A stretch of DNA of 64,000 bases, taken from positions 124,001 through 188,000 of IMG/VR virus record IMGVR_UViG_3300045256_000050. The stretch is one strand, 5' to 3'. Under the pieces are notes generated by a model. The model had not been told where the DNA came from. It ran no database searches and saw nothing but the letters and a program-made list of their open reading frames with translations. Shown one piece after another: positions 1 through 64,000 of the stretch. Position 1 is the stretch's first letter, and each line of letters starts with the position of its first letter. The position numbers and the translations under genes were made by a program.

Positions 1-1
1 A

Positions 2-133
2 AGCCGTGAAACGAAGGAAATTGCTAAGAATGTGACTGTGAAAAATGAGAGCAGTCGCATAGATACCACCGTAATCAAAGAGACGTTGATCGCAGCCCTC
101 GGTGGGATCGTGAACTCAAAGGTTGCTGAATAA
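2..133 (+). CDS. 3' end of an upstream gene cut by the window edge (by synteny possibly prohead protease gp21)
   Basis: Open frame SRETKEIAKN...GIVNSKVAE* ending TAA 131-133 just before the scaffold gene; identity from T4 gene order only. Confidence 0.4.
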   Translation, partial: SRETKEIAKNVTVKNESSRIDTTVIKETLIAALGGIVNSKVAE

Positions 134-152
134 CATAGGCGAGGTTAACAAT

Positions 153-1076
153 ATGAACAAGGTACTAGAAGCTTTGAAGAAGATTCTGCCTGCCGAGCAT
201 GTGCAAGAAGTCGCAACGGCCGTTGAAGCCATGATCGCTGAAGCCGAGGCGAAGATCGAAGCTAAGAAGGAAAAGGAATTCAACGCTAAGCTCCTCGAAG
301 CTTACGACAAGGTTTCGGCTGAACTGCAAGAAGCAGAAGCAACGGCCGAGACGGGTTACAAGCAAGCTTTCGCTCACATTCAGGAGTTGACTCTGCGTCT
401 GGAACGCCAGCAGGAAGAGTTCGACAACCTGATGGACGAGGGCTTCAGCGAAGCATACGAGATGCTGGAGAAGGAACAGGCCAAGAACAACAATCTCGAA
501 GTCGAGATGTACGAAGAGTTCAACAACCGCCTGAAGCGGATGAAGGACATGTTCGTCGAGAAGTTCGACCAGTTCAGCCAAATCCAGTACGCCGAAATCT
601 ACGAAGCCGCTCGTCGGGACATCATGAATGACCCACGGATGGTGGAACACAAGGTCGCTCTGGACAAGATCATCGACATCGTTGGCAACTACGTTAGCGA
701 AGAAGACTTCGCTGGTGTAAACAGCACGAAGGTCAATGAGGCGTTCAAGGCGGTCGAAGACCTGAAGGGTCAAGTCCGGGTGCTGGAAGCCCGTAACGTG
801 CGTCTGTCCACTCAGAACAACAAGCTCAACGAGCAGGTTCGTGAGATGAACAACATGCTTACGGAAAGCACCAAAGTTGAAAAGCAAGAACGGAAGCGAG
901 TAGCAGGAACAGCAAGTGGGCGTGGAAGCAAGGTGCTTGGTGGTAAGGAGCAGATCATTGCCGAATACCACAATCCGCAGGCACAACAACAAGATGATGA
1001 CGGTCAATCGTTGGTTGAAAACAACGCAGCGTTGGAAGACCTGCTCGCTCTCGCCGGTTTGACGGAGCAAAAGTAA
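153..1076 (+). CDS. Prohead core/scaffolding protein (T4 gp22-like)
   Basis: Acidic coiled-coil protein directly upstream of the major capsid gene; GAGG RBS before ATG153. Confidence 0.7.
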   Translation: MNKVLEALKKILPAEHVQEVATAVEAMIAEAEAKIEAKKEKEFNAKLLEAYDKVSAELQEAEATAETGYKQAFAHIQELTLRLERQQEEFDNLMDEGFSEAYEMLEKEQAKNNNLEVEMYEEFNNRLKRMKDMFVEKFDQFSQIQYAEIYEAARRDIMNDPRMVEHKVALDKIIDIVGNYVSEEDFAGVNSTKVNEAFKAVEDLKGQVRVLEARNVRLSTQNNKLNEQVREMNNMLTESTKVEKQERKRVAGTASGRGSKVLGGKEQIIAEYHNPQAQQQDDDGQSLVENNAALEDLLALAGLTEQK

Positions 1077-1113
1077 GGTTCACTAACACTGAGAAATAAA
1101 GGAAACATAACCT

Positions 1114-2559
1114 ATGATGAATTCCCGATTCTTGAACGAAGCTAAGGCCATCGAACAAAAGTGGGCCAAGACTAAGCTTCTCAACAAGATTGAAGACCGC
1201 TTCACTCGTTCCGCCACTGCTGTTCTTCTGGAAAACCAGTGGTTGATGAATGAAGCGATGACGGATACGGGCGACATTGCCAGCTTCAAGCGTATTAGCA
1301 TTCCGCTGGTTCGCCGTATCTACCCGCAGTTGATTGCGAACAAGATTGTGTCGGTTCAGCCGCTTCTCGGCCCGACGGGTCTTGTGTACTACCTCCGCTT
1401 CCGCTACTCGTCCAACAAGGGCGGCATGCGTGGCGCAAGCCTCCAGGGCGGCTACCCGAGCGACGACGCAGCATCGCTGCAACAGTTGGCTTCCGGTGAC
1501 GGCAACCTGGAAATCTACTACACCCACCAGTTCGTACAGAACGAAGTTTCTTCGACGCATCCGGGTGGTAGCAGCGTAGCAGCAGTGTACGCACCGCTGG
1601 AACACACTCCGGTTCTTCCGGGTGCGTTCACCGGCACCGTGTACGACGGCAGCACCGCAATCCAGACCTTCATTGTGTCCACGTCTGGCGTGTTCACCTT
1701 CACGGACATCGGCACCCCGACCGTCAAGGCTCAGTCGAGCGGTTCGTCCATCGACCTGAACACCGGCGAAGTTGTTCTGCAATGGACCGGCGGCGATCCT
1801 GGTGACAACCACTTCGTTGCCTCCTACGAGTACAACATGGAGTGCAACCAAGACCTTCCTGAAGTCAACCTCGTCGTTGAGTCGGAAGAAATCGCAGCCA
1901 AGACCCGTAAGTTGAAGGCTGTGTGGAGCTACGAGGCTCAGCAAGACCTGCGTTCCCAGCACAACCTGGACGCCGAAGCTGAGTTGACGAGCGTCCTGGC
2001 TCAAGAAATTAACCTTGAAATCGACCGTGAAGTCCTCACCGACTTGCGTAACAACGCCGGTACGATTGCAGTGTGGGACTTCAACACCGCACTCGGCGAC
2101 ACGATCAAGGAAAAGTACGAGTCGCTGTACGTCAAGGTTGTGGAAGTTTCCAACGTCGTTCACCGTAAGACCCTCCGTGGCGGGTGCAACTGGCTCGTGA
2201 CTTCCCCGGAAGTTGCGTCCGTCTTCGAAACGGCAACCGCTGGTTTCGCACCGGCTCCTTCGGACACCTTCACGAGCAGCCTCGGCGTCCAGTACGTCGG
2301 CACCGTGAACAACCGTTGGCGTCTGTACAAAGACCCGCTGTTCCCGACGGGCCAAATCCTCATGGGTTACAAGGGCGACAGCTACATGGATAGCGGCTAC
2401 TTCTACTGCCCGTATGTTCCTCTTACGCAAACCCCGGTCGTTCTCGACCCGGAAAGCTTCTGCCCTCGGAAGGGTATCCTCACCCGGTACGGCAAGAAGT
2501 TGCTGCGTGAAGGGGCAAAATTCTACGCAAGAATGTCGATTGCCAACTTCGTTGTGTAA
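1114..2559 (+). CDS. g23: Major capsid protein, T4 gp23 family, with a ~100-aa inserted beta domain
   Basis: Motifs LVRRIYPQLIANKIVSVQP, AKTRKLKAVWSYEAQQDL, EINLEIDRE, GYKGDSYMDSGYFYCPYVPL, PRKGILTRY. Confidence 0.95.
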   Translation: MMNSRFLNEAKAIEQKWAKTKLLNKIEDRFTRSATAVLLENQWLMNEAMTDTGDIASFKRISIPLVRRIYPQLIANKIVSVQPLLGPTGLVYYLRFRYSSNKGGMRGASLQGGYPSDDAASLQQLASGDGNLEIYYTHQFVQNEVSSTHPGGSSVAAVYAPLEHTPVLPGAFTGTVYDGSTAIQTFIVSTSGVFTFTDIGTPTVKAQSSGSSIDLNTGEVVLQWTGGDPGDNHFVASYEYNMECNQDLPEVNLVVESEEIAAKTRKLKAVWSYEAQQDLRSQHNLDAEAELTSVLAQEINLEIDREVLTDLRNNAGTIAVWDFNTALGDTIKEKYESLYVKVVEVSNVVHRKTLRGGCNWLVTSPEVASVFETATAGFAPAPSDTFTSSLGVQYVGTVNNRWRLYKDPLFPTGQILMGYKGDSYMDSGYFYCPYVPLTQTPVVLDPESFCPRKGILTRYGKKLLREGAKFYARMSIANFVV

Positions 2560-2585
2560 TGCGATGGCTGCGTAGCAGCAAACTA

Positions 2586-2618
2586 AAGAACCCGGCCGAA
2601 AGGCCGGGTTTTCTTTTT
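2586..2618 (+). terminator. Rho-independent terminator after capsid gene
   Basis: AACCCGGCC-GAAA-GGCCGGGTT followed by TTCTTTTT. Confidence 0.85.
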
Positions 2619-2645
2619 GTAAGTTCTATGCCCGTGTGTTATCAT
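2617..2645 (+). promoter_or_regulatory. Sigma70-like promoter of the HNH gene
   Basis: TTGTAA-17 nt-TATCAT, 5 nt before ATG2651. Confidence 0.5.
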
Positions 2646-2650
2646 ATGGC

Positions 2651-3256
2651 ATGTCAAGACCCAAGTTCATTAAGATCACTGACGAAGATTTGAAGCAGTT
2701 CTGTGAATCAAAAGGCACGCAGTTCGTCCGTTCTTGGATTCAGAACAAGAAGACCCGTTTGGAGTACGTCTGCGGGTGCGGTCGGACGTGCGAGGCGTAC
2801 TGGACGAACTTCAAGAACTATCCGAACTGCAAGAAGTGCGGCTCGAAGAAGATTGCCGGGGTGAACTGCTACATGTACGACCCCGACCGTGAGGCGGTTG
2901 CACTGAGGAAAAGGTTCCGCAAGACCTGCGAGCGGCACATCCGCCGGTTCATGAAGGCCAGCGGCCAGAAGAAAACGAAGCACACCCACGAACTCCTCGG
3001 CTACACCCCGCAGCATCTTCAGGAACATATTTTGAACCACCCGGAGATGGCCCGGTGCGGAGAAGAGTGGCACATCGATCACATCTGGCCGATCCAGGCG
3101 TTCGTCGATCACGGGGTTTTCGACTTGAAATTAGTCAACTCGTTGAGTAACTTGAGGCCAATGCCCGGCAAGGAGAACCTTTCCAAAGCCGACAAGTACG
3201 ACGAAAAGGAGTTCGAGGCATGGATGCTGAAACAGCAGTGCAGGTTGCCGAACTAA
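2651..3256 (+). CDS. HNH homing endonuclease with N-terminal Cys motifs
   Basis: WHIDHIWPIQAF...NLRPMPGKENLSK; CGCG and CKKC motifs. Confidence 0.8.
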   Translation: MSRPKFIKITDEDLKQFCESKGTQFVRSWIQNKKTRLEYVCGCGRTCEAYWTNFKNYPNCKKCGSKKIAGVNCYMYDPDREAVALRKRFRKTCERHIRRFMKASGQKKTKHTHELLGYTPQHLQEHILNHPEMARCGEEWHIDHIWPIQAFVDHGVFDLKLVNSLSNLRPMPGKENLSKADKYDEKEFEAWMLKQQCRLPN

Positions 3257-3813
3257 ACAGGGTGGAGTCGAAGATCGCTCCAGTGGTTCTGGAGTTTTTC
3301 AATCAGCGAAGTCCTGGGTTCGAGTATCACATGGGCGATCTTCAGCAATACGTCGCCGCCAGAGCAGACATCTCACCTGATTCACCGAGCCGTATTCTCC
3401 GTGATCTGAAGCGAAAGGGTGAGATCAATTACGAGATCGTCAACCGGCGGCAGTCGCTTTACCGTTTCCTCGGTTTCATTGACGGTCGAAAGGAGAGGCC
3501 GCTTCACGAAATTCTTCGTGACATGGGTCTGGAAACACTGGATGAATACTACGTCACAGACGGCTGGGTTCAAAGACGGGAGCGGTATTTCGAAACTCAT
3601 GAGAGGCGATGCCGTCTTACAGGCCGAACAGACAACATCCAGCTTCACCACATTCGGTACACCAACCTCGGCAACGAACCGGACGCAGACCTTATGCCTC
3701 TCTGTGCTGAAGCACATGAGATGCTTCACTTGATCGTGAAGGAATACGGAGTTCCTTTAGAGAAAGCTCATCTCGTGTTCACCGCCATCAGGAACTTCAC
3801 CCTGGGTGCGTAA
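3220..3813 (+). CDS. HNH endonuclease with N-terminal helix-turn-helix-like region
   Basis: CRLTG...LHHIRY...LMPLCAEAHEMLH. Confidence 0.7.
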   Translation: MDAETAVQVAELNRVESKIAPVVLEFFNQRSPGFEYHMGDLQQYVAARADISPDSPSRILRDLKRKGEINYEIVNRRQSLYRFLGFIDGRKERPLHEILRDMGLETLDEYYVTDGWVQRRERYFETHERRCRLTGRTDNIQLHHIRYTNLGNEPDADLMPLCAEAHEMLHLIVKEYGVPLEKAHLVFTAIRNFTLGA

Positions 3814-3828
3814 AGCAGTGAAAACCAA

Positions 3829-3862
3829 CAACACCCGCCAGAAATGGCGGGTGTTTTCTTTT
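3829..3862 (+). terminator. Rho-independent terminator
   Basis: AACACCCGCCA-GAAA-TGGCGGGTGTT plus T-run. Confidence 0.85.
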
Positions 3863-3869
3863 ATAGGCT

Positions 3870-4160
3870 ATGACTCAACTCAAGTTCAAAGGCAAGTTCC
3901 AAGAAGCCTCCAACAAGCATCGTGGCCGCTGCTACCCCGACATGCTCCGACAATACTGTGCAGAGAAGCTGGAAAAGCTCGAACAGCGCAAGCCCCCGGT
4001 ACACGAAAACAAGCTGACGATGCGTCAGGTCTGGACGTGCCCGCTAACCGGCATTGACCACTACTGGCCGCATGACAAGGCTGAACCCGAACCGACATTC
4101 ACTAAATGTGTCAGATTCGCCTTCACCGGCGAGATCACCATCCCGAAGGACGAAGAATAA
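3870..4160 (+). CDS. Hypothetical protein
   Basis: 96-aa ORF, stop overlaps next ATG (TAATG). Confidence 0.55.
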   Translation: MTQLKFKGKFQEASNKHRGRCYPDMLRQYCAEKLEKLEQRKPPVHENKLTMRQVWTCPLTGIDHYWPHDKAEPEPTFTKCVRFAFTGEITIPKDEE

Positions 4161-4576
4161 TGGCATTACTCAAAGGCTTTCCACCCGCACAGCAGATCGG
4201 CTGCTTCATTCGGATCACGCCTCGTGATCTGGAATACACCCTGCTCCCACAGGACTTCACCTTCGTCAACGCCGGGCCACGGGGCTTCGTGTTCGACGTG
4301 GAGTGTAACCCAGGGCCGATGCAACTCGACCCGGACACCTGCGAACCGAGGTATCTCACCAGTCGGATCGTCATCACCAGGGACGAGCAACACATCTGGC
4401 CGATCTGGAGTCCGAATAAAGAACACATGGAGCGGGTACTGCACTCGGCCAAATACTTCCGTAAGGAGCTTAAGGAACGTGGCGAGAAGTACGAACGGTT
4501 CTACAACCACTGCAAGGCTCGTAAGCAGTGGGACCGACTTTACGTCGTCCCGGACTGCACCATCGTCATTGATTAA
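4160..4576 (+). CDS. Hypothetical protein
   Basis: ATG4160 coupled to upstream stop; phage-like codon bias. Confidence 0.55.
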   Translation: MALLKGFPPAQQIGCFIRITPRDLEYTLLPQDFTFVNAGPRGFVFDVECNPGPMQLDPDTCEPRYLTSRIVITRDEQHIWPIWSPNKEHMERVLHSAKYFRKELKERGEKYERFYNHCKARKQWDRLYVVPDCTIVID

Positions 4577-5031
4577 CTGTATTGCGGCCTGAGTTCGTCA
4601 GCATTCGGAACCGGAAGTTCCGGTTGTGACTCTTCCCACCCTTTCACGAAACCCAAGTACCATTGGTGGAAGTTGGATCGCATGTGGCGGCGCATGTTGC
4701 CGTAGACGTAGAACTGGCCGTTTTCGTCGGCGTGCTTACCGGCCTCGTAGCCGCTCATCGCTGCGTCGTTCTTCGGGATGAATGATTGCGTGCGACTCTT
4801 AAACTTGGACGGCCAGAGAGCTTGTGGCTTGCCAGAGCCTTGTGGGTGCGCAGTCGGCTGAGGTTGATTATCTTTGAAGTCGGCAAAATCATTCGGGCCT
4901 CGGATCACTGAATACCCAGGCGGAACTCTTTCGTCGTTCGGGAACTCCGTTGCGATTTCGGGAGTGCGTGTATGGAAACGGTTCTCCGGCTCTACCGCCA
5001 GTCTTTCCATGAATGATCGAAACGTAAGCAT
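4573..5031 (-). CDS. Hypothetical protein, candidate capsid-internal protein
   Basis: N-terminus MLTFRSFME; TAGATA 4 nt upstream. Confidence 0.6.
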   Translation of the reverse strand: MLTFRSFMERLAVEPENRFHTRTPEIATEFPNDERVPPGYSVIRGPNDFADFKDNQPQPTAHPQGSGKPQALWPSKFKSRTQSFIPKNDAAMSGYEAGKHADENGQFYVYGNMRRHMRSNFHQWYLGFVKGWEESQPELPVPNADELRPQYS

Positions 5032-5043
5032 GACGTATCTAGT

Positions 5044-5076
5044 AAAAAACCCGGCCAGTTGGCCGGGTTTTCTTTT
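5044..5076. terminator. Rho-independent terminator (T-runs on both strands)
   Basis: AAAACCCGGCC-AGTT-GGCCGGGTTTT. Confidence 0.8.
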
Positions 5077-5087
5077 AGTACACTACT

Positions 5088-5330
5088 TTACTTCTGGGCC
5101 GGGACGACCGGCGGTTGCAGCTTGTTCATGATCTTCTCTACTTCGGCTGCGAACTCAGCGACATCCAAAGCGATCTGCTTCGTGTCCGTTACAACCTCAG
5201 TGTAACGACCGGCCTTGATGTCGGCGATGATCTCCATCAAATCCTTGACGATATCTTCGCCTTCCTTCACAACAGGCACAACCTGTTCTGCCATTTGGGC
5301 TTTGCCCTTGATCCAACTCAAAATGCTCAT
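5088..5330 (-). CDS. Hypothetical helical protein
   Basis: GGAGGA RBS; TAGATA at 5359-5364 on minus strand. Confidence 0.6.
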   Translation of the reverse strand: MSILSWIKGKAQMAEQVVPVVKEGEDIVKDLMEIIADIKAGRYTEVVTDTKQIALDVAEFAAEVEKIMNKLQPPVVPAQK

Positions 5331-5363
5331 AAGTCCTCCTCAGACTTAAAGGATAACCTATCT

Positions 5364-5909
5364 ATGAATAACAACATTGTCTTCAAGCGGAAGTACCGCT
5401 ACACCCTCGAAGCCACCCTCCCAGGGGGCAACGTCGAACCCTTCTGGGTTAAGATCGGCTGTCGTCCCACAGACCCCATTGTCACCACGGGCGGGCACAG
5501 CGAACAACTCCACGTCATCGTCTACGAGATGGACTTAAACAACGAGTTCTGGAAGGTGATCCAGCCGTCGCTGCACGAGAATGTGCCGTTCGCCCCGGAA
5601 GACAAGCTCGGCACGTTTGTACTGAAGATGTACGACGGCTGCGGCATGCTGATGGAAACCCACACGATGAGCGAAGCCTACATCAGCAGTCTCGTCTTCG
5701 GTGACACTTACCCGGATGAATACGTCTGCTTCGAGTTCGACGTGCGATACCGCAAGTTGACATCCGTGCCGAACGGCGAGTACAAGTACATCCCGCCGAC
5801 GTTCGGTGGGCTGGGCCTTTGTGCAATACCGGCCCCGAAGACAAAGTGCCCGAACTGCCAGCACGAGTTCTTCGCCAGCCCGATCCCGAACCCCTCCATC
5901 ATTTACTGA
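5364..5909 (+). CDS. Diverged tail-tube (gp19-fold) paralog
   Basis: FKRKYRY and MYDGCG motifs shared with tube genes at 24-27 kb; C-terminal CPNC. Confidence 0.6.
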   Translation: MNNNIVFKRKYRYTLEATLPGGNVEPFWVKIGCRPTDPIVTTGGHSEQLHVIVYEMDLNNEFWKVIQPSLHENVPFAPEDKLGTFVLKMYDGCGMLMETHTMSEAYISSLVFGDTYPDEYVCFEFDVRYRKLTSVPNGEYKYIPPTFGGLGLCAIPAPKTKCPNCQHEFFASPIPNPSIIY

Positions 5910-6648
5910 TGAGGAAGTGGCCCTCGACTTCCTGAAGCCACGCCGCCTCGCCCATCATCTTCCTCATGTTCTCGTTGGCCCCTTCGTCCTTGTAGATCGG
6001 ATTCTCCCGGTAGTCGGCCTCGAACGCCTTGAAGTTGTTCGTGCCCTGTAAGGCACCACTCCAAGCCTGCTCGAACCAGTTGCCGATGCCGTTGGTCGTC
6101 GAAAGGGCGAAGCACTTGCCGTCCGTGGACAGCGTGGGGAAGACGCACGGCCACTTCTTGTCGAAGTCCTTAATGAACGCAACCTCGTCGATGATGAGAT
6201 GCGTCACCAGTCGCCCTCGGCACGCCTCCCATGTGTAGAAATCCATGCGGCTGTCGAGGGCGAACGTCTTCTCGTGCTTCGTGTTCTTCACCACCATCCG
6301 GGACATCCACTCCGGCAGGTTGTGGATCGCCCTGGAGACGAGTTCACTAACTTCCTCGGCCTCACGGTAGCTCGGCGACAGTACGAACACCCGCCTTTGC
6401 GGCTGGAAGATGCACTGCCACAGCCCGTACAGTGCCGACATGGTGAGGTAGCCAGCCGACCTGAATTTCTTCACTAACACAAATCTGTTTGTGTTATACG
6501 AGTCGAGCAGGCGGCGGTGGTAGTCGTGTAACTCGAAGGGCACCATGCCCAGCTTCGGGTGCATGATCTTCAGGTAATGCTGGCTGAAGTGGTCAAAGCT
6601 CATCGAGCAGTTGTAGCCCTCTTCCCAGATGGAGTGCGAGATTTTCAT
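5899..6648 (-). CDS. Stand-alone terminase-large-subunit-like ATPase domain, degenerate Walker A, no nuclease domain
   Basis: VPFELHDYH (adenine-binding), KKFRSAGYLT in place of KSRQxGKS/T, LIIDEVAF Walker B, STTNG; ends at WLQEVEGHF. Confidence 0.75.
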   Translation of the reverse strand: MKISHSIWEEGYNCSMSFDHFSQHYLKIMHPKLGMVPFELHDYHRRLLDSYNTNRFVLVKKFRSAGYLTMSALYGLWQCIFQPQRRVFVLSPSYREAEEVSELVSRAIHNLPEWMSRMVVKNTKHEKTFALDSRMDFYTWEACRGRLVTHLIIDEVAFIKDFDKKWPCVFPTLSTDGKCFALSTTNGIGNWFEQAWSGALQGTNNFKAFEADYRENPIYKDEGANENMRKMMGEAAWLQEVEGHFLISK

Positions 6649-6653
6649 ACCCT

Positions 6654-6708
6654 ATTGTAGTTTTACTTTTTTACTTCGCAGCAAAAAAGTAAACAAACAT
6701 CCTATAAT
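6654..6708. promoter_or_regulatory. Divergent -10 boxes flanking an inverted repeat
   Basis: Minus TACAAT-5 nt-ATG6648; plus TATAAT-5 nt-ATG6714; TTTACTTTTTT/AAAAAAGTAAA inverted repeat between. Confidence 0.5.
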
Positions 6709-6713
6709 ACGGT

Positions 6714-7064
6714 ATGACACTAGAAGAAACCATCACCGCCCTCCGGTCGCACCTGGAGGCGTGGTACGAGAAGCGTAAGACCCAGGCCCACGACGGCCGG
6801 GAAGTGCCCAAAGCCTACAACGGCATCCAGCCGATCAACCCTCGGGAGTTGAAGACGGCAGCCGACGAGTTCCTGAGCCAGCACCCGGAATGCAAGGAAC
6901 ACGAATTTGACTTGTACTACGACTTCGTGGTGAAGGACGAGAGCTTCACTCCGGGCTGTATCTGCGGGGACGGCTGTGACGTATTCGCCCACGTCACCAC
7001 GACCGGCGTGAGAGTTCAGGCGATGGATTGGGATAAGCTCGGTCGGCTAGGAGTCGGAGAATGA
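6714..7064 (+). CDS. Hypothetical protein
   Basis: 116-aa ORF coupled to next gene (ATGA). Confidence 0.55.
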   Translation: MTLEETITALRSHLEAWYEKRKTQAHDGREVPKAYNGIQPINPRELKTAADEFLSQHPECKEHEFDLYYDFVVKDESFTPGCICGDGCDVFAHVTTTGVRVQAMDWDKLGRLGVGE

Positions 7065-7831
7065 AGCTCGGCATCTCGTACCCCGTCTTCCACGGCGAGG
7101 AGTTTTTGGAATACACGGTCCGAAGCATCCGCAATCAGGTCGATTGGGTCGGGGTTGTCTACCAAGACTTGTCGTTCAATAGCAACCCAGCACGACCCGA
7201 GATGATCGAACACCTTCACCGACTCAAGGCCAGCGGTCTGATCGACTGCGTTGCCAAATACGACCCTGACTTTTCACTCCGTTACAAAGTCAACGAGGCC
7301 AATGCCAGGAACGTCGGACTGGACTGTGCCATAGCAGCAGGGTGTACGCACCACATCACGGCGGACGTGGACGAGATGTACCTGCCGCACCAGTTGGAGT
7401 ATGTGAAGAAGAACTTCGGGGATCACGATTGCTGTGTGGCCCACTGCGAGGGGTACTACAAGAAGCCGACCTGGAAGCTGGTGCCGCCACCGGACCAACT
7501 GATGCCTATCATTCACACGGTCAACACCCGCTGCGACGTGAACGCCACGTTCCCGGTGCCCCAGGACGACTCACGGAAGATGAAGACGGAGAAGTGTTGG
7601 ATTCTCCGGCGGGACGAGTTTGTTGTCCACCACATGAGCTACGTCAGGAAGAACCTCGTCGAGAAGATCGAGAACACCACCCACAAGTACAAGAGCCATG
7701 CGAAATTCGTGGAAGAGTTTCGTAAATACAACTTAGGAGATAGAGTGCGACTCGCCCCGGACTTCCTCAACCGAAGGACCGTGTTGGTAGAGAACACGTT
7801 CAACATTCCCGAGGAAGTATATGACAGCTAG
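7061..7831 (+). CDS. Glycosyltransferase, GT-A fold (family 2-like)
   Basis: ISYPVFHGEEFLEYTVRSIRNQVD; DxD-like TADVDEMY. Confidence 0.7.
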   Translation: MKLGISYPVFHGEEFLEYTVRSIRNQVDWVGVVYQDLSFNSNPARPEMIEHLHRLKASGLIDCVAKYDPDFSLRYKVNEANARNVGLDCAIAAGCTHHITADVDEMYLPHQLEYVKKNFGDHDCCVAHCEGYYKKPTWKLVPPPDQLMPIIHTVNTRCDVNATFPVPQDDSRKMKTEKCWILRRDEFVVHHMSYVRKNLVEKIENTTHKYKSHAKFVEEFRKYNLGDRVRLAPDFLNRRTVLVENTFNIPEEVYDS

Positions 7832-8183
7832 TTCTGTAACAGGAAAGGGACCGGGTTCATCCAACAAGCCGACGCTCGCCGACCTTTCGATTGCCGCCGG
7901 TGGCCCCCAGATCGTGATCGCCGACGTTCTTCACACCAGTGCGGTTGACAACGCCAGCCCGCCTGCGTCTGGCGGCACGGTCGTTTTCCCGACCCCGCTG
8001 CCCGGTGGTTCGGAGAAGTATGTGGTTAACTTGACGACCGTCAGCGGCGGCCTCGCCTATCTGGTTGATTTGGATGAAAACGATGACGGGGATTTCGTAG
8101 GGTTCAGCGTAATCGTCAATACCGAGTGCGATGTTCACTACATGGTGGCGAAGAAGGGCTACAAGCCGAGCGACGTTCGCTAA
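7821..8183 (+). CDS. Hypothetical, probably virion structural beta protein
   Basis: S/T/G/V-rich, MTASSVTGKGPGS start. Confidence 0.5.
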   Translation: MTASSVTGKGPGSSNKPTLADLSIAAGGPQIVIADVLHTSAVDNASPPASGGTVVFPTPLPGGSEKYVVNLTTVSGGLAYLVDLDENDDGDFVGFSVIVNTECDVHYMVAKKGYKPSDVR

Positions 8184-8449
8184 AGAAGGACGAAGGCGTC
8201 GGCCGGGACCATCCAGACGTAACCACGCTGTTCTTCAATGTTCAGCTTTGCGAAGCGGGCCTCTTCGGTCCGCTTCTTTGCTTTGCGGACCTTCATCGGC
8301 TCGGACCAGTCGAGGCTGGAGATTTCCAACTCCTCGCCCTCGTCGAACGTCCACTCCTCAAGGGTGTGCGGATCACCGTACTTGTCGTGATCGAGGCGAG
8401 CGAGCAACGTGATGCTCTTGGTGAATTTGACTCTCAAGTCTGGTCCCAC
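8180..8449 (-). CDS. Hypothetical protein
   Basis: 89-aa ORF convergent with 7821-8183. Confidence 0.45.
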   Translation of the reverse strand: MGPDLRVKFTKSITLLARLDHDKYGDPHTLEEWTFDEGEELEISSLDWSEPMKVRKAKKRTEEARFAKLNIEEQRGYVWMVPADAFVLL

Positions 8450-9081
8450 TTCAGGTGTTGAACTTGCTTGTACTGTTGTTTTAGATACTGTTCGACACGG
8501 GGCGAGATCACCCGGAACCTAGTATAGAATGGGCCGAACGAGGATGCAACAGCGGCCATTGTCGGGCTGACTTTCAGTTCTTCTGGTTTGATCTGGCCGA
8601 TGACCTGTCGGATGGCCTCCATCGCCTTCTGAACCGAACCGAAGTTCCGCAAGTCCAGGCGAGCCACCATCTCGGCGTTCTCGTGCTGGCTGTTGTTCAT
8701 CAAATTCTGGACGTTCGACAGGAACTTCTGGCCCAGGGCGACCACCGGCTTGAGGAGTCCGGCGAGGGCCGGGTGGTTCCGAGACGTGGTGATGTAAAGG
8801 TACGTCAACCAGTCGGGATCAGTTTCCGTCCCATGAGACTGTTCGGGGGACATGAAGTCCGGGGTTCCAGAGATGGCAGTACGGCCACGGTTACGGATGT
8901 ATGGGTCGAGTTGCTGTACAGCCGACACGATCTGCATCACCTTGTTGTTCAAGATCGCAGTCGGGGAGGCGTGGTAGGTCGTCGTGGCGGCGAACGCATC
9001 GGGTTGCTTCTCACCGTCATCCATGAAGACGTAAGATTTAGTTGCGGCGTCGTCCTGCTCTATGAAGTCTCTGAAACGCAT
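8434..9081 (-). CDS. Hypothetical protein, candidate capsid-internal protein
   Basis: N-terminus MRFRDFIEQ; TAGATA 5 nt upstream. Confidence 0.6.
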   Translation of the reverse strand: MRFRDFIEQDDAATKSYVFMDDGEKQPDAFAATTTYHASPTAILNNKVMQIVSAVQQLDPYIRNRGRTAISGTPDFMSPEQSHGTETDPDWLTYLYITTSRNHPALAGLLKPVVALGQKFLSNVQNLMNNSQHENAEMVARLDLRNFGSVQKAMEAIRQVIGQIKPEELKVSPTMAAVASSFGPFYTRFRVISPRVEQYLKQQYKQVQHLKWDQT

Positions 9082-9116
9082 CAGTCTATCTACGGTCCTC
9101 GTCACTCTTTTACTTC

Positions 9117-9467
9117 ATGACTACCACATTACCGACTTGCTACGGCTGTTTCGTTAACCAATCCTGGGTCACGCAACCCATCTATGACAACATCCCCGCC
9201 CCGCAGCAGACCCCGCTGGTTCACCCGCACCCGCTGTTTTTCATGAACTTCGGGGCGAGTCTGACCGAGGAAGAGAAAGAGATCGTCAACCTGCTGGCAC
9301 TGGCGTTCAACAAATTCGTGGCCCTGGGGGAGAAGCACCCGGCCGACGACTCCGAGTTCTGCACGGCGATCCACGATGCGCAGAAGACGGTGGCGATGCG
9401 GGTGGCCCGGCGGTGTAACCCTGATGTTTGGACACAATACCCGCAAGAGAGCGTAGATAACGTATGA
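9117..9467 (+). CDS. Hypothetical protein
   Basis: 116-aa ORF coupled to next gene. Confidence 0.5.
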   Translation: MTTTLPTCYGCFVNQSWVTQPIYDNIPAPQQTPLVHPHPLFFMNFGASLTEEEKEIVNLLALAFNKFVALGEKHPADDSEFCTAIHDAQKTVAMRVARRCNPDVWTQYPQESVDNV

Positions 9468-10486
9468 CCGAGAAATTAGCCAATAACGCCCAAACCACCC
9501 TCGTCGATGCGATCAACAACACCGATAACCCGGCCGTGTTTAACGTGGCCGTGGCTGATCGTTTTCCGTCGAGCGGGAACTTCCGTGTCATCATTGAAGG
9601 GGAAATCCTCCTGGTGACGGGTGTGAGCGGCAACCAGTTCACCGCCACCCGTGCCCAAGAAGGGACCGAGATCGCATCCCACGCTGCGGGGACGAAGATC
9701 ACTCACATCCTGACGGCCGGTGGCGCTCAGCAGTTCGTGGACGACCGCATCCTTCTTAGCGTTCCGTCGCAGACCGGGAACAACGGCAAGTTCTTGCAGA
9801 CCAACGGCACGACGACTTCGTGGAAGTTCGCCGGGTCACTGGCCGATGTGGTGCCAGATACTCCCGGCCTCTATGACGAGGAGTTCGACGGGACGCTCAA
9901 CACGCTCCCGACGGATTGGTCTTGGGTAGACACAACTGCACCAAGCGGTAGTGATGCGTGGTATGTTAACAAACCTTCCCTTCCAAGTTGGCTGTCGATT
10001 TATGGCGATGGCAGTGGCAATTATTACTTGAAACGAAGTAACTTCACCCCGTCGGGCGACTTCGGTATTTGGTGCAAGGTCATGGTGGGCACTGCCGTGG
10101 ACTCTGTGCGATGTGACTTCCGCATGTATGTCTACAACTCTGGTCGGTCGCAGGGCAGGGCTGTGGAAGTGTATCCACCCCAAAACGACCCTCGGGTGCG
10201 AGCGTTAACAACAAACGGCGGTGAATCAGCATGGTCGTCTGGTGCCGGTTACACAGTCGGTGCCGCAACCACCATTTACTACCTGGGCCTGACAAGATCG
10301 TCGAGCAACGTGTGGCGTGCTTGGGCAAGTACGAGTGGCATGAGCTACCATCAGATTGCCGCACCCGAATCCCACAGCTTCACTCCCGACCACATTCTTT
10401 TCAGCTTTAATACCTATACCATGAAGTGTTTGCTCGGCCTTGATTGGTTGAGGTATCGTAGCGATTTGGATTTCCCGGTTCACTAA
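9464..10486 (+). CDS. Tail fibre/receptor-binding-like protein, paralog A
   Basis: N-domain ANNAQTTL...EILLVT...RAQEGT...HILTAGG; fibre linker PSQTGNNGKFLQTNGTTTSW; beta-rich C-domain. Confidence 0.65.
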   Translation: MTEKLANNAQTTLVDAINNTDNPAVFNVAVADRFPSSGNFRVIIEGEILLVTGVSGNQFTATRAQEGTEIASHAAGTKITHILTAGGAQQFVDDRILLSVPSQTGNNGKFLQTNGTTTSWKFAGSLADVVPDTPGLYDEEFDGTLNTLPTDWSWVDTTAPSGSDAWYVNKPSLPSWLSIYGDGSGNYYLKRSNFTPSGDFGIWCKVMVGTAVDSVRCDFRMYVYNSGRSQGRAVEVYPPQNDPRVRALTTNGGESAWSSGAGYTVGAATTIYYLGLTRSSSNVWRAWASTSGMSYHQIAAPESHSFTPDHILFSFNTYTMKCLLGLDWLRYRSDLDFPVH

Positions 10487-11331
10487 TGAGTAACAACGAC
10501 GTGCTGGTGAAGTGGACCGGCAGCAAGCGGATTCAAGCCCCGAAGATTGTTGAACACTTCCCCGATGAGATCGACACCTACTACGAACCCTTCCTCGGTG
10601 GGGCGTCGGTCTTCTATTGCCTCGCCAACTCCGGCAAGAAGGTGAAGAAGTACGTCCTCAGTGACATCAACGCCTCCCTGATCGGCATCTACAAGCTCGT
10701 GGCCTCCGACCCGGATTCATTGATGGCGGACTACACAACCCGGTGGACGGAGTTGAAGAAGCAGGGGCAGGATTACTACTACGCCACCCGCACCGAGTTC
10801 AACAAGGACAAAGACCCGAAGAAGTTCTTCTTCCTTTTGCGGACCTGCCGCAACGGACTGGTTCGCCACAACAAGAAGGGCGAGTTCAACAGCGGCTTCC
10901 ACCAGAAGCGGGACGGCATGGTCCCAGCCACGCTCCAGAAAACCGTCAATTCCTGGCACAAGGCGTTCACTGAGAACAACGTCGAGATCAAGGTTGCGAG
11001 CTACGATCACGTCGTAACCACTGAAGGGGACTTGCTTTACATTGATCCGCCCTATGTCACCCCGGAAAACAGTTGGGCATATTTCGGAATGATTGATTTG
11101 GAGCGGATGTACGAGTGGTTACGAAATTCCCCAGGAAAACTCATATTTTCATTTAACGGTTTTAAGGACGGAATTGATTGCAGAATAAATATCCCTGGCG
11201 ACATCTACGACCGTGAGGTTCTGGTCTACAACGGGTTGAACAAGTTCGACCAATTGGCGACGAAAGCGAAGGTCATAGCGAAGGATGCACTCTACATTCG
11301 GGATGTCAGGAAAGGAGATAATTCTGCGTAA
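10486..11331 (+). CDS. dam: DNA adenine methyltransferase (Dam/D12 class)
   Basis: KWTGSK, YYEPFLGGASV (motif I), YIDPPY (motif IV). Confidence 0.9.
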   Translation: MSNNDVLVKWTGSKRIQAPKIVEHFPDEIDTYYEPFLGGASVFYCLANSGKKVKKYVLSDINASLIGIYKLVASDPDSLMADYTTRWTELKKQGQDYYYATRTEFNKDKDPKKFFFLLRTCRNGLVRHNKKGEFNSGFHQKRDGMVPATLQKTVNSWHKAFTENNVEIKVASYDHVVTTEGDLLYIDPPYVTPENSWAYFGMIDLERMYEWLRNSPGKLIFSFNGFKDGIDCRINIPGDIYDREVLVYNGLNKFDQLATKAKVIAKDALYIRDVRKGDNSA

Positions 11332-11339
11332 ATAGGGGA

Positions 11340-11625
11340 TCAGAGAGGATTCAGAAATATGTCATCAACTTCCGTTACGGGCGTCGGCCAGGGGGCAATG
11401 CGGCCTCGATCACGGCCTTCACGACCGAAGTGATGACCGCTCTGAACACACTTTCAACGGTGGTGTTCAATAACAGCGGTTCTCTCTGGTTTTGTCCGAG
11501 TTCGTGGTATAATCGTGAACGGGGCGACCCCAGGTACGGTGCAACTCCGGTTCGCCTCCGTTACCAACGGCCAGACCAGCACCATCCAGACGAACTCGTT
11601 CGTCAACTCGACTCGTCGAGCCTAA
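11340..11625 (+). pseudogene. Possible frameshifted remnant of a structural-protein C-terminal domain
   Basis: Protein-like text AASITAFTTEVMTALNTL in one frame continues as GFVRVRGIIVNGATPGTVQLRFASVTNGQTSTIQTNSFVNSTRRA* in another; no clear start. Confidence 0.3.
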
Positions 11626-11637
11626 AGAAAGGATAAC

Positions 11638-12357
11638 ATGAAGAAGTTCCTCGCTGTAGTCCTTCTCGCCCTGAGTGTTTCGACGCTCAGGGCCGAAGAC
11701 CCCTACAAACTCACCGACCAGGGCGATTACGAGAAGTCGGATGTTTTACTGAAGCAAATCCAGCCGAACTCGGACGAGTTCGCCAAGTACGCCTTCTACC
11801 GGGGCGTCAACGCCTTCGCCATGAACAACAAGGACGAGGCGAAGAAGTGGCTAGAGTTGGTGTTCGACTCGTTCGACAAAAACATCCCGACCCGCTACAA
11901 GAACACGGCGGGCATGATGTTGTACGACCTGGAGAACTGGAAGAAGGATGACCTGGGCGACATCGGCCGGGACATGGGCATTTCGGGCAACAAGTTGAAG
12001 AACAACTACGCCGGGGAGAAGACCCAACACGTCCAGAAGGAGATCGTCAACAAGCTCGACAAGATGATTAAGGAATTGGAGAACAAGGGCAAGGGCGGCG
12101 ACGGTCAGGCCAACGGGAAAGACTCGTTGCCGGGGCCGGGCGGGCAGGGACAACCGGCCCAGGACTCACACGTCATGGGTGGGTCGGGAGCGGGCAAGGT
12201 GGACGAGAAGAAGCTGCGTCAGGTGGCCGAGAATTGGGGGACGCTGCCTCCGGCTCGGCGGGCCGAGATTATTCAAGAGATCACCCGTGATCTTCCGCCA
12301 AAGTACAAGCCGATGATTGACGAGTATTTCAAAGCTCTCAACAGGACTCATAAATAA
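11638..12357 (+). CDS. Exported protein with signal peptide and C-terminal WGxLP...YF motif
   Basis: MKKFLAVVLLALSVSTLRA signal; TPR-like helices; ENWGTLPPARRAEIIQEITRDLPPKYKPMIDEYFKAL. Confidence 0.7.
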   Translation: MKKFLAVVLLALSVSTLRAEDPYKLTDQGDYEKSDVLLKQIQPNSDEFAKYAFYRGVNAFAMNNKDEAKKWLELVFDSFDKNIPTRYKNTAGMMLYDLENWKKDDLGDIGRDMGISGNKLKNNYAGEKTQHVQKEIVNKLDKMIKELENKGKGGDGQANGKDSLPGPGGQGQPAQDSHVMGGSGAGKVDEKKLRQVAENWGTLPPARRAEIIQEITRDLPPKYKPMIDEYFKALNRTHK

Positions 12358-12360
12358 AGT

Positions 12361-13323
12361 ATGTCTATTGAGCAGTATGCAAACAACGCCTCTACGACCC
12401 TGAACGGGTCCATCACGAGCGGAGCGACTTCCATCACTGTGTCGGGGTACAGCACGTTCCCGTCCTCGACACAATTCCGCATCAAGATTGATAACGAGAT
12501 CATGATCGTGACAGGCGGGGCGGGGACGACCACCTGGACTGTCACTCGTGGGGTTGAGGGTACAACCGCCCGGAGTCACGCCGACGGGGCGGTTGTAAAA
12601 CACATCCTGACGGCTGGCGGGCTGGTTCAGACTTTCGAGGACCGGATCAACTCTGGCTTGTTGGCTAACCGACCGACGGCTGGTACGCCGAAGCGGGTTT
12701 ACATTGCTCGTGACGGACGTGGCATTGATGTGGACGACGGATCGGTATGGAACACTCTGACCGGCCTTGCTTACTCGAAACCCCCGGTTCTTGCCAACTT
12801 CTCTTGGGTCAACCAGGGAACTGCGACGGCCACGCAGACCAATCACGGCATTGATTTCTTTATGCCGAACTCTGGGAGCGACCAGTTACGGTACTTGGCG
12901 AAAGCTCCTTCGACCACGCCGATTGACGTGACGATTAGCTTCCAGTCGTTGTTGAGCTTGAACAACTTCAACGCAGCCGGAATGTTTTTATTCAATAGCG
13001 GTGGCGCTCTGGTTATGAGCTACATGCAGGAGTTCAATAACACGGTTACTTACAAGAGATGGAATAGCGTTACCAGCTTCAACTCAGAGCCAAACGGTGC
13101 GGTGCGTGGTATTTCCTTCGGTGCCCAGATGTACCTGAGATACCAAGAAGACTTAACGACTCGTTACTTTAAGGTTTCGATTGACAATAACAACTGGTTG
13201 ACACTGCATTCCGAGAGTAACACAACATTCCTGACGGTGGATAGAATCGCCATTGGCATGCAGATGAACAGTGCTGGCGGAAACACGGCGTTCGCCAAGT
13301 TTGTCCACTTCGAAGAGAGATAA
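12361..13323 (+). CDS. Tail fibre/receptor-binding-like protein, paralog B
   Basis: Same N-domain as 9464 (ANNASTTL...EIMIVT...RGVEGT...HILTAGG), different C-domain. Confidence 0.65.
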   Translation: MSIEQYANNASTTLNGSITSGATSITVSGYSTFPSSTQFRIKIDNEIMIVTGGAGTTTWTVTRGVEGTTARSHADGAVVKHILTAGGLVQTFEDRINSGLLANRPTAGTPKRVYIARDGRGIDVDDGSVWNTLTGLAYSKPPVLANFSWVNQGTATATQTNHGIDFFMPNSGSDQLRYLAKAPSTTPIDVTISFQSLLSLNNFNAAGMFLFNSGGALVMSYMQEFNNTVTYKRWNSVTSFNSEPNGAVRGISFGAQMYLRYQEDLTTRYFKVSIDNNNWLTLHSESNTTFLTVDRIAIGMQMNSAGGNTAFAKFVHFEER

Positions 13324-13363
13324 AAAACACCCACGGAGAGCAAGGCGTGTGTCTCCGTGGGTG
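13322..13363. terminator. Hairpin between convergent genes
   Basis: CACCCACGGAGA...TCTCCGTGGGTG, T-run on minus strand. Confidence 0.65.
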
Positions 13364-13384
13364 CAAACCCAACTCGTGTTGAGT

Positions 13385-14299
13385 TTAGTCCATCGTGATC
13401 GGCAGCGGATCACCGTACCGGGTGATAAGCTGTTCCTCCCACTTCTGTTTCAGTTCCCAGCCCTTGTCTTTCATGTACTGGCCGTCGTTCTGCACGCCGC
13501 CCTGGATGCCAGGAATCTGCGTGTACTTACCCCGGATGTGACCGAGGATAATCATGGCGTGGGCCAGTGCGCCTTCACGGAGGGCTTGGTTGGCGTCTTT
13601 CCAGTCTTTACACTTCTGTAGGTAGTGAACCATGACCCGGCTGCACCGGCACGGGGTCGGGTACAGCTTGACGTAGCCCATGTCGCTGATCCACTCCCAG
13701 CCGCCGATGTTACTCGACACACGGCTGTACATCTGCTCGTATTGCTTGTAGAGAACCCATTCGCCCATACGGCCCCAGATCGGTTGGATCGGGTCGATGA
13801 GGCCACCCTGGATGGAGGCGTAGGCACCACCTGGGTAGAAGTATTCGACCGGAATAGCACCGTCCAAGTCGGACGCCTGGAAGGCGAAGGTGCCCTGTTC
13901 CTTGTAAAACACGTTGCGGATGATGCCCACGTCGTCCGGCATCTTGTAGACGGACTTACCGGCGGTTGTGTTGAAGACGTAGTAGTCGAAGAACTCCCGT
14001 GGGGCGTAGTCTTCGTAAATGTCGAACGCCTCGTCGATTGCGCAGTCCAAACCCTGTTCGTCCAACTCGATTTTCACGACCGGGGCACCGAGCTTCAGCA
14101 ATACATAATCCCGAAGCTTCTGGCGGGTTTCCTCCCGATACTTTCTTTTACTGAGGTTACGCTTGCCCGTGAAGGCGGTGCAGGAGCCGCCGTTGCCGCA
14201 AACCGTCGTGGCCGTAGCCTTTTCGCCGGTGGCACATGCCTTGTCAAAGCTCGCCTGGGACGGGCGACCGATGTTCATACTTCCTGATCCACAAGCCAT
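13385..14299 (-). CDS. g13: Neck protein gp13-like, with Cys-rich N-terminal extension
   Basis: KLRDYVLLKLGAPVVKIELDEQGLDCAIDEAFDIY matches the gp13 N-terminal pattern. Confidence 0.8.
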   Translation of the reverse strand: MACGSGSMNIGRPSQASFDKACATGEKATATTVCGNGGSCTAFTGKRNLSKRKYREETRQKLRDYVLLKLGAPVVKIELDEQGLDCAIDEAFDIYEDYAPREFFDYYVFNTTAGKSVYKMPDDVGIIRNVFYKEQGTFAFQASDLDGAIPVEYFYPGGAYASIQGGLIDPIQPIWGRMGEWVLYKQYEQMYSRVSSNIGGWEWISDMGYVKLYPTPCRCSRVMVHYLQKCKDWKDANQALREGALAHAMIILGHIRGKYTQIPGIQGGVQNDGQYMKDKGWELKQKWEEQLITRYGDPLPITMD

Positions 14300-14361
14300 G
14301 TTGTCTCCTCCAGATTTCGATGGTTCTGTCCCATATATACGTTAAGTTCGAGAGGGAAATA

Positions 14362-17300
14362 ATGCAAAGATTCAGCGATTACGTTAACAAGCGGCAGTTC
14401 AACTTGGTCGAATTCATGTTGGACGAAGGCGAAGGCCAGCAGTTCGGCGGGCAGCGATTCCCGATTCCGCTGAATCTCGCCATGTTGTTGTCATTGGTGC
14501 CGGGTGGCCCGAACATGCAGGGTCAGGCGTTGAAGTACATCATGACCGATGCCCTCTACCGGGCGGCGAAGGGTCGTCAGCAGATCGCCAAGCAGATGTC
14601 CGAGGATTTGGGCCGGGAGGTTAAGGAATACGAAGTGTTCTCCCCGGACATCCACGAGAAAGACCCCAACGTCAAGTTCCTTTGGGACCAGTACCAGAAG
14701 GAGTACGAGGACAAGTACGAGCCGAAGTACATCCGCCTGGATTACGGCGGCAACATCGGCGACGTGATGATCTCGATCCCGAAGCTGAACGGGGTTTTAC
14801 AACAACACGGCCTGCCGCCGGTTCAGTTCGGTGGCCCGCACGGTCTGGTGGAACTGATGGAATCCGGCCGTGGCTGGGCGAAGGGTAAGCCGTCGCTCCT
14901 CCCGGCCCACGGCGAGGGTGCGCACCACGAACGTAACGGTATCGACCTGTCCCACCCGAGACTTCACCGCTACGCCGACAAGCCGAACGAGCCTCGGGTG
15001 GCGTTCGGCTTCAGCCCGAACATGGACGCCGACAAGCGTGGCTTCCGTGAGCCGGGCTGGGAACCGTCCATTAACACAACCTACTACACCCGCCGTATGC
15101 ACCAGTGGCTCAGCCGCATGAGTGCGAAGGCAGAGCAACTGATGTCGGGCATCCCGGACGACGATCCGCAGAAAGAGCAACTTGCTCAAATCTTCGGTTC
15201 GATTGCGAAGGGCATGACCAAATCCAACACGTCGCTCCCGGACAAGACGTTCGGTCAGGGCGGTGGTGAGGTTGGGTTCGACGACATGCAGGGATACGAG
15301 GCCATTAAGAAGAAGGTGCGGGCGGCGTTCGACGCATTCAACGCAATGCCGCAAGAGGACCGCCAACTGGCCGGTGTGCCGTTGCGTCAGGCGTCCGAGG
15401 ACGAAATCAAGTCCATGATGAACAAGATTTTCCCGATGGTGGATGACGGGACGGGCAACCTCGTCCCGGCGACCGACCAGGACGGGAATATGATTGTACG
15501 TCAACAGGTTTCCGGCTTCGGCCCGTTCAACGACGCCGGGAAGGGCGGCAGCAAGATTCTGGTTAGCTCGCTGCTCAACTGGCTGCACCACAAGAAGATT
15601 AAGACGCCGAAGGGCGGCGACGATGCGGCCAACCCGGAGCGTGGCGACTTCAACCCTTACACCCTGCGGCAAGACCTGCCGGGCATGGACGACGTGTTCG
15701 AGAAGCCGAAGACCACGCAGAAGGTCTTGGGGCCGAACCTGAGCCACGACATTCTGAAACACGACTACGACGGCTACTTCCCGATGGACGACACGGAAGG
15801 CGACGTTGAAAGCAAAATCGCCATGAAGAAGCCGTTCTACCTGACGAACGGTGAGGACGAGATTGCGTTCCGCTTTGACAAGGAATCCGGGAACTGGATT
15901 GCAAGTCAAATGGCGGGCGGCGGCGACCCACACAGCGAGTTCCAGAAGTGGCGTCATCAGTCGATTGGGGCTGACCCGAAGAAGAAGGTGGGCGGGCGTA
16001 AGCCGCTCGAACCGTCGCCGGTCATCCTGCCGGGTAACGACCAGATGGGCTTCATCCGGCCGCACAACTTCGACCACATCCCGGTGTACGGTAAGAGTCG
16101 GCAGAAGTTGCTCGCCATGTGGGACAAGTTCGCCGCTGCAACGGGCGGCGACCGGGCCGAAGAAGCTGACATTGTGAAACGCAGTGCTGCGTCCCAGGTT
16201 AAGGGGCGTGGTGGCGAAACCGACTTCGACACCTACAAGGACGAGGCCGGGGACGCCTTTGAGGCGTTCGAGAAGTTGCTTGGCTCGCCGAAGTTCTTCT
16301 TCGGTGAACTCGGCCGTCACTTCGCCGCCCTGTTGGCTAAGAACAACTTCGACCCGCACGAGGCGATGGCGATCTCCAAGAAGGTCGAAGAGATGTTGAA
16401 CAAAGGAGAGCTTCCGTCGCCGGAGGCTCTGTCGGACGAGTTCGGCCCGGAAGGCAAGAACATTTACAACCTGCTGTTGCAGAACGGCAAGGGTTGGCGT
16501 ATCGGTGCGGCCACAGCTTTGCTGGCTGGTAACATCGCCCACGTCAAGAAGGTGCGTGGCAAGGAGCGGACCGGAGTCGGTTCGACGAACAAGGAAGGCG
16601 AACAGTCCGACGTGATGGCTAACGCCGGTGAAGACGCCGCTGCTAAGCGTCACGCTATGGGCCAGGACACGACTGCGGCAATCAGCGGTAAATTGAACCG
16701 GACCTTCTCCGGCCGTTCGACGTTGAGCGGCGGACAGGCTGATTTGAGTAAGGCGGCTGGTCACGTCGGCCAGTCTGCCGTGTACAAGTCCGAAGGGGAG
16801 CGGGAAGTCGGACCGACCAACAAGCCGACCTTCGACGAGTTCTACGGCAAGTTCTTCACTGCGTACAAGGGGATGTTCCGGCCCAACGACGTTGAGTCGT
16901 TGTGGCAAATCAATGGTCACATCAACAAGTTGCAGAACAGCCACCCGAACGGGGAGGTTATCCGGGCTGCCGGTAACGCCGCCGTCATGGACGTTCTCCA
17001 CGATGTTATCAAAGACTATGCCGCCTCCATCAAGCAGGACGACTCGAAGCGGGCACTGGCCCAGATTCTTTTCAACCTGTTCGCCAACCCGGACGGCGGG
17101 CTGAAGGAAATCTTGACTAGCGACGAGGAAGAAGAAAGCTCGGTCGATACCGGGCCGCTGATTCGCCAGATTCAGCCGCTCCTGGGTCACGACAAGCAGA
17201 TGAAGGTGTACTTCGACGCCTTGAAGGACGGCAAGTCGCTGGAGAGCATCCCGCCTGTCGAAGAGAAGCCACAGAAGGGGTTGAGCGTGGTCGGCACGCC

Positions 17301-17727
17301 GACTGCGGCTGCACCGAAGCCGACGTTCGGCGGTACGAGCGGTGGTGGTATGACCACCACGTCGCAACAGCCGGTGACGTTCCAGTTCAACGGCCGCACC
17401 TGGACGCCGGAGACGTTCAAGGCTCAGGTCTTGGACTTCCTCGAACCGGAAGACATCCACACGGAGTTGCCGCCGCAGTCGTGGTCGCAGTTCCCGGAGC
17501 CGGTTCGTCGGATGATCCAGGCTAAGGCCGGGCAGCAGAACTTGGCGAAGGCGGAATCGCTGCTCACCATCGACCAGTTCCTTACTATGCTAAGGGAAAC
17601 CGATGCGATCTTCGACGGGAGTAAGCCGACGACCTTCAACTGGTGGGGTGCCGTGGGCGACCCGCTCGGCAAGGTGATCGACGGCGACGTGCCCGTAAAG
17701 AAGAAAAAGAAGCATGCCCGAAAGTAA
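14362..17727 (+). CDS. Large (1121 aa) hypothetical protein, candidate internal/ejected virion protein
   Basis: GAGGG RBS; N-terminus MQRFSDYVNKR; TATATA upstream; strong codon bias. Confidence 0.75.
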   Translation: MQRFSDYVNKRQFNLVEFMLDEGEGQQFGGQRFPIPLNLAMLLSLVPGGPNMQGQALKYIMTDALYRAAKGRQQIAKQMSEDLGREVKEYEVFSPDIHEKDPNVKFLWDQYQKEYEDKYEPKYIRLDYGGNIGDVMISIPKLNGVLQQHGLPPVQFGGPHGLVELMESGRGWAKGKPSLLPAHGEGAHHERNGIDLSHPRLHRYADKPNEPRVAFGFSPNMDADKRGFREPGWEPSINTTYYTRRMHQWLSRMSAKAEQLMSGIPDDDPQKEQLAQIFGSIAKGMTKSNTSLPDKTFGQGGGEVGFDDMQGYEAIKKKVRAAFDAFNAMPQEDRQLAGVPLRQASEDEIKSMMNKIFPMVDDGTGNLVPATDQDGNMIVRQQVSGFGPFNDAGKGGSKILVSSLLNWLHHKKIKTPKGGDDAANPERGDFNPYTLRQDLPGMDDVFEKPKTTQKVLGPNLSHDILKHDYDGYFPMDDTEGDVESKIAMKKPFYLTNGEDEIAFRFDKESGNWIASQMAGGGDPHSEFQKWRHQSIGADPKKKVGGRKPLEPSPVILPGNDQMGFIRPHNFDHIPVYGKSRQKLLAMWDKFAAATGGDRAEEADIVKRSAASQVKGRGGETDFDTYKDEAGDAFEAFEKLLGSPKFFFGELGRHFAALLAKNNFDPHEAMAISKKVEEMLNKGELPSPEALSDEFGPEGKNIYNLLLQNGKGWRIGAATALLAGNIAHVKKVRGKERTGVGSTNKEGEQSDVMANAGEDAAAKRHAMGQDTTAAISGKLNRTFSGRSTLSGGQADLSKAAGHVGQSAVYKSEGEREVGPTNKPTFDEFYGKFFTAYKGMFRPNDVESLWQINGHINKLQNSHPNGEVIRAAGNAAVMDVLHDVIKDYAASIKQDDSKRALAQILFNLFANPDGGLKEILTSDEEEESSVDTGPLIRQIQPLLGHDKQMKVYFDALKDGKSLESIPPVEEKPQKGLSVVGTPTAAAPKPTFGGTSGGGMTTTSQQPVTFQFNGRTWTPETFKAQVLDFLEPEDIHTELPPQSWSQFPEPVRRMIQAKAGQQNLAKAESLLTIDQFLTMLRETDAIFDGSKPTTFNWWGAVGDPLGKVIDGDVPVKKKKKHARK

Positions 17728-18004
17728 GATGCTCAACTACATGGCGAACCCCCGCTCCTTCACCCTGAAGAAGTGGCTCGCCGAGTTGTTGAAAGAGAAG
17801 TACCCGCCACACGATCAGACCGCTGATCGTGTGGCGACGGCCCTCATCACCGAGAAAGACCTGGAAGCCTTCGGCAAGTTGATCGTCGAGGTTTACGAGA
17901 AGGGTTACTTTAAGGCCGTCTCAGACTACAAAGAGCAGTTCGAAAAGCTTGGCGTGAAGATCAACGTCGTCGCCGAGCGGCCTAATCCGACATGTCAGGG
18001 TTGA
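17714..18004 (+). CDS. Hypothetical protein
   Basis: 96-aa helical ORF overlapping upstream stop. Confidence 0.55.
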   Translation: MPESKMLNYMANPRSFTLKKWLAELLKEKYPPHDQTADRVATALITEKDLEAFGKLIVEVYEKGYFKAVSDYKEQFEKLGVKINVVAERPNPTCQG

Positions 18005-18638
18005 AGTCCGACACGATGGTGGTGACGATGTAGCCGCCTGAGTCGGCCTCCGACTTCTGCACCTGCCACCAACTGCTGTTCCGCTCGACCCCACCCTCGA
18101 ACACGATGGACCCGTTCTCCAACTTCGTCTTAGTCCAAAAGGTGAACATCAAGTCGTTGTTCTCCATCGGCACGCCGTAGAAGCTGAACTTCTTACCGAA
18201 CACCTGTTCCACGCTCTCGTCGCCGTAGAGTTCGTCCACCTTCTTCCGAAGGTGCATGGGCAAACAGGAGTAAGTCTTTTGCCGTAGTTCAATCCGCTCG
18301 TCTACCGTGACGACGGGCTGTTGGATTTCTTCCAATTCGACCCGAGGGCGTGGTTTGACAACCGGGGGTGGCGGCGGGGGCAGCGTGAAGGGTTCCGGTT
18401 CGGGCTTGGGTTCGACCTTCTTGGGCGGCGTGAAGGTGACTTCATTCGGTGAAAGCCGGGACATGAACTCGTCCAAGACCTTCATGGGTGTGACCTGTTG
18501 GTCTTTGTAAACGACTTCTTTCCACTCGCCGAAGTTGAGTAGTTCGACGGAATTGCGGTCCCAGAAGGACTGTTCCTTCATGATCTTGTTCGGGCCTTGC
18601 AGCCGGTACTCGGTGCCGTCACGGTTTTTAATTGGCAT
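17982..18638 (-). CDS. Diverged gp14-like neck paralog with Pro-rich linker
   Basis: MPIKNRDGTEYRLQG vs MPICNPDGTPYQLSG of 19729; VDELYGDE/VDPLYMED, DLMFTF/ELMFEF, NGSIVF/VGSRLF. Confidence 0.5.
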   Translation of the reverse strand: MPIKNRDGTEYRLQGPNKIMKEQSFWDRNSVELLNFGEWKEVVYKDQQVTPMKVLDEFMSRLSPNEVTFTPPKKVEPKPEPEPFTLPPPPPPVVKPRPRVELEEIQQPVVTVDERIELRQKTYSCLPMHLRKKVDELYGDESVEQVFGKKFSFYGVPMENNDLMFTFWTKTKLENGSIVFEGGVERNSSWWQVQKSEADSGGYIVTTIVSDFNPDMSD

Positions 18639-18975
18639 TGTACTTGTAGCTCACTTTCACTTCGGCTTCGCCCCCGAAGTTCAGCCCAGGCGTGGCCTTG
18701 TTGACGATCCTGGCGACCATTGATTGAGACACGCCGAACTTGGCGGCGATGTCCTTCTGGAGCCAGTGTTCCTCGAAGTAGAGGCGGCGGATTTCGGCCT
18801 CTTGTTCTTTATTGAGTTTGTGCGGGCGGTATCCCTTCTTCGTCAACCCGTGGGCACGGATGACCCGACTGAGGGTGGACTTGCTGACGTTGTACTTGGT
18901 GCAGATGTCCTCCCGGCTCATCGTGTTGAGGAGCTTCTGCACTTCGTCTTTGGTTAACGCCTTGAGGGTTCGCAT
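18628..18975 (-). CDS. Tandem helix-turn-helix DNA-binding protein
   Basis: SREDICTKYNVSKSTLSRVIR and LQKDIAAKFGVSQSMVARIVN. Confidence 0.75.
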   Translation of the reverse strand: MRTLKALTKDEVQKLLNTMSREDICTKYNVSKSTLSRVIRAHGLTKKGYRPHKLNKEQEAEIRRLYFEEHWLQKDIAAKFGVSQSMVARIVNKATPGLNFGGEAEVKVSYKYNAN

Positions 18976-19049
18976 TTTAGAACTTTGCCAGCCGGAAAAT
19001 ACTTTGTCACTGTTATATATGGGGAGAAGGTCTAAGTTAAGGAGCAAGC

Positions 19050-19451
19050 ATGGCACTTATTTGTCCCGATCAGAAGGGTGAGATTCTTCTGCTTCAGTAC
19101 ATCGTTGGGATGGTGGACGCCGGGAACCCGGTTCTTCACCTTTACCGCAACGACAACTTCACTCCGTCCGACTCGACGACGATCACCGACTTGCTGGAAG
19201 TAACCTCGTCCGGTTACGCCGCTATCACGTTGGTGTCCTCGAACTGGACGACGACGCAGACGGCCGGTGTGACCACGGCGGTGTACTCGGAGAAGACGTT
19301 CTCGTTCAACACGAACGCCACGGCGTATGGCTACTACGTCACCGACACGTCGAACCAGTTGTTGTGGTTCGAGCGGTTCAGCGGTGCCCCGTTCGAAATC
19401 CCGGACGGCGGTGGTTCGATCAGCATTACCGCAAAACTGACACTGAGCTAA
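19050..19451 (+). CDS. Virion structural protein (beta-rich)
   Basis: LHLYRND...GYAAITL...YGYYVTD...LLWFERF pattern; AGGAG RBS. Confidence 0.55.
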   Translation: MALICPDQKGEILLLQYIVGMVDAGNPVLHLYRNDNFTPSDSTTITDLLEVTSSGYAAITLVSSNWTTTQTAGVTTAVYSEKTFSFNTNATAYGYYVTDTSNQLLWFERFSGAPFEIPDGGGSISITAKLTLS

Positions 19452-19454
19452 GTT

Positions 19455-19712
19455 ATGGAAAGTTTCTTACAGATGTGGGACCGGGTGAACGGCGAGCCGT
19501 ACACTGACGGCGTGCCGCCCCCGGTCAAATACAACATGCCGACCTACGACGGCGTGGACATGAGTGCGGAGTTGAAGCCTCTCGATTACGTCGCCCGCCC
19601 GGCGACGGAAGAGGAGGTTGCCGCCAACTTGAGGAAGAAGGGCAACACGACCAAGCTCGGGCCGCAGATGACGGACGAGGAGTTGGCGAAGTTCTTCGGA
19701 CATAGTTGGTAA
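19455..19712 (+). CDS. Hypothetical protein
   Basis: 85-aa ORF in operon. Confidence 0.5.
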   Translation: MESFLQMWDRVNGEPYTDGVPPPVKYNMPTYDGVDMSAELKPLDYVARPATEEEVAANLRKKGNTTKLGPQMTDEELAKFFGHSW

Positions 19713-19728
19713 TAGGCATAGATAAGGT

Positions 19729-20295
19729 ATGCCTATTTGCAACCCTGACGGAACCCCGTACCAACTGTCGGGGTCACTGCAACAATTCGACCCTGAGAAC
19801 CCAGAGATTGACCTGTTCAACACCTGGGACCAGGAAGTCATTGAGATCGCCGGTACGCCGATCTACTACTACGAAGTGTTCATTCAGTCGAACACGGTAG
19901 ACCCGTTGTACATGGAAGACCGGGGCAAGCTCTACAGCACCAAGCCGATCTGCCTGTACGGGTTCTACAACCCAATCCCATCCCAGAACTTCATGTCCAC
20001 GTTCGGCGTAGACTCGCCGGACGAACTGATGTTCGAGTTCAACTACAAGGACGTGCTGAACCGGATCGGCCACCCGCCGAAGGTCGGCTCACGTCTCTTC
20101 ACTCCTCACCGCCGGGAGAACTGGAAGATTCTCCAGTGCAACGTCGAAGAGTTCAAGCTGTGGGGCGAGATGCGTCTTCAGGTCATGTGCGAGAAGTTCC
20201 AAGAGGACCGCAGCATTGGCGAGGGCAAGGTCACGCAGACGGCTCCGAACGTGGACCCGGAGGCGATTCGGAAGGACCGGATAAACATTCAGTAA
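19729..20295 (+). CDS. g14: Neck protein gp14-like
   Basis: EVIEIAGTPIYYY...DPLYMED...STFGVDSPDELMFEF...PKVGSRLF. Confidence 0.7.
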   Translation: MPICNPDGTPYQLSGSLQQFDPENPEIDLFNTWDQEVIEIAGTPIYYYEVFIQSNTVDPLYMEDRGKLYSTKPICLYGFYNPIPSQNFMSTFGVDSPDELMFEFNYKDVLNRIGHPPKVGSRLFTPHRRENWKILQCNVEEFKLWGEMRLQVMCEKFQEDRSIGEGKVTQTAPNVDPEAIRKDRINIQ

Positions 20296-20450
20296 CGAAC
20301 TCCGACTTCTGGGTTGGGTGACAGTTCTTGAACAACCGAAACGGAATCTTGTTCGGCGTCCTCAGTGGAGGAACGAGCTTGTACCGTTTCGGAAGTGGGT
20401 TTTTACACTTAATTATTCTGAGCATTTGATACCTACCCCATAGAGAAGTT

Positions 20451-21464
20451 ATGACCCAACCAGATTTGAACCCCTGCAACGAACCCGGCCCGATCAAGGA
20501 CGTGAACATCGAGTCGGCCCCGCCGTTCTGCGACCCGAAGGGTCCGGCCGAGTGTTGCGACGGGGACGAGGGCGTTAATAGTTCCCAGAAAGCAGTCTCC
20601 GGTCGCTTCTTCGACTGGCTCGACGAACCCACCCAAAAGAAGACCGGCATCGGCCACGAGGCCAACTGCGACCCGATGCAGGCCGGTCACATTATTAACG
20701 AACAACACGGCATGGGTGTGAACCCGGACCGTAGCACCTTGTACCGCTACTCGAAGGCACTTCGGGGTTGCGACGAGGCGATGCAGGACTTGTTCCGTGA
20801 TCTCGTCGTGATCGACGAGTGGGGCAAGGCCAACCCGGTGCCGATCATGTGGGCCACGCAAGAGAAGGCCGTCGCCATGTTGCTGCAAGAGAACGTTCGG
20901 AAAGATCGGAGTCTTGCGGTTGACCGGATCAAGCTGCCGGTGTTGGCGATCCACAACTCGGGCATGCAGTTCCAGCAGAGCCGGTACTGCTACCACAAGG
21001 CCATCGACTACTTGCGTGACTGGCGGCGTAATAACGCACCCGGTTTCACGACGAAGGAACGTTACGAACGGGACACTGTTTTCGGCGTGGCGAAGGGTCT
21101 TCCGGTCGATGTGGAATACACCTTGTTTGCCTGGACGATGCACCGTGAGGACATTAACCAGATTGTCGAACAAGTGATTCTGAAATTCAGCCCCCTGGCA
21201 TATATAAGGGTGCGTGGTGTTTCCTGGGAGATTGGTGTCAAGCTAAATTCTGTAGCTAATAACATCAACCTCGATCCGGGAGACAAGAAGGTGAACGTGT
21301 TCAAGTACCAGTTCACCATGACGGCTGAGACTTACATCCCGCAGCCGGTGGTCCGCAAGAAAGCCGTCCTCAAGACCAGGACGGAAATCGTTGATAGCGT
21401 CGAGGACGACAACGTGAACGAAGTGATCGCAAGATTGGAACAAGCTGTTAAGGAATTGCAATGA
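20451..21464 (+). CDS. g15: Tail terminator/sheath stabilizer gp15-like
   Basis: LFRDLVV...VPIMWATQEK...LPVLAI...PVDVEYTL...QIVEQVILKFSP. Confidence 0.8.
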   Translation: MTQPDLNPCNEPGPIKDVNIESAPPFCDPKGPAECCDGDEGVNSSQKAVSGRFFDWLDEPTQKKTGIGHEANCDPMQAGHIINEQHGMGVNPDRSTLYRYSKALRGCDEAMQDLFRDLVVIDEWGKANPVPIMWATQEKAVAMLLQENVRKDRSLAVDRIKLPVLAIHNSGMQFQQSRYCYHKAIDYLRDWRRNNAPGFTTKERYERDTVFGVAKGLPVDVEYTLFAWTMHREDINQIVEQVILKFSPLAYIRVRGVSWEIGVKLNSVANNINLDPGDKKVNVFKYQFTMTAETYIPQPVVRKKAVLKTRTEIVDSVEDDNVNEVIARLEQAVKELQ

Positions 21465-21685
21465 TCGAAATCAAGAACAAGAACAAAAGTCCCATTTCCG
21501 TAATAGTGCGATCCAAGAAAGCACCGAGGGCGTTTACGACCTTGCTGATTCCTGGGATCGGTGCGGGAAAGAATGTACGGCGCATACCGGACGAGATGAA
21601 CACCGAATATGTGGAGCGGTTGGAGAAATCGGGGCTTATCTCCACTAGATACATTCCAAATAACGAGGTTGAAAAGGGAGAATAA
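21461..21685 (+). CDS. Small hypothetical protein
   Basis: Coupled ATGA to gp15; contains TAGATA (21646) upstream of the sheath gene. Confidence 0.55.
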   Translation: MIEIKNKNKSPISVIVRSKKAPRAFTTLLIPGIGAGKNVRRIPDEMNTEYVERLEKSGLISTRYIPNNEVEKGE

Positions 21686-21688
21686 GTT

Positions 21689-24064
21689 ATGGCAATTTTA
21701 CGGGGCTTCCCGCCATCCAACACGATCTCGCCGAGTGTGCGTATCACCGAGAAGGACTTGAGCTTCATTGCTCCTGAACAATCTTTCCACCGGGCAGGTC
21801 TGGTTGGTTTCGCAAGCAAGGGGCCGATTAACGTTCCGACTTTGATCGCCACCCAACGTCAGTTGACCACGGTGTTTGGATATCCGCACCCGGAGTCGTC
21901 TGACCCATACATGCTCTACGCTGCTCAGCAATACCTGCTGATCGCTAACGAGTTGTGGATCGTGCGTGTCGCAGACGAAGATAACGTCAGCGACGAGCAG
22001 GCAACGACGGCTGAGGTAGATGTACCTTCGGCCGGTGGGCGTATCCAGATCGAGTCCGACGTGGCCGGTCCTTACACCTTCGACACTGACTCGTTCTTCC
22101 GTTGGCGGCTCAACGGCGTTCTCGCATCGAAGACGCTGGTTGTTCTCGCAGGCACCTACAGTGCTGCACAACTCGCCGAAGACCTGAACCTTCAGGTTGT
22201 GGGCGACATCGACGGCATCGAGTTCTATGTGACCGAAGACGACGAGATCGCCGTCATGACGACGTTCTCCTTCGGCCCGGACGCAGAACTGGAACTGGTT
22301 TCGGTACAGGACGCCATCTACGGTGGCCCGGCCGCAGCCCTCTTCCCGTCTGACCCGGAAGCGACCAACATCACTGGCCTCGGTACTGGTATGACCCGTG
22401 CCCGGCTGGTCGGTTCGAACGCTCAGTACCCGGAGTCTTACCAGACCGCCGGTGAGTACGACCTGACGGGCCTGACGAACCTTAACATCCAGATCGTCGT
22501 TGACGGCACCGACTCGGTGTTGATCGACAACGTGGTGCAGGTCATCGACCTTGCCGACCTGGAAGGTGCCGAGTGGACGGTTGACGAAATCGTTGACGAA
22601 ATCAACAGCCAGAAGGTCGAGAACGGCGGTTCGCTGCCGGGCGGCTGGACGGCATACGCCGAAGGCGACAACCTCGCTTTCCGCACCGACCACAGCGGCC
22701 GTGACGCCCGCATGTTGGTTAAGCCTGACTCGACGGCCCTCGACATCTTCGGTTTCGAGAGCGTGACGAAGGTTGGTACTTCTCCGATCCGTACCAGTGG
22801 CGACACTGACGTGGAAGTGGCTGGCCGTGTGAACGGTGACGCCAACGACACGGGGGCTGTGACCTTCACCTGTACCGCCGACTCGGCTGGTATCGACGGT
22901 AACAGCACTCAGATCGTGGTTGAGAACAACGTCCGTGAAGGTAACTTCCAGATCGCTGTCTACAACAACGGTGTGCAGGTCGAGTCGTTCGGTATGTTGA
23001 CGAAGGACGAGACGAGCCGGTTCTATGTGGAAACCTACATCGCCCTCGTGTCCGACTGGATTCGGGTTGTAGACAACACGGCTAACGCCGCCCCGCCGCT
23101 CGACGGCACCTACAGCCTGTCTGGTGGTTCTGACGGTATCCCGTCTGACCCGGACGACCAGGACGCATTGCTGATCGGTAATCAGTTGGCCTACACCGGC
23201 ATGTACGCTTTGAGCGAGCCGGAACAGATCGACCTTGACCTGATCGCCGCTCCGGGTCACTCCTCGACGAGCGTTGTGTTGGCCCTGCTCGATCTTTGCC
23301 AAAACGTCCGTATGGACTGCTTGGCGGTTATCGACTCGCCGTTCGGCATGACCGTGAACGAGATCATCGATTGGCAGAACGGTACTCACCCGTTGAACAC
23401 CACTCGGTTCGATTCCGACTTCGGTGCGCTCTACTGGCCGTGGGTTAAGATTCGTGACAACTTTAACAGAATCGACGTATGGGCACCGCCCTCGGGTTCT
23501 GTAATGGCAACCATCGCTCGCAGCGACCAGTTGTCGGCACCGTGGTTCGCACCGGCAGGTGTTAACCGTGGTACGGTCCCGAACATCATGGACGTGTTCT
23601 CCCGGCCGACGCTGGAAGAACGGGACTTGATGTACGGCTACCGCAACTGCATCAACCCGATTGTGCAGTTCGTGGACTTCGAAGGGTTCGTTGTCTGGGG
23701 TCAAAAGACCATGCAACGTCGCCCGACGGCCCTGGACCGTGTTAACGTTCGCCGCTTGATGTTCTACATCGAGAAGCGTATCCGTGCCGCCAGCCGCCAA
23801 CTGCTGTTCGATCCGCACGACGATGAACTCCGCTCGAAGTTCGTCCGTATCGCCACGGCGATCCTGACCGAAGTTCAAGTGGGTCGTGGTGTGACGGACT
23901 TCCGGGTGAAGTGCGACGAAGAGTTGAACCCGCCAGACGTAATTGACCGTAACGAACTGCGGGCACGCATCGGCGTCCAGCCGACCCGTGCTGCCGAGTT
24001 CATCTTCATCGAGTTCTCGATCCACCGGACGGGAAGCTTCGGCGAAGGTACTGACGCCTTCTAA
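21689..24064 (+). CDS. g18: Contractile tail sheath protein gp18
   Basis: SPSVRITEKDLS, GFASKGPIN, ALYWPWV, PWFAPAGVNRG, INPIV, WGQKT, LDRVNVRRL. Confidence 0.95.
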   Translation: MAILRGFPPSNTISPSVRITEKDLSFIAPEQSFHRAGLVGFASKGPINVPTLIATQRQLTTVFGYPHPESSDPYMLYAAQQYLLIANELWIVRVADEDNVSDEQATTAEVDVPSAGGRIQIESDVAGPYTFDTDSFFRWRLNGVLASKTLVVLAGTYSAAQLAEDLNLQVVGDIDGIEFYVTEDDEIAVMTTFSFGPDAELELVSVQDAIYGGPAAALFPSDPEATNITGLGTGMTRARLVGSNAQYPESYQTAGEYDLTGLTNLNIQIVVDGTDSVLIDNVVQVIDLADLEGAEWTVDEIVDEINSQKVENGGSLPGGWTAYAEGDNLAFRTDHSGRDARMLVKPDSTALDIFGFESVTKVGTSPIRTSGDTDVEVAGRVNGDANDTGAVTFTCTADSAGIDGNSTQIVVENNVREGNFQIAVYNNGVQVESFGMLTKDETSRFYVETYIALVSDWIRVVDNTANAAPPLDGTYSLSGGSDGIPSDPDDQDALLIGNQLAYTGMYALSEPEQIDLDLIAAPGHSSTSVVLALLDLCQNVRMDCLAVIDSPFGMTVNEIIDWQNGTHPLNTTRFDSDFGALYWPWVKIRDNFNRIDVWAPPSGSVMATIARSDQLSAPWFAPAGVNRGTVPNIMDVFSRPTLEERDLMYGYRNCINPIVQFVDFEGFVVWGQKTMQRRPTALDRVNVRRLMFYIEKRIRAASRQLLFDPHDDELRSKFVRIATAILTEVQVGRGVTDFRVKCDEELNPPDVIDRNELRARIGVQPTRAAEFIFIEFSIHRTGSFGEGTDAF

Positions 24065-24072
24065 AGAAACAA

Positions 24073-24110
24073 GGGGCACTCGCCCGCTGCGGCGGGTGCC
24101 CCTCTTCTTT
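24073..24110 (+). terminator. Rho-independent terminator after sheath
   Basis: GGGGCACTCGCC...GGCGGGTGCCCC then TCTTCTTT. Confidence 0.7.
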
Positions 24111-24143
24111 ATCACATCAAATCAAACTGAATAGGAGTAGAAG

Positions 24144-24686
24144 ATGCCGATGGGAATTGGTCGTGTCGGTGCGCCTGGAGTTATCTTCAAGCGTAAGTTC
24201 CGATGGACCCTACAAATCACGACTCCCTGCGGCTTCATTCCTGAGCATTACGTCAAGGTTGCAGCCCGCCCCAAGCTCAGCATTGAGAAGACGGAAGTGA
24301 ACTTCCTCAACGCAACGACGTGGATGCCTGGAAAAGCTAAGTGGGAACCGATCAATGTTACATATATAGATGTACCGGCCGCTGACATGGCTGGTCTGTG
24401 GAACTGGATCGCCACCGTCTACAACTTCACCGACCCGAACGGTTTGAGCCAGTCTGAGAAGGCCGGTTGGAATGGGGTGGGATTGTTAACCTTGTACGAC
24501 GGCTGCGGCAGTCCGCTGGAACGGTGGCTGTTGGGGTCGATGTTCCCGGAGTCGGTTGACTTCGGTGAGTTGGATTACTCGTCCTCGGATGAAGTGACTA
24601 TCGAATTGGGCTTGGTTTACTCCGACGTGCAATATCAGGGAATCTGTGGGCCTAACCCACAAGCATGCTGTAGAGGCTGCAACTAA
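24144..24686 (+). CDS. Tail tube protein gp19-like, copy 1
   Basis: FKRKFRW...VKVAARP...PGKAKWEPINVTYID...YDGCG...FGELDYSSS. Confidence 0.85.
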   Translation: MPMGIGRVGAPGVIFKRKFRWTLQITTPCGFIPEHYVKVAARPKLSIEKTEVNFLNATTWMPGKAKWEPINVTYIDVPAADMAGLWNWIATVYNFTDPNGLSQSEKAGWNGVGLLTLYDGCGSPLERWLLGSMFPESVDFGELDYSSSDEVTIELGLVYSDVQYQGICGPNPQACCRGCN

Positions 24687-24704
24687 CTCAGGAGCTTTAA
24701 CAAT

Positions 24705-25361
24705 ATGGCTACAAGAGATCGTAAGAATATGGGCATCGGGGTTATCGGCCGTCCCGATATGACCTTCAAGCGTAAGTTCCGGTGGACGTTCGAAATCGTT
24801 GGCTACTGCGACAACGAGAAGAACGTGATTCCTGAACACTTCGTCAAGGTCGCCGCTCGCCCGAACCTCAACATTGAGGAGACGGAAATCAACCACTTGA
24901 ACGCAAAAATGTGGATTCCGGGTAAGGGGTCGTGGGAAACCATCACCGTTACCTACATCGACGTTGCTCACGAAGAGATGCGTAACTTGTGGAACTGGCT
25001 CGCCACCGTGTACGACTTCACGGACCCGATCAAGCTGACCAACGCTGAGAAGCGGGATTGGGACGCTACCGGCGTTCTGAACATGTACGACGGCTGCGGC
25101 ACCCTACTGGAACAATGGCAGTTGCAGCACATGTGGCCGCAAGCCATCAACTTCGGCGACTTGGACTACTCGTCCTCGGAAGAAGCGACCATCGAACTGA
25201 CGCTGCGTTACAGCGACGTTCGTTACCGCTCGTACTGCCCGGACTTCACCCCGCAAGCTTGCTGCTCGCCGTGCGGCACTCGGGTCAAGAAGGTTCAGGG
25301 CAATGACTTTGGCTCGTTCGACCCGTCTCGGCAGGCCAACTTCAACGTGACCAGCGTCTAA
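24705..25361 (+). CDS. Tail tube protein gp19-like, copy 2
   Basis: Same motifs; WPQAINFGDLDYSSS. Confidence 0.85.
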   Translation: MATRDRKNMGIGVIGRPDMTFKRKFRWTFEIVGYCDNEKNVIPEHFVKVAARPNLNIEETEINHLNAKMWIPGKGSWETITVTYIDVAHEEMRNLWNWLATVYDFTDPIKLTNAEKRDWDATGVLNMYDGCGTLLEQWQLQHMWPQAINFGDLDYSSSEEATIELTLRYSDVRYRSYCPDFTPQACCSPCGTRVKKVQGNDFGSFDPSRQANFNVTSV

Positions 25362-25377
25362 GTGAACAGGAGAGATA

Positions 25378-26025
25378 ATGGCTGAAAAAATCCCGATGGG
25401 TATCGGAAACTTGGGCTTCTCGAACTTGATCTTCAAGCGTAAGTTCCGATTCACCTTTGAACTGCAAGATATTTGCGGCAATCAGAGTGTTCCGAAGCAC
25501 TATGTTAAGGTTGCGGCTCGTCCGAACCTTAACGTAGAAGAGGTTGAAGTCAACTTCCTCAACGCTACGACCTGGATTCCGGGTAAGGCTAAGTGGGAGA
25601 CGATGACCGTCACCTACATCGACGTGGCAACTGCGGAGATGGCCTCGTTGTACAACTGGCTCGCCAGCGTGTACAACTTCACCGACCCGATCCAACTCCA
25701 GATGGGTTCGCAGCGTAAGGACTACACTGCGACCGGCATCCTGAAGTTGTGGGACGGCTGTGGTCAGCTTCTCGAAACCTGGACGATGAAGGACGTGTGG
25801 CCGACGAACGTGAACTTCGGTGAACTCGACTACTCTTCTTCGGAAGAAGTGACCATTGAACTGACGCTCCGCTACAGCGACGTTAAGTACAAGAACGAGT
25901 GCCCTGGCTTCACGATTACGCCGTGCTGCTCGCCGTGTGGTGGGTCGAACCCGCCGCCTAACGGCAACACGCCGACTGGCCCAGGAACCGGCAACAAGAC
26001 TAACACGCCGGTCGCTGGCGTCTAA
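25378..26025 (+). CDS. Tail tube protein gp19-like, copy 3
   Basis: Same motifs; WPTNVNFGELDYSSS. Confidence 0.85.
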   Translation: MAEKIPMGIGNLGFSNLIFKRKFRFTFELQDICGNQSVPKHYVKVAARPNLNVEEVEVNFLNATTWIPGKAKWETMTVTYIDVATAEMASLYNWLASVYNFTDPIQLQMGSQRKDYTATGILKLWDGCGQLLETWTMKDVWPTNVNFGELDYSSSEEVTIELTLRYSDVKYKNECPGFTITPCCSPCGGSNPPPNGNTPTGPGTGNKTNTPVAGV

Positions 26026-26030
26026 GAGAC

Positions 26031-26060
26031 AAGAGGGCCGGAAACGGCCCTCTTACTTTT
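26031..26060 (+). terminator. Rho-independent terminator after tube cluster
   Basis: AAGAGGGCCG-GAAA-CGGCCCTCTT, ACTTTT. Confidence 0.8.
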
Positions 26061-26072
26061 TACAGGGGAACT

Positions 26073-26705
26073 ATGGGAAGACGAATGGGGATGGACTTCG
26101 GGTTGCCCGAACCGTTCAGCGGGAACTCGAAGCTCTGCAAGCGGAAGAACCGTTGGTTGTTCAAGATCGAAGGTCTGGTCGCCGACCAGAACCAGATCAA
26201 CTCGTTGCCGCCTCAGAAGTCGGCCCGCCCCGGCTTGCAGTTCAAGGAAATGGAAATCCGGCACCTGAACGAACACATCATGTACCCGCAGAAGCCGGAC
26301 TGGAAGCCGATCACACTCTCCCTCTACGACATCAAGACCAACGTCCTTCACCCGATCTTCGACTGGATCATGAAGGTGTACGAGCCGGACAAGACCGGCA
26401 AGTGGCATCCCGTGGTCAGGACCGGGCCGGTGTCGAATCGCTTCCTTCGGGACGGTATTCTGGAACTCTTCGACGGGTGCGGCAACGTACTTGAACGATG
26501 GACGTTCGAGCAGTGCTGGCCGCAGAACGTGGAATGGGGCGAGTTGGACATGGGCAGCAGTGAAGTGGTCATGTGCGACCTGACCCTGCGGTATGCTCGG
26601 GCCTACACCGAGGTTCTGCCGCCGCCACCGCCGGATCAGAACCAGAACAACGAAAATGGAGAGGGCCAACAGACCCTCTCCACTAACAGTTTGAACGAAC
26701 AATAA
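26073..26705 (+). CDS. Tail tube-fold protein, copy 4 (more diverged)
   Basis: KRKNRW...SARP...PDWKPITL...FDGCG...WPQNVEWGELD. Confidence 0.8.
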   Translation: MGRRMGMDFGLPEPFSGNSKLCKRKNRWLFKIEGLVADQNQINSLPPQKSARPGLQFKEMEIRHLNEHIMYPQKPDWKPITLSLYDIKTNVLHPIFDWIMKVYEPDKTGKWHPVVRTGPVSNRFLRDGILELFDGCGNVLERWTFEQCWPQNVEWGELDMGSSEVVMCDLTLRYARAYTEVLPPPPPDQNQNNENGEGQQTLSTNSLNEQ

Positions 26706-26711
26706 GTTCGA

Positions 26712-27026
26712 TTAGACTTTCTTGGCTTTGCGACCGACGCTTTTCTTGGACTTCTTCTTCTCGACCTTCGGCTGAGACTCTTCATCGGGATCGGCCAGGG
26801 CGAGTTCTGGAAGAAGTTCTCTCATTTTGCGGAGGGCGTCTTCCAGTTCTTTGCTCTTGATGCCCAACTCACGACACGTCGCCGATTTGTTGAGTCGATC
26901 CTTCTTGGTGTAACACTTATTCTCGTTGAGAAGCATGCACTCGATGATTTCCCCGTAACCGGCGGCGATCAACTTGTCGATTAGTTCCTGCGTCTCCATC
27001 ATGGCAATGGGATTGCTGCGTAACAT
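26712..27026 (-). CDS. Hypothetical protein, basic C-terminus, possible HTH
   Basis: LNKSATCRELGIKSKELEDAL. Confidence 0.55.
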   Translation of the reverse strand: MLRSNPIAMMETQELIDKLIAAGYGEIIECMLLNENKCYTKKDRLNKSATCRELGIKSKELEDALRKMRELLPELALADPDEESQPKVEKKKSKKSVGRKAKKV

Positions 27027-27596
27027 TTAACTCCAGTTGTCTATGTGGCCTTCAACTGGAACGTCGAAAGTCCGGCCTCCTCCCAGGGCACTCCCCCGCA
27101 AGACAGCGGACTCGAACCGTTCCTGTAAATGGTTCAGGTACTTGCGCTTCAATTCGTTGTAGTTCTTGATGCTGCGGTAGAGTTGTCGGTAGTGGTTTAG
27201 TATGCAGGTAGTCATGTAGTTGAACGCCTTACCCTTCCGAGGATCAAATCTATCAATTTTCTCGAAACAAATCAAGACCCCTTCTTGAACAGCGTCCTCA
27301 CTGTCGATCCCGCTGTAACGGGCGTAGTAATTGGCGATGTTCTCGCTGAGGATGTAGAAGGCGTAAGCCAACTGTTCCTGGTAGTCCTTGTACGAGCCGC
27401 AGATTCGACCGTACTCAGATTCGGCCTCCGTCATGAGGCCCAAGCGTTCTTCGTCGTTGTACTTCTTCTTCCTTCGCTGGTAAGTTTCTTTTACGTCTGC
27501 CAGCTTCAATTCATGACGCATCTTGGCTCGCTTGAAGCCTTGAAAGGCGTCGATAATCGCTTCGAATGTCTTGTTGTTAAGGTATTCGTTCGCCAT
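27027..27596 (-). CDS. g55: Late-transcription sigma factor gp55-like
   Basis: YLNNKTF...EDAVQEGVLICFEKIDRFDPRKGKAFNYMTT; AGGAG RBS. Confidence 0.75.
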   Translation of the reverse strand: MANEYLNNKTFEAIIDAFQGFKRAKMRHELKLADVKETYQRRKKKYNDEERLGLMTEAESEYGRICGSYKDYQEQLAYAFYILSENIANYYARYSGIDSEDAVQEGVLICFEKIDRFDPRKGKAFNYMTTCILNHYRQLYRSIKNYNELKRKYLNHLQERFESAVLRGSALGGGRTFDVPVEGHIDNWS

Positions 27597-27698
27597 CGCA
27601 CTCCTGTTCAAACCCGGAAAAAAGGGTGAAGGTATATCTGCGTCCGTGCGAAAGAATTCCCTGGAAAACTTCCTGTTTTCCTCTACTCCTATTAAAGT

Positions 27699-27944
27699 AT
27701 GAATCTGGCAAGACTTGTCGCCGACATCCAGCTTCAGCCAAGATCGGTGAGGCCGTACCGGGAGATGGCTGAACTCCTTAGAAAACAAGGCAAAACACAC
27801 GAGGCGAACGTATTCGAGGAACTGGCCGAGCATGTTAACAGCACACGTCGTCACCAAGAACAACATCAAGAGCATCCAGCAGACTCTCGACTCAGTGAAG
27901 CCCCTCCAGTGCCCGGTCAAGATCATCGACCTGGGCAGCAGTGA
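27699..27944 (+). CDS. Small TPR-like hypothetical protein
   Basis: PYREMAELLRKQGKTHEA; overlaps next gene by 113 nt. Confidence 0.35.
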   Translation: MNLARLVADIQLQPRSVRPYREMAELLRKQGKTHEANVFEELAEHVNSTRRHQEQHQEHPADSRLSEAPPVPGQDHRPGQQ

Positions 27945-28761
27945 CGGCACGCCGTCACTCGTCCGACGACTCGGTTACGAGATAGAACACATGGAGGCCG
28001 ACGGTCGTGACGTTGCCCTCAGTAAAACAACATCGTCACCAGGGTGGCACTTCCTCATCCGCCCCGGCGAAGTCCTCGCCGAAGGCCACCGTGCCCTCCA
28101 GACGTTCCGTGGCACCGCCGCCAACGTCCGCCTGATTCGTGACTCGTTCATCTCCTACGAGGTTAGAGTGTGGACCGGGGACACACGGTTCGCCAACCCC
28201 GTGTGGCCGTACCCCGTCATCGAGTCCGACAAGCTCATCGGTGTTAACCTATTCGGCTCCGACAACAATCCTCATGCGTTGGAGGAAGTGGCGGCGTGGC
28301 AGAATCGTAGCCCGACGTTGGGTGAGCCACGATTCTGTAAGGCCATGATCCTCTTCGCCCAGGGTAAGTACAAGGACTTCATGCACGAGGCCGAGCAGTA
28401 CATCTTCGTCGAAAAGCAAGGCCGGTCGGTGACGATGGCCCGGTATTATCACGCCGTCGCCAACATCCTGACCGGGGGCAAGGCCCAGGACTCACTGAAG
28501 CAACTCAATCTGTGCGTGTGCGCCGCCCCGCTCATGGCCGAGTTCTGGTGTGCGATGGGGGACGTGTACTACCACAAGCTGAGTCGGTTCGAGGACGCCG
28601 CCCAGATGTACGAGAACGCCATGTTCGTCGGTGCGAAAAGAAAGTCCACCGACCTGTGGCCGATGGACATCGTGAAGTACCAAGAGTACCCGGAGACGAT
28701 GATCGAGAGTTGCCGCAAGATCATCGCCCACCGGGCTATTTACAAAGTTCAGCCATCTTAG
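27832..28761 (+). CDS. Glycosyltransferase family 2-like with C-terminal TPRs
   Basis: VVTKNN...TLDSV...IIDLGSSDGT; TPR AEFWCAMGDVYY...AAQMYENA. Confidence 0.7.
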   Translation: MLTAHVVTKNNIKSIQQTLDSVKPLQCPVKIIDLGSSDGTPSLVRRLGYEIEHMEADGRDVALSKTTSSPGWHFLIRPGEVLAEGHRALQTFRGTAANVRLIRDSFISYEVRVWTGDTRFANPVWPYPVIESDKLIGVNLFGSDNNPHALEEVAAWQNRSPTLGEPRFCKAMILFAQGKYKDFMHEAEQYIFVEKQGRSVTMARYYHAVANILTGGKAQDSLKQLNLCVCAAPLMAEFWCAMGDVYYHKLSRFEDAAQMYENAMFVGAKRKSTDLWPMDIVKYQEYPETMIESCRKIIAHRAIYKVQPS

Positions 28762-29539
28762 CGTCAAGCTGGGCAGACACGCTCTGCATCTTGAACAGGT
28801 TACTTTCCGTCATTTCCTCGATCTTCTTCTCCATCTCCTTGTGCTGGGTGATGTCGATCAGGGTGCCCTCGATGCATTTGCCGTTGCAGTTCATGTGCAG
28901 GTGGGCGGATACCCAGATGTGACGACCGTCCTTCAGCTTCAGTTCAACCTCGTAGCCTTCGACCCGGCCGGACTTCCGCAACTTGTTCAGGAGCTTCTTC
29001 CGCTGGCCCTTATCGACGTAGAGATCGGATGTCTTCTCCTCGGCCATCAACTCTTTCACCGAGTTGTAGCCCAGCAGACCGGCACACGCCTTGTTCGCCA
29101 TCATGAACTTGCCCGACTCGATCTCCGTCCGTAGGAACGCCACCGGCGTGTCCTCGAAGAAGTTGATGTAGTTGGGGTTGTCTAGGAAGGATAGGTCGTT
29201 CTGCACGCCGATGAAGTGGGTGCATTCGCCGTTCTCGTAGAAGGGGAAGACGTGGAGTTCGATCCGTAGGTTCGTCCCGTCTTTGTGCTTATTCACCATC
29301 TCGACGACCACGGGCAACTTTTCGTCTAGGGCCGTCTTGATCTTTGCTTTCTGTTCGGTATGGTCAAAATCCTCCGAACGGAGGAAGTTGGCGTTGCGAC
29401 CCTGGGCTTCCTCTAGGGAGTAGCCGTTGAGTTCGGTAAACGCAGGGTTGACGTAGATGATTGGGTAGCCCGGACCAGTCGTCGTAATGATGATCGACTG
29501 GTATGCGGACTCGGCGTTAGTGATGAAGTCTTTTAACAT
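28736..29539 (-). CDS. Tandem PAS protein: Cys-less LOV-type domain, second PAS, coiled coil
   Basis: PIIYVNPAFTELNGYSLEEAQGRNANFL...NKHKDG...THFIGVQND; second PAS ANKA...LLGY...KDGRHIWV...DITQHK. Confidence 0.85.
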   Translation of the reverse strand: MLKDFITNAESAYQSIIITTTGPGYPIIYVNPAFTELNGYSLEEAQGRNANFLRSEDFDHTEQKAKIKTALDEKLPVVVEMVNKHKDGTNLRIELHVFPFYENGECTHFIGVQNDLSFLDNPNYINFFEDTPVAFLRTEIESGKFMMANKACAGLLGYNSVKELMAEEKTSDLYVDKGQRKKLLNKLRKSGRVEGYEVELKLKDGRHIWVSAHLHMNCNGKCIEGTLIDITQHKEMEKKIEEMTESNLFKMQSVSAQLDAKMAELCK

Positions 29540-29568
29540 ACCTTGCCCTTAAATGGTGGACAAGGTAT

Positions 29569-29955
29569 TTATGATTCCAGTTCTAGTTCGTTGATGATAA
29601 CCGTGACCTGATCTTGGAATCTAGCTACCTCAACCTGCTTCCGGCCAGGAGGGAGTTTCTGAAGGCGACTCTGGAGTTCGTCGATGTGGCAGTTGATGAC
29701 CGTCCACTCATTCCTTGCCACCTTGTTCATTTCCGCCTCCGGTGCCGCCTCCTTGCCCGGATAGTAGGCGAGCAATTGGGCTTTCGCTACCTGCAAAACC
29801 TTGCGGTATATCGGGTGGTTGCACGCACACCCCGGATTGCTCAGAAACTTCTGCACGTCCGTCAGCAGTTCCTCGGGCAAGGTACTCCTGAATCGCTGAT
29901 CCAGCAGGGCGGATTTCACGTCGGTCAACGATATTCTTCTTGATGATGCTTTCAT
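29569..29955 (-). CDS. Hypothetical protein
   Basis: 128-aa ORF, CACNH motif. Confidence 0.6.
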   Translation of the reverse strand: MKASSRRISLTDVKSALLDQRFRSTLPEELLTDVQKFLSNPGCACNHPIYRKVLQVAKAQLLAYYPGKEAAPEAEMNKVARNEWTVINCHIDELQSRLQKLPPGRKQVEVARFQDQVTVIINELELES

Positions 29956-30307
29956 TCTCTTGCTTCACTTCCGTGTGGTTACTCTCTGGGACGGCGAAGC
30001 CACGGACCGTTAGGCCACGCCCGCACTTCGGGCACTTCACCATCTTCGGCCTCGGCAGTGCCGGGCGGTTTTCCGCCTTACCTGCGGGGGACATTTTCGG
30101 AACCCCACCCGGCACGTTCGCCAACGGCACTCGGGTCATCTGTTGCAGATTGAACCCGATGTCTACCTTCTGCTTGCCGCAGCTATCGCAGTAGACGACG
30201 TACTTCTTAGGCGGTGGGCCTTTCGCCACCGGACCCATCTCCGACAGCTTCATCCCCTCCGATTGTGGCGGTGGTGTCGTGTGCATCCAAGAACTCCTTT
30301 TGAACAA
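29708..30307 (-). CDS. Zinc-ribbon hypothetical protein
   Basis: CDSC and CPKC pairs; long 3' overlap with next gene makes its extent doubtful. Confidence 0.45.
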   Translation of the reverse strand: MFKRSSWMHTTPPPQSEGMKLSEMGPVAKGPPPKKYVVYCDSCGKQKVDIGFNLQQMTRVPLANVPGGVPKMSPAGKAENRPALPRPKMVKCPKCGRGLTVRGFAVPESNHTEVKQENESIIKKNIVDRREIRPAGSAIQEYLARGTADGRAEVSEQSGVCVQPPDIPQGFAGSESPIARLLSGQGGGTGGGNEQGGKE

Positions 30308-30731
30308 GCTCGACCTTATACGACATGTATCTAGTCAGGAAGTTGCCCAAAGGTGCGAGGAACGCACCGGCCCCGCCGCTCAGCATGACGACCCAAACGT
30401 TCTCGGTCAGGAACAACGCCCCGACGAAGAAGCCGAGGAACGTGGCGGCGACCACCAACTTCGGGTGGTACTTCTTCAAGAACTTCCAGCCAACGACTGC
30501 ACCAACGGTGGCGGTGAGCAGGGTAATGGTCGTGCCCCAGAAGCCGGTGTTGAGGACGAGGCCGCAGCCCAGCCCGACCCAGGTGCCCATGCACTGATGG
30601 CAGGTGAACACGTCGAAGACTTCTTCCGGCAGCTTCGTCGCCAGCCAGTCTCGTACTTCATCAAAGACGGTGCCGTCAACGATGATGGCGGTGATGCCGA
30701 TCACGGCGAGGCAGAATAAGAATGCGGTCAT
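30207..30731 (-). CDS. Membrane protein, DUF1360-like
   Basis: VFTCHQCMGTWVG motif plus 3-4 hydrophobic segments. Confidence 0.6.
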   Translation of the reverse strand: MTAFLFCLAVIGITAIIVDGTVFDEVRDWLATKLPEEVFDVFTCHQCMGTWVGLGCGLVLNTGFWGTTITLLTATVGAVVGWKFLKKYHPKLVVAATFLGFFVGALFLTENVWVVMLSGGAGAFLAPLGNFLTRYMSYKVELVQKEFLDAHDTTATIGGDEAVGDGSGGERPTA

Positions 30732-30994
30732 TAGTCCTCCTGGGTTTCTTTATCTTCCGGGTCGATCTTCGTCGAGTTCGGAACGAAGCGTGGGAACGGA
30801 GCGTCGAAGTCCACCTTCTCGACCCGGCTCGCCTCCTTCGTGGTCGGCACGAACATCACGTCGTACTCCCCGTCAGCTTTCAACTGATCGAGCAACGCCT
30901 TGTTCTGGTTGCGGATCAGGGTGATGGTTTCGTCCACGTTCTGCCCCTGCTCGGGGAAGAAGTTGATGTAGAAGACGATGAATCCTTTTTTCAT
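30731..30994 (-). CDS. Hypothetical protein
   Basis: Coupled TAATG; GAGG RBS. Confidence 0.55.
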   Translation of the reverse strand: MKKGFIVFYINFFPEQGQNVDETITLIRNQNKALLDQLKADGEYDVMFVPTTKEASRVEKVDFDAPFPRFVPNSTKIDPEDKETQED

Positions 30995-31009
30995 TTTTGC
31001 CTCGTAGAA

Positions 31010-31378
31010 TTAACGCCAGAAGGATATGTAAAGGTACTGGTCATCTCGCCAAGTTGCACAATAATCAAACCCGATTACTTCGCAGAGTTCATCGCACAAC
31101 TTGTCGAGCGGTATCCTTACGTTACGCACGATATCATAGTGTAACTTCTCCACGAACACCCGTTCTCCGAAGAACTCCTCTAACTTCTGGATGTCTTCCG
31201 GCCGAAGGCTGTTCATGAAATCGAGCATTGCCGCCTTCCCCATCTGTCGCATGAATGGGAACTGCTTGGCGATCCGCCACTGCTCGTAGTAGCTAAACAA
31301 CTCGGGATTCAGGGAGTTTACCAGTTCCCTGTCCGACAAAATTAGTTCTTCGACGTTCGAGAAATTGACTTCGATCAT
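31010..31378 (-). CDS. Hypothetical protein
   Basis: GAGG RBS, 122 aa. Confidence 0.55.
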   Translation of the reverse strand: MIEVNFSNVEELILSDRELVNSLNPELFSYYEQWRIAKQFPFMRQMGKAAMLDFMNSLRPEDIQKLEEFFGERVFVEKLHYDIVRNVRIPLDKLCDELCEVIGFDYCATWRDDQYLYISFWR

Positions 31379-31422
31379 ACTTGATTACCTCAGACCTTCC
31401 ATAAGAATAGTAAGGAGAGTAC

Positions 31423-32601
31423 ATGGCAGACGACGTTTTCCGTCAGACTCGCAGAAAGATCACTGCGGATGAAGCTCGGCTACAGCAGCAACAACCGCCC
31501 GTTCCCCAGCAGCCTGTTGCGCCGCCGATGGGCGATGCGGCAGGTGTGAATCCGATGGATCGCATCCGCCAGATTCAGGAAGAAATGGCAGCAGACGGTG
31601 GTGAAGAACAGGTCGAGAAGTTCCAGCAGACCCCGTTCCGTCAGAACCCGGACTCCGGGTTCCAGATGTCCGGCAACATCCCGCCGGGCCTCCAAGAAGC
31701 CTTCGCCCGTCGTGGGCAACAAGCCCCGCCGTCCGCAGCACCGACTCCGGGCAACGTGAGTAAGAAGGGGCCGCAGCCTCGGGTCATCCCGATGAACCAG
31801 AACAGCGACCCGAACAGTGACGCCCTGGAAGCCTTGCTCGAACAGCTTGGCGGCAGCCTCACCTGGGATAAGGTCGAACTCCCGTCGAAGGGCAAGTTCT
31901 ACGACGGCATCCCCGGCACGCTGCACATCCGCCCGATGACGGGTGAAGAAGAACAAATCTTGGCGACCCCTCGGCACGTCCGTCGTGGTAAGGCCATCGA
32001 CATGATCTTCCAGAAGTGTATCAAGGAGAACATCGACACGGAGCAGTTGTTGTCTATGGACCGCACCTACCTGTTGATCTTCCTTCGTGGTATCTCCTAC
32101 ACCCCTGAGTACGACGTTGAAGTGAAGTGTCCCGAGTGTGCCACCAAGTTCAACACGATGATCGACCTGAACGCCATCGAAGTCGATGGGTGCCCGGCCG
32201 ACTTCGGCGTTGAGCAACTGCAAGGCGTACTCCCGACGACCGGGTTCCGGTTCAAGTACCGTCTCTCGACGGGTAAGGACGAACTGGCCGTCAACAAGTA
32301 CCGTGAGGATCGGGTCAAGATGTTCGGCGACCAGAGCGAGGACGACACGCTGCTGTACCGGACGGCTCTCATGCTCGAAGAGATCGAGGGCGTGACCGAC
32401 ACCCGTGAGATCAAGTTCCTGTTGGCGAAGCTGCCGATCAACGACGTGGCTCACCTTCGGAACGTCGTGTCCGACCCGCCGTTCGGCGTGGACACGGCCA
32501 TCGGGATGTCCTGCCCGGCCTGCACCGCTGAGTTCGAGGTAGACCTGCCTCTCGAAGCAAATTTTTTCTTCCCCAGGAAGAAGAAGCAGACCCATCAGTA
32601 A
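31423..32601 (+). CDS. g26: Baseplate hub assembly protein gp26-like with disordered Q/P-rich N-terminus
   Basis: VELPSKGKFY...IRPMTGEEEQIL...DRTYLLIFLRGISY...CPEC...CPAC...LEANFFF. Confidence 0.75.
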   Translation: MADDVFRQTRRKITADEARLQQQQPPVPQQPVAPPMGDAAGVNPMDRIRQIQEEMAADGGEEQVEKFQQTPFRQNPDSGFQMSGNIPPGLQEAFARRGQQAPPSAAPTPGNVSKKGPQPRVIPMNQNSDPNSDALEALLEQLGGSLTWDKVELPSKGKFYDGIPGTLHIRPMTGEEEQILATPRHVRRGKAIDMIFQKCIKENIDTEQLLSMDRTYLLIFLRGISYTPEYDVEVKCPECATKFNTMIDLNAIEVDGCPADFGVEQLQGVLPTTGFRFKYRLSTGKDELAVNKYREDRVKMFGDQSEDDTLLYRTALMLEEIEGVTDTREIKFLLAKLPINDVAHLRNVVSDPPFGVDTAIGMSCPACTAEFEVDLPLEANFFFPRKKKQTHQ

Positions 32602-32618
32602 TACTGTGGCAAACGCTC

Positions 32619-32777
32619 ATGGAGGAGCTATTTTTCTTCCAGTACCATATGCACATGAGCAAGAAAGACTGCATGACGCTGCCTGTGCATGAACGAAAGT
32701 GGTTGATCCAACGCTTCATCGACCAGAAGAAAAAGGAGAATGAGGCAATCGAGAAGGCGAAGCGAAAGAAGAAGTAA
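32619..32777 (+). CDS. gp51-like small ORF in the -1 frame of gp26 (not in the ORF track)
   Basis: MEELFFFQYHMHMSKKDCMTLPVHERKWLIQRFIDQKKKENE resembles the gp51 pattern; frame open back to slippery site at 32559. Confidence 0.65.
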   Translation: MEELFFFQYHMHMSKKDCMTLPVHERKWLIQRFIDQKKKENEAIEKAKRKKK

Positions 32778-33184
32778 TGTGTGACTGTTGGTTTAGCTGT
32801 AACGGATGTAATCGAGGATACGTCCCGAATATCACAGACGTTTTCGACTGCCCCTCCAAAGAGGAGCGGGAGTTGATGTCTGAAGGAGTCCGTTTGTTTA
32901 AGAACCGCAACGTCTGGCTGCGAAAGCACAACCAGAGAAAGTTTAACCAGCGTATGAAGTGGTACGAGGAGATGGAGAAGACCGGCGAAATGCCGGACGC
33001 CATGATCCAAGACATGCAAGACGCTGCCCACCGTAACGCAGGCCACGAGCCGGAACCCGCTTGTAACAAGCGATGGACGAGGATGGAAGTGATGTCGCAA
33101 CCCGGCACGTCCTTCCTCTACCGGACCGACGCTGGTCTGTCATTTCTGAACCACCCTCCAGGGTGGGATAACTCCCTGATTTGA
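32777..33184 (+). CDS. Hypothetical protein with N-terminal Cys cluster
   Basis: MCDC...CNGCN; coupled TAATG. Confidence 0.5.
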   Translation: MCDCWFSCNGCNRGYVPNITDVFDCPSKEERELMSEGVRLFKNRNVWLRKHNQRKFNQRMKWYEEMEKTGEMPDAMIQDMQDAAHRNAGHEPEPACNKRWTRMEVMSQPGTSFLYRTDAGLSFLNHPPGWDNSLI

Positions 33185-33215
33185 AAGTCGGAAAGACTCG
33201 AAAGGAACGAAAGCA

Positions 33216-33953
33216 ATGGCAAGAAAGCAAAGATACCAGAACCCTGCCGTGGGCGACCAGATTGAACTTCGGATGCTCACGTTCAACTCTAACAACCTCG
33301 CCGACGTTACAGTTGAGCAGGTGGACGTATACTACCTCGATCCGCAAGCCAAGACCGCTGACAATCCTGACGGGAGACGACTCCTCGATACGATCTCCGG
33401 GGACGCTGTTACGGCCGAGGACACGGGGCAGTATATGTTCATCCTCTCTGCTGACTCCCCGAAGTATTTGATCGGGAAGTACATTGACGTATGGACGATT
33501 CGCACGTCGCAGGACATGCCTGCGTCCACGATCAATAACTACTTTGAAATCTTTCCCCAATTGTGGTACACTTCGCCTGTACCGATTGTTTACGATTTCA
33601 GTTTTCACTTCCAACCAAATCGTCTGCGGCAGGGTTCTCGGCAATATCTCATGGTCGAAGTGATCCCGAACGTTCCACGTTCGACCGATCTCGCCCGATA
33701 CTACACCAACCTCGCCATCGGTGCTGATCTCAGCATCACCATTGAACAACAATGCGGCGACTGCGTGCCGAAGGAGCGTGATCTGCGGGTCGTTGTAGAC
33801 GATGAGCCACTGACGCACCGAGAGAAGTGTTTCGGGTACTACCAGTTGGACACGGAAGAGATGGAATGTGGCATCTACGACGTTACGTTCAAGATGGAGT
33901 TCGGCGGGAACGTATACCTCTCGGACCGTATGCAACTCCAAATCTACAAGTAA
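33216..33953 (+). CDS. Hypothetical beta-rich, probably baseplate/structural protein
   Basis: AAGGA RBS; Ig-like strand pattern; structural context. Confidence 0.55.
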   Translation: MARKQRYQNPAVGDQIELRMLTFNSNNLADVTVEQVDVYYLDPQAKTADNPDGRRLLDTISGDAVTAEDTGQYMFILSADSPKYLIGKYIDVWTIRTSQDMPASTINNYFEIFPQLWYTSPVPIVYDFSFHFQPNRLRQGSRQYLMVEVIPNVPRSTDLARYYTNLAIGADLSITIEQQCGDCVPKERDLRVVVDDEPLTHREKCFGYYQLDTEEMECGIYDVTFKMEFGGNVYLSDRMQLQIYK

Positions 33954-33954
33954 C

Positions 33955-34566
33955 ATGGCAAAGAAAACAAACCCCAAGTCCGAGATGAGGAAGCTGAAGA
34001 AGGCTCTCCTCGAACCGACCAACACCGTCTTGGTCGAGAACTGTAAGCCGGTCAACGGCCGAAGCATGGGCATCGGTCGCAAGGGCGACCCCTGTATCAC
34101 GTTCGCACGGAAGTTCCGCTGGACGCTGGCGAGCGAAGGGCTGCCCGAACACTTCTTCAACAAGGTGAAGATCGACTACAAGAATAAGACCATCGACTTC
34201 GATTACCTGGACGTGACGGACGGCAAGGAGGGCTTCCACGCCCATGCCTGGGCCGACAACCTGGACAACCGGCCGCAAACCACCCTGACCCTGAAGACTT
34301 ACGACGGCTGCGGCCGGACGCTGTACACCGTTGTGTTCAAACAGTTGAGGTTGTTGGGGTTCAAGGCCGATTTCGACTACGCAGTCAGCGACCCTTCCGA
34401 GAGCAAGATCAGTGTCGCTTACAACACACTAATACGAGAGGTTCATCATGAAGAAGGGAACGATAACAAGGAAAGTGGATGTGACGGTTTCACCTGCGAA
34501 GAACAGCGGCCTGTCACTGAAGGACTCAAAGTGGATAAGCCCCGAGCCAAAGGTCGTCGAGGTTAA
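33955..34566 (+). CDS. Diverged tail tube-fold paralog
   Basis: MGIG...TFARKFRW...LKTYDGCG. Confidence 0.6.
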   Translation: MAKKTNPKSEMRKLKKALLEPTNTVLVENCKPVNGRSMGIGRKGDPCITFARKFRWTLASEGLPEHFFNKVKIDYKNKTIDFDYLDVTDGKEGFHAHAWADNLDNRPQTTLTLKTYDGCGRTLYTVVFKQLRLLGFKADFDYAVSDPSESKISVAYNTLIREVHHEEGNDNKESGCDGFTCEEQRPVTEGLKVDKPRAKGRRG

Positions 34567-35035
34567 TGAGGCGAACACGCCCAACACGGATCGTTACTTG
34601 GTAATTCCTAAGTCCGCTCCGAATCTTCAGTCACACATCCGGGCCGGTGCCTGGGACGTGATGAACAAGACACTCAGCGTGTCTATCACTGAGACAAAAG
34701 ACTTGTTCGTCCTCGAATGGCTCGCCGCCGTGAACAGCCGCCGCAAGGCAGCAGAGAAGAGTCCGTTCCCCGACTTCGAGTACGACCAGATCGCCCTCGT
34801 CTTCCTCACCGGAGACGGTGGCCGGATCGTCGGCTTGAAGCTGAAGGGGATCGAACTGGTGAGCCACACAAGCTCCTTCGGCGGGGCACCGAGGAACCTG
34901 ACCCACGAAGTCCTCTTCAAGTATGAGAAGACGGAGAAGATCGTCTTCAACGTCGAAGACAAACCCCTCCCGCCAGACAACGAACTGGCCGACGAGGAGT
35001 GGTCAACGGTCGAACTAGAACCCAAGACCAAGTAA
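34448..35035 (+). CDS. Hypothetical protein, possibly a highly diverged tube-fold protein
   Basis: TLSVSITETKDLFVLEWL...IALVFL pattern resembles the gp19 core; weak. Confidence 0.4.
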   Translation: MKKGTITRKVDVTVSPAKNSGLSLKDSKWISPEPKVVEVNEANTPNTDRYLVIPKSAPNLQSHIRAGAWDVMNKTLSVSITETKDLFVLEWLAAVNSRRKAAEKSPFPDFEYDQIALVFLTGDGGRIVGLKLKGIELVSHTSSFGGAPRNLTHEVLFKYEKTEKIVFNVEDKPLPPDNELADEEWSTVELEPKTK

Positions 35036-35040
35036 ACGAA

Positions 35041-35071
35041 GAAGCCGGGCATTGCCCGGCTTCCTTTATTT
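35041..35071. terminator. Terminator between convergent genes
   Basis: GAAGCCGGGC-ATT-GCCCGGCTTC then CTTTATTT. Confidence 0.75.
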
Positions 35072-35410
35072 CGTGATCTTCCCTGGCCGGGGACGAGATA
35101 CGGTGTGAACTTCGTGGGTGCCGTCGAAGTCATCCGGGCAGGTGAACTCCCAACACCACTGCGGGTAGTAGTTGGTCGGGATCGTGCCCTCAATGAAGTA
35201 CCCGAAGTGGTGGTTGCACCGCCACTTCACGTCGTTAACGAACCACACCTTAACCACAACCCGGTCGCCGGGGCTGACCTTGATCGAGAACGTCGTGTCC
35301 TCGTTGCACACCTTCGTGTGGGTGGTTTCGTTGTTGATCTTCGTGTAAACGCAGCGGTGGCAGTTTCCGACCGGCGGCAGGTCGGGCAAATCGATGGTGA
35401 ACGTGTACAT
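35066..35410 (-). CDS. Hypothetical protein
   Basis: GGAGGGAG RBS; 114 aa. Confidence 0.55.
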   Translation of the reverse strand: MYTFTIDLPDLPPVGNCHRCVYTKINNETTHTKVCNEDTTFSIKVSPGDRVVVKVWFVNDVKWRCNHHFGYFIEGTIPTNYYPQWCWEFTCPDDFDGTHEVHTVSRPRPGKITK

Positions 35411-35455
35411 TTTCTCCCTCCGATTTTATGTATGCGAAGCTTACTCTATTAGTTC

Positions 35456-36013
35456 ATGACCGAATTCAACTCTGACGATTTCGAAGTAGACGACCTGATG
35501 GCGGAACAGGCCAAGAAGAAAAAGAAGCTCAACTCCAAGAAGAAGGGCAACCGGGTGGAGTTGGGGCTGTGTAAGGTACTGACCGAACATTTCGGTTGTT
35601 CCTTCTCCCGTAGCGTAGGCTCGGGGAACGGCTGGGGCCGTGGTGTTAATCTACCGTCCCACGCCAAGACGACGTTCACGGGCGACATCTGCCCGCCCGA
35701 GGGCTTCCTGTGGGTGATCGAATCCAAAGGCGGCTACGAGGACGACATTGACCTGAACGCCATTATCGGCGAGAATAACAGCCAACTCCAGAAGTTCATC
35801 AATCAGGTGATGGACGACCACGGGCGGTGCGGCCGTAAGCCCATCGTCGTTTGGAAACGCTCCCGTAAGCCCGCCCTGGCTATGATCCAACAACAGGAAC
35901 TCCCGGCCGGGTACGACAAGGACCGGATGTTCTGGAACGGCTGGGTCATCGTCAACCTCGTTGATCTTCTGCAAGGCACACCACGAACCTACTGGTTCGA
36001 AGAGGGAAAGTAA
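35456..36013 (+). CDS. Holliday junction resolvase-like PD-(D/E)xK nuclease
   Basis: SKKKGNRVE...SVGSG...GDI...VIESK. Confidence 0.75.
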   Translation: MTEFNSDDFEVDDLMAEQAKKKKKLNSKKKGNRVELGLCKVLTEHFGCSFSRSVGSGNGWGRGVNLPSHAKTTFTGDICPPEGFLWVIESKGGYEDDIDLNAIIGENNSQLQKFINQVMDDHGRCGRKPIVVWKRSRKPALAMIQQQELPAGYDKDRMFWNGWVIVNLVDLLQGTPRTYWFEEGK

Positions 36014-37053
36014 TGAATCTCAAAGGGCGTCTGATCGCCGTCGATTTCGATGGCACTATTGTCGAACACGAATTCCCGAGGATCGGGAAGCCGAAGCCTG
36101 GGGCCATTGAAACCCTCAAGGCGTTGATGGCCGCAGGGGCGAAGCTCATCCTGAACACTTGCCGTGAAGACGAAGGCAACAAGAAGTTTCTGACCGAAGC
36201 TGTTGACTTCTGTAAGAAACACGGCGTCGAGTTCGTCAGCGTGAATGAGAACCGCCTGGAGGACGACTTCCGGGACGACGAGCGTTACCTGCGTCGGAAG
36301 CCCTACGCCCACATCTACATCGACGACCGGAACTTCGGCGGCTTCCCCGGCTGGGACGTGATCGGCAAGGTGTTGTTGCAGGACTACGTTTACTCCGGCA
36401 CGCTCAACGACGTGGAGACGCAGAAGCGATGGAAACAGATTGACGAACAAGCTGGCGTCGGCGAAACCAAGAAGGCATACGCCCACCGGCTGCGGGACGG
36501 GTGGTTCGAGAAGTACGCCCCGGAGGATCAGCCGGGCATCGACATCGGCTGCCAGCACGACCCGCTCAACCAGACGTTCCGCCGGTACGACCTGATCTTC
36601 GGCGACTCGGACGCCCAGCAGATGTTCGGGGTGCCCGACGAGAGCTTCTTCACCGTGTACGCCAGCCACGTTCTTGAACACATCAAGAACCCGGCCGAAG
36701 CTCTCCAGAACTGGTGGCGGATTCTGAAGCCGGGAGGCCACCTGATCGTCATGGTGCCGCACCGGGACCGCTACGAGAAGAAGAAGGAACTGCCGAGCTA
36801 CTGGAACCACGACCACAAGTGGTTCTTCATGCCCACGGAGAGCGAAGCCCCATGCACCATCGGCGTCCTGCCGTTGTTGATGAAGACCATCCCAGGGGGC
36901 GAACTGGTTTCACTGACGGTACTGGACGAGGGCTGGGTGGAAACCCCGCCGGACCAGCACGCCGTCGGCGAGTTCTCCATCGAAGCGATCATCCGCAAGC
37001 CGCTGCCCCAGGTCGCACAAAAGGACCGTCAAATCATCCCGATGAGCCGCTAA
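36013..37053 (+). CDS. Fusion of a HAD-family phosphatase and a class I SAM methyltransferase
   Basis: IAVDFDGT...LNTCRE...RKPYAHIYIDDR; GIDIGC...ASHVLEH...WWRILKPGG. Confidence 0.8.
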   Translation: MNLKGRLIAVDFDGTIVEHEFPRIGKPKPGAIETLKALMAAGAKLILNTCREDEGNKKFLTEAVDFCKKHGVEFVSVNENRLEDDFRDDERYLRRKPYAHIYIDDRNFGGFPGWDVIGKVLLQDYVYSGTLNDVETQKRWKQIDEQAGVGETKKAYAHRLRDGWFEKYAPEDQPGIDIGCQHDPLNQTFRRYDLIFGDSDAQQMFGVPDESFFTVYASHVLEHIKNPAEALQNWWRILKPGGHLIVMVPHRDRYEKKKELPSYWNHDHKWFFMPTESEAPCTIGVLPLLMKTIPGGELVSLTVLDEGWVETPPDQHAVGEFSIEAIIRKPLPQVAQKDRQIIPMSR

Positions 37054-37060
37054 ATAGCGT

Positions 37061-37627
37061 ATGCTCACGTTCAAGAAGTTCATGATGGCTGAGGCAAACC
37101 CCATTGCGGCGATGCCTCAGCCCGGTGTTAAAGCAACTCAGCTAGACCCAGCCTCCATGAAGGCTATCACCAACTACCTGTCGCAGATCGAGGCGGCAGG
37201 TTATCGTCTTCTTGTTCACCAAACCGACTACGAGACGGCCCACAAGATCACCCAGGGCCAAACCTTCGGCCACATGGGCGTCCACGGCACGGCTCTGTTC
37301 ACAAACTCGGCCAAGCTGGCGGCACAGATTCAGGGCATGAACGCCGCCCACACGGCCGGACAGGCTGGGGATTGGGACACCTACCGCCACCACGCAGGTA
37401 CAAACAACATCCACAAGGGGTCAGACGCCATCGTGGTGATGGCGATCCCGGTAAAGTCGGCAAAGGGGTCTACGATGGGCCTGGACGACGTGTTGGCAGA
37501 TTTGTTCGGAGCAGGCAAGATCAAGCAGGTTGGAGTACCCAACAACTACATCGTTGGGTACTGGAACACGTTGACGGGGCAGTTCGCAGGCAACGCTCGG
37601 TTCAAGCCGGACGGGACTCTTCCGTAA
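37061..37627 (+). CDS. Hypothetical protein, candidate capsid-internal protein
   Basis: N-terminus MLTFKKFMMAE; TAAATA 4 nt upstream. Confidence 0.65.
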   Translation: MLTFKKFMMAEANPIAAMPQPGVKATQLDPASMKAITNYLSQIEAAGYRLLVHQTDYETAHKITQGQTFGHMGVHGTALFTNSAKLAAQIQGMNAAHTAGQAGDWDTYRHHAGTNNIHKGSDAIVVMAIPVKSAKGSTMGLDDVLADLFGAGKIKQVGVPNNYIVGYWNTLTGQFAGNARFKPDGTLP

Positions 37628-37829
37628 CAGGCTCGAACCCGCCGTGCTTGCCGCTGGTAAAGACTTCTTCGCCAACGAGATCGTCGTAGAATTTGGACTC
37701 TACGCTCTCGTCGTCAACGAACGTCACTTCCACGATCTTCCCGAGCATCCTCGGGTGGCAGTTACCGACGACCTTGACCTTCTGGCCCACGGTCGGCCGG
37801 AAGCCGTTGTTCATCGGGGTCGTGTTCAC
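37602..37829 (-). CDS. Small KOW/SH3-like hypothetical protein
   Basis: PTVGQKVKVVG...GKIVEV; GGGGAG RBS before GTG. Confidence 0.45.
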   Translation of the reverse strand: MNTTPMNNGFRPTVGQKVKVVGNCHPRMLGKIVEVTFVDDESVESKFYDDLVGEEVFTSGKHGGFEPVTEESRPA

Positions 37830-38491
37830 GCTGGCGTCTCCCCTACAAGGTCTTCTTCCAGAATCCGCTCCCAATCCATCGGCTTCCGCTTCCGCAGTTC
37901 CTCGAAGTAGGCGTGGCACTTGATCTTCGCCATCCACAGGTCGTGCCCCTTCCCGCCTTTGACGATCATCCCTTCCGGGACTTCCGTCTTGATCGGGTAC
38001 TTGGACACGAAGTCGTACTTCGACTCTTTGACGGCGGCGATGATCTCTTCGTTCAGGTTGCCCTGGTAGATCATCTCGGCGACTTGAAGGTGGCCGAACT
38101 CGTCCAAGAACTCCTTCGGCCCGAGCATGCCCTTCGTGATCGGGTTCACGTCGAACAGAACGATGTCCTTCGGATCGCCGTCCTCGTGCTGACCGGCGAA
38201 GCTTTTTGCGCCAAACCACTCGGCGAAGACGATCACCCGGTCCACGCCCCGGAACATCTTCGACTTCTTGAAGACGGCTTCCAGGTCGTCCCCGTACTTC
38301 TGCTTGAAGAGGGGGATGGCCGGGCCGAACATGCTCGTCTCGTCGAACAGCAGGTTGCGGGTGCCGAACTTGTGCCAGCCCCGCTTCTTGCTCCACTCGA
38401 AACGAAGGTTCGACCCGTCGTACTTGACGAAGCCGTAGCAGGGCTGCCGTGGTGCCTTGCTCGAATTGTTGATGCTGGGGTAGCTTTTCAT
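37826..38491 (-). CDS. RNA ligase-like nucleotidyltransferase (Rnl2-type core)
   Basis: Motif I KYDGSN, III FAEW, IIIa LFDV, IV EGMIVK. Confidence 0.7.
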   Translation of the reverse strand: MKSYPSINNSSKAPRQPCYGFVKYDGSNLRFEWSKKRGWHKFGTRNLLFDETSMFGPAIPLFKQKYGDDLEAVFKKSKMFRGVDRVIVFAEWFGAKSFAGQHEDGDPKDIVLFDVNPITKGMLGPKEFLDEFGHLQVAEMIYQGNLNEEIIAAVKESKYDFVSKYPIKTEVPEGMIVKGGKGHDLWMAKIKCHAYFEELRKRKPMDWERILEEDLVGETPA

Positions 38492-38497
38492 GCGATC

Positions 38498-38525
38498 AGT
38501 ATACCGGCAGGACAGTCGGTGTAAA
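38498..38525 (-). promoter_or_regulatory. Early-type promoter TTTACA-16-TATACT
   Basis: Same architecture at 52483-52506, 56328-56355 and 60394-60422. Confidence 0.55.
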
Positions 38526-38528
38526 AGA

Positions 38529-38555
38529 GAAAGGGGCGGTTTCCCGCCCCTTTTT
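38529..38555 (-). terminator. Terminator hairpin
   Basis: AAAGGGGCGG-TTTC-CCGCCCCTTT. Confidence 0.7.
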
Positions 38556-38557
38556 GC

Positions 38558-39508
38558 TTACTCGGCCTGAGCCTTCTTCTTGGCTCGTGCCAGTTTCTTC
38601 TTCAGTTTCTCGTTCTCGATCTCGGCGAGTTGCTGACGGAGCTTTTCGTTCTCCTCTTCCAAGTCGGCAATCTGCTTGGACTTGGCGGAAACTTTCTTCG
38701 GTGAAGGAGCGGCCACAGCTTCCGGCTTTTTCTCGAAGCCCTGGAGGAACACCTTCAGTTGGACGTAATCCGTCTCGGCCTCGAATGCGACCGTGCGGAA
38801 CGTCTGACCCGTCGTGTTCCCTTCCACCGTACAGCCGTCTTGAAGTGCCAGCTTCTCCAGCGGGTGTCCGCCGAAGGCCGACGTTTCGGGAGCGGCGTTG
38901 AACGAGGCTTCCAGGCTGCACGGGGCAACGCTGGCATCGTTCTGGAACGAGGCGAGCTTAGCCATCCCGGCGTCGTTGCTGACGCTGTTGGTGGCGTGGC
39001 AGCTAGAACCGCCCGCTGTCGTCATCCGCCGCTGCATCGTGTTGCGAACACCCCAATACGGCTGCGGGTAGATCGGCCACGGCTGCGGCCGAGGGCGTGG
39101 GTAGTGGTGGTGATGGTGGTGATGTTCGACAACCGGGGTATGTACCCACTTGTTCTCTTTCTCCAGGTAGAACTTGGCCTCGACCAAGCCTTTCACCTTG
39201 TCTTCGTTCGGCCCGTTCTTGCCGAAGTCCACGGCGTCCGGGGAATCCAGGGATACGAACTTGAAGCCAACGTCCTTGTCCCAATGGCGGCGGATGTCAA
39301 CGTGGCTGTTGGCGTCGATGATGTAGCCGTCGCCGGACACGTTCTCACCGTCGATGGTGAACTTCACCATCGCACGCCGGTTGTTTTTGTTACGGAATCG
39401 CAGGACGTACTCCGCACCGAAGGGGAGCTTCACGACGCCGTTTGCTAGTTCTTTTTGGGGTTCGCCGTTCAGAAGAACGGACATGACGAATTTGTTACTG
39501 TAAACCAT
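38558..39508 (-). CDS. Hypothetical protein with Ig-like N-domain, poly-His/Pro linker and C-terminal coiled coil
   Basis: YVLRFRN...IDGENV; HHHHHHHYPRP. Confidence 0.7.
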   Translation of the reverse strand: MVYSNKFVMSVLLNGEPQKELANGVVKLPFGAEYVLRFRNKNNRRAMVKFTIDGENVSGDGYIIDANSHVDIRRHWDKDVGFKFVSLDSPDAVDFGKNGPNEDKVKGLVEAKFYLEKENKWVHTPVVEHHHHHHHYPRPRPQPWPIYPQPYWGVRNTMQRRMTTAGGSSCHATNSVSNDAGMAKLASFQNDASVAPCSLEASFNAAPETSAFGGHPLEKLALQDGCTVEGNTTGQTFRTVAFEAETDYVQLKVFLQGFEKKPEAVAAPSPKKVSAKSKQIADLEEENEKLRQQLAEIENEKLKKKLARAKKKAQAE

Positions 39509-39632
39509 GACTAAACCTAATCCTTTTGTAAACCCCCATCCTCACTCGGGCACTGGTTTGGTGTCTAGGTCACGACACCGAGGAATTGATTTATATACTA
39601 GCTCGCAGTTGAAAAATGCGCAAGATAATTTT

Positions 39633-40655
39633 TCAAGATTGTAGCTTGACGCCGAACGACGCTGCGTTGACGGCCGAGTCCACCCAGGCAACGTTGCCGT
39701 CGGGGTTTCTCTCGAAGATGCCGGTACGGTAAGCGAACCCGGCCCCGGCGTACTTGTCGCCGGATTCCGACGTGCTGCCGTTGGAGCTACACTGCAATCG
39801 GAGTGGGCGGGCCGAGCCGTTCGCCACCTGGGTGTAGGCGCTCACCTGGATGCCGTAGATGTTACCGGCATCTTGTGAAACCGTCAGGAAGCGGTAGTTG
39901 TCAATGTCCCCGGCGTTCGACGTGTAGTTGTAGTCGGTGGTGTTGGCGGGCCACTCGTCTACGTTCTGGTAGTTCGAGGCCGTGCTGGGCGTCCAGTTGT
40001 TCGTGATGCCGTTACTCGTAACGGCACTCGACACCACCTTCACGTCACCGAGGAAGTCGTTGTTGTACGAGCCGGTCGTGTCCGCCATGTAGATGTCGTC
40101 GAACCGCATGGTGCCGTTCGCCAAGACGAACAGGTTCCACGCCCGAGCGTCGTTGGTATCGGAGACGGTGTTGACGCCGGTTACGTTAAGGTACTGAGTT
40201 CCGTTGACCCGCACCTGAATCGAACCGCTCGTTCCGGTCCCGATCACCACCTTAGCCTCGATGTAGTACCAAGTGTTAGACGGACTCAACGTGAGCGTCG
40301 AGTCGGAGCCTAGCTGCGTGTTGGCCCGAGTGGCGTATATCTTGCCGGTAGACGCCCGAATCCCGAAGTCACACAAGCCGTTGTTGTATTCGTTGCAGAC
40401 GTAGAAAATCCGGTCGTCCTGTGCCGGAAGGGACGACATGAAGAGGCCGCAACCGAAGATGACGGTGGTGACTCCGTTCCAGATCGTCTGAGGGCTGCGA
40501 TAGTTGCCGTCGTTGGTGAACGAGAGGGAGTAGCCGTTCCCCGACGCCCGAGGCGACTGCTGAAAGGTGACGTTGTTACTGAGTGAAACACCCCGCAGCG
40601 CAGCATCGGCTACGCTCGTGTAGTAATCCATTCCGTCCAGCCAAACGAGAGCCAT
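39633..40655 (-). CDS. LamG/ConA-like virion protein, array copy 4
   Basis: MALVWLDGMD...WYYIEAKV...FDDIY...GDVKV...NYQNVDE...NAASFGVK. Confidence 0.7.
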   Translation of the reverse strand: MALVWLDGMDYYTSVADAALRGVSLSNNVTFQQSPRASGNGYSLSFTNDGNYRSPQTIWNGVTTVIFGCGLFMSSLPAQDDRIFYVCNEYNNGLCDFGIRASTGKIYATRANTQLGSDSTLTLSPSNTWYYIEAKVVIGTGTSGSIQVRVNGTQYLNVTGVNTVSDTNDARAWNLFVLANGTMRFDDIYMADTTGSYNNDFLGDVKVVSSAVTSNGITNNWTPSTASNYQNVDEWPANTTDYNYTSNAGDIDNYRFLTVSQDAGNIYGIQVSAYTQVANGSARPLRLQCSSNGSTSESGDKYAGAGFAYRTGIFERNPDGNVAWVDSAVNAASFGVKLQS

Positions 40656-40663
40656 CCTTCTCC

Positions 40664-42469
40664 TTACCGATACAACGTTGTGTTAGAGCGTTTCGTAACG
40701 GGCTTCACGAATCTCTTCGTGATCTGCCCTTCGAAGTTGCTGTAAGACTTTTTCTTGTATTTACGCAGGCGGCACACGGCTACTGCGGCCAACTTCCCTT
40801 CCACCTGCCCGTTACTCAGTGAAATGTCCGTTACCTCGAACCTCGTGTCGTCCGGCTTTCGCACACAGCACATGTTGTCGTCGTCCTGACGGCAAGCACC
40901 ACGATTCTTGACCTTCCGGGTGTTCAACAAGCTGCGAGGCCGAACAACCGCACCGCCAGTGCCAGGGAAATAGTAGAACTGGTTGATCGTGTTGCCACCG
41001 TTAAGCACCGCACCGCCTGAAGCGACGAACCCGATGTCAATCGGGGCCACGCCCCCACACACCACCCCGCCAGAGGCGTTGATGTTTGTGAGAATGCGCC
41101 CCACACCGGCAGTACCGGCACAAACCGCCCCGCCCTGGCCGAACAACCAAAGCTGGATGTCCACCCGGCCGTTACAGACTGCCCCGCCCGTTCCAGGGAA
41201 GTAGTAGAACTGGTTGATTCGGTGAGAGCCGCCACAGACTGCCCCACCAGAGCCGGTGTTCGATACAATCCGACCGATGATGGCGATTCCGCCACAGACT
41301 GCCCCGCCAGAGCCGGTGTTCGATACAATGCGACCGACTCGGGCCGTACCGCCTCCCAACGACCCGCCACTGACAGAAGAAACGAAGTCGTCGATGCCGT
41401 GGCCCGCTACGACAACCCCGCCGATGATCGGGATGATGCGTGTTACGTTAACACGGGCCAGACCGGCACAGTTCACGCCGCCGAAGCCGATGTAGTCCGG
41501 GGTTGGCGAGAGGGCTTGCCCGCCCGGCGTAGCACCGCCAGTGCCGTTGATTCGGTATACCATCCGAATCGTCGCCGTGCTACCGCCTCGCACACCGCCT
41601 CGTGGGTCGAAGTCGGCGAAGACTCTAGCCGTGCCGCCACCACGAACACCCGCCCCGACGAGGACGACGCTCTGTACGCCGAATTTATCTGCCAATCCAC
41701 CGACGACGGCACCGCCGAACGTCGGTGTGATCTGTTGTTGCGGAACGCTACCGCCGCCGACCACACCGCCCGAGGCCCGTGGTCCCCAGATGAAGGTGCG
41801 GATGGACGTGCCGCCCGCTTTAACCCCTGCCGTTGGTAAAGGAATGTACTGAACGGGTGCCGTGCCGCCACCCTTTACGCCGCCAGATGTCGTAAGACCC
41901 TGGAAGCCGCCGACGGTCGATGTGCCACCGCCGACCACACCACCGGACGTGAACTGCGAGAACAGTAGGACGGCCGAGCCTCCCGGCCGGGCACCGCCGC
42001 TAGTCGTCTGGTTCCAGAAGTTGTTACGAAGGATCGCACCACCGGGCCGGGCACCGCCCTGGCCGGTGAAGAAGTACCGCTGTAGCAACGCACCAGAACC
42101 GCCGACCAACGCACCCTGGCTGAGCGGGGTGTAGTTGGCGTAAATCTTTCGGACGGGGTTAGCCGCACCGCCGCCTTTGATACCACCACGGGCGACGATC
42201 AGGTTGATGTTGTCGGCCAGCATCTCGAAGAAGACCTGACTGACCTGAGCCTGACCGGGAGCGGATTGGGCCGTAACCTGAAGTTGTACCGAGGAAACCC
42301 GAGCGGGAGGATTTGGGTGGTTGGCAGCAACATTCAGTGTGGCCTGCGACATCCGCACCACACCCGTCGTCGCCAGACCCAGGACTTCGATACGAGCCTG
42401 CGTCAACCGAACCGTTGACGGTTCGGTGCCCAGGCTTTTGACGACGACTTGTGTTACTCTTGCTGTCAT
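40664..42469 (-). CDS. Gly-rich repetitive fibre-like protein
   Basis: N-terminal ARVTQ-like repeats, many (S/T)GG(A/V)xxGG units, Cys-containing C-terminus. Confidence 0.75.
   Translation of the reverse strand: MTARVTQVVVKSLGTEPSTVRLTQARIEVLGLATTGVVRMSQATLNVAANHPNPPARVSSVQLQVTAQSAPGQAQVSQVFFEMLADNINLIVARGGIKGGGAANPVRKIYANYTPLSQGALVGGSGALLQRYFFTGQGGARPGGAILRNNFWNQTTSGGARPGGSAVLLFSQFTSGGVVGGGTSTVGGFQGLTTSGGVKGGGTAPVQYIPLPTAGVKAGGTSIRTFIWGPRASGGVVGGGSVPQQQITPTFGGAVVGGLADKFGVQSVVLVGAGVRGGGTARVFADFDPRGGVRGGSTATIRMVYRINGTGGATPGGQALSPTPDYIGFGGVNCAGLARVNVTRIIPIIGGVVVAGHGIDDFVSSVSGGSLGGGTARVGRIVSNTGSGGAVCGGIAIIGRIVSNTGSGGAVCGGSHRINQFYYFPGTGGAVCNGRVDIQLWLFGQGGAVCAGTAGVGRILTNINASGGVVCGGVAPIDIGFVASGGAVLNGGNTINQFYYFPGTGGAVVRPRSLLNTRKVKNRGACRQDDDNMCCVRKPDDTRFEVTDISLSNGQVEGKLAAVAVCRLRKYKKKSYSNFEGQITKRFVKPVTKRSNTTLYR
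41215..41340 (-). repeat. Near-tandem ~60-bp coding duplication
   Basis: CCGCCACAGACTGCCCC(A/G)CCAGAGCCGGTGTTCGATACAAT twice = RIVSNTGSGGAVCGG x2; INQFYYFPGTGGAV also twice in the gene. Confidence 0.75.
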
Positions 42470-42479
42470 TGATTATCTT

Positions 42480-43487
42480 TCACGCTTGGACTTTCACGCC
42501 GAAGGTGGCTGCGTTAATTGTGGCGTCCGTCCAGGCCACGTTTCCATCCGGGTTTCTTTCGAACATGCCGAAGAATGTTTGGTAAGTATCCGACACATAC
42601 TTGTCGCCGCTCTCGCTCAGGTTCGAGTTCGACATCGCTTGCAATCGCAAGCTCCTGACGTAAGCATCCGTTTTCCGGGCGTAGCCGTTAACCATGACCC
42701 CCTTCATGTTCCCGGATTCGCTGAGGGTAGTGAAGAAGTAGCGGTCGGCGTTGCTGACCGTCGATGTTTCCACATAGTCCGTGTCGTCGTTCGGCGTGGC
42801 TTCATCAACACACTGGTAGTTCGACCCGGTGCTGGCGGTCCAGCTATTCACGTCGCCGTTGGCCCGAGGCAACAACTGGTAGACCTTCACGTCGCCCATG
42901 AAGTCGTTGTTCACTGATCCGGTCGTGTCCCACATCACCAGATCGTCGAGGAAGTTGTTGTTCGCCGACGATAGGAACCGGAGTTGAGAAACCCCGGTGC
43001 CGGTGCCCTGGGCCTGTGTGTTCTGTCCGGTCAGGTTTAAGACTGTCTGGCCGTCCAGTTTCACAACAACCGACCCGCTGGTGCCCGAGGCGATGACGAC
43101 TTTGCATTCGATGTAGTGCCAAGTGTCCAACGCAAAAGCCACGTCGCTGCCAAGCTGCGTACCAGCACGGGTCACATACAGAACGCCCGACGCTTTGGTT
43201 GAGATCGTGATCTGGTTGCCGGTGTTCGACGAGTTGAACCACCAAACGTGGTCGTTTTGCAAGCCGCTCGATCCGCAGTACCAACCCGCCCCGAACCCGA
43301 CGGTCGTGGCCTCGTTCCAAAGCCCCATCGGGGACTTCCACTCGCAGTCCGTCTGGAACTTGATGGAACTCCCCGTCCCGGAGATACGAGGCGTCTGGCC
43401 GGTGATCGGGCTGAGTAGATAAACACCCTTCTGGGCTGCGTTGGCAACGGACGTGTAGTCCATGCCGTCCATAAACAATAGTGCCAT
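42480..43487 (-). CDS. LamG/ConA-like virion protein, array copy 3
   Basis: MALLFMDGMD...same conserved motifs. Confidence 0.7.
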   Translation of the reverse strand: MALLFMDGMDYTSVANAAQKGVYLLSPITGQTPRISGTGSSIKFQTDCEWKSPMGLWNEATTVGFGAGWYCGSSGLQNDHVWWFNSSNTGNQITISTKASGVLYVTRAGTQLGSDVAFALDTWHYIECKVVIASGTSGSVVVKLDGQTVLNLTGQNTQAQGTGTGVSQLRFLSSANNNFLDDLVMWDTTGSVNNDFMGDVKVYQLLPRANGDVNSWTASTGSNYQCVDEATPNDDTDYVETSTVSNADRYFFTTLSESGNMKGVMVNGYARKTDAYVRSLRLQAMSNSNLSESGDKYVSDTYQTFFGMFERNPDGNVAWTDATINAATFGVKVQA

Positions 43488-44485
43488 TATGACTCCAGTT
43501 TGATGCCAAAGTAAGCCGCATTGACCCCGCTCTGCGTCCACGCCACCGACGTACTCGGGTCCGTCTCGAACACGGTCAGGTGCGGGTAGTAGCTGTTAAA
43601 GGTCTGCTGGGCCGACCCGGTGGCCTCGACCCCACCGGATTTCGCAATCGCCCGGATTGATTTCAGTTCAACGTCAGTCTGGATTGCGACCAGATATACC
43701 GCTACGCCTTTGATGTCGGCGAAGTTGCTGACCGTCTGGAAGGTGTAGTTATCCTTGTTACCCACGCCTGTTGTCGAAACGTAGTCGGTTGTGTTGTAAG
43801 GCGGCGTGTCGTCAACGCACTGGTAGTTCGACCCGGTGCTGGCGGTCCAGTTGTTCGTGTCGCCGTTGGCCGTCGGCAGGAAGTATCTTACTTTACACGG
43901 GCCGAGGAAGTCGTTGTTCGTACTCCCGTTGCCGTCACAGATGTAGATGTCGTCGAAGAGGTTGCCGCTGAACCTCACGTCGTCGTAACCGAGGAACCGG
44001 ACCGAACCGACCCCGGTCGTGCCGGTGTTCACGTTCCCCGTGTCGATCACCTGTGACCCGTCGATGCGCACCACTACCCGCCCCACGGTTGCACTGACGA
44101 TGAACTTGACTTCGAAATAGTGCCAACCTTCATTGATTAAGGTTGGTGCGGGGCTGTAGGTCGTGGAACCGACGGTGAATCTCGGACTGGTGTCGAACCA
44201 CTGGAACTGGAACAAAACACCCGCCGTCTGGCTCAACAGCCGAAGGAAAGTCCGGTTGTCCCGCTGGATGATCGTGGGGTACATGGCGAACCCAACGATG
44301 AGCGTGGTCGGGGTGTTGTCCAGAGGGTAGGCGATGTACCGGCCGAATGGGATGCGGATCGACGACCCCACGCTGAATCGGCCCGTTTGCGCAACGGTGA
44401 CGCCGCCGTTGGAAACCTGCCAAGTCGATTTCATGTCGGCGTTCGTGGTGTAAGTGTCGAATCCGTCTGCGAGCAGTAGTGTCAT
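43487..44485 (-). CDS. LamG/ConA-like virion protein, array copy 2
   Basis: MTLLLADGFD...same motifs; TAATG coupling. Confidence 0.7.
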   Translation of the reverse strand: MTLLLADGFDTYTTNADMKSTWQVSNGGVTVAQTGRFSVGSSIRIPFGRYIAYPLDNTPTTLIVGFAMYPTIIQRDNRTFLRLLSQTAGVLFQFQWFDTSPRFTVGSTTYSPAPTLINEGWHYFEVKFIVSATVGRVVVRIDGSQVIDTGNVNTGTTGVGSVRFLGYDDVRFSGNLFDDIYICDGNGSTNNDFLGPCKVRYFLPTANGDTNNWTASTGSNYQCVDDTPPYNTTDYVSTTGVGNKDNYTFQTVSNFADIKGVAVYLVAIQTDVELKSIRAIAKSGGVEATGSAQQTFNSYYPHLTVFETDPSTSVAWTQSGVNAAYFGIKLES

Positions 44486-45516
44486 TATGCCTCCAGCTTC
44501 ACGCCGAACTCGGCTGCGTTGATGTTCGTGCCCGTCCAGTCGATGTTGCCGTTCGGGTCTTTATCAAAGGCGTAACCGAAATAGCCGTAGACCGACTGAG
44601 TGGGACTGAGGACGCCGCTCGTGGCGTCCGACGCACTGGAGTGGGCCTGGAGTCTGATCTGCCGGGTGCCCGCAATCGTCTTTTCCGCCGAACACTCGAC
44701 CCACACGGCTTTGCCCGAGAGGCCGGTCGGCACGTTGGTCACGTCGTACAGGTCAACGTGCCCTGCGGTGCTGTCTTCAACGTAGTCGGTGTTACCGTTG
44801 GCGACGGCCGTCTCGTCTACGCACTGGTAGTTGCTCGCCGCACCGACGGGCGTCCACTGGTTCGTCGAGCCGTTGCCGATGGGGTTGCTGGTCAGAACCT
44901 TGATCGAGCCGAGGAAGTCGTTGTTGAAGCTCCCGGTGTTGTCTGCGATGTACCAGTCGTCGAACCAGCCGGGGAAGTTGTCGGCTGCCAGGGCGACCTT
45001 CGTCACGTTCGCAGAAGCCGCTTGCTGCGTGTTCACGTTGGTCAGGTTCAACACGGTCTGGCCGTTGACCTTGACCAGCACCGAGCCGGTGCTGCTGTTA
45101 ATCACTACCTTTGCCTCAACCCAGAACCAAGTCCCGTTGTTCGGGACGCCGATGGTCCCGATGCTTCCGAGTAGGGTGCCACCCGCCCTAGAAGCGAAGA
45201 AGTGGCCCGATTGCGTCAACGAGATAGTGAGTTGCAGTGTCGTGGCGTTATAGAAGTAGAGCAGGAAGCCGCTGCCGACGTTCTGCGTGTTCTGGTCGTC
45301 GATCTTGTAGGCGAAGCCGGTAATAACCGTGGGGGAAGCCAGGATGTTGTCCGGTGTGGTCAGAATGCGGTCGTCGGCGAAATAGCAGGACGTGCCGGTG
45401 CCGAGCCTGCCGGTCTGTCCGAACTGGAAGTTCGTGCCGTTAATCGTGTAGCCACGGGCCGTGAAGTCCGAGCTTTGCGTGTAGTTTTCAAAACCTTCAA
45501 CCCAGACGAGTGCCAT
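44485..45516 (-). CDS. LamG/ConA-like virion protein, array copy 1
   Basis: MALVWVEGFE...same motifs; GGAGG RBS. Confidence 0.7.
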   Translation of the reverse strand: MALVWVEGFENYTQSSDFTARGYTINGTNFQFGQTGRLGTGTSCYFADDRILTTPDNILASPTVITGFAYKIDDQNTQNVGSGFLLYFYNATTLQLTISLTQSGHFFASRAGGTLLGSIGTIGVPNNGTWFWVEAKVVINSSTGSVLVKVNGQTVLNLTNVNTQQAASANVTKVALAADNFPGWFDDWYIADNTGSFNNDFLGSIKVLTSNPIGNGSTNQWTPVGAASNYQCVDETAVANGNTDYVEDSTAGHVDLYDVTNVPTGLSGKAVWVECSAEKTIAGTRQIRLQAHSSASDATSGVLSPTQSVYGYFGYAFDKDPNGNIDWTGTNINAAEFGVKLEA

Positions 45517-45555
45517 AGACGGGAAACCTCCTTGATACGTCTATATACCCGTAGG

Positions 45556-46026
45556 ATGAGTACATTTAGTGATTGGCTGGATAACGCAGAACTGAGCGAG
45601 GGGACGACCCGCTACTCGGTCGAAGTGAACTTCCGCACGAAGCTGCCGGAGGTACTGGACGGGTATGCGAAGATCGCCCTGGGCTTCGTTTCGGCTGCAC
45701 TGAAGCAAGCCGACTTCCACGTCAAGCAGGTCTTCGACGACGGCTTGATCCGTATCCTCGTCTCAACCCGGAATTGGGACGACGGTGAGTGGGTCGTGGT
45801 TCTGTCTTGGAACCCGCACCACAAGGCGTTCGTCATGACGCCTGGGCACTACAACACGCTCAACAAGTCCGTTTCCTTCAAGAAGCACGCCTCCACCCTG
45901 CTGAAGTCCGACAACCCTAGCGAGTTGACCAAGCTGGTGAAGGATGCGATGGACAAACTGAAGAACGTCCCAGACCGCCACGTCGAAAAGCTCAAAAAGG
46001 TGCCTCTCAAACGGGGACCGAAGTAA
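45556..46026 (+). CDS. Hypothetical protein, candidate capsid-targeted protein
   Basis: N-terminus MSTFSDWLDNAELSE; TATATA upstream. Confidence 0.65.
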   Translation: MSTFSDWLDNAELSEGTTRYSVEVNFRTKLPEVLDGYAKIALGFVSAALKQADFHVKQVFDDGLIRILVSTRNWDDGEWVVVLSWNPHHKAFVMTPGHYNTLNKSVSFKKHASTLLKSDNPSELTKLVKDAMDKLKNVPDRHVEKLKKVPLKRGPK

Positions 46027-46449
46027 AAGTTTTCCGATCAAATTTGGCCGCAAGGCACCCTATTCGCAGATTATCCCTACAGACGCAGGCGGGTTCTCAG
46101 CGAGTTCTCAGGAATTTGTGGAAATCCGTTAAGACCGGCCTCTAGGGTACGGTATCTGCAAGTAAGTGCAGTGCGTAGGGACTACCCCGGTCACTTTGGA
46201 AAAAGTGATAATTTCCCTTGACGGGACGGGGATGGACAGGATGAAATGGATGCTTGAGGGTACGCCTTCCCCGGCCTCCTCCTGTCCGGCCTCAATCCGA
46301 ATCGTGTCGGGTTGAGGTTTCAAGGACGATGAACCGAGGTCTGAAACCCCAGGATGGGGCAACTTCAGGCCAAAACTCCCAGAAAAAGCCGGGGGTTTGC
46401 TGTGGGGACCACGTTTCCGTTCTACTCCAGGGCGAAGCAGGCACTTGTG

Positions 46450-46662
46450 GTGGCTGAACGCTGCGAATGCGGCCATCTCAAGTCAGAACACGGCAGCAAG
46501 CTGACACGTTTGCCGAACGGGCAAATGTATCGGCAGTACCAGCACGGCTCGTGCTGCGAAGATGACTGCCCGTGCGACCAGTACACCTTCGCCGAGTATG
46601 TGACCGAAGAAGAGGCCGTCGAACACCTGTTGCAGTGCCGACGCCTGAAAGTCGTGGCCTGA
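46450..46662 (+). CDS. Small Cys-rich zinc-binding protein
   Basis: CECGH...H...CCEDDCPC. Confidence 0.45.
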   Translation: MAERCECGHLKSEHGSKLTRLPNGQMYRQYQHGSCCEDDCPCDQYTFAEYVTEEEAVEHLLQCRRLKVVA

Positions 46663-46845
46663 GCAAGTCGCCCAACGCTGGGAAATGACTACGCCGAGCG
46701 GAATGTCCCGCTCGGCGTCGTACTTTGTGGTCGGAAGTGAGCATCCTGCTTTCCAACTCGGGTGGGTCTGCTTCTCAACTACCTCTATGACGCTCCAGGC
46801 GGTTGAGAAGTTCACCACGAATCCTGAGAAATTCCCTTCTCGCTC

Positions 46846-48528
46846 CTACTTTCTGACCTTGATCGAATAGAGTTTCTTGCCCTGGAAGAACATGACTTGG
46901 GAGTCCCGAGCGGTCAAGATCATGTCGCCTTCCGTCACCGGATCGTCGATCTCTTTGACGCTCGGATGATCGACACGGAAAATCTCGACGTTTTCCTGCT
47001 CATTCATCAGCACGCCGATGCCCGTTGGAAGCCCTACGAAGTTCAGGGAGGGCACGGAAACGTCCGAGACGGTCCTGATCTCGTAGCTCCAGTCGGCAGC
47101 GAACCGCAGCGTGTGGCGAGCGTACTTGCCCGTCCGGTCCACGGTGATGATGCCCAACAGCCGGTTGTGGTAGCGGGCGTCCACCACCTGAAGCCCGTTA
47201 AGCTCCTTGATGGCGATCTGCCGGTTCTCCCGGCTGTTCGGGAAGATCGACGCAATCGTGGCGTCGAACAGGGTTTGGATCAAGCAGCCCTCGAAAACCT
47301 TCGTGGACTGTGGGATGTATGTCCCAACGACAGTGGTCCCGGCGAGAACTTTACTTCCCAGACCAGTGAAGGTAAGTTCCAGAACGTTCCCGCCGAGGAG
47401 GACGTACACCCGGTCGCCAGAGGTAAACACCTTCTCGGCGTTGCAGGTAATGGGAATCTTGTCGCCCGTCAGGATGTTCTGGATGTTCAGCGTGCCGTGA
47501 TCGGTCCACACGGCCAGCGGGGTAGCACCCAGGAATCCGATCTGGACGGGGTGTGCGAGTGCGACACGTCTGCCGTTCACATATGCGCATCCCTGGCACA
47601 GCACCACTTCCGTGCCCTGGCTGTAGCGGTAGCCGACGATCTCCTCGTCCAACTCCCGCAGCAGTTCGATGTCGAAGTTGTTGCTGCCCTTGATCGTCTT
47701 GACGGTCGTGATGACGGCGAGTTTGGCGACCAGATCGAACGGCGGCGGCACCCGCATCCCACGGTCCAGAACGGCCTCGTACCACTTCAGGTACACGTCT
47801 GGGATGACGGAGAGCGGCTGGCAGACGGCCTTCGGGTAGGTCACGTCGGGGTTGAGGACGGAGATGTTGGCCTTCATGCGGCCGTCCATCGCCGTGTTCT
47901 TGTCCGTGAACTTCGGGTGGTTCCCCTTGTAGGGGTGAATCCCGATGAACATCTGGAACGTGACGACGGCGAACGAGAACCAGTCCGTTCCTTCAGTGAA
48001 CTTGTTGTTACAGTGGCGGTCCCGGATGGACTCCATGATCGCCGTGGCCGGGTAGCTCGGCGTCTGGTACGAGTTCACGTCGATGAAGAACACGTTCTCA
48101 AGGGGAGCGTCCAGAAGGAAGTTCAACTCGTTCAGGTCTACGAGCAGAACCTTCTTCGAGTGGATGAAGCCGGTGGTCGCCTGCATCTGGCGGACCAGCT
48201 TCAGCACCATGTCCGGGGTGACGTTGTTCCGGGTGCGGAACGCCTTCGTGAACAACTGGCAGAGGGTGTAGGCGTCGGGCACGAGCTTCATCGTGTACCC
48301 GACATCGACGCCCTTCGTGTCCACGAGGATGTCTTCCGGCCGAATGATGTGCGGCTCGTCGAGGACGGCGAGTTCCTTGAACTTCTGCTCCGGGATCATC
48401 TTCCCCGGTTCGCAGACTTTGTAAACCACGCCGCCCTTCGAGTAAACCTCACCTTCCCCGCCTTTGGCGAGGAAGTTCCTCTTGTCGAGGTTCACTTCGA
48501 GACGCTTCCCCTTGAGAGTGAGCTTCAT
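46846..48528 (-). CDS. Ser/Thr protein kinase-like (TerY-P triad type) with C-terminal beta domain
   Basis: KGGEGEVY, VYK, HSKKVLLVDLNELN, FIDVNSYQ, DWFSFAV. Confidence 0.8.
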   Translation of the reverse strand: MKLTLKGKRLEVNLDKRNFLAKGGEGEVYSKGGVVYKVCEPGKMIPEQKFKELAVLDEPHIIRPEDILVDTKGVDVGYTMKLVPDAYTLCQLFTKAFRTRNNVTPDMVLKLVRQMQATTGFIHSKKVLLVDLNELNFLLDAPLENVFFIDVNSYQTPSYPATAIMESIRDRHCNNKFTEGTDWFSFAVVTFQMFIGIHPYKGNHPKFTDKNTAMDGRMKANISVLNPDVTYPKAVCQPLSVIPDVYLKWYEAVLDRGMRVPPPFDLVAKLAVITTVKTIKGSNNFDIELLRELDEEIVGYRYSQGTEVVLCQGCAYVNGRRVALAHPVQIGFLGATPLAVWTDHGTLNIQNILTGDKIPITCNAEKVFTSGDRVYVLLGGNVLELTFTGLGSKVLAGTTVVGTYIPQSTKVFEGCLIQTLFDATIASIFPNSRENRQIAIKELNGLQVVDARYHNRLLGIITVDRTGKYARHTLRFAADWSYEIRTVSDVSVPSLNFVGLPTGIGVLMNEQENVEIFRVDHPSVKEIDDPVTEGDMILTARDSQVMFFQGKKLYSIKVRK

Positions 48529-48540
48529 GTTGCCCTCGGG

Positions 48541-49026
48541 TTACTTGACTTCTTCCAGGGCCAGGATGCGGCTGCTGACCTGACGCCGCATCTTCCGGCT
48601 CATGGCTTCCACGTCCTTGTCCTTGAACTCGCCAGCCGTGGCGATCAGCTTGTCCAGGTCGGCTTCCAGCTTCTCCAGCATCCCGCCGACCGGACTCTCC
48701 GGGGGCGTGCCGGGGATGACCGTCGCCTGCTTGATGACCAGCTTCTTCTTCGGCTTTGGCCCCGGCTTCTTCTTGACCGGCTGAACCGTCCCCGTCGCCG
48801 CCGGGGTGCCGTGGGCGTGGGCCGGGCTGGCGAGCGGCTTGGCCTTCGCCTTCTTGTCCCGCCACGTCTTCCGGGCGTACTGGAAGAGTTGGTTGTTCGG
48901 CACGTCCATCCGGGTCGGGTGCTTCTCCTTGAACTGCCGCACCATCTCCTCGAAGGAGATGTTCTCGTTCTCCTCGAACATCTTGTGGATCAGAGCCGTC
49001 GCCGATTCTCGCTTCGTCGTGTCCAA
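48541..49026 (-). CDS. Basic hypothetical protein, possibly DNA-binding
   Basis: TTG start with GAGGG RBS; K/P-rich linker. Confidence 0.5.
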   Translation of the reverse strand: MDTTKRESATALIHKMFEENENISFEEMVRQFKEKHPTRMDVPNNQLFQYARKTWRDKKAKAKPLASPAHAHGTPAATGTVQPVKKKPGPKPKKKLVIKQATVIPGTPPESPVGGMLEKLEADLDKLIATAGEFKDKDVEAMSRKMRRQVSSRILALEEVK

Positions 49027-49036
49027 GATCGTGCCC

Positions 49037-49618
49037 TCAGTAGAGGTTGTTTGCCTGGACGTAGAGGTAAGTGTCGTGGAGGACAAGCTTGGCTGCCTCC
49101 GGGTCGTGTGCCTCGTACATCCGGCGGAAGTCAGAAGACGCCACTTGCAGGTTCGCACCGGCGAGGTACTTGTGGGGAGGGCGATGCCACCACTCGTTAC
49201 CACGGGTGTAACCGGCTCTGTCAAATACTACAAACGGCACCACGTCCAGTAAAGCAGGATAGCCAACCCACTTCTCGATTTTCAGGGCGTTGTCCATCCC
49301 GATCATCAGGTGGAATTGATACTGCGGATAAGCATCCCGCAGCAGTTCGTAGACCCCCATCGTCGGGAGTTGAAGCTGGTGCTTGATCTCGAAGTCGCTG
49401 GCTTTGGCCCACGGGCCGAGATGATCCACCATCAGTTCGCACATGCGAAGCCGATGGAACGGGTCAGACATGACCTTGCCGAACATGTGCTTGTAGCAGG
49501 GCATCACCCACACTTCGTCGAAGTGCGGGCGAGCCAGACACATGAGTTGCTGGTGTCCGATAGTCGGCGGGTCGGCTGCCGTGCCTAGAACTGCGACCGT
49601 CCTGGTCTTATCCGTCAT
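49037..49618 (-). CDS. nadD: Nicotinate-nucleotide adenylyltransferase
   Basis: DPPTIGH, DEVWVMP, LMIGMDN, VASSDFR. Confidence 0.85.
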   Translation of the reverse strand: MTDKTRTVAVLGTAADPPTIGHQQLMCLARPHFDEVWVMPCYKHMFGKVMSDPFHRLRMCELMVDHLGPWAKASDFEIKHQLQLPTMGVYELLRDAYPQYQFHLMIGMDNALKIEKWVGYPALLDVVPFVVFDRAGYTRGNEWWHRPPHKYLAGANLQVASSDFRRMYEAHDPEAAKLVLHDTYLYVQANNLY

Positions 49619-50414
49619 ATACCACTCCTATTCCGAAGTCATCTTCGTTGATGTAGTTGTATTCCTTGAACTTCTCGAACGCCTTGTGGCAACGCCTGCG
49701 AACGAACGTCCCAGCGTAACCCTTGAAAGCCATCACTTCGTTCAGGATGGAGTCGATCTCCACCGTGTTCTTCGTGATCGAGGTTGCGTTCTTCACCTTC
49801 TCGGTGAAGTGGCTCAGCCCGTCGGTGATGAGGGCCACCATGTCGTACTCGGCACGGGAGAAGGAGAACGCCCATCCGCTCAACCCGTACTCGATACCCA
49901 TCTCGTTGACACTCACGTCGTCGTCAATGGTCGTGACGACGAACTTCCCCCAGCCGAGCTTCTTCAGGTACTCCTCCCGGTCGCCGGGGGTGAAGCCGTA
50001 CTTCAAGTAGTACGGTCCGCCCGACGTGAACTCGACGGTCACGACCTGGAGTTTGCCGCTGCGGTGACGGGCGATGATGTTGCCGTCACCGTACAGGCAC
50101 CCGCCGAAGTTCGGATCGTTCTTCCTCATCGTCACCCACCCCAGAGTCGCCAGGAGCGAGTTCGGATCGAGTTCCAGACCGTGCCGGTGCAGGTCTGCGG
50201 CCTTGAACACCGCTTCACCGATTACACCCCCGGTCCGCTTCAGCGAGAGTTCGGCGGACTTCGCCAGCAACCGTGCGCCCCAATCCGTGTCCGGGGCCGA
50301 GGAACAGCCGTCGCAGATCACTGCGTAGGCCATGTCCTCAGTCAAACCCGACAGGGCGTAGTCCTGGCAGACTGCGTGCGTCGAACCGATGGTGTAGAAG
50401 GCGTCGGCGTTCAT
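49608..50414 (-). CDS. PP2C-family protein phosphatase
   Basis: GSTHAVCQDY, ICDGCSS, ITDGL, EDD. Confidence 0.8.
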   Translation of the reverse strand: MNADAFYTIGSTHAVCQDYALSGLTEDMAYAVICDGCSSAPDTDWGARLLAKSAELSLKRTGGVIGEAVFKAADLHRHGLELDPNSLLATLGWVTMRKNDPNFGGCLYGDGNIIARHRSGKLQVVTVEFTSGGPYYLKYGFTPGDREEYLKKLGWGKFVVTTIDDDVSVNEMGIEYGLSGWAFSFSRAEYDMVALITDGLSHFTEKVKNATSITKNTVEIDSILNEVMAFKGYAGTFVRRRCHKAFEKFKEYNYINEDDFGIGVVYDG

Positions 50415-52462
50415 TCAGGAACTCCAGAGAGCCACAGTGCGGGTAACACGTCAGACGGGGCACGCCAGTCGCCCCGTGGCGACAGGCCGACAGAACCGAC
50501 CTTCGGGCCGTCCGGGACACAGTTCCGCTTGAACTGGTTCTGAACGAACCGAGCCAGGAACGTCCGCAGGGCGTTCTTCTTCTCGCCCTCGGTGTAGTCT
50601 ATCGAGAACTTCGCCTTCGTCATGAGGTAGGCGATCTTCTCCGGCGGGAACTGGTTCCGCAGGAAGTTGAACAGGATGAAGTCGTGGAGTTCATACGCCC
50701 CCAGGACGCTCTCCGTCTTCTGGACGTGCTGGCCGTCCTTACCCACCGGCAGAAGTTCCGGGGATACAGGCGTTGCCACGATATCGTAGAGGACGCTGGC
50801 GAGCTTGTCCCGCTTCTCGTTACCGCCCTCTATCACGAAGTCGTCGATGCACTCGTCGGCGATGTACTTGACCACGAACTTCACGAGCGTCTTCGGCACG
50901 GTGCAGTTCGGGTTGTAGTTGCTCATGTGGTCGCCGTTGTAGGTACACCACCCCAGAGCCGCCTCCGAGAGATCACCCGTACCGACCACGAACCCCTTCG
51001 AGAAGAGTAACAGGGTCCGCAGACGGGCCTGGACGTTCTCGAACGTCAGGTCTTTCAGTTCTTCGGCGGGCGTCTCTTCGATGAGCTTGTTGATCCACTG
51101 GAACATCCCGTAGCCGTAAGGCTGTTCCTGACCGAATGGGGCATGACGGATCAGCGTCATCACGTCGCTGGTCAGGTGCGTGATCGGCATCGTGGACTGC
51201 GTGATGCCCAGCAGACGCATCAGTTCCAGGGCGTTCCCCTTCGTCCGCTCGGTCGTACCGAACCCCGGCATCGTTGCCCCGTGGATTCGGGTGTGCGGGA
51301 TGCCCAACTCGTCGCAGGCACGGACCACCGCCAGCAGGGCCAGCGTGGAGTCCAGGCCACCGGAGACGCCGATGACAAGCGGCGTACTCGGCTGGAGTTG
51401 TTCGATCCGCCTGCACAGACCGTGCGTCTGAATGCCGAAGATGTCCGAGCAGCGGGCCTGAAGCGTGGTCGGGTCACTCGGCACGAACGGGGCTGGGGCG
51501 ACGTACCGCAGCAGGTCCGTCCTGGGCGTCTCCGTGACCTGGAACCAGACCGGGATGTGGCGGTACTGGTGGTAGTCGTGCCGCCTCGACTGAGTGAAGG
51601 TGTTGGACTTCGCCCGGTCGTTGTTGAGCTTCATCAAGTCCACGTCGGCACGGGCGTAGGCGACTTCCTTGTACTTCAGCCCCTTGCCGACCCGCTTGGA
51701 CTCGTTGAGCAGGTTGCCGTTCTCGGCGATGATGCAGTGCCCGCCGAACACGACATCGCTGCTGCTTTCGGTGGAACCGGCCGAAGAGTAGGCGTAAGCC
51801 GCCACGCACCGGGCCGACTGGTTCTTCACCAAGTCCATCCGGTACTCGCTCTTGGCGACGAGTTCGTTGCTGGCCGAGAGGTTGACGAGAATTTGCGCCC
51901 CGTGGATGGCGGCGTGGGAGGAAGGCGGGATGGGCATCCACATGTCTTCGCAGATTTCGGCGAAGATGCGGACATCGTGGCCCGGCCGTCGGTCGTCGGC
52001 GAACATCAGGTCCGGGCCGAACGGGATGACCCCGCCTGCGAAGTAGACTTCGGTCGGACAGTTCGCATTCCAGGGCGAGAAGTGACGGCCCTCGTAGAAC
52101 TCGCCGTAGTTCGGCATGTACGTCTTCGGGACGATGCCGATGAGCTTCCGGTCTTGGAACGCCAGGGCACAGTTGTAAAGCGCACCTTCCACCCGGACCG
52201 GACAGCCCACGAAGACGAGGGGCGTGGTCGGCAGGTGCTTCCAGAGTTCGATGACGGCCTGTTCGGCGGCGTCGATCAGGTGCTTGTGGCCGAAGTAGTC
52301 GCCGCAGGTGTAGCCGGTGACGGCGAGTTCGGGAAAGACGATCAGGTCGGCGTCGGCTTGGGCCTGTGCCGCTTCGATGATGGATTTGGCGTTCATCGCC
52401 GGGTCGGTGACGTAGACCCTGGGCGAAACGGCCGCAATGCGGAAAAAGCCGAACTTGTCCAT
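50411..52462 (-). CDS. nadE: Glutamine-dependent NAD+ synthetase
   Basis: Nitrilase triad FPEL / PKTY / EICED plus SGGLDST, ENVQARLR, GTGDLSE. Confidence 0.95.
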   Translation of the reverse strand: MDKFGFFRIAAVSPRVYVTDPAMNAKSIIEAAQAQADADLIVFPELAVTGYTCGDYFGHKHLIDAAEQAVIELWKHLPTTPLVFVGCPVRVEGALYNCALAFQDRKLIGIVPKTYMPNYGEFYEGRHFSPWNANCPTEVYFAGGVIPFGPDLMFADDRRPGHDVRIFAEICEDMWMPIPPSSHAAIHGAQILVNLSASNELVAKSEYRMDLVKNQSARCVAAYAYSSAGSTESSSDVVFGGHCIIAENGNLLNESKRVGKGLKYKEVAYARADVDLMKLNNDRAKSNTFTQSRRHDYHQYRHIPVWFQVTETPRTDLLRYVAPAPFVPSDPTTLQARCSDIFGIQTHGLCRRIEQLQPSTPLVIGVSGGLDSTLALLAVVRACDELGIPHTRIHGATMPGFGTTERTKGNALELMRLLGITQSTMPITHLTSDVMTLIRHAPFGQEQPYGYGMFQWINKLIEETPAEELKDLTFENVQARLRTLLLFSKGFVVGTGDLSEAALGWCTYNGDHMSNYNPNCTVPKTLVKFVVKYIADECIDDFVIEGGNEKRDKLASVLYDIVATPVSPELLPVGKDGQHVQKTESVLGAYELHDFILFNFLRNQFPPEKIAYLMTKAKFSIDYTEGEKKNALRTFLARFVQNQFKRNCVPDGPKVGSVGLSPRGDWRAPSDVLPALWLSGVPE

Positions 52463-52508
52463 GATGTCCTCCTTGACACTAGGATACCGTTGGGAGCGTA
52501 GTTGTAAA

Positions 52509-53276
52509 TCAGGGCAGGGTCAAAATCTCCACGCCTTTCTCAGTAACGAGAACCGTGTGTTCGTACTGAGCGGATAGCTTACCGTCCGCCGTCCGAGCCG
52601 TCCAATTGTCGGCGTCGATCCGACAGTGCGGCGTACCGGCGTTAATCATCGGTTCGATGGTGAAGATCATACCCGGCTTCATGACCGGGCCGTGATTCTT
52701 CTTTGTCATGTAGTGATTGACTTCCGGGGCTTCGTGGAATTTCAACCCGACCCCGTGACCGGCGAAGTTGTACACGACGGAGTGGCCGTGAGTCAGTGCG
52801 TACTTGGTGATGGCGAAACCGATGTTGCCGAAGTAGTTACCCGGTCGGACTTCCTTAATGCCGACTTCCAGGCACTTCTTGGCGACTTCCATTACCTGAG
52901 CGGCGTGACGGCTGATCGGCCCGACGGCGAACATCGTGGACGTGTCGCCGAAGTAGCCGTCGAGGATCGTGGACACGTCCACGTTCACGATGTCACCTTC
53001 CTTCAGAATGGTTGTCTCTGAAGGAATGCCGTGGCAGATGACTTCGTTGATGGAGATGCAGCACTCCTTCGGGTAGCCACGGTAGTTGAGCGTGGCCGGA
53101 GTGCCGCCGTGATCCTGCGTGAACTGGATGACGAGTTGGTTAATCGCCTCCGTGCTGACGCCTGGAACAACGTGTGGCCGGATGAAATCGAGGGTTTGGG
53201 CCGTCAGCTTACATGCTTTTCGGATACCCTCGATCTGCTCCGGCGTTTTGATGATGATTTCTTCTGTTACGGTCAT
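52509..53276 (-). CDS. map: Methionine aminopeptidase type I
   Basis: CISINEVICHGIP, GDIVNVD, GYFGDTS, GHGVG, FTIEPMIN, SAQYEHT. Confidence 0.95.
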   Translation of the reverse strand: MTVTEEIIIKTPEQIEGIRKACKLTAQTLDFIRPHVVPGVSTEAINQLVIQFTQDHGGTPATLNYRGYPKECCISINEVICHGIPSETTILKEGDIVNVDVSTILDGYFGDTSTMFAVGPISRHAAQVMEVAKKCLEVGIKEVRPGNYFGNIGFAITKYALTHGHSVVYNFAGHGVGLKFHEAPEVNHYMTKKNHGPVMKPGMIFTIEPMINAGTPHCRIDADNWTARTADGKLSAQYEHTVLVTEKGVEILTLP

Positions 53277-53302
53277 TGTGCCTTCCCTGGCATAATGTAG
53301 TC

Positions 53303-54535
53303 TTACAAGTCTCTCTTTAGGCCAAGCCGCTTGGCGAATGTCCATTTCGCCACCTTGACGGCTTCGGGGTCGCCGGTCGCCTTCGTGTCCACGTCGCTGA
53401 TCTTCACCACCGGCATCCCGTTGACGGTCGCCAGCTTCATGACGATATTCATCGCCTTCGTGCCGCCGAAGGGAACGAAGTCGTTGGTGAAGTTCGTCCC
53501 GATCCCCGCTCCGACGGACTTGAAGCAGTTCTTGTAGAGATCGTACAGTTCGACCGCCTGCCCGGCGTTCAGGCCGTCGCTGAACGTGATCCCCTTCGTC
53601 TTGGGGTCGATCCCCAGCTTGCGGTAGTGGCTGAGAATCTTGTTGGCGAACGCCCGTGGGCAGCCGCTATCCTGCCGCACGGCGTCGTACTCATTTGCCA
53701 AGTGCTTGTCGAAGTCCAGCAGGAACACGTCCGTGCCGAACGTGTCAGGCAGGGCGAGCTTCGGCAAGCCGAGCGGCAGGTGCTTCAGCCACAGGTTGAG
53801 GGCGTGCTTGTTGGCGTGGCTCAGCCCTTCGAGGGCTGAGACGCCCATGTACCACTCGTGGGCGACGGTGCCCAGCGGGGCCATGTTGTACTTCTTGGCG
53901 AGGTAGACGTTGCTCGTGCCGAGGCAGTTGTTGTGCTTCTTGAACTCGGCGACCACGGCGTCCTGAATCTCGAAGCTCCGACGACGACGGGTGCCGAACT
54001 CAGAGAACTTGCACTCGCCCATGAACGTCGCCTTCGCCCCCTGGGCGGCGGCGTAACCGGCGACCAGCGATCCGGTCTTTCGCTTCAGGTTGGTCGTTTC
54101 GGCGGCGAAGGTCAACTCGCTGACGAGGGCGAGTAGTGGAACTTCCCACATGATCGCCGTCTTCCACGGGCCGGACACGGTGATCTTCAGGTTGCCCTGC
54201 GGGTCTTCACCAATGGCAACCTCTTCCGGGTTGTAGAAGAAGTTTTGGAGGAAGTCGATGTAGTTCCTCGGGAAGCCGAGGTTGGAGAGGTAGGCGAGTT
54301 CGTGGTCTTCCAACTTCAGCTTCGCCATGCTCTTGATGGCCTGCTGGAGCTTGTAAGGGATGACGCCGTGCTTGAAGCCGTCGGGCCGGGTGCTGCCCCG
54401 GTCGATGAACTTGTACGTCACCTGGGCGTCCGGGTATTCCTGAAAGACGGCGTTGCCCATCAGGAACTTGTACCAGTCGTTGTCCAAGATGGACGGGATG
54501 ATCTTGCATTCCGGGTCGATGTATTCCGTTGTCAT
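53303..54535 (-). CDS. pncB: Nicotinate phosphoribosyltransferase
   Basis: DNDWYK, EFGTRRR, GTSNV, GTVAHEW, RQDSG, FSDGL, GIGTN (PncB-type, not NAMPT-type). Confidence 0.9.
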   Translation of the reverse strand: MTTEYIDPECKIIPSILDNDWYKFLMGNAVFQEYPDAQVTYKFIDRGSTRPDGFKHGVIPYKLQQAIKSMAKLKLEDHELAYLSNLGFPRNYIDFLQNFFYNPEEVAIGEDPQGNLKITVSGPWKTAIMWEVPLLALVSELTFAAETTNLKRKTGSLVAGYAAAQGAKATFMGECKFSEFGTRRRRSFEIQDAVVAEFKKHNNCLGTSNVYLAKKYNMAPLGTVAHEWYMGVSALEGLSHANKHALNLWLKHLPLGLPKLALPDTFGTDVFLLDFDKHLANEYDAVRQDSGCPRAFANKILSHYRKLGIDPKTKGITFSDGLNAGQAVELYDLYKNCFKSVGAGIGTNFTNDFVPFGGTKAMNIVMKLATVNGMPVVKISDVDTKATGDPEAVKVAKWTFAKRLGLKRDL

Positions 54536-54632
54536 GGCTTTCTCCTCTTGTTATCCCATGATACCATCTTCGGGCAAAAAAGTAAGCCGTGGATTTCTCC
54601 ACGGCTTGCGCTTTCCTGGTTAAGACCCCGTG

Positions 54633-55427
54633 TTAGAACACGAGGCTCTGGCTCGGCCCCTTCGTGCCGAGCGCCTGGGACTGGCTGCTGATCGACTGGC
54701 TGACGAACTTCGCCAGCTTCGCCAGGGTCTTCTCGCTGGCGTCGTTCAGCGACAGGTAGGGGACTTCCGTCTCCTTCCCGCTGGCGTCCTTGACCTTGAC
54801 CGGGGTGAACCCGGCCTTCTGGGCGAACTCGGTCAGGTAGGCGTGCAGCCGGGGGTCGTTGACGTTCACCCCGATCAGGATCGCCACCAGGGACTCCATC
54901 GCCTCGGACTGCACCGCCTCCTTCAGCGCCTCGCCGACGTTGACCGCCGTGAGCAGCGAGGCGTTGTCGTCACCGTCGGTGATGACGAACACGATCCCGT
55001 TGCACAGGAAGTCGTTGGCCGACAGTTGCTTGGCGTAGGCGTTCGACGCCTTGATGGCGTTGTGGCTGCTGTCGAACAGGGCGGTCGTCGCCCCGTTGCC
55101 GGACTTCCCGTAGAAGCCCTGGTAGTCGGCCACGTTGCAGTTTTCGAGCAGCTTGAACCCGTGGAACTCGCTCATCTTCGTGCCGAACACGACGGTGCGG
55201 AGCATCAGGTTGTCGGCACGGGGGCTGTGGCGGCAGGACTTCACGATCTCCTGCGTGGCCTTCTCCATCTCCCCGGCGAACCCGGCCGTCGAACCGGACT
55301 CGTCGAACACGACGGTCGCCAGGGTGTACTCGGTCGCCTGGAGATCGCCGATCTTCGCAGCGGAGAATCCGTAGTGCGAGTTCGGGATGTTGAAGTTCTC
55401 CAGGTCGTCGTCGCCTACGAGGGGCAT
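54633..55427 (-). CDS. von Willebrand factor A protein, TerY-like
   Basis: MIDAS DESGS...TALFD...VITDGDDN. Confidence 0.8.
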   Translation of the reverse strand: MPLVGDDDLENFNIPNSHYGFSAAKIGDLQATEYTLATVVFDESGSTAGFAGEMEKATQEIVKSCRHSPRADNLMLRTVVFGTKMSEFHGFKLLENCNVADYQGFYGKSGNGATTALFDSSHNAIKASNAYAKQLSANDFLCNGIVFVITDGDDNASLLTAVNVGEALKEAVQSEAMESLVAILIGVNVNDPRLHAYLTEFAQKAGFTPVKVKDASGKETEVPYLSLNDASEKTLAKLAKFVSQSISSQSQALGTKGPSQSLVF

Positions 55428-55456
55428 GGTATTCTCCTGTGTCTTGTTTGAGTGAA

Positions 55457-55475
55457 GGGGCGGGTTTCCCGCCCC
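55457..55475. terminator. GC hairpin between pncA and the vWA gene
   Basis: GGGGCGGG-TTT-CCCGCCCC; no clear U-tract. Confidence 0.4.
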
Positions 55476-55487
55476 GTGGGTGTTGGG

Positions 55488-56291
55488 TTACGCCAGGAAG
55501 TCCGTCGTGGTCGTGGTCTTCATGCCACGGGCCACCATCTCCTTGATGAAGTCGTCCTGGTTCTTCTCGAACCCAGGGACCGGCGACGTGGCGTCGGTCA
55601 GCAGGACGAGCTTCTTCACGAAGCTGTCGTCCGGGAAGTAGTTCACCATGTCCCGGCCGGTGTTGGCGAGGCAGTGGCTCCCGGCCTCCCCGGCGAGCAG
55701 CACGATGTCCGCCTCGTTCACGGTCTGGAGGAACCCGGTGTTGATCTGGGTGCCTGGGTCGCTCGGGTCCGGCACGTCGGCCTGGATCGCCGAGTAGTGT
55801 TCGGTCAGGATGTTGCTGCCCTTCGTCACGAAGTCGATGCTGCCGAACCGCTGGTTCGACCAGTCCATCAGCTTCTCGTACAGGGCGGGCCAGACCCCGT
55901 GCCCCCACGACCCGATCAGGCAGTGCGGGGGCCAGATGCACAGCGGGTAGCGGCTGTTCTTCTCCAGCCCCTCGACGTAGGCGAGCGCCCGCTTGTACAG
56001 GCCCGGCTTGCTGGTCGTCCACGTCCCGTTCCGCACGTCGGCAGCGGAGATGATCGTGAACGGGTTCGGGTGCTGCCCGGCCGAGTTCTTCCAGAAGACC
56101 GGGTGGGCGATGTGGATCGCTTGGTGGCTGTCGAGGGTGACGTGGATGTCGTGCAGCTTGTCCCGCAGCCGCCCGACCATCGTCGCCAGCCGGTTCATGT
56201 CCTTGTCGGACCCGTTGACGTAGAGTGCCCCCTTCGGGTCGCAGAAGTCGTTCTGCGGGTCGATCACGATCAGGTGTGCCTTGTTCGCCAT
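55488..56291 (-). CDS. pncA: Nicotinamidase (isochorismatase family)
   Basis: IDPQNDF, LDSH, WPPHC, TKG, GEAGSHC (D-K-C triad). Confidence 0.85.
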   Translation of the reverse strand: MANKAHLIVIDPQNDFCDPKGALYVNGSDKDMNRLATMVGRLRDKLHDIHVTLDSHQAIHIAHPVFWKNSAGQHPNPFTIISAADVRNGTWTTSKPGLYKRALAYVEGLEKNSRYPLCIWPPHCLIGSWGHGVWPALYEKLMDWSNQRFGSIDFVTKGSNILTEHYSAIQADVPDPSDPGTQINTGFLQTVNEADIVLLAGEAGSHCLANTGRDMVNYFPDDSFVKKLVLLTDATSPVPGFEKNQDDFIKEMVARGMKTTTTTDFLA

Positions 56292-56330
56292 GTCAGCCTC
56301 CGGTAAAGGTTCGGTCTGTTCACCAGGATT

Positions 56331-56945
56331 TTACAGTGGTGCTTCGGGTTGTAAAGCAGCTTTTTCAGCCGCCTCACGCATCGCCAGGATCACGGGTTGC
56401 AGGTCCGCCCACACGTCGGCCTTCGCTGCGGGCGTCCTCAACAAATACGAGGGGTGGTAGGTGCAAATGACCCGCTTCCCCTTGTATTCGTGTTCACCAC
56501 GCAAACTACCCATCGACCGTTCCTCTGGCTTGCCCAGCAGGTAGATCGATGCCGTCTTGCCGAGACAGATGATCCACTTGGGGTCAACGACCTTGATCTG
56601 GAGATCGAGGAACGGGCGGCAGTTGGCCGCTTCTTCCTTCGTGGGCGTCCGGTTGAACGGAGGGCGGCACTTGAGGATGTTGCAGATGAAGATGTGTTCC
56701 CGCTTCCACCCTGCGGCGGCGATGAGCTTGTCGAGAAGCTGACCGGCTTTACCGACGAAAGGTCGCCCGGACCACGCCTCGTCCTCTCCCGGAGCTTCAC
56801 CGAGGATAAGGATGTCGGCGTTCGGGTGGCCCTCGCCGGGGACGTATTTGTACTCGAAGTGATTCCGGTACTCCGAAAGACCACTGCACTTGTTACATGC
56901 AGTGATCTTGGTGTTGATGACTTCTAACGCTTGCGACTTGAGCAT
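56331..56945 (-). CDS. udg: Uracil-DNA glycosylase family 4 (Fe-S type)
   Basis: CNKC, GEAPG, GRPFVGKAG, NILKCRPP, TYHPS. Confidence 0.9.
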   Translation of the reverse strand: MLKSQALEVINTKITACNKCSGLSEYRNHFEYKYVPGEGHPNADILILGEAPGEDEAWSGRPFVGKAGQLLDKLIAAAGWKREHIFICNILKCRPPFNRTPTKEEAANCRPFLDLQIKVVDPKWIICLGKTASIYLLGKPEERSMGSLRGEHEYKGKRVICTYHPSYLLRTPAAKADVWADLQPVILAMREAAEKAALQPEAPL

Positions 56946-56952
56946 CCTGCCC

Positions 56953-57168
56953 TCAATCCTGGTAGTCCTTGTCGAAGTCGGGCTTTTTGCCCTCGTTCCA
57001 CCAGTAGGTGTTTTTCTGGTCGTCTTCGGTCTTGGCGTTCGTTGTCTTCACCAACTTGTTCAGACAGAGACAGCCGACGATGACGGTTCCCAGAATCCCG
57101 CAGACGATCCCCATCCAGAAGTCCGGCGAGTTCATGACCCCGCCGGACCCGTAGGTTGCGAACAGCAT
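56953..57168 (-). CDS. Small single-pass membrane protein
   Basis: FWMGIVCGILGTVIVGCLCL. Confidence 0.5.
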   Translation of the reverse strand: MLFATYGSGGVMNSPDFWMGIVCGILGTVIVGCLCLNKLVKTTNAKTEDDQKNTYWWNEGKKPDFDKDYQD

Positions 57169-57169
57169 C

Positions 57170-57777
57170 TCACTCCTCCTGAGTAACTGGTTCCGACTCC
57201 GTTTTGAGAACCGGGGTGGCCCCCTCGAACATTACCTCTTCCCGGTTGGCGATCCGCTTGAGCGGCGGGATGTCCAACGCCACCACTTCCTGACGGGTGA
57301 TGGTGAGGTTCGGGTTCTTCCGGGCGGCGTGCATCGGCGGGAGCTTGTCCAACTCCTCGGTGCTGAACGGCCGCTCGGTCTTCCGTCGAGCGAGGTAGGT
57401 GCCCCGCTTGAAGAAGTCCGGGTAGTTGTTCCAGTTGACCCCGTGGGTCTGGAACATCATCTCCTGCATCATGCTGCTCGACTTGTTCTGCAACTCCTTG
57501 TGCGAGAACATCGACTGAGCCGCCATGCTGACGCTGTTCCGGGTGGCATCCATCTCCCGCCAGATCAGGTAGTTGGTCGCCTCCCAATCCGTCGGCACGT
57601 TGTACACCCGTGCGTCGAACAGGGGCATCCGGTCGGCCTTCTCTGGGAGGTAGTCCTTCAGGTTGCGGTTGAAAAACGCCGTGGTCATCGACGCCAACAC
57701 GGAAGTCATCTTCAACAACTTGGCGTCGAAGAAGTGTTCGGCGTCGATCTCGTCGGAGTACCACACGAGCGAGATTT
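57170..57777 (-). CDS. thg1: tRNA-His guanylyltransferase (Thg1-like), exon 2
   Basis: EISLVWY...KMTSVLAS...FDARV...YLIWREMDATRNS...FKRGT. Confidence 0.85.
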
Positions 57778-60136
57778 GTCGGGTAAGGGCGGAACATCGC
57801 TGCCCGCCCTCCCCTAAGAACCGTGCGTGTAAGTTTCCCTTCACACGGCTCAAGCAATCGGCTTAGCCACCAATCACGCCTTCTTCCCGTGCTTTGCCAG
57901 ATGGCAGTACAAGTGAAGAATGCGGAGGTTTGCGAGGCTGTCGTCCCCACCTTCCGAACGAGGCTTCACATGATGCTCATGTAACTCCTCGCCGTTGTTG
58001 AGGCTTTCGCCGCACTCAGGACACAAGAAGTTCTGTTGTTTGGCGACCTGACGCTTCTTGACAGTCAAGAGGTCGGACGCCTTTTCAGCGTCCCGCTCCT
58101 CCCAATACTGTTCAAGGGCGGGGTCGTCCCAGCAGGCGAACCGCTGGACAACAACGTGCCTCTTGATGAGAACCCAAGAAGGTTTCATCATGTAGCATTC
58201 GGACGTGCCGAACACCCATTTTGCACCCTTCCGGTAGTTCCCCCAATACCGCTTCAGCCACCCCCAACTCTTGTTGGCGTGACGCCGCCTGACCCAACGG
58301 TATTGCAGTTGGACCAGATAGTTGTCGAGGCCGTCAAAAGTTCGGGACGCCACCGAGCATCGGAAGTAGTTGCACCACCCACGGATGATCGGGTTCACTC
58401 TGGAGATCAGTTCTTCCAAAGGTCGCCCGTCATACTTGCGGAAGGTTTCCTTCAGCTTCTGCTTGATGGCCTTCACGGACTTCTTGCTGGGCTTGATGAA
58501 GAGCTTGTCGCCCTTCTTCGAGGTCAGCGTCTTGTACCTCCTGATGTTGAACCCAAGGAAGTCGAAACCTTCGTCCAGATGGGTGATACGGGTCTTTTCC
58601 TCAGAGAGTTCCAGACCACGTTCCTTCAACCAGACAACTAGCTTCGCCCGAATTGCTTCGGCTTCCTCCTTGGAGTGACACAACACCACGAAGTCGTCGG
58701 CGTACCTGACCAGCCCAACCGAGTTCGGAGCCAGTTCGTAGGTGGTCTTCCCGGTCCCCTTGCGGGTGTTTTTCCGGTACTTGACGCCCAGAACCTCCTC
58801 CATTCCGTGAAGAGCGATATTCGCCAACAAGGGACTAATCACTCCACCTTGCGGCGTACCCGCATGGGTGTCGTGGTAGCTGCCGTCGAATTCGACGTAA
58901 CCCGCCTTCAGCCATTGCCGGATCAATTCCCTTGCGGGAAAATTCCCGATCAACTGCATCAGCTTGTCGTGGTCGATGTTGTCGAAGGCTCCCTTGATGT
59001 CAGCGTCCAGCACCCACAATTTCCCACCTTGGCTGGTGAGTTTGAAGATGCGAGCGATGGCATCTTGGCAAGAGCGTTTCGGTCGGAAACCGTAGGACGA
59101 GTCCTCGAACTTCGCTTCCCAGAACGGTTCCAGTGCGTTAAGCACCATCGCCTGAACAGCACGGTTCGTGATGTCAGGGATGCCCAAAGGACGGAGCTTG
59201 CCGTTGGCTTTCGGTATATAAATCCGTCGTGCGGGACACTTCTTGGCGAGTTGGTATTCAGCCAACTCGTCCACGAGGCGTCCCCTTGCTTCGGGGGTTT
59301 TGACAACGATCTTGTCCACCCCCGGCGTCGTCCTCCCTTTGTTCAACTGCGTCACCCGTCGAACCGCCAGACAGCGGTTCTCGTAGCTCCGCAGCATAAC
59401 ATGCTGAAGACTTCGCACCCTCTTGAGGTTTCCCTCTTTGGCGGCACGGAAAATCTCTTGGCGAAGGCGGCGTACAAAAGTGACGACGTGGGACCAGTCA
59501 ATGCTGTTCCAGTCGCACTTTTGCTGGGAACTTACGCTTTGCTTTTCGTTCTCCATTTATCCCTCCTTCCCTTGAAATCTTCCGTCCGATCACCTGTCGG
59601 AATTCAGCACCCTTTCGGGTCGGGCATTACCCTATCCAGCCGGTTATGGATTCCCGTTGCCTTTCGGCTGCTGGCATTCGCTTGATCCGACATCCTTTAC
59701 CTGCTGGGGAGTCCAGTGTTGCTCACGCTTCACTTGCTTTCGGGCCGAAACCTTCAAGACCCCAACAGGCTTAACACGTTCCGCAGAACCGAAGGTACGA
59801 CTGCCGTAGGTAGTTCCTATACGCCGGGGATCGGAGGGGTGTTACTGGCCGTTGCCAGACGAAGACAGCCAGCCCTTCTGTGATCCCAGATAACCCGGCG
59901 TCAATTGCATTGCCGAGCCTACTCATCACGACGCTTCAAATGGAACTTCGCTTTCGCTTACCGTAGCAGTCTTTCCCCCGCCCCGGCTTTCTCCCGCAAT
60001 TTGGGTACTCGCCGTTGGGCATTCTTGCTCCCAGCTTCACACGCCTCCGTTGCCAGAGACGCATGTGGGATGGGGAAAAGGTTTAACACAAACCTTGGAG
60101 TTACCTCCACTTCAGTTCAGCGACCTCGTGTCGCAC
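57778..60136 (-). mobile_element. Group II intron (IIB, probably chloroplast-like class) inserted in thg1
   Basis: 5' end GTGCG at 60136; domain V GAGCCGTGTGAAGGGAAACTTACACGCACGGTTC at 57851-57818; 3' end ...TACCCGAC at 57778; excision restores the frame. Confidence 0.92.
57874..59556 (-). CDS. ltrA: Intron-encoded reverse transcriptase/maturase with HNH endonuclease domain
   Basis: TPGVD, LRPLGIP, PQGGVISPLLAN, RYADD, RGWCNYF, CPEC...HHVKPRSEGG...N...H..CH. Confidence 0.95.
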   Translation of the reverse strand: MENEKQSVSSQQKCDWNSIDWSHVVTFVRRLRQEIFRAAKEGNLKRVRSLQHVMLRSYENRCLAVRRVTQLNKGRTTPGVDKIVVKTPEARGRLVDELAEYQLAKKCPARRIYIPKANGKLRPLGIPDITNRAVQAMVLNALEPFWEAKFEDSSYGFRPKRSCQDAIARIFKLTSQGGKLWVLDADIKGAFDNIDHDKLMQLIGNFPARELIRQWLKAGYVEFDGSYHDTHAGTPQGGVISPLLANIALHGMEEVLGVKYRKNTRKGTGKTTYELAPNSVGLVRYADDFVVLCHSKEEAEAIRAKLVVWLKERGLELSEEKTRITHLDEGFDFLGFNIRRYKTLTSKKGDKLFIKPSKKSVKAIKQKLKETFRKYDGRPLEELISRVNPIIRGWCNYFRCSVASRTFDGLDNYLVQLQYRWVRRRHANKSWGWLKRYWGNYRKGAKWVFGTSECYMMKPSWVLIKRHVVVQRFACWDDPALEQYWEERDAEKASDLLTVKKRQVAKQQNFLCPECGESLNNGEELHEHHVKPRSEGGDDSLANLRILHLYCHLAKHGKKA

Positions 60137-60368
60137 CGTCGCTCTGGGTGTAACCGACCCGTGCGTTCGTCTCTTGGACGAGGAACTTGGTGGTCGCCAC
60201 CATGAGCCGGGACAGCCGCTCGTCGAACGGCCGCTTCAGACCCGCAGTGAAGGTGTGGAACGCCTTGCCGTCCATCCGGGCCACGATGGGAATGAGCGGA
60301 AGGAGTTGTTGGCCTGAGTATTGGAACTCGTAGCCCTTCATGCGGTCGCCGAGACTGTCCTTCTTCAT
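60137..60368 (-). CDS. thg1: Thg1-like protein, exon 1
   Basis: LGDRMKGYE...ARMDGKAFHTFT...RPFD...YTQSD. Confidence 0.88.
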
Positions 60369-60393
60369 GTCTTCTCCCTGTTTCAGTTCGATC

Positions 60394-60422
60394 AGTCTAC
60401 CTCGGAGTTTTCCCGCTGTAAA
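60394..60422 (-). promoter_or_regulatory. Early-type promoter of thg1
   Basis: TTTACA-17 nt-TAGACT. Confidence 0.55.
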
Positions 60423-60481
60423 CCACTTCTGTCCTAAAATTGCGTCCGAAATGCCAGTACATACGGGTGGAGGAACTACCC

Positions 60482-60778
60482 ATGATTATTTGTATTCTGG
60501 CACCCAACGACAAGGTTGAAGTGGTGCGGGAGCGGGCTAAGCAAATCCCCAAGTTTGCCAACCACACCGCCCTGTCGGTCCCCGTTTCGGCAACCGGCGA
60601 TCTCCCGGCGACTCATTGGTTCTGCACTTTCAGCACAGACGAGGAGTTGTACGCACAGATCAAAGCCCTACAGGAATTCAGTGAGGTTGTCGAGGCCGAC
60701 CCGAAGGCGTTCCTCGAAGGCAAGAAGCTTAAGCCAATTCCGCTACGCAAGGTCATCGCCGCTGGAAAGGTACAGTAA
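60482..60778 (+). CDS. Hypothetical protein
   Basis: GGAGG RBS; TACATA upstream; coupled to next gene. Confidence 0.6.
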   Translation: MIICILAPNDKVEVVRERAKQIPKFANHTALSVPVSATGDLPATHWFCTFSTDEELYAQIKALQEFSEVVEADPKAFLEGKKLKPIPLRKVIAAGKVQ

Positions 60779-61395
60779 TGAAGTTTGTCGTGCAGCCCGA
60801 CTTCATCACGCAAGATGAAGTCGGGATCATCAAGTCGTATGAGAAGCCGCAGATCGGCGAAATCCAGAACTACCACATCAAGTCTGTGAACGATGCGGCT
60901 CGGGGCTGGACGATCATGAAGGACTTCAGCCGGACCGACGCCTCGAAGGAAGTCACCCGCTTCCAGGGCGACGGCACGCTCGTCGAAGAAGTGCCGGTCT
61001 ACTTCAAAGACCTGGGCCACAGGATCGCTCGGGCCGTTGGCGTGAGCGACGAACACATGTTCTTCCAGTACATCGTGATTGGTCCCGGCGGCGAGATTCG
61101 CAAACACTACGACGCCGGGAAACCGGGTTACATCACTTACAAGTGCAACGTGTGCGTCGAAGGCCCAGCCGACGACTTCATCTACGTCGGCGACGACGTG
61201 CTGTCGGCCAAGCCACTCGGCCTGTACTGCTTCGAGGCCAACCTGTATAAGCACTGGATGGACACGAGCGACGTGACCCGCATCGTCTTAAGCTACGGGT
61301 TCCTCGTCCCCTACGACTCCCTGGGATGGGCCGAGGACAGCCCCCGCATCCGGTTGAGCAACCGCATCTGGCAGGCTTACATCGGTCGGGGCTAA
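60778..61395 (+). CDS. 2OG-Fe(II) oxygenase
   Basis: HYD...H(WM)...R(IVLS) facial-triad pattern. Confidence 0.75.
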   Translation: MKFVVQPDFITQDEVGIIKSYEKPQIGEIQNYHIKSVNDAARGWTIMKDFSRTDASKEVTRFQGDGTLVEEVPVYFKDLGHRIARAVGVSDEHMFFQYIVIGPGGEIRKHYDAGKPGYITYKCNVCVEGPADDFIYVGDDVLSAKPLGLYCFEANLYKHWMDTSDVTRIVLSYGFLVPYDSLGWAEDSPRIRLSNRIWQAYIGRG

Positions 61396-61698
61396 GAACT
61401 TGGTCTTGAACTCGTGGTAAGCAAGGATGGCGGGGTTGAGGATGGCACAGTCCGCCCCCGTCAGGTACTTGCAGGTCATGAACGTCGGGTAGTCCTTGAC
61501 CTTGTGCCTAGACGCCTTGTCGATGTACTCGTACATGCACCAAACGTCTTCTGGCAGCTTCTCTCCCGCCTGCTTGAATGCCAGGGGCAGGAAGATCACC
61601 GCCAGGAGACGCTTGTCGTCTTCGGGAATCATCCAACTCCCGAAGACCTTGCCGTCTACGACATCAACCGCCAGTTGTTTGAGTTCCGCTTCGGTCAT
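61288..61698 (-). CDS. Hypothetical protein
   Basis: AAGGA RBS; convergent overlap with the oxygenase gene. Confidence 0.5.
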   Translation of the reverse strand: MTEAELKQLAVDVVDGKVFGSWMIPEDDKRLLAVIFLPLAFKQAGEKLPEDVWCMYEYIDKASRHKVKDYPTFMTCKYLTGADCAILNPAILAYHEFKTKFLAPTDVSLPDAVAQPDAGAVLGPSQGVVGDEEPVA

Positions 61699-61942
61699 CC
61701 GATTCCTTCGGTAGTGGCGGGCACGGGTTGCCGTCCTCGTCCACGAATCCTGTCTTGTAAAAGTCGTACTCGATGTAGCCGCAGAAGCCAAGTCCGCAGA
61801 ACTTCCAGTCGTCCTTGAACTGCTGGGGCACGTCCACCTTCACCCCATTCTCGTACAACTCAACCTCATGGACATTGAGGTTCTGCATCTCCCGGTACTT
61901 CTGGATCAGTGCCCGGACTTCTTCTACGTCTACTCGGATCAT
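61664..61942 (-). CDS. Hypothetical protein
   Basis: Coupled to Nudix stop. Confidence 0.5.
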   Translation of the reverse strand: MIRVDVEEVRALIQKYREMQNLNVHEVELYENGVKVDVPQQFKDDWKFCGLGFCGYIEYDFYKTGFVDEDGNPCPPLPKESDDRSGTQTTGG

Positions 61943-62592
61943 GTGGGTGGCAACATGTAAGAGGTTGAGATACGGCCCATCTGCCGGATCATGTACAGCA
62001 TGGGCCACGCCTTCGCAGCGATCACCACGCCCTCGAACTCGTCGGTCCGGTCGCAGAGCCGCTTGACGCCCTCGTAGTCGAGTAGCATCGGCTCGATGAT
62101 TTCTTCTTCTTCGTGGCCTTCCACGTCGAGCTTGCCGCTCGCCAGACAGAAGACCATCTGCACCGACTCGTCGCTCAGCCCGGCGGACGACACGATGGGC
62201 GGGCTGACTTGCAGCACACGCTCCAGCGTCAGCCCGGCCTCTTCTTTCAGTTCACGACGGGCGGCTTCGACCGGACCCTCGTCGCCGTCGATCAGTCCCG
62301 CAACGAACCCATACTCGAAGTTCTGGATCGGGTGCCGCCACTCCTTCGTGACGAGCAGCTTGAGTTCGTCCTGGCCTTCGACTGCGACGAAGGCCATGCA
62401 GATCACGGCGTCCGGTTGGATGTTCTGGAAGCTCTTGGAGAGGGCCGGGAGCTTCTTGCGGGAAGCCATCAGCCACGAACCCTTCTTCAACGTCCCGTTG
62501 CCTTCATCCCCGGTCTGGTAGTCCATCCGGTAGACGTTGAGCCAGGGGGTGTTGAGCAGGGTTTCCATCCCGGTGAGGGTCGTCGGCTTCAT
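61939..62592 (-). CDS. Nudix hydrolase, ADP-ribose pyrophosphatase-like
   Basis: Nudix box AGLIDGDEGPVEAARRELKEEAGL; EWRHP...YGFVAG; SAGLSDE. Confidence 0.8.
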   Translation of the reverse strand: MKPTTLTGMETLLNTPWLNVYRMDYQTGDEGNGTLKKGSWLMASRKKLPALSKSFQNIQPDAVICMAFVAVEGQDELKLLVTKEWRHPIQNFEYGFVAGLIDGDEGPVEAARRELKEEAGLTLERVLQVSPPIVSSAGLSDESVQMVFCLASGKLDVEGHEEEEIIEPMLLDYEGVKRLCDRTDEFEGVVIAAKAWPMLYMIRQMGRISTSYMLPPT

Positions 62593-62593
62593 C

Positions 62594-62821
62594 TCAGTCG
62601 TCTCCGAAAAGTTTGCGGGCATTAGCGATGGCGGGCACGAGGAGATCGAAAGCCTTCTTCTGGCTCTCGATCTCACGCTCGTGCCCGTCAGTGACGACCC
62701 CCGTCGGCGTCAGTACGCCGACGGTGCCGTAGGTATCAAGGTGCTTGTAAGCGTGTTCCGCCGCCTCCAGCAGCTTCAGGAACACAACGTCGTCACCCAC
62801 GTTCTTCTGTTGCTTAGGCAT
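62594..62821 (-). CDS. Hypothetical protein
   Basis: AAGGAG RBS, 75 aa. Confidence 0.55.
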   Translation of the reverse strand: MPKQQKNVGDDVVFLKLLEAAEHAYKHLDTYGTVGVLTPTGVVTDGHEREIESQKKAFDLLVPAIANARKLFGDD

Positions 62822-62836
62822 CCTTGCCGCTCCTTC

Positions 62837-63934
62837 TTAGTGGAACTCGGTCCCACCCTTCCGCTCGTGGTAGTCCACCGAGATCGACTTCAGGATAACA
62901 CGCCCGAAGTTCGGCAGCAACTCGGAATACCGTTCCTTAACAGGCGTGACCACCACGCCCTCCCGGCCCTTGAACTTACTGGTGTTCTCCTCGGCCGAGC
63001 AGACGGTCGTCGTGCCGTCCGTGTGCTGCGTCAGCACGTCCATACTGAACGGCCCACGGTACAGGATCGGCACCATGTCGATCCCGTGCTTCTTGAACAA
63101 CTCCACTTTCACGTCGAAATCCAGGTACTTGCCGTTCACGGCGATGTCGAACGCCCGGTAGGCGGCGGTCTTCACCCCGTAGGCCATGTCCTGAATGCCC
63201 GGTCCGTAGATTTCTCCGTACACCACCACGTTGTTCTGGTGGGCACAGAGTTCCACGAGCAGGTTCTTCATGTTGTCGGTCATCGGCAGCCAGTAGAGCG
63301 ACTTCACGCCCTTGTCGTTCTGCGGCTTCCGACGGGTGCCGTGCGAACCGGCGACGAACGTCCACTCCATGCTGCCGTCCGTGTCGTTCGGCTGCTGGAC
63401 GATCCCGACCCGGCTGTTGGTGCCGTGCAGCTTCTCCGTGAAGATCACTTCCTCGCCGTCCACCAGCACGCCGGGGAAGTTCCCGATGTTCTCGATGTCG
63501 GTGTAGGCGTGGAACGTCCCGATGGGCGGGGCGGCATCGCCGTCCATCGCCTTGACCGGCGGCTCGTACTTCTTCACGCCCCAGGCTTCGACCATGCTCG
63601 TCCCGACGGGGAGGCTCTGGTCGTCGAGCGGGGCGAGGAACCCCTGCGACCGCTCACCCCGGAGGCGGGCCGCACGGATACGCTGGCCCGGTGGCCGGGT
63701 GCCGTCGATCTGCTTGGCGAGCGGGGCGGTGTACTTCGTGATGCCCCACTTGTCCGTCAGAGCTTCACTGACGACAGAATCGGGCGGCAGGTACACGCCT
63801 TTCTGGCCGACCTGCCAGTTGCCGGTCCCGCTGATGACCCACCAGTTTTTGACCCGAACGAGTTCGAGTCGGTCGGCACCGGGGTGCTTCTTGACTTCTT
63901 CGACCTGAACTACGTCAACGATCAGGGTACTCAT
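62837..63934 (-). CDS. RNA ligase, DRB0094-type (N-terminal OB-like domain plus Rnl2 core)
   Basis: HPGADRLE, RLRGERSQG, EKLHGTN, YGEIYG, AFDI, REGVVV, LKSIS. Confidence 0.85.
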   Translation of the reverse strand: MSTLIVDVVQVEEVKKHPGADRLELVRVKNWWVISGTGNWQVGQKGVYLPPDSVVSEALTDKWGITKYTAPLAKQIDGTRPPGQRIRAARLRGERSQGFLAPLDDQSLPVGTSMVEAWGVKKYEPPVKAMDGDAAPPIGTFHAYTDIENIGNFPGVLVDGEEVIFTEKLHGTNSRVGIVQQPNDTDGSMEWTFVAGSHGTRRKPQNDKGVKSLYWLPMTDNMKNLLVELCAHQNNVVVYGEIYGPGIQDMAYGVKTAAYRAFDIAVNGKYLDFDVKVELFKKHGIDMVPILYRGPFSMDVLTQHTDGTTTVCSAEENTSKFKGREGVVVTPVKERYSELLPNFGRVILKSISVDYHERKGGTEFH

Positions 63935-64000
63935 CGTGCCCTCCTTTCGGCAGTAAGACACTGCCCAGGAGGGCAGGTTCACATCTTGAAGGAATCGCCC

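What the first reader, a model, noticed from the sequence alone, without database searches (positions are those of the whole stretch)
28736..29571. Phage-encoded Cys-less LOV domain plus second PAS with no output domain, behind a late-type promoter
Seen: domain 1 keeps the LOV hallmarks (PIIYVNPAFTEL.GYS.EE..GRN, N..KDG, FIGVQ with the signalling Gln), but the adduct-forming Cys of GRNCRFLQ is Ala (GRNANFLR). A second PAS and a coiled coil follow, with no kinase or HTH. TAAATA lies at 29571-29566. Established: Cys-less LOV domains can still signal through flavin photoreduction or redox. Inference: a light/redox sensor or a decoy that heterodimerises with host PAS-histidine kinases via the coiled coil. 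Sensory proteins like this are unusual in phages.
Basis: partly seen in the sequence, partly recalled or inferred. Interest (0 to 1): 0.75.

Follow-up and report, generated by a model that had tools for sequence, protein, structure and literature searches.

The report
Phage tandem-PAS protein with degenerate LOV domain
A large T4-like phage from a hot-spring microbial mat carries a well-conserved 267-residue protein made only of a LOV-derived PAS domain that has lost the light-reactive cysteine, a second PAS domain with an invariant cysteine pair, and a coiled-coil-like tail; it belongs to a phage-only family whose conserved core is the second PAS domain, so it is more likely a protein-binding regulator than a true blue-light receptor.

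Summary
ORF 28736..29539 (-) encodes 267 aa with an N-cap helix, a LOV-like PAS domain, a second PAS domain and a 36-residue C-terminal helix, and no output domain. Its best PDB matches are all LOV domains, and the adduct Cys is Ala (A50).

Three further LOV-signature residues are also changed (R63->N, Q66->R, N104->I, YtvA numbering). The domain keeps 6 of the 9 residues listed in a published Cys-less-LOV criterion that asks for at least 9 of 10.

I assembled a 19-member family found only on phage contigs. None of the 14 LOV-like domains has Cys (Ala in 6, Pro in 8), and 5 members lack that domain entirely. All 22 invariant residues lie in the N-cap/PAS2 segment (residues 124-231), including an N-C-x-G-x-C-x-E hairpin motif. 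dN/dS is 0.05-0.18.

The gene is an insertion in a conserved locus and always converges on a glycosyltransferase gene. A TA[AG]ATA element sits 31-38 nt upstream of the ATG in 9 of 10 loci, which supports a T4-late-like promoter.

Best reading: a dimeric, output-less PAS adaptor acting through PAS2 and the coiled coil. The LOV-like domain is an optional module that may sense redox. Flavin binding is not excluded, because C62A and N104I are tolerated in YtvA. Partner and signal are unknown.

The parts
28736..29539 (-). CDS of the 267-aa tandem-PAS protein (P0001), including the stop codon 28736-28738
   Evidence: dN/dS 0.05-0.18 against orthologs
29186..29539 (-). Residues 1-118: N-cap helix (2-9) plus LOV-derived PAS domain (strands 15-115). 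The adduct position is Ala50 (codon 29390-29392).
   Evidence: Pfam PAS_9 4.8e-20; LOV PDB matches with alignment to YtvA; model; rmsd 1.1-2.4 A to LOV structures
28847..29185 (-). Residues 119-231: linker/N-cap helix (122-130) and PAS2, the family's conserved core
   Evidence: all 22 family-invariant residues lie at 124-231; lowest dN; model pLDDT 90
28874..28891 (-). Codons for N217-C218-N219-G220-K221-C222: the invariant N-C-x-G-x-C hairpin motif between strands H and I of PAS2
   Evidence: invariant in 19 of 19 members; absent from the aligned cellular multi-PAS homologs, which lack the first Cys
28739..28846 (-). Residues 232-267: C-terminal amphipathic helix, coiled-coil-like
   Evidence: model helix 231-266; conserved hydrophobic seam at 236/240/243/248/251/254/258/262/265 and a 7-residue (one heptad) indel between clades
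29560..29573 (-). Conserved upstream element CATAAATACCTTGT (TAAATA at 29571-29566), 32 nt before the ATG; a candidate gp55-type late -10 box. Its TAA is also the stop codon of the upstream 128-aa ORF.
   Evidence: TAAATAC.TTGT invariant in 4 orthologous loci, including two where it is not a stop codon; TA[AG]ATA at -31 to -38 in 9 of 10 loci; 9 of 13 CATA[AG]ATA sites in the genome lie <=70 nt upstream of same-strand gene starts
29546..29550 (-). Shine-Dalgarno-like AAGGG, 6 nt before the ATG
   Evidence: read from the sequence; GGxCAAGGTATG conserved in orthologs
27832..28761 (+). Context: convergent 309-aa GT2-like plus TPR glycosyltransferase gene whose 3' end overlaps the PAS gene by 26 nt
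   Evidence: a convergent, 3'-overlapping glycosyltransferase gene is present in every family locus, but it is a non-homologous RGP type in the distant clade
27030..27611 (-). Context: gp55-like late sigma factor gene
   Evidence: phrog_234 late sigma 5.7e-6; Sigma70_r2 1.2e-7

Best explanation
The gene encodes a member of a phage-specific family of output-less PAS proteins.

Shown: it is a real gene under strong purifying selection. It was inserted into a conserved late-gene neighbourhood of a large T4-like phage. Its universal core is PAS2, carrying an invariant N-C-x-G-x-C-x-E hairpin, followed by a C-terminal amphipathic helix. The N-terminal domain descends from LOV-type PAS domains, has no adduct Cys in any family member, and can be absent.

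Inferred: the protein forms a parallel dimer through its N-cap helices and C-terminal coiled coil, like short LOV proteins and the LOV-PAS module of Brucella LOV-HK. It acts purely by binding another protein. Candidates are a PAS or coiled-coil sensor kinase (of the host, or the phage's own ETR1-type kinase), the adjacent glycosyltransferase, or the late transcription machinery. The PAS2 cysteine pair would serve as a thiol or metal switch. The LOV-like domain would serve as an optional input module that senses redox if it binds flavin at all, and not light through a cysteinyl adduct. It is probably transcribed from a gp55-type late promoter, so it would act late in infection or be carried into the next one.
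For: Architecture and absence of an output domain. Closest full-length fold is the Brucella LOV-HK LOV-PAS module (6pps, 6ph3, 6ph4). PAS2 plus tail resembles PAS-plus-J-alpha modules of short LOV proteins and kinase sensor linkers. Family of 19 on phage-type contigs, with no match to the signature motifs in 185,579 species genomes. All 22 invariant residues lie in residues 124-231, and 5 members are PAS2-only with no LOV remnant upstream. The NCxGxC motif is phage-specific relative to cellular homologs. dN/dS is 0.05-0.18 and PAS2 has the lowest dN. LOV-signature positions: 6 of 9 kept, 2 of 9 invariant in the family, Cys never present, measured against the criterion in PMC4682037. Heptad-like seam and a one-heptad indel. 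The syntenic locus in relative LR756511.1 lacks the gene. Conserved TA[AG]ATA at -31 to -38, and a gp55 homolog is present.
Against: No partner, ligand or oligomeric state has been observed; all of these are inferred from homology and conservation. The LOV-like domain is itself under purifying selection (dN/dS 0.05-0.18). It also keeps the residues that a deep mutational scan found essential for FMN binding in YtvA (N94, the K97-E56 salt bridge, G51/Y52), while C62A and N104I are tolerated there, so a flavin-dependent function cannot be dismissed. Late timing rests only on a motif.
Confidence: 0.55

Rival explanations
1. One reading: a genuine flavin-binding, Cys-less LOV sensor that reports blue light or redox through flavin photoreduction or chemical reduction, and passes the signal through PAS2 and the coiled coil.
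For: Best PDB matches are LOV domains at 31-41% identity. The source is an illuminated hot-spring microbial mat. Natural Cys-less LOV-like domains with Ala or Pro at this position exist, and one of them (BAT-LOV*, which has Pro) binds flavin and responds to reduction (PMC4682037). In YtvA-C62A, N104I, R79L and Q123L keep FMN fluorescence (PMC4041573). The N94, K97, E56, G51 and Y52 equivalents are invariant in the family.
Against: Only 6 of the 9 listed signature residues are kept, against the published threshold of at least 9 of 10. Q66 is Arg and R63 is Asn; Q66L abolishes function in YtvA-FbFP. N61, R63, Q66 and Q123 vary within a family that is otherwise strongly constrained. Five members lack the domain entirely. 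No family-invariant residue lies in this domain.
Confidence: 0.25
2. PAS2 is a small-molecule-binding domain, and the protein works as a ligand sensor or sponge (for a metabolite or an immune or signalling molecule) rather than as a protein-binding adaptor.
For: The invariant residues include polar and aromatic types typical of PAS pockets: R137, N149, Y174, R180, W209, N217 and E224. PAS2 is the most constrained part.
Against: There is no similarity to any ligand-defined PAS class: no PDB sequence hit and only generic fold matches. It was not shown that the invariant residues face the cavity. Late-type expression and the coiled-coil tail fit a regulator better than a sponge.
Confidence: 0.1
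3. The protein is a dedicated partner or regulator of the convergent glycosyltransferase, for example gating DNA or virion glycosylation on cell state.
For: In every locus the PAS gene converges on, and overlaps at its 3' end, a 309-328-aa glycosyltransferase gene, even where the other neighbours differ. The window's partner is GT2-like plus TPR, and TPR is a protein-binding module.
Against: The two clades' glycosyltransferases are not homologous (BLASTP E=1.9). LR756511.1 has the GT2-TPR gene without any PAS gene. The adjacency could simply reflect a shared insertion site.
Confidence: 0.08
4. A decaying remnant of a captured host LOV-PAS histidine kinase, with no function of its own.
For: The architecture equals the sensor half of LOV-PAS kinases, and the chromophore site is degenerate.
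Against: The length is fixed at 267 aa in the six closest orthologs, there are no frameshifts, dN/dS is 0.05-0.18 with saturated dS, the upstream element and RBS are conserved, and there are phage-specific invariant motifs. No H-box or DHp remnant was found.
Confidence: 0.02

Closest known systems
Bacillus subtilis YtvA LOV domain and its C62A fluorescent derivative EcFbFP (PDB 2PR5/2PR6)
   Same: Second-best PDB sequence match (E 5.1e-17; the top hit is a Meiothermus ruber LOV domain, 9vf7). Same fold. Ala at the Cys62 position, as in EcFbFP. N94, Q123, G59, N61, F64, L65 and the K97-E56 salt bridge are conserved. N104I, seen here, is tolerated in EcFbFP.
   Different: R63->N, Q66->R, R79->K. 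No STAS output domain; instead a second PAS domain and a helix. Flavin binding is unproven.
Brucella abortus LOV-HK sensor module (LOV-PAS, PDB 6PPS/6PH3/6PH4)
   Same: Best full-length structural match (Foldseek E 5e-17, 253-283 aligned columns): a LOV-type PAS domain, then a second PAS domain, then a helix.
   Different: No histidine-kinase domain, no H-box and no adduct Cys. The phage PAS2 carries an NCxGxC motif not found in the cellular multi-PAS homologs aligned.
Natural Cys-less LOV-like domains (LOV*), e.g. halobacterial BAT-LOV* (Yee et al. 2015, PMC4682037)
   Same: The adduct Cys is replaced by Ala (window clade) or Pro (distant clade), the same substitutions reported for LOV*. The proposed redox rather than adduct signalling is the natural analogy.
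   Different: Fails that paper's sequence criterion (6 of the 9 listed residues, where at least 9 of 10 are required). N104 is never Asn in the family. The protein is phage-encoded and has no output domain.
Short LOV proteins (PpSB1-LOV, SBW25-LOV, W619_1-LOV) and stand-alone PAS proteins
   Same: PAS core flanked by an N-cap helix and a long C-terminal J-alpha-type helix, with no effector domain; these are presumed to act by dimerisation and partner binding.
   Different: Two PAS domains rather than one. The conserved module is not the LOV-like one. The invariant Cys pair is new.
Cysteine-based redox switching in PAS domains (E. coli ArcB Cys180/Cys241; from my own knowledge, not tested here)
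   Same: Conserved cysteines within a PAS domain, proposed as the sensing element.
   Different: ArcB is a membrane kinase and its cysteines form intermolecular disulfides. Here the two Cys flank a beta-hairpin turn (i, i+4), and their chemistry is unknown.
Other phage- and virus-encoded PAS proteins (phrog_5982; BFVD entries such as Agrobacterium phage Atu_ph07 multi-sensor histidine kinase and 'PAS domain [uncultured Caudovirales phage]')
   Same: They show that PAS sensors occur in large phages.
   Different: None is a close relative. Apart from short fragments labelled as Listeria phage, which match a LOV-like stretch, no record in the 50,697-record phage collection matches this protein.

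Membership tests
Canonical LOV photoreceptor domain | PAS fold most similar to LOV domains | tested here: met
   The top 60 PDB sequence hits are all LOV; rmsd 1.1-2.4 A and TM 0.8-0.93 to LOV structures
Canonical LOV photoreceptor domain | Adduct-forming Cys in the GXNCRFLQ motif | tested here: not met
   Ala50 (GRNANFLR); Ala or Pro in all 14 family members that have the domain
Canonical LOV photoreceptor domain | Conserved flavin-contact residues (YtvA G59, N61, R63, F64, L65, Q66, N94, N104, Q123) | tested here: not met
   6 of 9 kept; R63->N, Q66->R, N104->I
Canonical LOV photoreceptor domain | Bound flavin chromophore and a blue-light photocycle | not testable with these tools
   Requires purified protein and spectroscopy
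Cys-less LOV-like (LOV*) as defined in PMC4682037 | Lacks Cys62 but keeps at least 9 of the other 10 conserved LOV residues | tested here: not met
   Cys is absent, but only 6 of the 9 listed residues are kept
Cys-less LOV-like (LOV*) as defined in PMC4682037 | Binds flavin and changes conformation on reduction | not testable with these tools
   C62A and N104I are tolerated and N94 is essential in YtvA-FbFP, so it remains possible; Q66R and R63N are the doubtful changes
Short LOV / stand-alone PAS regulator | PAS core(s) with flanking helices and no effector domain | tested here: met
Short LOV / stand-alone PAS regulator | Dimerisation through N-cap helices and a C-terminal coiled coil | tested here: inconclusive
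   Conserved hydrophobic seam and a one-heptad indel; no multimer model or experiment
LOV-PAS histidine kinase (Brucella LOV-HK type) | LOV-PAS tandem sensor | tested here: met
   Best full-length fold match
LOV-PAS histidine kinase (Brucella LOV-HK type) | DHp with phospho-accepting His plus a catalytic ATPase domain | tested here: not met
   No HisKA, HWE or HATPase hit down to E=1; the protein ends after the helix; His233 is not conserved
T4-type late gene (gp55-dependent) | gp55-family sigma factor encoded by the phage | tested here: met
T4-type late gene (gp55-dependent) | TATAAATA-type -10 element upstream | tested here: inconclusive
   Exact TATAAATA is absent from the genome; the variant (C/N)(A/T)TA(A/G)ATA is conserved at -31 to -38 in 9 of 10 loci and recurs upstream of genes, though some instances are stop/SD gene junctions
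T4-type late gene (gp55-dependent) | Transcribed late in infection | not testable with these tools
   No cultured host and no time-resolved transcript data

The most novel reading that the evidence does not exclude
A late-expressed, possibly virion-delivered redox or light sensor. The LOV-like domain would hold a flavin, with the invariant Arg at the Q66 position stabilising reduced flavin. Together with the PAS2 Cys pair, it would let a microbial-mat phage read the host's day-night redox state and gate a late function such as glycosylation, lysis timing, or the phage's own ETR1-type two-component system. That would make it a phage-autonomous environmental sensing pathway.
Probability: 0.12. 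Interest if true: 0.8.

Novelty: new variant of a known kind. Interest (0 to 1): 0.5.

Why it matters
Phages are usually thought to read host state only indirectly. A conserved, phage-only family of stand-alone PAS proteins, sitting in the same genome as a phage-encoded ethylene-receptor-like kinase and receiver, suggests that some large phages carry their own signal-input hardware. For photobiology, the family is a natural series of LOV-derived domains with Ala or Pro at the adduct site and Ile or Val at N104. It could test how far a LOV pocket can drift and still bind flavin. If the PAS2 Cys pair is a redox switch, it would be a compact new sensor module. If the protein turns out to bind nothing and sense nothing, it is simply one more accessory gene of unknown function in a jumbo-type phage.

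Tried and rejected
1. The exact T4 late consensus TATAAATA does not occur in the 245-kb record. ATAAATA and TAAATA are at or below composition expectation. Only position and comparative conservation rescued the promoter idea.

2. The tail as a DHp/H-box remnant is rejected. There is no HisKA, HisKA_2 or HWE hit. His233 and the 'MQSVS' stretch are not conserved across the family. The linker lengths of canonical LOV kinases do not match.

3. The ligand class of PAS2 could not be found. There is no PDB sequence hit, and the Foldseek and Swiss-Prot fold matches are generic PAS-plus-helix. The ESM Atlas results are also generic.

4. Host inference failed. Using the phage kinase gave only 24-30% matches to the kinase core. 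There is no psbA or reaction-centre gene in the record and no tRNA in the window.

5. A supposed unannotated 53-aa gene upstream is rejected. The 128-aa ORF 29569..29955 has a 134-aa homolog in LR756511.1.

6. The 'conserved PAS-glycosyltransferase pair' as simple shared ancestry does not hold, because the two clades' glycosyltransferases are not homologous. The meaning of the pairing is left open.

7. Pocket geometry and the Cys-Cys distance could not be measured, because model coordinates are not exposed to scripts.

8. Literature searches found no prior report of a natural phage LOV or LOV-like protein.
Full report
**1. The observation**

The ORF 28736..29539 on the minus strand starts with ATG and encodes 267 aa. 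Ala50 is codon GCC at 29392-29390.

Pfam finds PAS_9 (4.8e-20, residues 17-117) and a second PAS stretch, and nothing else down to E=1. There is no kinase, HTH, GGDEF or STAS domain. The top 60 PDB sequence matches are all LOV domains or LOV fusions. They include a Meiothermus ruber LOV domain, YtvA, Brucella LOV-HK, phototropin LOV2, EL222 and Chloroflexus CagFbFP, with E from 5e-17 to 3e-11. The printed alignment to YtvA puts Ala50 on Cys62.

An AlphaFold2 model built on a 10-sequence family alignment has mean pLDDT 88. It shows an N-cap helix at 2-9, PAS1 strands at 15-115, a linker helix at 122-130, PAS2 strands at 134-229, and one long helix at 231-266. TAAATA is at 29571-29566.

**2. The genome**

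The window carries a gp23-like major head gene, a tail sheath gene, three tail-tube paralogs, a T4-type baseplate hub gene and a gp55-like late sigma gene. It lies in a single 244,986-bp viral record whose completeness is estimated at about 48%.

Near-identical DNA occurs in hot-spring and microbial-mat metagenomes. Weak relatives occur in soil, wastewater and activated-sludge runs. The nearest deposited phage by major capsid protein (75% aa identity) is the 595-kb uncultured huge phage LR756511.1. The gene is therefore phage-encoded, in a large T4-like phage from an illuminated mat habitat. The host is unknown. No reaction-centre gene is present in the record.

**3. The LOV-like domain differs from LOV at more than the Cys**

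The YtvA alignment reproduces the known YtvA residue numbers. Mapped onto the phage protein it gives:

- C62 -> A50
- R63 -> N51
- Q66 -> R54
- R79 -> K68
- N94 -> N83 (kept)
- N104 -> I93
- Q123 -> Q113 (kept)
- G59, N61, F64 and L65 are also kept

Yee et al. (PMC4682037) defined natural Cys-less LOV-like domains as lacking C62 but keeping at least 9 of the other 10 conserved residues. They list G59, N61, R63, F64, L65, Q66, N94, N104 and Q123. This protein keeps 6 of those 9, so it fails that operational definition.

A deep mutational scan of the YtvA-C62A fluorescent protein (PMC4041573) points the other way. N104I, N104S, R79L and Q123L retain FMN fluorescence, while N94I, N94S and Q66L lose it. 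The K97-E56 salt bridge and G51/Y52 are essential. The phage protein has exactly C62A and N104I, keeps N94, and keeps the salt-bridge and G-Y equivalents, which are invariant in the family. Flavin binding is therefore doubtful because of Q66R and R63N, but it is not excluded. I put it at roughly one in three.

**4. The family**

A word-indexed search, an exhaustive HMMER search of 1.84 billion representatives, and a profile search together recovered 19 members (alignment A6).

- *Six close orthologs.* They share 73-87% identity, and all are 267 aa.
- *Eight distant full-length members.* They share 34-43% identity and are 259-277 aa.
- *Five PAS2-only members.* These proteins of 139-164 aa consist only of PAS2 and the tail. 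In one of them the locus has no LOV-like remnant upstream at tblastn E<=10, so the short form is genuine.

All members lie on phage-type contigs. The window clade sits beside the sigma, tail-tube, sheath and baseplate genes. The distant clade sits beside a Dda-like helicase, homing endonucleases and a DNA methylase. A pattern scan with the family's signature peptides found no relative in one genome from each of 185,579 prokaryote species. IMG/VR holds two contigs.

The best cellular hits are giant multi-PAS sensors at about 30% identity. The N-domain's nearest cellular relatives include both canonical LOV (GRNCRFLQG...FWN) and a Cys-less 'P-G' type that also lacks N104. The Cys-less state may therefore predate capture by the phage.

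**5. Where the constraint lies**

No member has the adduct Cys: Ala in the 6 window-clade proteins and Pro in the 8 distant ones. The N104 position is never Asn. Of the 9 LOV-signature positions, only 2 are invariant among the first eight full-length members.

By contrast, all 22 residues invariant across the 19 proteins lie in 124-231. They are Y124, F127, A134, R137, T138, G143, A148, N149, A153, G157, L164, Y174, R180, W209, A212, N217, C218, G220, C222, E224, I230 and T231. The N-C-x-G-x-C-x-E motif sits at the hairpin between strands H and I. The cellular homologs aligned lack the first Cys.

Pairwise Nei-Gojobori estimates give dN/dS of 0.05-0.18 with synonymous sites saturated. PAS2 has the lowest dN. 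The protein is clearly functional. Its conserved business end is PAS2, and the LOV-like domain is a constrained but dispensable add-on.

**6. The tail**

Residues 231-266 form one helix in both models. Family-wide, strongly hydrophobic residues recur at 236, 240, 243, 248, 251, 254, 258, 262 and 265. The distant clade differs by a deletion of exactly seven residues, 232-238. That is the length rule expected for a coiled-coil signalling helix.

The best full-length structural analog is the LOV-PAS module of Brucella LOV-HK. PAS2 plus tail matches PAS-plus-J-alpha modules of short LOV proteins and kinase sensor linkers. No H-box is present.

**7. Locus and expression signal**

LR756511.1 has the same locus in the same order: sigma, GT2-TPR gene, 134-aa gene, Zn-ribbon gene, membrane protein gene and baseplate hub. 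It has no PAS gene, and the 134-aa gene abuts the convergent 304-aa gene directly. The PAS gene is thus an accessory insertion.

In every family locus it converges on a 309-328-aa glycosyltransferase gene and overlaps it at the 3' end. That gene is GT2-like plus TPR in the window clade and a non-homologous RGP type (PF03214) in the distant clade.

Upstream, the T4 consensus TATAAATA is absent from the record, and TAAATA is not over-represented overall. Three lines of evidence nevertheless support a real element:

- TAAATAC(C/T)TTGT is invariant in four orthologous loci despite saturated synonymous divergence, including two loci where it is not the upstream gene's stop codon.
- TA[AG]ATA lies 31-38 nt before the ATG in 9 of 10 loci from at least five lineages, where chance gives 0.2-1.5% per locus.
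- In this genome, 13 of 29 TAAATA sites and 9 of 13 CATA[AG]ATA sites lie just upstream of same-strand gene starts, including genes of the structural module. Some of these are simply stop/SD junctions.

With a gp55 homolog encoded nearby, a T4-late-like promoter is the best reading. No transcript data exist.

**8. Mechanism**

Shown: the protein is a conserved, phage-specific, output-less tandem-PAS protein with a coiled-coil-like tail. PAS2 with its Cys pair is the invariant core. The LOV-derived domain has no adduct Cys anywhere in the family.

Inferred, with about 0.55 confidence for the overall picture: it is a dimeric adaptor that works by binding another protein through PAS2 and the tail. 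The Cys pair would act as a thiol or metal switch. The LOV-like domain would act as an optional input that senses redox if it holds a flavin at all.

Candidate partners are:

- host multi-PAS kinases;
- the phage's own ETR1_N-HisKA-HATPase kinase, which has no cytoplasmic sensor domain, and its adjacent receiver;
- the convergent glycosyltransferase;
- the late transcription apparatus.

None of these has been tested. A ligand-binding or sponge role for PAS2 (0.1) and a dedicated glycosyltransferase partner (0.08) are minor rivals. A dead kinase remnant is excluded by the selection data.

**9. Novelty and score**

Stand-alone PAS and short LOV proteins, Cys-less LOV-like domains, and PAS proteins in large phages are all known kinds. 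New here is a phage-only family that combines a drifting LOV-derived domain with a distinct, invariant Cys-bearing PAS2 and a coiled coil, placed behind a conserved late-type element.

I found no prior report of such a protein. I rate it a new variant of a known kind, with interest 0.5. It is worth a bench test for flavin, thiol chemistry and partners, but it is not yet evidence that a phage senses light.

Noticed in passing
Same phage record, outside the window: G000:C1:31937-33070 (+) and 33067-33408 (+) (locus L014:712-1845 and 1842-2183): The phage encodes its own two-component pair. One gene is a 377-aa histidine kinase with an ethylene-receptor-like membrane domain (Pfam ETR1_N 1.7e-26, with a CGLTH motif like the ETR1 Cys65/His69 site), HisKA and HATPase_c. 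It is followed, with a 4-nt overlap, by a 113-aa single-domain response regulator. An ethylene-receptor-type sensor kinase in a phage seems unusual and deserves its own look.
   Followed up: partly
window 57778-60097 (-): A complete group II intron. Rfam finds D1-D4 at 60019-60097 and domain V/VI (Intron_gpII) at 57778-57853. Between them lies a 560-aa reverse-transcriptase/maturase/HNH ORF at 57874-59556 (phrog_1423, 8.9e-103). The interrupted host gene was not identified.
   Followed up: partly
window 50411-54535 (-): NAD salvage genes: a 683-aa NAD-synthetase-like ORF (50411-52462) and a 410-aa nicotinamide phosphoribosyltransferase-like ORF (53303-54535).
   Followed up: no
window 27832-28761 (+); L026:8764-9747, L028:8764-9750, L030:8492-9466, L008:1206-2150: The PAS gene always converges on, and overlaps at its 3' end, a glycosyltransferase gene of about 310-328 aa. 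That gene is GT2-like plus TPR in the window clade (structure TM 0.8+) and an unrelated RGP (PF03214) type in the distant clade (BLASTP E=1.9). This looks like non-orthologous replacement at a fixed position. The distant clade also has sugar-nucleotide genes nearby (NTP_transferase, LicD, Glyco_transf_9, DegT).
   Followed up: partly
window 24705-26705 (+): Three tandem tail-tube (gp19-like) paralogs of 218, 215 and 210 aa (phrog_4542 confirmed for the last two). All three are conserved in the orthologous loci.
   Followed up: no
window 29569-30307 (-): The 128-aa ORF (29569-29955) is overlapped for 248 nt, in another frame, by a 199-aa Zn-ribbon ORF (29708-30307). Gene callers on the related contigs kept only the Zn-ribbon ORF and left a 179-nt 'gap'. 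The 128-aa ORF is nevertheless real, because it has a 134-aa homolog in LR756511.1, where the Zn-ribbon gene is only 95 aa.
   Followed up: partly
window 6649-6713 and other intergenic regions: An inverted repeat built from AAAAAGTAAA / TTTACTTTTT lies between the divergent genes 5899..6648 (-) and 6714..7064 (+). The 7-mers AAAGTAA and TTACTTT are enriched about 11-fold upstream of genes genome-wide. This may be an early or middle promoter, or an operator motif.
   Followed up: no
INPHARED records OR847435.1, OR848284.1, OR848423.1, OR847031.1: The only matches to the LOV-like domain in the phage collection are unannotated 3-9-kb fragments labelled as Listeria phage (about 40% identity over residues 30-117). 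They may be host-derived LOV (YtvA-like) sequence rather than phage genes.
   Followed up: no

Follow-up and report, generated by a model that had tools for sequence, protein, structure and literature searches.

A probable -1 ribosomal frameshift joining the gp26-like and gp51-like tail-hub chaperone genes of a huge environmental phage

The question raised by this locus is whether a huge environmental phage makes the counterparts of gp26 and gp51, the two tail-hub assembly chaperones of T4, from one gene by a -1 ribosomal slip. The window analysed was the whole stretch of 64,000 nucleotides, positions 124,001 to 188,000 of the IMG/VR record IMGVR_UViG_3300045256_000050. The first-pass annotation had proposed a programmed -1 frameshift at the end of the gp26-like ORF, on either of two overlapping heptamers, producing products of about 392 and 451 aa equivalent to a G/GT pair. 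The sequence confirmed the observation. The gp26-like ORF ends GAA GCA AAT TTT TTC TTC CCC AGG ... TAA, both heptamers are in X XXY YYZ phase, and the -1 frame is open from 32532 to 32774 (stop 32775-32777), reading FFLPQEEEADPSVILWQTL followed by MEELFFFQYHMH. The predicted sizes were exact, being 392 aa for the short product and 382 + 69 = 451 aa for the long product. The features of the locus are as follows.

31412..31417 (+), Shine-Dalgarno sequence AAGGAG of the gp26-like gene, read from the 20 bases upstream of ATG31423
31423..32601 (+), gp26-like gene in the 0 frame, encoding the 392-aa short product, of which the first ~140 residues are a Q/P-rich, variable N-terminal extension
31873..32568 (+), PF12322 core (residues 151-382), shared by the short and long products, with two CxxC knuckles and a predicted fold resembling a tail assembly chaperone
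32529..32531 (+), TGA closing the -1 frame upstream of the slip site
32559..32565 (+), heptamer A AAT TTT, probably accessory at most
32562..32568 (+), conserved slippery heptamer T TTT TTC (last base of Asn380, then Phe381 and Phe382), the proposed site of the -1 tandem slip
32568..32618 (+), trans-frame linker of 17 codons in the -1 frame (LPQEEEADPSVILWQTL), overlapping the last 10 codons and the stop of the 0 frame and then covering the apparent intergenic spacer
32576..32585 (+), purine tract GGAAGAAGAA, 7 nt 3' of the heptamer, a possible 5' arm of a stimulatory stem, not established
32599..32601 (+), TAA stop of the 0-frame (short) product
32619..32777 (+), Gp51_C-like extension domain (52 codons plus stop), annotated elsewhere as a separate small ORF and forming the C-terminus of the 451-aa long product
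32632..32641 (+), pyrimidine tract UUUUUCUUCC (second FFF motif), a possible 3' arm of the same stem, not established

The occurrence of the pattern in the window was first compared with chance. TTTTTTC occurs 4 times in the window against 8.6 expected, and an open stretch of about 29 codons is also common. The pattern is therefore not beyond chance by itself and its significance comes only from comparison with relatives. DNA contigs of two runs from one sample cross the T6 run without indels, so it is not an assembly error.

The conservation of the slip site was analysed in 59 distinct related junctions, having 45-56% protein identity and GC of 29-57%. The heptamer T TTT TTC is invariant in 59 of 59, including three synonymous positions, and the T run is exactly 6 in 59 of 59. 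The codons are xxT TTT TTC TTC in 58 of 59 junctions, while Phe codon use elsewhere in the same genes is 378 TTT to 378 TTC. The second FFF motif, located 20 codons downstream, varies freely and showed 38 different codon combinations. Nucleotide entropy was 0/0/0 at the heptamer against 0.8-0.9 at third positions of the second FFF. The first-pass annotation had also listed A AAT TTT as a slip site, and here it needs correction, as the X XXY YYZ form of this heptamer is intact in only 46 of 59 relatives. GCC/ACC/GCG AAT, A AGT and A TCT break it, while the two Gly variants keep it as G GGT TTT.

The -1 frame is open from the heptamer to the end of the extension in 59 of 59 junctions, and in 24 of them it opens only 6 nt before the heptamer. 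The six apparent intergenic codons 3' of the 0-frame stop evolve as coding sequence in the -1 frame, with entropy of 1.11/0.69/1.63 at codon positions 1/2/3 against 0.77/0.41/1.30 in the extension. The -1 peptide is conserved right up to the slip site, Ser12 being nearly invariant and Leu19, Glu21, Glu22 and Phe24 invariant. The codon equivalent to ATG32619 is ATG in 19 loci and Ala or Leu in 40, and twenty loci have no ATG, GTG or TTG between the opening of the -1 frame and that position. In the window ATG32619 has no Shine-Dalgarno sequence (upstream gtggcaaacgctc), whereas 34 of 56 long ORFs in the window, as well as the gp26-like gene, have one. A search of 1.8 billion representatives revealed 248 relatives of the extension, with ragged called starts.

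A natural experiment was found in L084, a locus of an uncultured relative, which has tandem PF12322 genes. One is a 371-aa short form ending ...GFFFP..., in which the heptamer is lost (GGG TTC TTT TTC). The other is a 327-aa in-frame fusion reading ...GFFLPSP... with different codons (TTG for Leu), which is exactly the predicted trans-frame junction. Both forms are hard-wired at this locus, and its fusion (P0027) is the only natural fusion found. In the model of the natural fusion the linker is predicted to be disordered and the extension forms a helix-loop-helix, although the P0027 model has no alignment depth in its extension.

The same arrangement was observed in cyanophages. In S-PM2, gp26 (S-PM2p207) and gp51 (S-PM2p208, 57 aa) have the same order, the same -1 frame relation and the same heptamer in the same phase after the conserved FF. 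In 57 of 57 cyanophage junctions T TTT TTC was present in the same phase with a -1 ORF of 61-68 codons, and the gp51 start position carries a non-start Leu codon in 21 of them. In contrast to the window, the 0-frame stop in the cyanophages follows one codon after FF and the linker is only 3 residues. These are annotated as two independent genes, and no report of a frameshift was found in the literature searched. The heptamer is also present in Atu_ph07.

The identity of the two parts was examined using profile searches. The gp26-like product matched Pfam PF12322 T4_baseplate over residues 151-382 with E = 5.4e-18 (65.9 bits against a cut-off of 24.5) and phrog_150 'baseplate hub' with E = 1.8e-20. 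T4 gp26 is PF12322 alone (E = 8.8e-64), while T4 gp51 is PF12322 over residues 1-201 (E = 3.9e-52) plus a C-terminal tail, indicating that the two are paralogues. T4-type gp51 proteins carry PF12322 plus PF28602 Gp51_C. The extension matched phrog_20255 with E = 1e-5, but its direct link to T4 gp51 was not significant using BLASTP, HMM comparison including a 148-sequence HMM (E = 0.2-1) or hhalign, which also failed to join the two PF12322 cores and was hence insensitive. Close homologues of the extension carry no precomputed Pfam domain. The gp51-like assignment is therefore transitive and rests on one bridging sequence plus a lead from the protein atlas. The extension profile matched S-PM2 gp51 (20.1 bits, E = 4e-8), the profile of T4-type gp51 C-termini matched the same residues (22.8 bits, E = 7e-9), and the atlas pointed to a Gp51_C set at 0.94. 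Pfam hits of the extension to DUF6760 and Tma16 were sub-threshold or composition-driven; DUF6760 was absent from 14 control genomes and gave 19 bits in the phage's own genome.

The predicted fold of the core was compared with known structures. The AlphaFold model of the window core had pLDDT of 86.3, and the three best of 48,161 PDB chains were 3klu (Z 5.7, 86 of 119 residues), 3fgx (Z 5.5, 85 of 96) and 2ob9 (Z 5.5, 98 of 104), while unrelated chains started at Z 3.6. These are the three solved tail assembly chaperone structures (PMC9603447), namely HK97 gp13, YqbN and Rbstp2171, and the same three appeared for the P0027 model. The Z-scores are modest, and searches of the PDB by sequence and by Foldseek gave nothing.

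The presence of a stimulatory RNA element was also investigated. The MFE structure of the window pairs 32576-32585 with 32632-32641, beginning 7 nt after the slip site, but this stem is not significant (z = -1.3; MFE z-scores were -1.3 and -1.9). Duplex energies were -14 to -18 kcal/mol in the window's subclade, and the family-wide permutation test was weak (p = 0.033, not corrected for phylogeny). RNAalifold on 53 junctions did not recover this stem and found only a hairpin forced by the EExFF coding sequence, starting about 60 nt downstream of the heptamer. Thus no conserved stimulatory RNA was found. Such an element is not obligatory, as P2 uses nearly the same site, TTTTTTG, without a hairpin (PMC3091744).

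Taken from comparison of DNA sequences, these results indicate that one gene very probably yields two proteins. Most ribosomes would read the gp26-like ORF to its TAA and make the 392-aa short form, that is the PF12322 core plus a short basic tail. A fraction would slip back one base on T TTT TTC, when tRNA-Phe occupies both the P site (UUU) and the A site (UUC) and both can re-pair perfectly in the -1 frame, and would continue through the 17-residue linker into the 52-residue helical Gp51_C-like domain, giving a 451-aa long form with the same N-terminus. The pair would correspond to T4 gp26 (core) and gp51 (core plus C-terminal domain). It is inferred to work like lambda G/GT or P2 E/E+E', as a non-structural chaperone pair made in a fixed ratio that assembles the tape-measure and hub complex.

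The rival that survives best, although unlikely, is that of two ordinary genes, in which the small ORF is translated only from ATG32619 by coupling or re-initiation after the gp26 stop 17 nt upstream. The ATG is present in the window and in 18 of the 58 other distinct junctions, the distance to the stop suits coupling, locus L001 and S-PM2 have TAATG or a 2-nt gap, and gene callers predict the small ORF separately. Some independent or re-initiated synthesis of a free 52-aa protein in the window and its 18 nearest relatives cannot be excluded. However, the reading of two ordinary genes without frameshifting is opposed by the missing Shine-Dalgarno sequence, the loss of the ATG in 40 of 59 loci and the -1 frame coding constraint 5' of it, and it cannot explain the invariant synonymous sites of the heptamer or the natural in-frame fusion. 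Transcriptional slippage on the T6 run, giving mRNAs with one extra U, is slightly less likely still, although no RNA data exist to exclude it. The site is a homopolymer, and distant relatives join the extension at T6-T7 runs in either the -1 or the +1 frame, so that insertion and deletion slippage could both serve. Productive slippage, however, usually appears to need runs of 8-9 or more, whereas here the run is held at 6 although the FFF codons could extend it to 10 without changing the protein, and it is held in one phase in 59 + 57 loci, which matters to ribosomes and not to polymerase. An assembly indel or a recent mutation splitting a single gp51-like gene, as the error-prone homopolymer and the single fused ORF of one relative (P0027) might suggest, is effectively refuted by the same two-frame arrangement in 116 distinct junctions from unrelated samples, by the agreement of contigs from two runs and by the different codons and the separate short paralogue of the fused relative.

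Frameshifting in tail assembly chaperones is textbook for lambda, P2 and Mu. In lambda G/GT and P2 E/E+E' (Xu, Hendrix and Duda 2004, as cited in PMC3091744 and PMC9024508), two products likewise share an N-terminus by a -1 slip on an X XXY YYZ heptamer near the end of the short ORF, the -1 ORF has no start of its own and no hairpin is obligatory; the P2 site differs from the present one by a single base. There is no sequence similarity to G- or E-type chaperones, and the core is about 230 aa and looks like two chaperone-like halves, each ending in a CxxC knuckle, where G and E are about 90-140 aa. The gene in the window is not located between tube and tape-measure genes, as the sheath and four tube genes lie at 21689-26705, about 4.7 kb upstream, with no recognisable tape-measure gene adjacent. 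In Bacillus phage SP-15 the order is tube, gp26-like, small ORF and tape measure, and in Mel-JY01 the homologue lies between the tube gene and the next large gene. T4 encodes the two forms as separate, divergently transcribed paralogues; its gene 26 ends KEFFELL with no heptamer, is followed by gene 25 and also has an internal-start product, 26'. No paper linking gp26 or PF12322 with a frameshift or with tail assembly chaperones was found in literature lacking most subscription journals, so prior description cannot be excluded.

The locus and its relatives suggest that T4-type, cyanophage and huge-phage hubs use the same short/long chaperone logic, that T4 gp26 and gp51 are the two forms fixed as separate genes, and that the small 'gp51' genes annotated in marine cyanophages and huge phages are mis-annotated and should be joined to gp26 by a -1 shift, which also gives a rule for annotation pipelines. 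A broader hypothesis, somewhat more likely than not, is that the PF12322 family is the missing G/GT-type tail assembly chaperone of T4-like, cyano-, jumbo and huge myoviruses. The ancestral state would be one gene with a recoding site at the poly-U run after the conserved C-terminal FF, the shift being -1 in the window's clade, the cyanophages, Atu_ph07 and XacN1, and +1 in SP-15, Mel-JY01 and others. The essential, non-structural gp51 of T4 and its partner gp26 would then be the hard-wired long and short forms produced by duplication, and the thousands of cyanophage 'gp51' genes would be frameshift extensions of gp26. T4 gp51 is required for assembly but absent from the particle, and gp26 and gp51 are listed as hub assembly chaperones (PMC3004832, Table 2). 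One depositor has also named a gp51 homologue 'tape measure protein assembly chaperone' (MT409116.1).

The window is part of a 245-kb viral record judged about 48% complete, so it comes from a huge phage, and it derives from hot-spring or microbial-mat metagenomes. The upstream ORF ends GAA GCA AAT TTT TTC TTC CCC AGG ... TAA, and both of the slippery heptamers named in the first-pass annotation, A AAT TTT and T TTT TTC, are present and in phase. The features of the junction were as follows.

31423..32601, ORF of 392 aa, preceded by AAGGAG
32529-32531, TGA closing the -1 frame
32532 to 32774, stretch over which the -1 frame is open
32562-32568, site at which a slip gives a product of 382 + 69 = 451 aa
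32619..32777, ORF of 52 codons in the -1 frame, with no Shine-Dalgarno sequence

The single sequence is not beyond chance, as TTTTTTC occurs 4 times in the window against 8.6 expected. Contigs of two sequencing runs cross the T6 run without indels. Strain variants were observed at 32466 (C>G) and 32602 (T>C) in contigs of a second run from the same sample, the latter changing a linker codon in the -1 frame 3' of the 0-frame stop. The long ORF belongs to Pfam T4_baseplate (PF12322; 65.9 bits, E = 5e-18, residues 151-382) and to phrog_150 'baseplate hub', and its first ~140 residues are a variable, low-complexity extension. The small ORF matched only an unnamed PHROG, along with weak hits to DUF6760 and Tma16.

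The conservation of the junction was analysed in related loci. IMG/VR yielded 80 loci encoding relatives at 45-56% identity, which together with LR756511.1 gave 59 distinct junctions with GC between 29% and 57%. The codons for x-F-F-F are xxT TTT TTC TTC in 58 of 59 junctions, while the heptamer T TTT TTC is invariant in 59 of 59. The preceding residue varies (Asn, Ser, Gly) but its codon always ends in T, and the T run is exactly 6 in all 59 although synonymous codons could make it 10. Phe codon use elsewhere in the same genes is 378 TTT to 378 TTC, and a second F-F-F motif 20 codons downstream, inside the -1 ORF, showed 38 different codon combinations. Nucleotide entropy is zero across the heptamer and the following Leu codon, compared to 0.8-0.9 at third positions of this control motif. 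The heptamer A AAT TTT, which the first-pass annotation had listed first, is intact in only 46 of 59; the two Gly variants keep it as G GGT TTT, so an accessory role is possible.

The reading frame and the start codon were then examined across the same junctions. The -1 frame is open from the heptamer to the end of the small ORF in 59 of 59, and in 24 of them it opens only 6 nt upstream of the heptamer. The ATG at 32619 corresponds to ATG in 19 loci and to Ala or Leu codons in 40, and twenty loci have no ATG, GTG or TTG anywhere between the opening of the -1 frame and that position. Yet the -1 peptide is conserved across it (FFLPxEEGxxPSxxLWxxLxEExFFFQYH), with Leu19, Glu21, Glu22 and Phe24 invariant. 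The apparent intergenic spacer is coding, as the six codons that lie 3' of the 0-frame stop show codon-position periodicity in the -1 frame with entropy of 1.11/0.69/1.63 at positions 1/2/3, like the extension proper (0.77/0.41/1.30). Gene callers also disagree on the start; a profile search of 1.8 billion representatives revealed 248 relatives, almost all of which are short called ORFs whose starts fall at many different profile positions.

One of these hits, P0027, served as a natural control. It is a 327-aa single ORF consisting of a PF12322 core followed in frame by ...GFF-LPSP... and the extension, which is exactly the predicted trans-frame junction, and its codons are GGG TTT TTC TTG CCA, so it is not a homopolymer sequencing error. 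Immediately upstream in the same contig, the uncultured relative L084 (1883-3984 for the tandem region), lies a second PF12322 gene of 371 aa ending ...GFFFPIAK...*, whose heptamer is destroyed (GGG TTC TTT TTC) and which has no -1 extension. Downstream are a conserved 244-aa gene, a MoxR-like AAA ATPase and a DUF2201_N protein. This lineage therefore encodes the short and long forms as two genes, which argues that both products are functional and both are needed. No other such fusion was found.

The relation of the extension to T4 was analysed next. In T4, gene 26 (208 aa, ending KEFFELL*) is followed by gene 25 and has no heptamer and no extension, while gene 51 is transcribed divergently. 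The Pfam search revealed that T4 gp51 is itself PF12322 over residues 1-201 (E = 3.9e-52), like gp26 (E = 8.8e-64), with an extra ~48-residue tail, and T4-type gp51 proteins carry PF12322 plus PF28602 (Gp51_C) in precomputed annotation. Direct comparison of the window's extension with the T4 tail is not significant, and the link rests on other evidence. The ESM Atlas places the extension next to clusters named for Gp51_C (score 0.94; 18 of 30 hits). In cyanophage S-PM2 the annotated 57-aa 'gp51 baseplate hub assembly catalyst' lies directly after gp26, in the -1 frame; an HMM of 148 extension relatives matches S-PM2 gp51 at 20.1 bits (E = 4e-8), and an HMM of 34 T4-type gp51 C-termini matches the same residues at 22.8 bits (E = 7e-9). 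The label 'gp51-like' given in the first-pass annotation is therefore accepted in the cyanophage sense, although membership in Gp51_C remains formally inconclusive.

Related arrangements were observed in other phages. S-PM2 gp26 ends CAG TCT TTT TTC GCA TAA, with the -1 frame open across the heptamer. In 57 distinct cyanophage-type junctions (47-78% identity) the heptamer T TTT TTC is present in the same phase in 57 of 57, the 0-frame stop is always 10 nt after the start of the heptamer, and the -1 ORF is 61-68 codons long. The codon at the S-PM2 gp51 ATG position is ATG in 30, TTG in 6 and CTC, CTA or CTG in 21, so that the gp51 start codon is missing in about a third, while Phe codon use elsewhere is 455 TTT to 202 TTC. 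The gp51 genes of marine cyanophages are probably frameshift extensions of gp26. Agrobacterium phage Atu_ph07 (CAT TTT TTC GCA TGA) and Xanthomonas phage XacN1 (GCT TTT TTT ATT) also have -1 frame extensions. In the distant PF12322 genes of Bacillus phage SP-15, Microcystis phage Mel-JY01, Streptococcus phage vB_SagM-GXN1 and LR756508.1, the start-less extension lies in the +1 frame. In SP-15 and Mel-JY01 it joins at a T6-T7 run after the conserved FF (GAA TTT TTT CAC; AAC TTT TTT TGG), while in vB_SagM-GXN1 and LR756508.1 the junction is a shorter TTT C motif (TTC TTT CGT; AAC TTT CTA). The extension HMM gave E = 1.7e-10, 2.9e-8 and 1.8e-4 for SP-15, Mel-JY01 and LR756508.1, respectively. This implies +1 (or -2) recoding in some lineages, and the annotated small genes truncate the conserved domain.

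T4 gp26 and gp51 are listed as hub assembly chaperones, and gp51 is required for assembly but absent from the particle (PMC3004832). The AlphaFold model of the window's core (pLDDT 86.3) was compared with 48,161 PDB chains, and its three best matches were YqbN (3klu, Z 5.7), Rbstp2171 (3fgx, Z 5.5) and the HK97 chaperone (2ob9, Z 5.5), while unrelated chains start at Z 3.6. The same three appeared for the model of P0027, and PMC9603447 names exactly these as the solved tail assembly chaperones. The Z-scores are modest, and Foldseek and sequence searches found nothing; what counts is that these three rank on top together. ORF19 of the Vibrio cholerae PLE element (5ir0) is the next match (Z 4.9). 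In the two models (window 31834-32598 and P0027) the chaperones aligned to different halves of the core, residues 1-98 of one and about 139-237 of the other, each half ending in a CxxC knuckle, which suggests that the core may be a tandem duplication of a chaperone-like fold. In the P0027 model the linker is predicted to be disordered and the extension to be a helix-loop-helix.

The best explanation for these observations is tandem -1 slippage of two tRNA-Phe on U UUU UUC, which would give a minority long form, although the production of this form is inferred from sequence comparison alone. P2 uses TTTTTTG without a hairpin. No family-wide stimulator was found; in the window and its subclade a purine tract 7 nt downstream can pair with the second FFF motif, but the support for this is weak. 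Sole independent initiation of the small ORF is contradicted by the lack of a conserved start codon, by the coding character of the spacer and by the natural control in L084, although a minor free 52-aa product in the window's subclade cannot be excluded. Transcriptional slippage is disfavoured, in the absence of RNA data, by the fixed run length of 6 and the fixed phase. An artefact is excluded. The proposed mechanism is the known chaperone frameshift; the family, however, in T4-like, cyano-, jumbo and huge myoviruses, has not been linked to it in any paper found by a literature search that omitted most subscription journals. The reading of T4 gp26 and gp51 as hard-wired short and long forms is likewise new within that search.

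The gene order around the junction was also compared. In SP-15 the order is sheath, tube, gp26-like, small ORF, tape measure, and Mel-JY01 appears to be similar; this is the classical G/GT or E/E+E' position. In the window the sheath and four tube paralogues lie 5-10 kb upstream, but no recognisable tape-measure gene is adjacent. The depositor of Acinetobacter phage Octan (MT409116.1) names the gp51 homologue 'tape measure protein assembly chaperone', so at least one annotator has already treated gp51 as a tape-measure chaperone. The stop of the extension ORF overlaps the ATG of the next ORF, suggesting translational coupling to the long form's frame. The neighbouring features of the window are given below.

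20451-21464, sheath-stabiliser-like gene
21689-24064, sheath gene
24144-26705, four tandem paralogous tail tube genes (phrog_4542)
32775-32779, TAATG overlap of the extension stop with the ATG of the next ORF
32777..33184, ORF of 135 aa with a Cys-rich N-terminus and no family hit
33216..33953, gene of 245 aa conserved after the extension in locus L001 and in L084, with no family match
35456-37053, RusA-like resolvase gene followed by a gene combining phosphoheptose-isomerase-like and methyltransferase-like regions, just downstream of the tail module
39636-45519 (- strand), four paralogous genes of 332-343 aa (phrog_2448, unknown function), interrupted by a 601-aa gene

Follow-up and report, generated by a model that had tools for sequence, protein, structure and literature searches.

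A putative kinase switch inside the NAD-salvage operon of a phage

Why would a phage carry a von Willebrand-type (vWA) protein, a PP2C phosphatase and a Ser/Thr kinase in the midst of enzymes for making NAD+? A preliminary description of this locus assigned the three proteins to a TerY-P-type triad carried by a phage, and proposed that the phage uses it for superinfection exclusion, for jamming a host triad or for regulating its NAD enzymes. To examine this, we analyzed a 64,000-nucleotide stretch of DNA (hereafter, the window; IMGVR_UViG_3300045256_000050:124001-188000), which belongs to an IMG/VR virus record of 245 kb that is about 48% complete and has T4-like neck and tail genes nearby. 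All three open reading frames exist on the minus strand in the order vWA-PP2C-kinase (Table 1), although in this phage they are not adjacent but are separated by NAD enzymes and other genes. In most relatives they are adjacent (for example in L003, L006 and L023, where L numbers denote individual loci used for comparison).

Table 1. Features of the NAD-salvage locus.
Coordinates	Strand	Product	Length (aa)	Remarks
55488..56291	-	X, PncA-like nicotinamidase	267	First gene of the cassette
54633..55427	-	vWA protein	264	Complete MIDAS; conserved Ser/Gln-rich C-terminal tail (FVSxSISxQSQxLGTGGxSxxLxF)
53303..54535	-	PncB, nicotinate phosphoribosyltransferase	410	Pfam NAPRTase and NAPRTase_N; NCBIfam TIGR01514, 384 bits (cut-off 269.55)
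52509..53345	-	M24 metallopeptidase, methionine-aminopeptidase-like	278	Pfam Peptidase_M24, E 1e-47; same position in L005, L007 and L101
50411..52462	-	NadE, glutamine-dependent NAD+ synthase	683	CN_hydrolase and NAD_synthase; NCBIfam NF002730, 747.7 bits (cut-off 473)
49608..50414	-	PP2C-type Ser/Thr phosphatase	268	PF13672 PP2C_2, E 1e-9, 38.6 bits (cut-off 24); start overlaps the NadE stop by 4 nt
49037..49618	-	NadD-like nicotinate-mononucleotide adenylyltransferase	193	Pfam CTP_transf_like, 31.6 bits (cut-off 21); NCBIfam TIGR00482, E 7e-23, below its cut-off
48541..49036	-	Small Lys-rich ORF		Fills the roughly 500-nt space between NadD and the kinase; start uncertain (ORF listed at 48541-49224); no Pfam hit or other detected family; may not belong to the system
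46846..48528	-	YegI-type Ser/Thr kinase (residues 1-260) fused to a predicted WD40-like beta-propeller (residues 276-560)	560	More than 1100 full-length homologs

We first asked whether the three proteins belong to the families that make up TerY-P-type triads. The vWA protein has no Pfam hit on its own, but of 42 homologs 15 hit VWA_2 and 7 hit VWA, and in an alignment of 42 sequences D42, S44, T115 and D151 are invariant and S46 is at least 90% conserved. Its AF2 model (pLDDT 73) matches integrin I-domains and other vWA domains at a Foldseek probability of 1.0. While a direct HHalign comparison to the single E. coli YegL sequence is weak (probability 11%, E 0.0027), the vWA protein shares with YegL both the MIDAS and a Ser-rich C-terminal motif, and JGI names its homologs 'YegL'. 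The phosphatase falls in the same Pfam family as E. coli PphC, and its metal-binding D18, D35-G, D110-G, D198-G and D258-D259 are invariant, also when aligned with PphC, though pairwise BLAST to PphC is not significant. For the kinase, Pkinase scores below the gathering threshold (27.6 against 31.7), but its profile matches E. coli YegI at 97.2% HHalign probability (E 3e-11, 296 columns), G23, G24, E52, D131, N136 and D150 are invariant, and K37 is at least 90% conserved. Together with a gene order equal to that of yegL-pphC-yegI, these observations support the family assignment made in the preliminary description. On the other hand, the AF2 model of the kinase (pLDDT 90) shows a kinase fold followed by an all-beta C-terminal region that matches the WD40 or propeller domains of LRRK2, PALB2 and Nup159, and not the Zn ribbon (classical) or OB fold (the defence version) of TerY-P kinases described in PMC11090510.

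Examination of related loci indicates that the unit comprises four genes and not three. A PncA-like nicotinamidase, which we term X, precedes the vWA gene, and the order X-vWA-PP2C-kinase holds in most of 80 bacterial MAG loci from GTDB, representing at least seven phyla, in about 72 of 80 IMG/VR viral contigs with GC ranging from 26 to 66%, and in the GenBank huge phages LR756511, LR745208 and LR756500. The grouping is not due to chance: the same genes recur in the same order in well over 100 independent loci. Some of the IMG/VR 'viral' contigs and some MAG contigs may, however, be misclassified. X is the best-conserved member of the cassette, with 50-70% identity to homologs across phyla and phages. 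NCBIfam identifies it as nicotinamidase/pyrazinamidase through an N-terminal match only, but a profile search of the PDB returned only nicotinamidases and other cysteine hydrolases, the best being yeast Pnc1 (E 9.6e-11). D11, D54, H56, H123, C124, K157 and C207 are invariant in 39 sequences, and the catalytic D11, K157 and C207 are again invariant in 143. The catalytic residues align to Pnc1 and M. tuberculosis PncA, and the WPPHC motif, which contributes a His to the metal site alongside D54 and H56, aligns with WPPHC of PncA and WPVHC of Pnc1. X has every catalytic and metal-binding residue of nicotinamidases, and the triad proteins likewise keep their catalytic or metal residues in phages and bacteria alike.

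The genomic context of the cassette links it to NAD salvage. In bacteria, the NAD regulator NrtR (NUDIX plus NrtR_WHD) adjoins it in 21 loci from five phyla, PncB adjoins it in 13 loci, an ADP-ribosylglycohydrolase lies next to it in L019, and a NadE-like ORF (23% identity) follows the kinase in L082. The order X-triad-PncB was found in 10 loci. Among sampled Armatimonadota, 18 of the 19 genomes with the kinase also have X. X without the triad lies directly beside PncB in most of the 19 such loci fetched (for example L089-L094, L096, L177 and L178), whereas with the triad the order is X-triad-PncB, as in L023. Importantly, the cassette is not phage-specific: in L023 it is native to a bacterial chromosome, as its flanks are cellular genes (MgtE, BlaR1-type peptidase, ECF sigma factor, histidine kinase) and its GC3 matches theirs. 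In viral contigs, PncB, NadE, NadD or NrtR occur within 10 kb in 32 of 80 loci, and their positions differ (before X, between vWA and PP2C, between PP2C and the kinase, or after the kinase), which argues for repeated selection for co-expression. However, many phage and bacterial loci carry X and the triad without PncB, NadD or NadE nearby, so the cassette does not need them in cis. In the phage analyzed here the cassette is interleaved with PncB, NadD and NadE, so that the locus encodes the full Preiss-Handler route from nicotinamide through nicotinate, NaMN and NaAD to NAD+.

An alternative explanation is that the triad is a stand-alone defence system, used by the phage for superinfection exclusion or to interfere with a host triad, with the NAD genes as unrelated neighbors. 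In favor of this view, the family resemblance to YegL-PphC-YegI is real, TerY-P-like modules are reported as stand-alone anti-phage systems (PMC11090510, citing Gao 2020), and the bacterial distribution is patchy (19 of 301 Armatimonadota genomes), as is typical of accessory systems. Conversely, the triad is almost never found without X directly upstream, NAD-salvage genes and NrtR adjoin it in five or more phyla and in phages at varying positions, the kinase lacks the Zn ribbon or OB domain of described TerY-P kinases, and no nuclease or other classical effector is conserved beside it. We therefore consider this explanation unlikely, though a defence role is not excluded. Of the three roles proposed in the preliminary description, only the regulation of NAD enzymes is favored by context, and nothing in our analysis speaks for superinfection exclusion or for jamming of a host triad.

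The explanation that we favor, with somewhat better than even confidence, is that the vWA, PP2C and kinase genes are the regulatory part of a four-gene cassette that belongs to NAD salvage. In this model, the kinase, whose propeller would act as a sensor or docking domain, and the PP2C form a reversible Ser/Thr phospho-switch, acting on the Ser-rich tail of the vWA protein and/or on the Thr next to the catalytic Lys of X. The switch would gate nicotinamidase activity, and so the flux of nicotinamide into NAD+, which in the phage would give regulated rebuilding of NAD+ during infection, for example when host defences cleave NAD+ to nicotinamide and ADP-ribose. This mechanism is inferred from gene neighborhood and conservation, without experimental or transcript data, and a prediction of the complex of X with vWA and the propeller gave no verdict. 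There are two candidate phospho-acceptors. The vWA tail motif is conserved across all loci and is echoed in E. coli YegL, while the residue before the catalytic Lys of X (position 156) is Thr in 54 of 54 bacterial cassettes and Thr or Ser in 62 of 69 viral ones, but Thr in only 1 of 19 triad-less X proteins. The latter correlation rests on only 3-4 independent gains or losses of the triad on the X tree, and one triad-less X keeps Thr. The fuller reading, in which phosphorylation of these sites gates nicotinamidase and gives TerY-P-like triads their first defined target, and in which huge phages carry the switch within a regulated four-enzyme NAD+ reconstitution pathway that works through nicotinate and counters NAD+-depleting immunity, is possible but remains doubtful.

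Two other roles for the cassette can be considered. In the first, for which the context evidence is the same, X is the effector of an immune-type switch, in which a trigger causes the kinase switch to turn on the nicotinamidase, destroying free nicotinamide and denying it to the NAD+ rebuilding of an invading or competing phage. NARP1 and NARP2 both consume nicotinamide (10.1101/2024.02.11.579819, PMC13464706), whereas the owner's route through nicotinate, by way of PncB, NadD and NadE, is insensitive to its loss. However, this is purely inferential, ordinary pncA-pncB operons without any switch do the same chemistry, and the locus shows no sign of a sensor for infection, making this role improbable. 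In the second, the triad serves to mature or metal-load X, a vWA/MIDAS co-chaperone role like that of MoxR-vWA systems and not a role in signalling. X and PP2C are both metalloenzymes, the vWA keeps a perfect MIDAS, and vWA co-chaperones are known in jumbo phages (PMC7824862). Yet no MoxR or other ATPase partner is conserved in the neighborhood, closely related X proteins function in operons without the triad, and an active kinase and phosphatase pair points to reversible phosphorylation, so we regard this as the least likely of the explanations considered.

TerY-P-like triads are widespread, but no target or output has been defined for them. Here, a large sub-family of hundreds to thousands of homologs is tied to one enzyme with a simple assay, making the triad's mode of action directly testable, and its occurrence in both bacterial chromosomes and huge phages allows the two settings to be compared. 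Relative to the TerY-P triad and the E. coli yegL-pphC-yegI locus, the cassette has the same three components in the same order on one strand, but its kinase ends in a predicted beta-propeller, where TerY-P and CoCoNuT kinases end in a Zn ribbon, the Gao 2020 defence modules in an OB fold, and YegI shows a weak HhH-like region; it also has a nicotinamidase as a fourth gene. An operon of Deinococcus radiodurans, DRA0331-0334 (bioRxiv 10.64898/2026.01.23.701218), similarly combines a vWA protein, a Ser/Thr kinase and a PP2C as one signalling module, but has an FHA protein and no nicotinamidase, and is linked to DNA-damage signalling. Bacterial NrtR-controlled pncA-pncB salvage operons share the proximity of X to PncB, with NrtR adjacent in many loci, but here three signalling genes are inserted between or beside pncA and pncB, and X, at about 265 aa, has a longer segment between the metal-binding His and the WPxHC motif than the solved nicotinamidases. 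Jumbo and huge phages that cluster pncB, nadD and nadE to make NAD+ have been reported ('NAD-jumbo phages', PMC11662467), without mention of a nicotinamidase or of any kinase, phosphatase or vWA component; the cassette described here adds the pncA step and a regulatory layer to such clusters. Finally, the likely purpose is shared with the phage NAD+ reconstitution pathways, the rebuilding of NAD+ during infection from breakdown products or precursors, but the enzymes differ. NARP1 uses Adps and Namat, NARP2 uses Nampt and Nmnat, and NARP3 uses PnuC and a NadR-like enzyme, whereas the phosphoribosyltransferase of this locus scores as nicotinate-specific, and the set of PncA, PncB, NadD and NadE, with its attached putative phospho-switch, points to a fourth enzymatic route, in four steps through nicotinate, by which phages could rebuild NAD+ against NAD+-depleting defences.

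The window is part of a 244,986-bp IMG/VR virus record that CheckV rates about 48% complete, so the genome is probably near 500 kb. Related contigs carry T4-like gp13, gp15 and sheath genes close to the locus, and the genome from which the window is taken has homologs of them. A second IMG/VR record, IMGVR_UViG_3300045107_000036 (64,807 bp), carries the window's locus with 100% identity over the kinase and the same full gene order, and the same phage is therefore recorded twice. The coordinates of the features in and around the locus are collected below.

Coordinates of the features discussed in the text, in the window and in other loci
Sequence	Coordinates	Strand	Feature
Window	57194-60368	minus	Thg1-like (tRNA-His guanylyltransferase family) gene split by a group II intron of about 2.36 kb
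Window	60368-60138	minus	Exon 1 of the Thg1-like gene
Window	60019-60097	minus	Rfam hit, intron D1-D4
Window	57874-59556	minus	Intron ORF (RT plus HNH)
Window	57778-57853	minus	Rfam hit, intron domains V/VI
Window	57778-57194	minus	Exon 2 of the Thg1-like gene
Window	56331-56945	minus	UDG
Window	55488-56291	minus	PncA-like hydrolase (X)
Window	about 55824-55826		Residue 156 of X
Window	54633-55427	minus	vWA
Window	53303-54535	minus	PncB
Window	52509-53345	minus	M24 (methionine-aminopeptidase-like) peptidase
Window	50411-52462	minus	NadE
Window	49608-50414	minus	PP2C
Window	49037-49618	minus	NadD
Window	about 48541-49036	minus	Small Lys-rich ORF
Window	46846-48528	minus	Kinase
Window	45556-46023	plus	Protein of about 158 aa with no known family
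Window	39633-45516	minus	Large ORFs downstream of the kinase
L005	5891-6427		M24 peptidase
L007	5836-6630		M24 peptidase
L019	11713-13935		Protein of about 740 aa with an N-terminal SAM-methyltransferase domain
L012	8843-11041		Protein of about 740 aa with an N-terminal SAM-methyltransferase domain

The genes from UDG to the kinase form a tight row, and the three ORFs that the preliminary description had assigned to a vWA protein, a PP2C phosphatase and a Ser/Thr kinase are exact. The vWA protein has no Pfam hit itself, though its homologs hit VWA_2, VWA or VWA_CoxE. While sequence and profile searches of this protein against PDB chains found nothing useful, a fold search with its AF2 model matched integrin I-domains at probability 1.0, and the MIDAS residues are invariant or nearly so. 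The PP2C passes the PF13672 threshold and keeps all metal-binding aspartates. The kinase keeps the Gly-loop, Lys, Glu, catalytic Asp, Asn and DFG-equivalent Asp, and is predicted (pLDDT 90) to fold into a kinase domain (1-260) and an all-beta domain (276-560). The latter matches WD40 and propeller domains, and the whole protein resembles the LRRK2 kinase-WD40 arrangement.

The small Lys-rich ORF has no detectable family and fills the roughly 500-nt space between NadD and the kinase, whereas in the related loci L005 and L007 NadD abuts the kinase directly. The M24 peptidase sits between PncB and NadE in several related phages (L005, L007 and also L101), and its role in an NAD cluster is unexplained. 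The protein of about 158 aa lies convergent to the kinase and is conserved near the kinase in L005, L006 and L007 at 44-68% identity. The large ORFs downstream of the kinase that were scanned (343, 332, 353 and 601 aa) have no Pfam hit, and none of the downstream ORFs used as BLAST queries has a homolog in the related loci examined. The Thg1-like gene is uninterrupted in L007.

To determine whether the three signalling genes form a unit, we searched for homologous loci. Megablast of the locus against GenBank phages found nothing, while tblastn found homologs of the three proteins only in three uncultured huge phages of 462-595 kb, and BLAST of all ORFs showed that X is present in all of them too. 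In one of these, LR756500, and in a 304-kb ENA contig, the four genes are contiguous in the order X-vWA-PP2C-kinase, whereas a 652-kb contig and a 193-kb contig repeat the window's interleaving exactly. More than 1100 kinase homologs and about 2200 vWA homologs exist in metagenomes. A scan of GTDB species genomes found 177 loci, and most of the 80 kept show X-vWA-PP2C-kinase in that order; a scan of IMG/VR found 122 viral contigs, of which about 72 of the 80 kept show the same order, at GC contents from 26 to 66%. X is the most conserved member (50-70% identity), followed by the vWA at 40-58%, the kinase at 33-53% and the PP2C at 24-43%. These observations indicate that the unit is four genes.

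The cassette is cellular as well as viral. One locus, L023, lies in a 6.18-Mb Capsulimonadaceae chromosome, flanked by a BlaR1-type peptidase, an esterase and MgtE on one side, and by PncB, a flavin reductase, an ECF sigma factor and a histidine kinase on the other, with the same GC3 throughout. We considered the possibility that the MAG loci on Mb-size chromosomes were huge prophages, but rejected it: of five such genomes, one has a single sheath hit about 3 Mb away, and L019, L064 and L066 have cellular flanks, as does L023. Only L008 (CALFYV010000090.1), a 546-kb huge-phage contig binned into a Bacteriovoracaceae MAG, shares other genes with the window's phage. Cassette-bearing contigs also sit in Micrarchaeota, Thermoplasmatales and Promethearchaeota MAGs (L040, L059 and L078), which look like binning errors or phage contigs. 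In 301 Armatimonadota species genomes the kinase occurs in 19, so the distribution is patchy. On a kinase tree, for which the root and the direction of transfer are open, the bacterial sequences group by phylum, while the window, L001, L005-L008 and proteins from very long metagenomic contigs form one group (SH-aLRT 94), with L002 and L003 falling outside it.

X is a nicotinamidase by every sequence criterion available. A profile search against PDB returns only nicotinamidases and other cysteine hydrolases, with Pnc1 best at E 9.6e-11, and D11, K157 and C207, as well as the metal ligands D54, H56 and H123 (the His of WPPHC), are invariant in 143 sequences. Neighbourhood clustering of the bacterial loci shows three recurring partners. 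NrtR, confirmed as NUDIX plus NrtR_WHD, lies beside the cassette in 21 loci from Acidobacteriota, Myxococcota, Thiotrichales, Armatimonadota and Desulfobacterales, in different positions and orientations, and PncB lies beside it in 13 loci. The third, the methyltransferase-domain protein of about 740 aa, lies directly downstream of the kinase, on the same strand, in 16 loci (Acidobacteriota, Myxococcota and one Armatimonadales locus, L011), and may be a fifth cassette member in those lineages. Single loci add an ADP-ribosylglycohydrolase (L019) and a NadE-like ORF (L082). In Armatimonadota, 18 of the 19 kinase-positive genomes have X, and X-type genes also occur in 18 genomes without the kinase. 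In most of those loci that we retrieved, X lies directly beside PncB; the triad is therefore an add-on within or beside a pncA-pncB operon. On the X tree, triad-less X proteins are nested at least three times among cassette X proteins.

In viral contigs, PncB, NadE, NadD or NrtR lie within 10 kb in 32 of 80 loci and occupy many alternative positions inside and around the cassette. Contigs classed as viral, several of them 450-550 kb, encode NrtR-like regulators next to the cassette, either upstream of X (for example L107, L109, L145 and L147) or downstream of the kinase (L119, L123, L136, L165, L166 and L170). Huge phages may therefore carry their own NAD-regulon repressor.

An intact nicotinamidase, an intact kinase and PP2C pair, and a vWA with an intact MIDAS are inherited together and embedded in NAD-salvage operons, and the window encodes all four Preiss-Handler steps. 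From this we infer that the kinase and PP2C probably set the phosphorylation state of the conserved vWA tail and/or of X, and that this gates nicotinamide deamidation and with it NAD+ resynthesis. A complex prediction for the vWA, the kinase propeller and X scored 0.02 and is not evidence either way. One lead concerns residue 156, directly before the catalytic Lys of X, which is Thr in 54 of 54 bacterial cassettes and Thr or Ser in 62 of 69 viral cassettes, but Thr in only 1 of 19 triad-less X proteins; Asp48 shows a similar but weaker pattern. However, an independent-contrast test of Thr156 against triad presence had only 3-4 contrasts and is underpowered. For the phage, the plausible benefit is regulated rebuilding of NAD+ from the nicotinamide released by NAD+-cleaving defences, which would be analogous to NARP1-3 but use different enzymes. 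Other readings, in which the triad is a stand-alone defence or exclusion system, X is a nicotinamide-destroying immune effector, or the signalling proteins act as a metal-loading chaperone, appear unlikely.

Both components of this arrangement have precedents. Preiss-Handler clusters (pncB, nadD, nadE) in jumbo phages have been published (PMC11662467), as have TerY-P triads, though in an incomplete check of the literature we found no paper that describes the nicotinamidase-triad cassette or its link to NrtR and PncB. TerY-P is described as a TerY-like vWA, a PP2C and a Ser/Thr kinase fused to a Zn ribbon, while in the stand-alone defence modules the fusion is to an OB fold instead (PMC11090510). 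PADLOC gave no TerY-P hit for the proteins studied here, but it gave none for the E. coli positive control either, and was not used as evidence. E. coli yegL-pphC-yegI has the same gene order. The kinase profile matches YegI at 97% probability, both phosphatases belong to PF13672, and the vWA shares the MIDAS and a Ser-rich C-terminal motif with YegL. The triad is therefore TerY-P-like in composition, and differs in the C-terminal domain of its kinase and in having a seemingly obligatory nicotinamidase partner.
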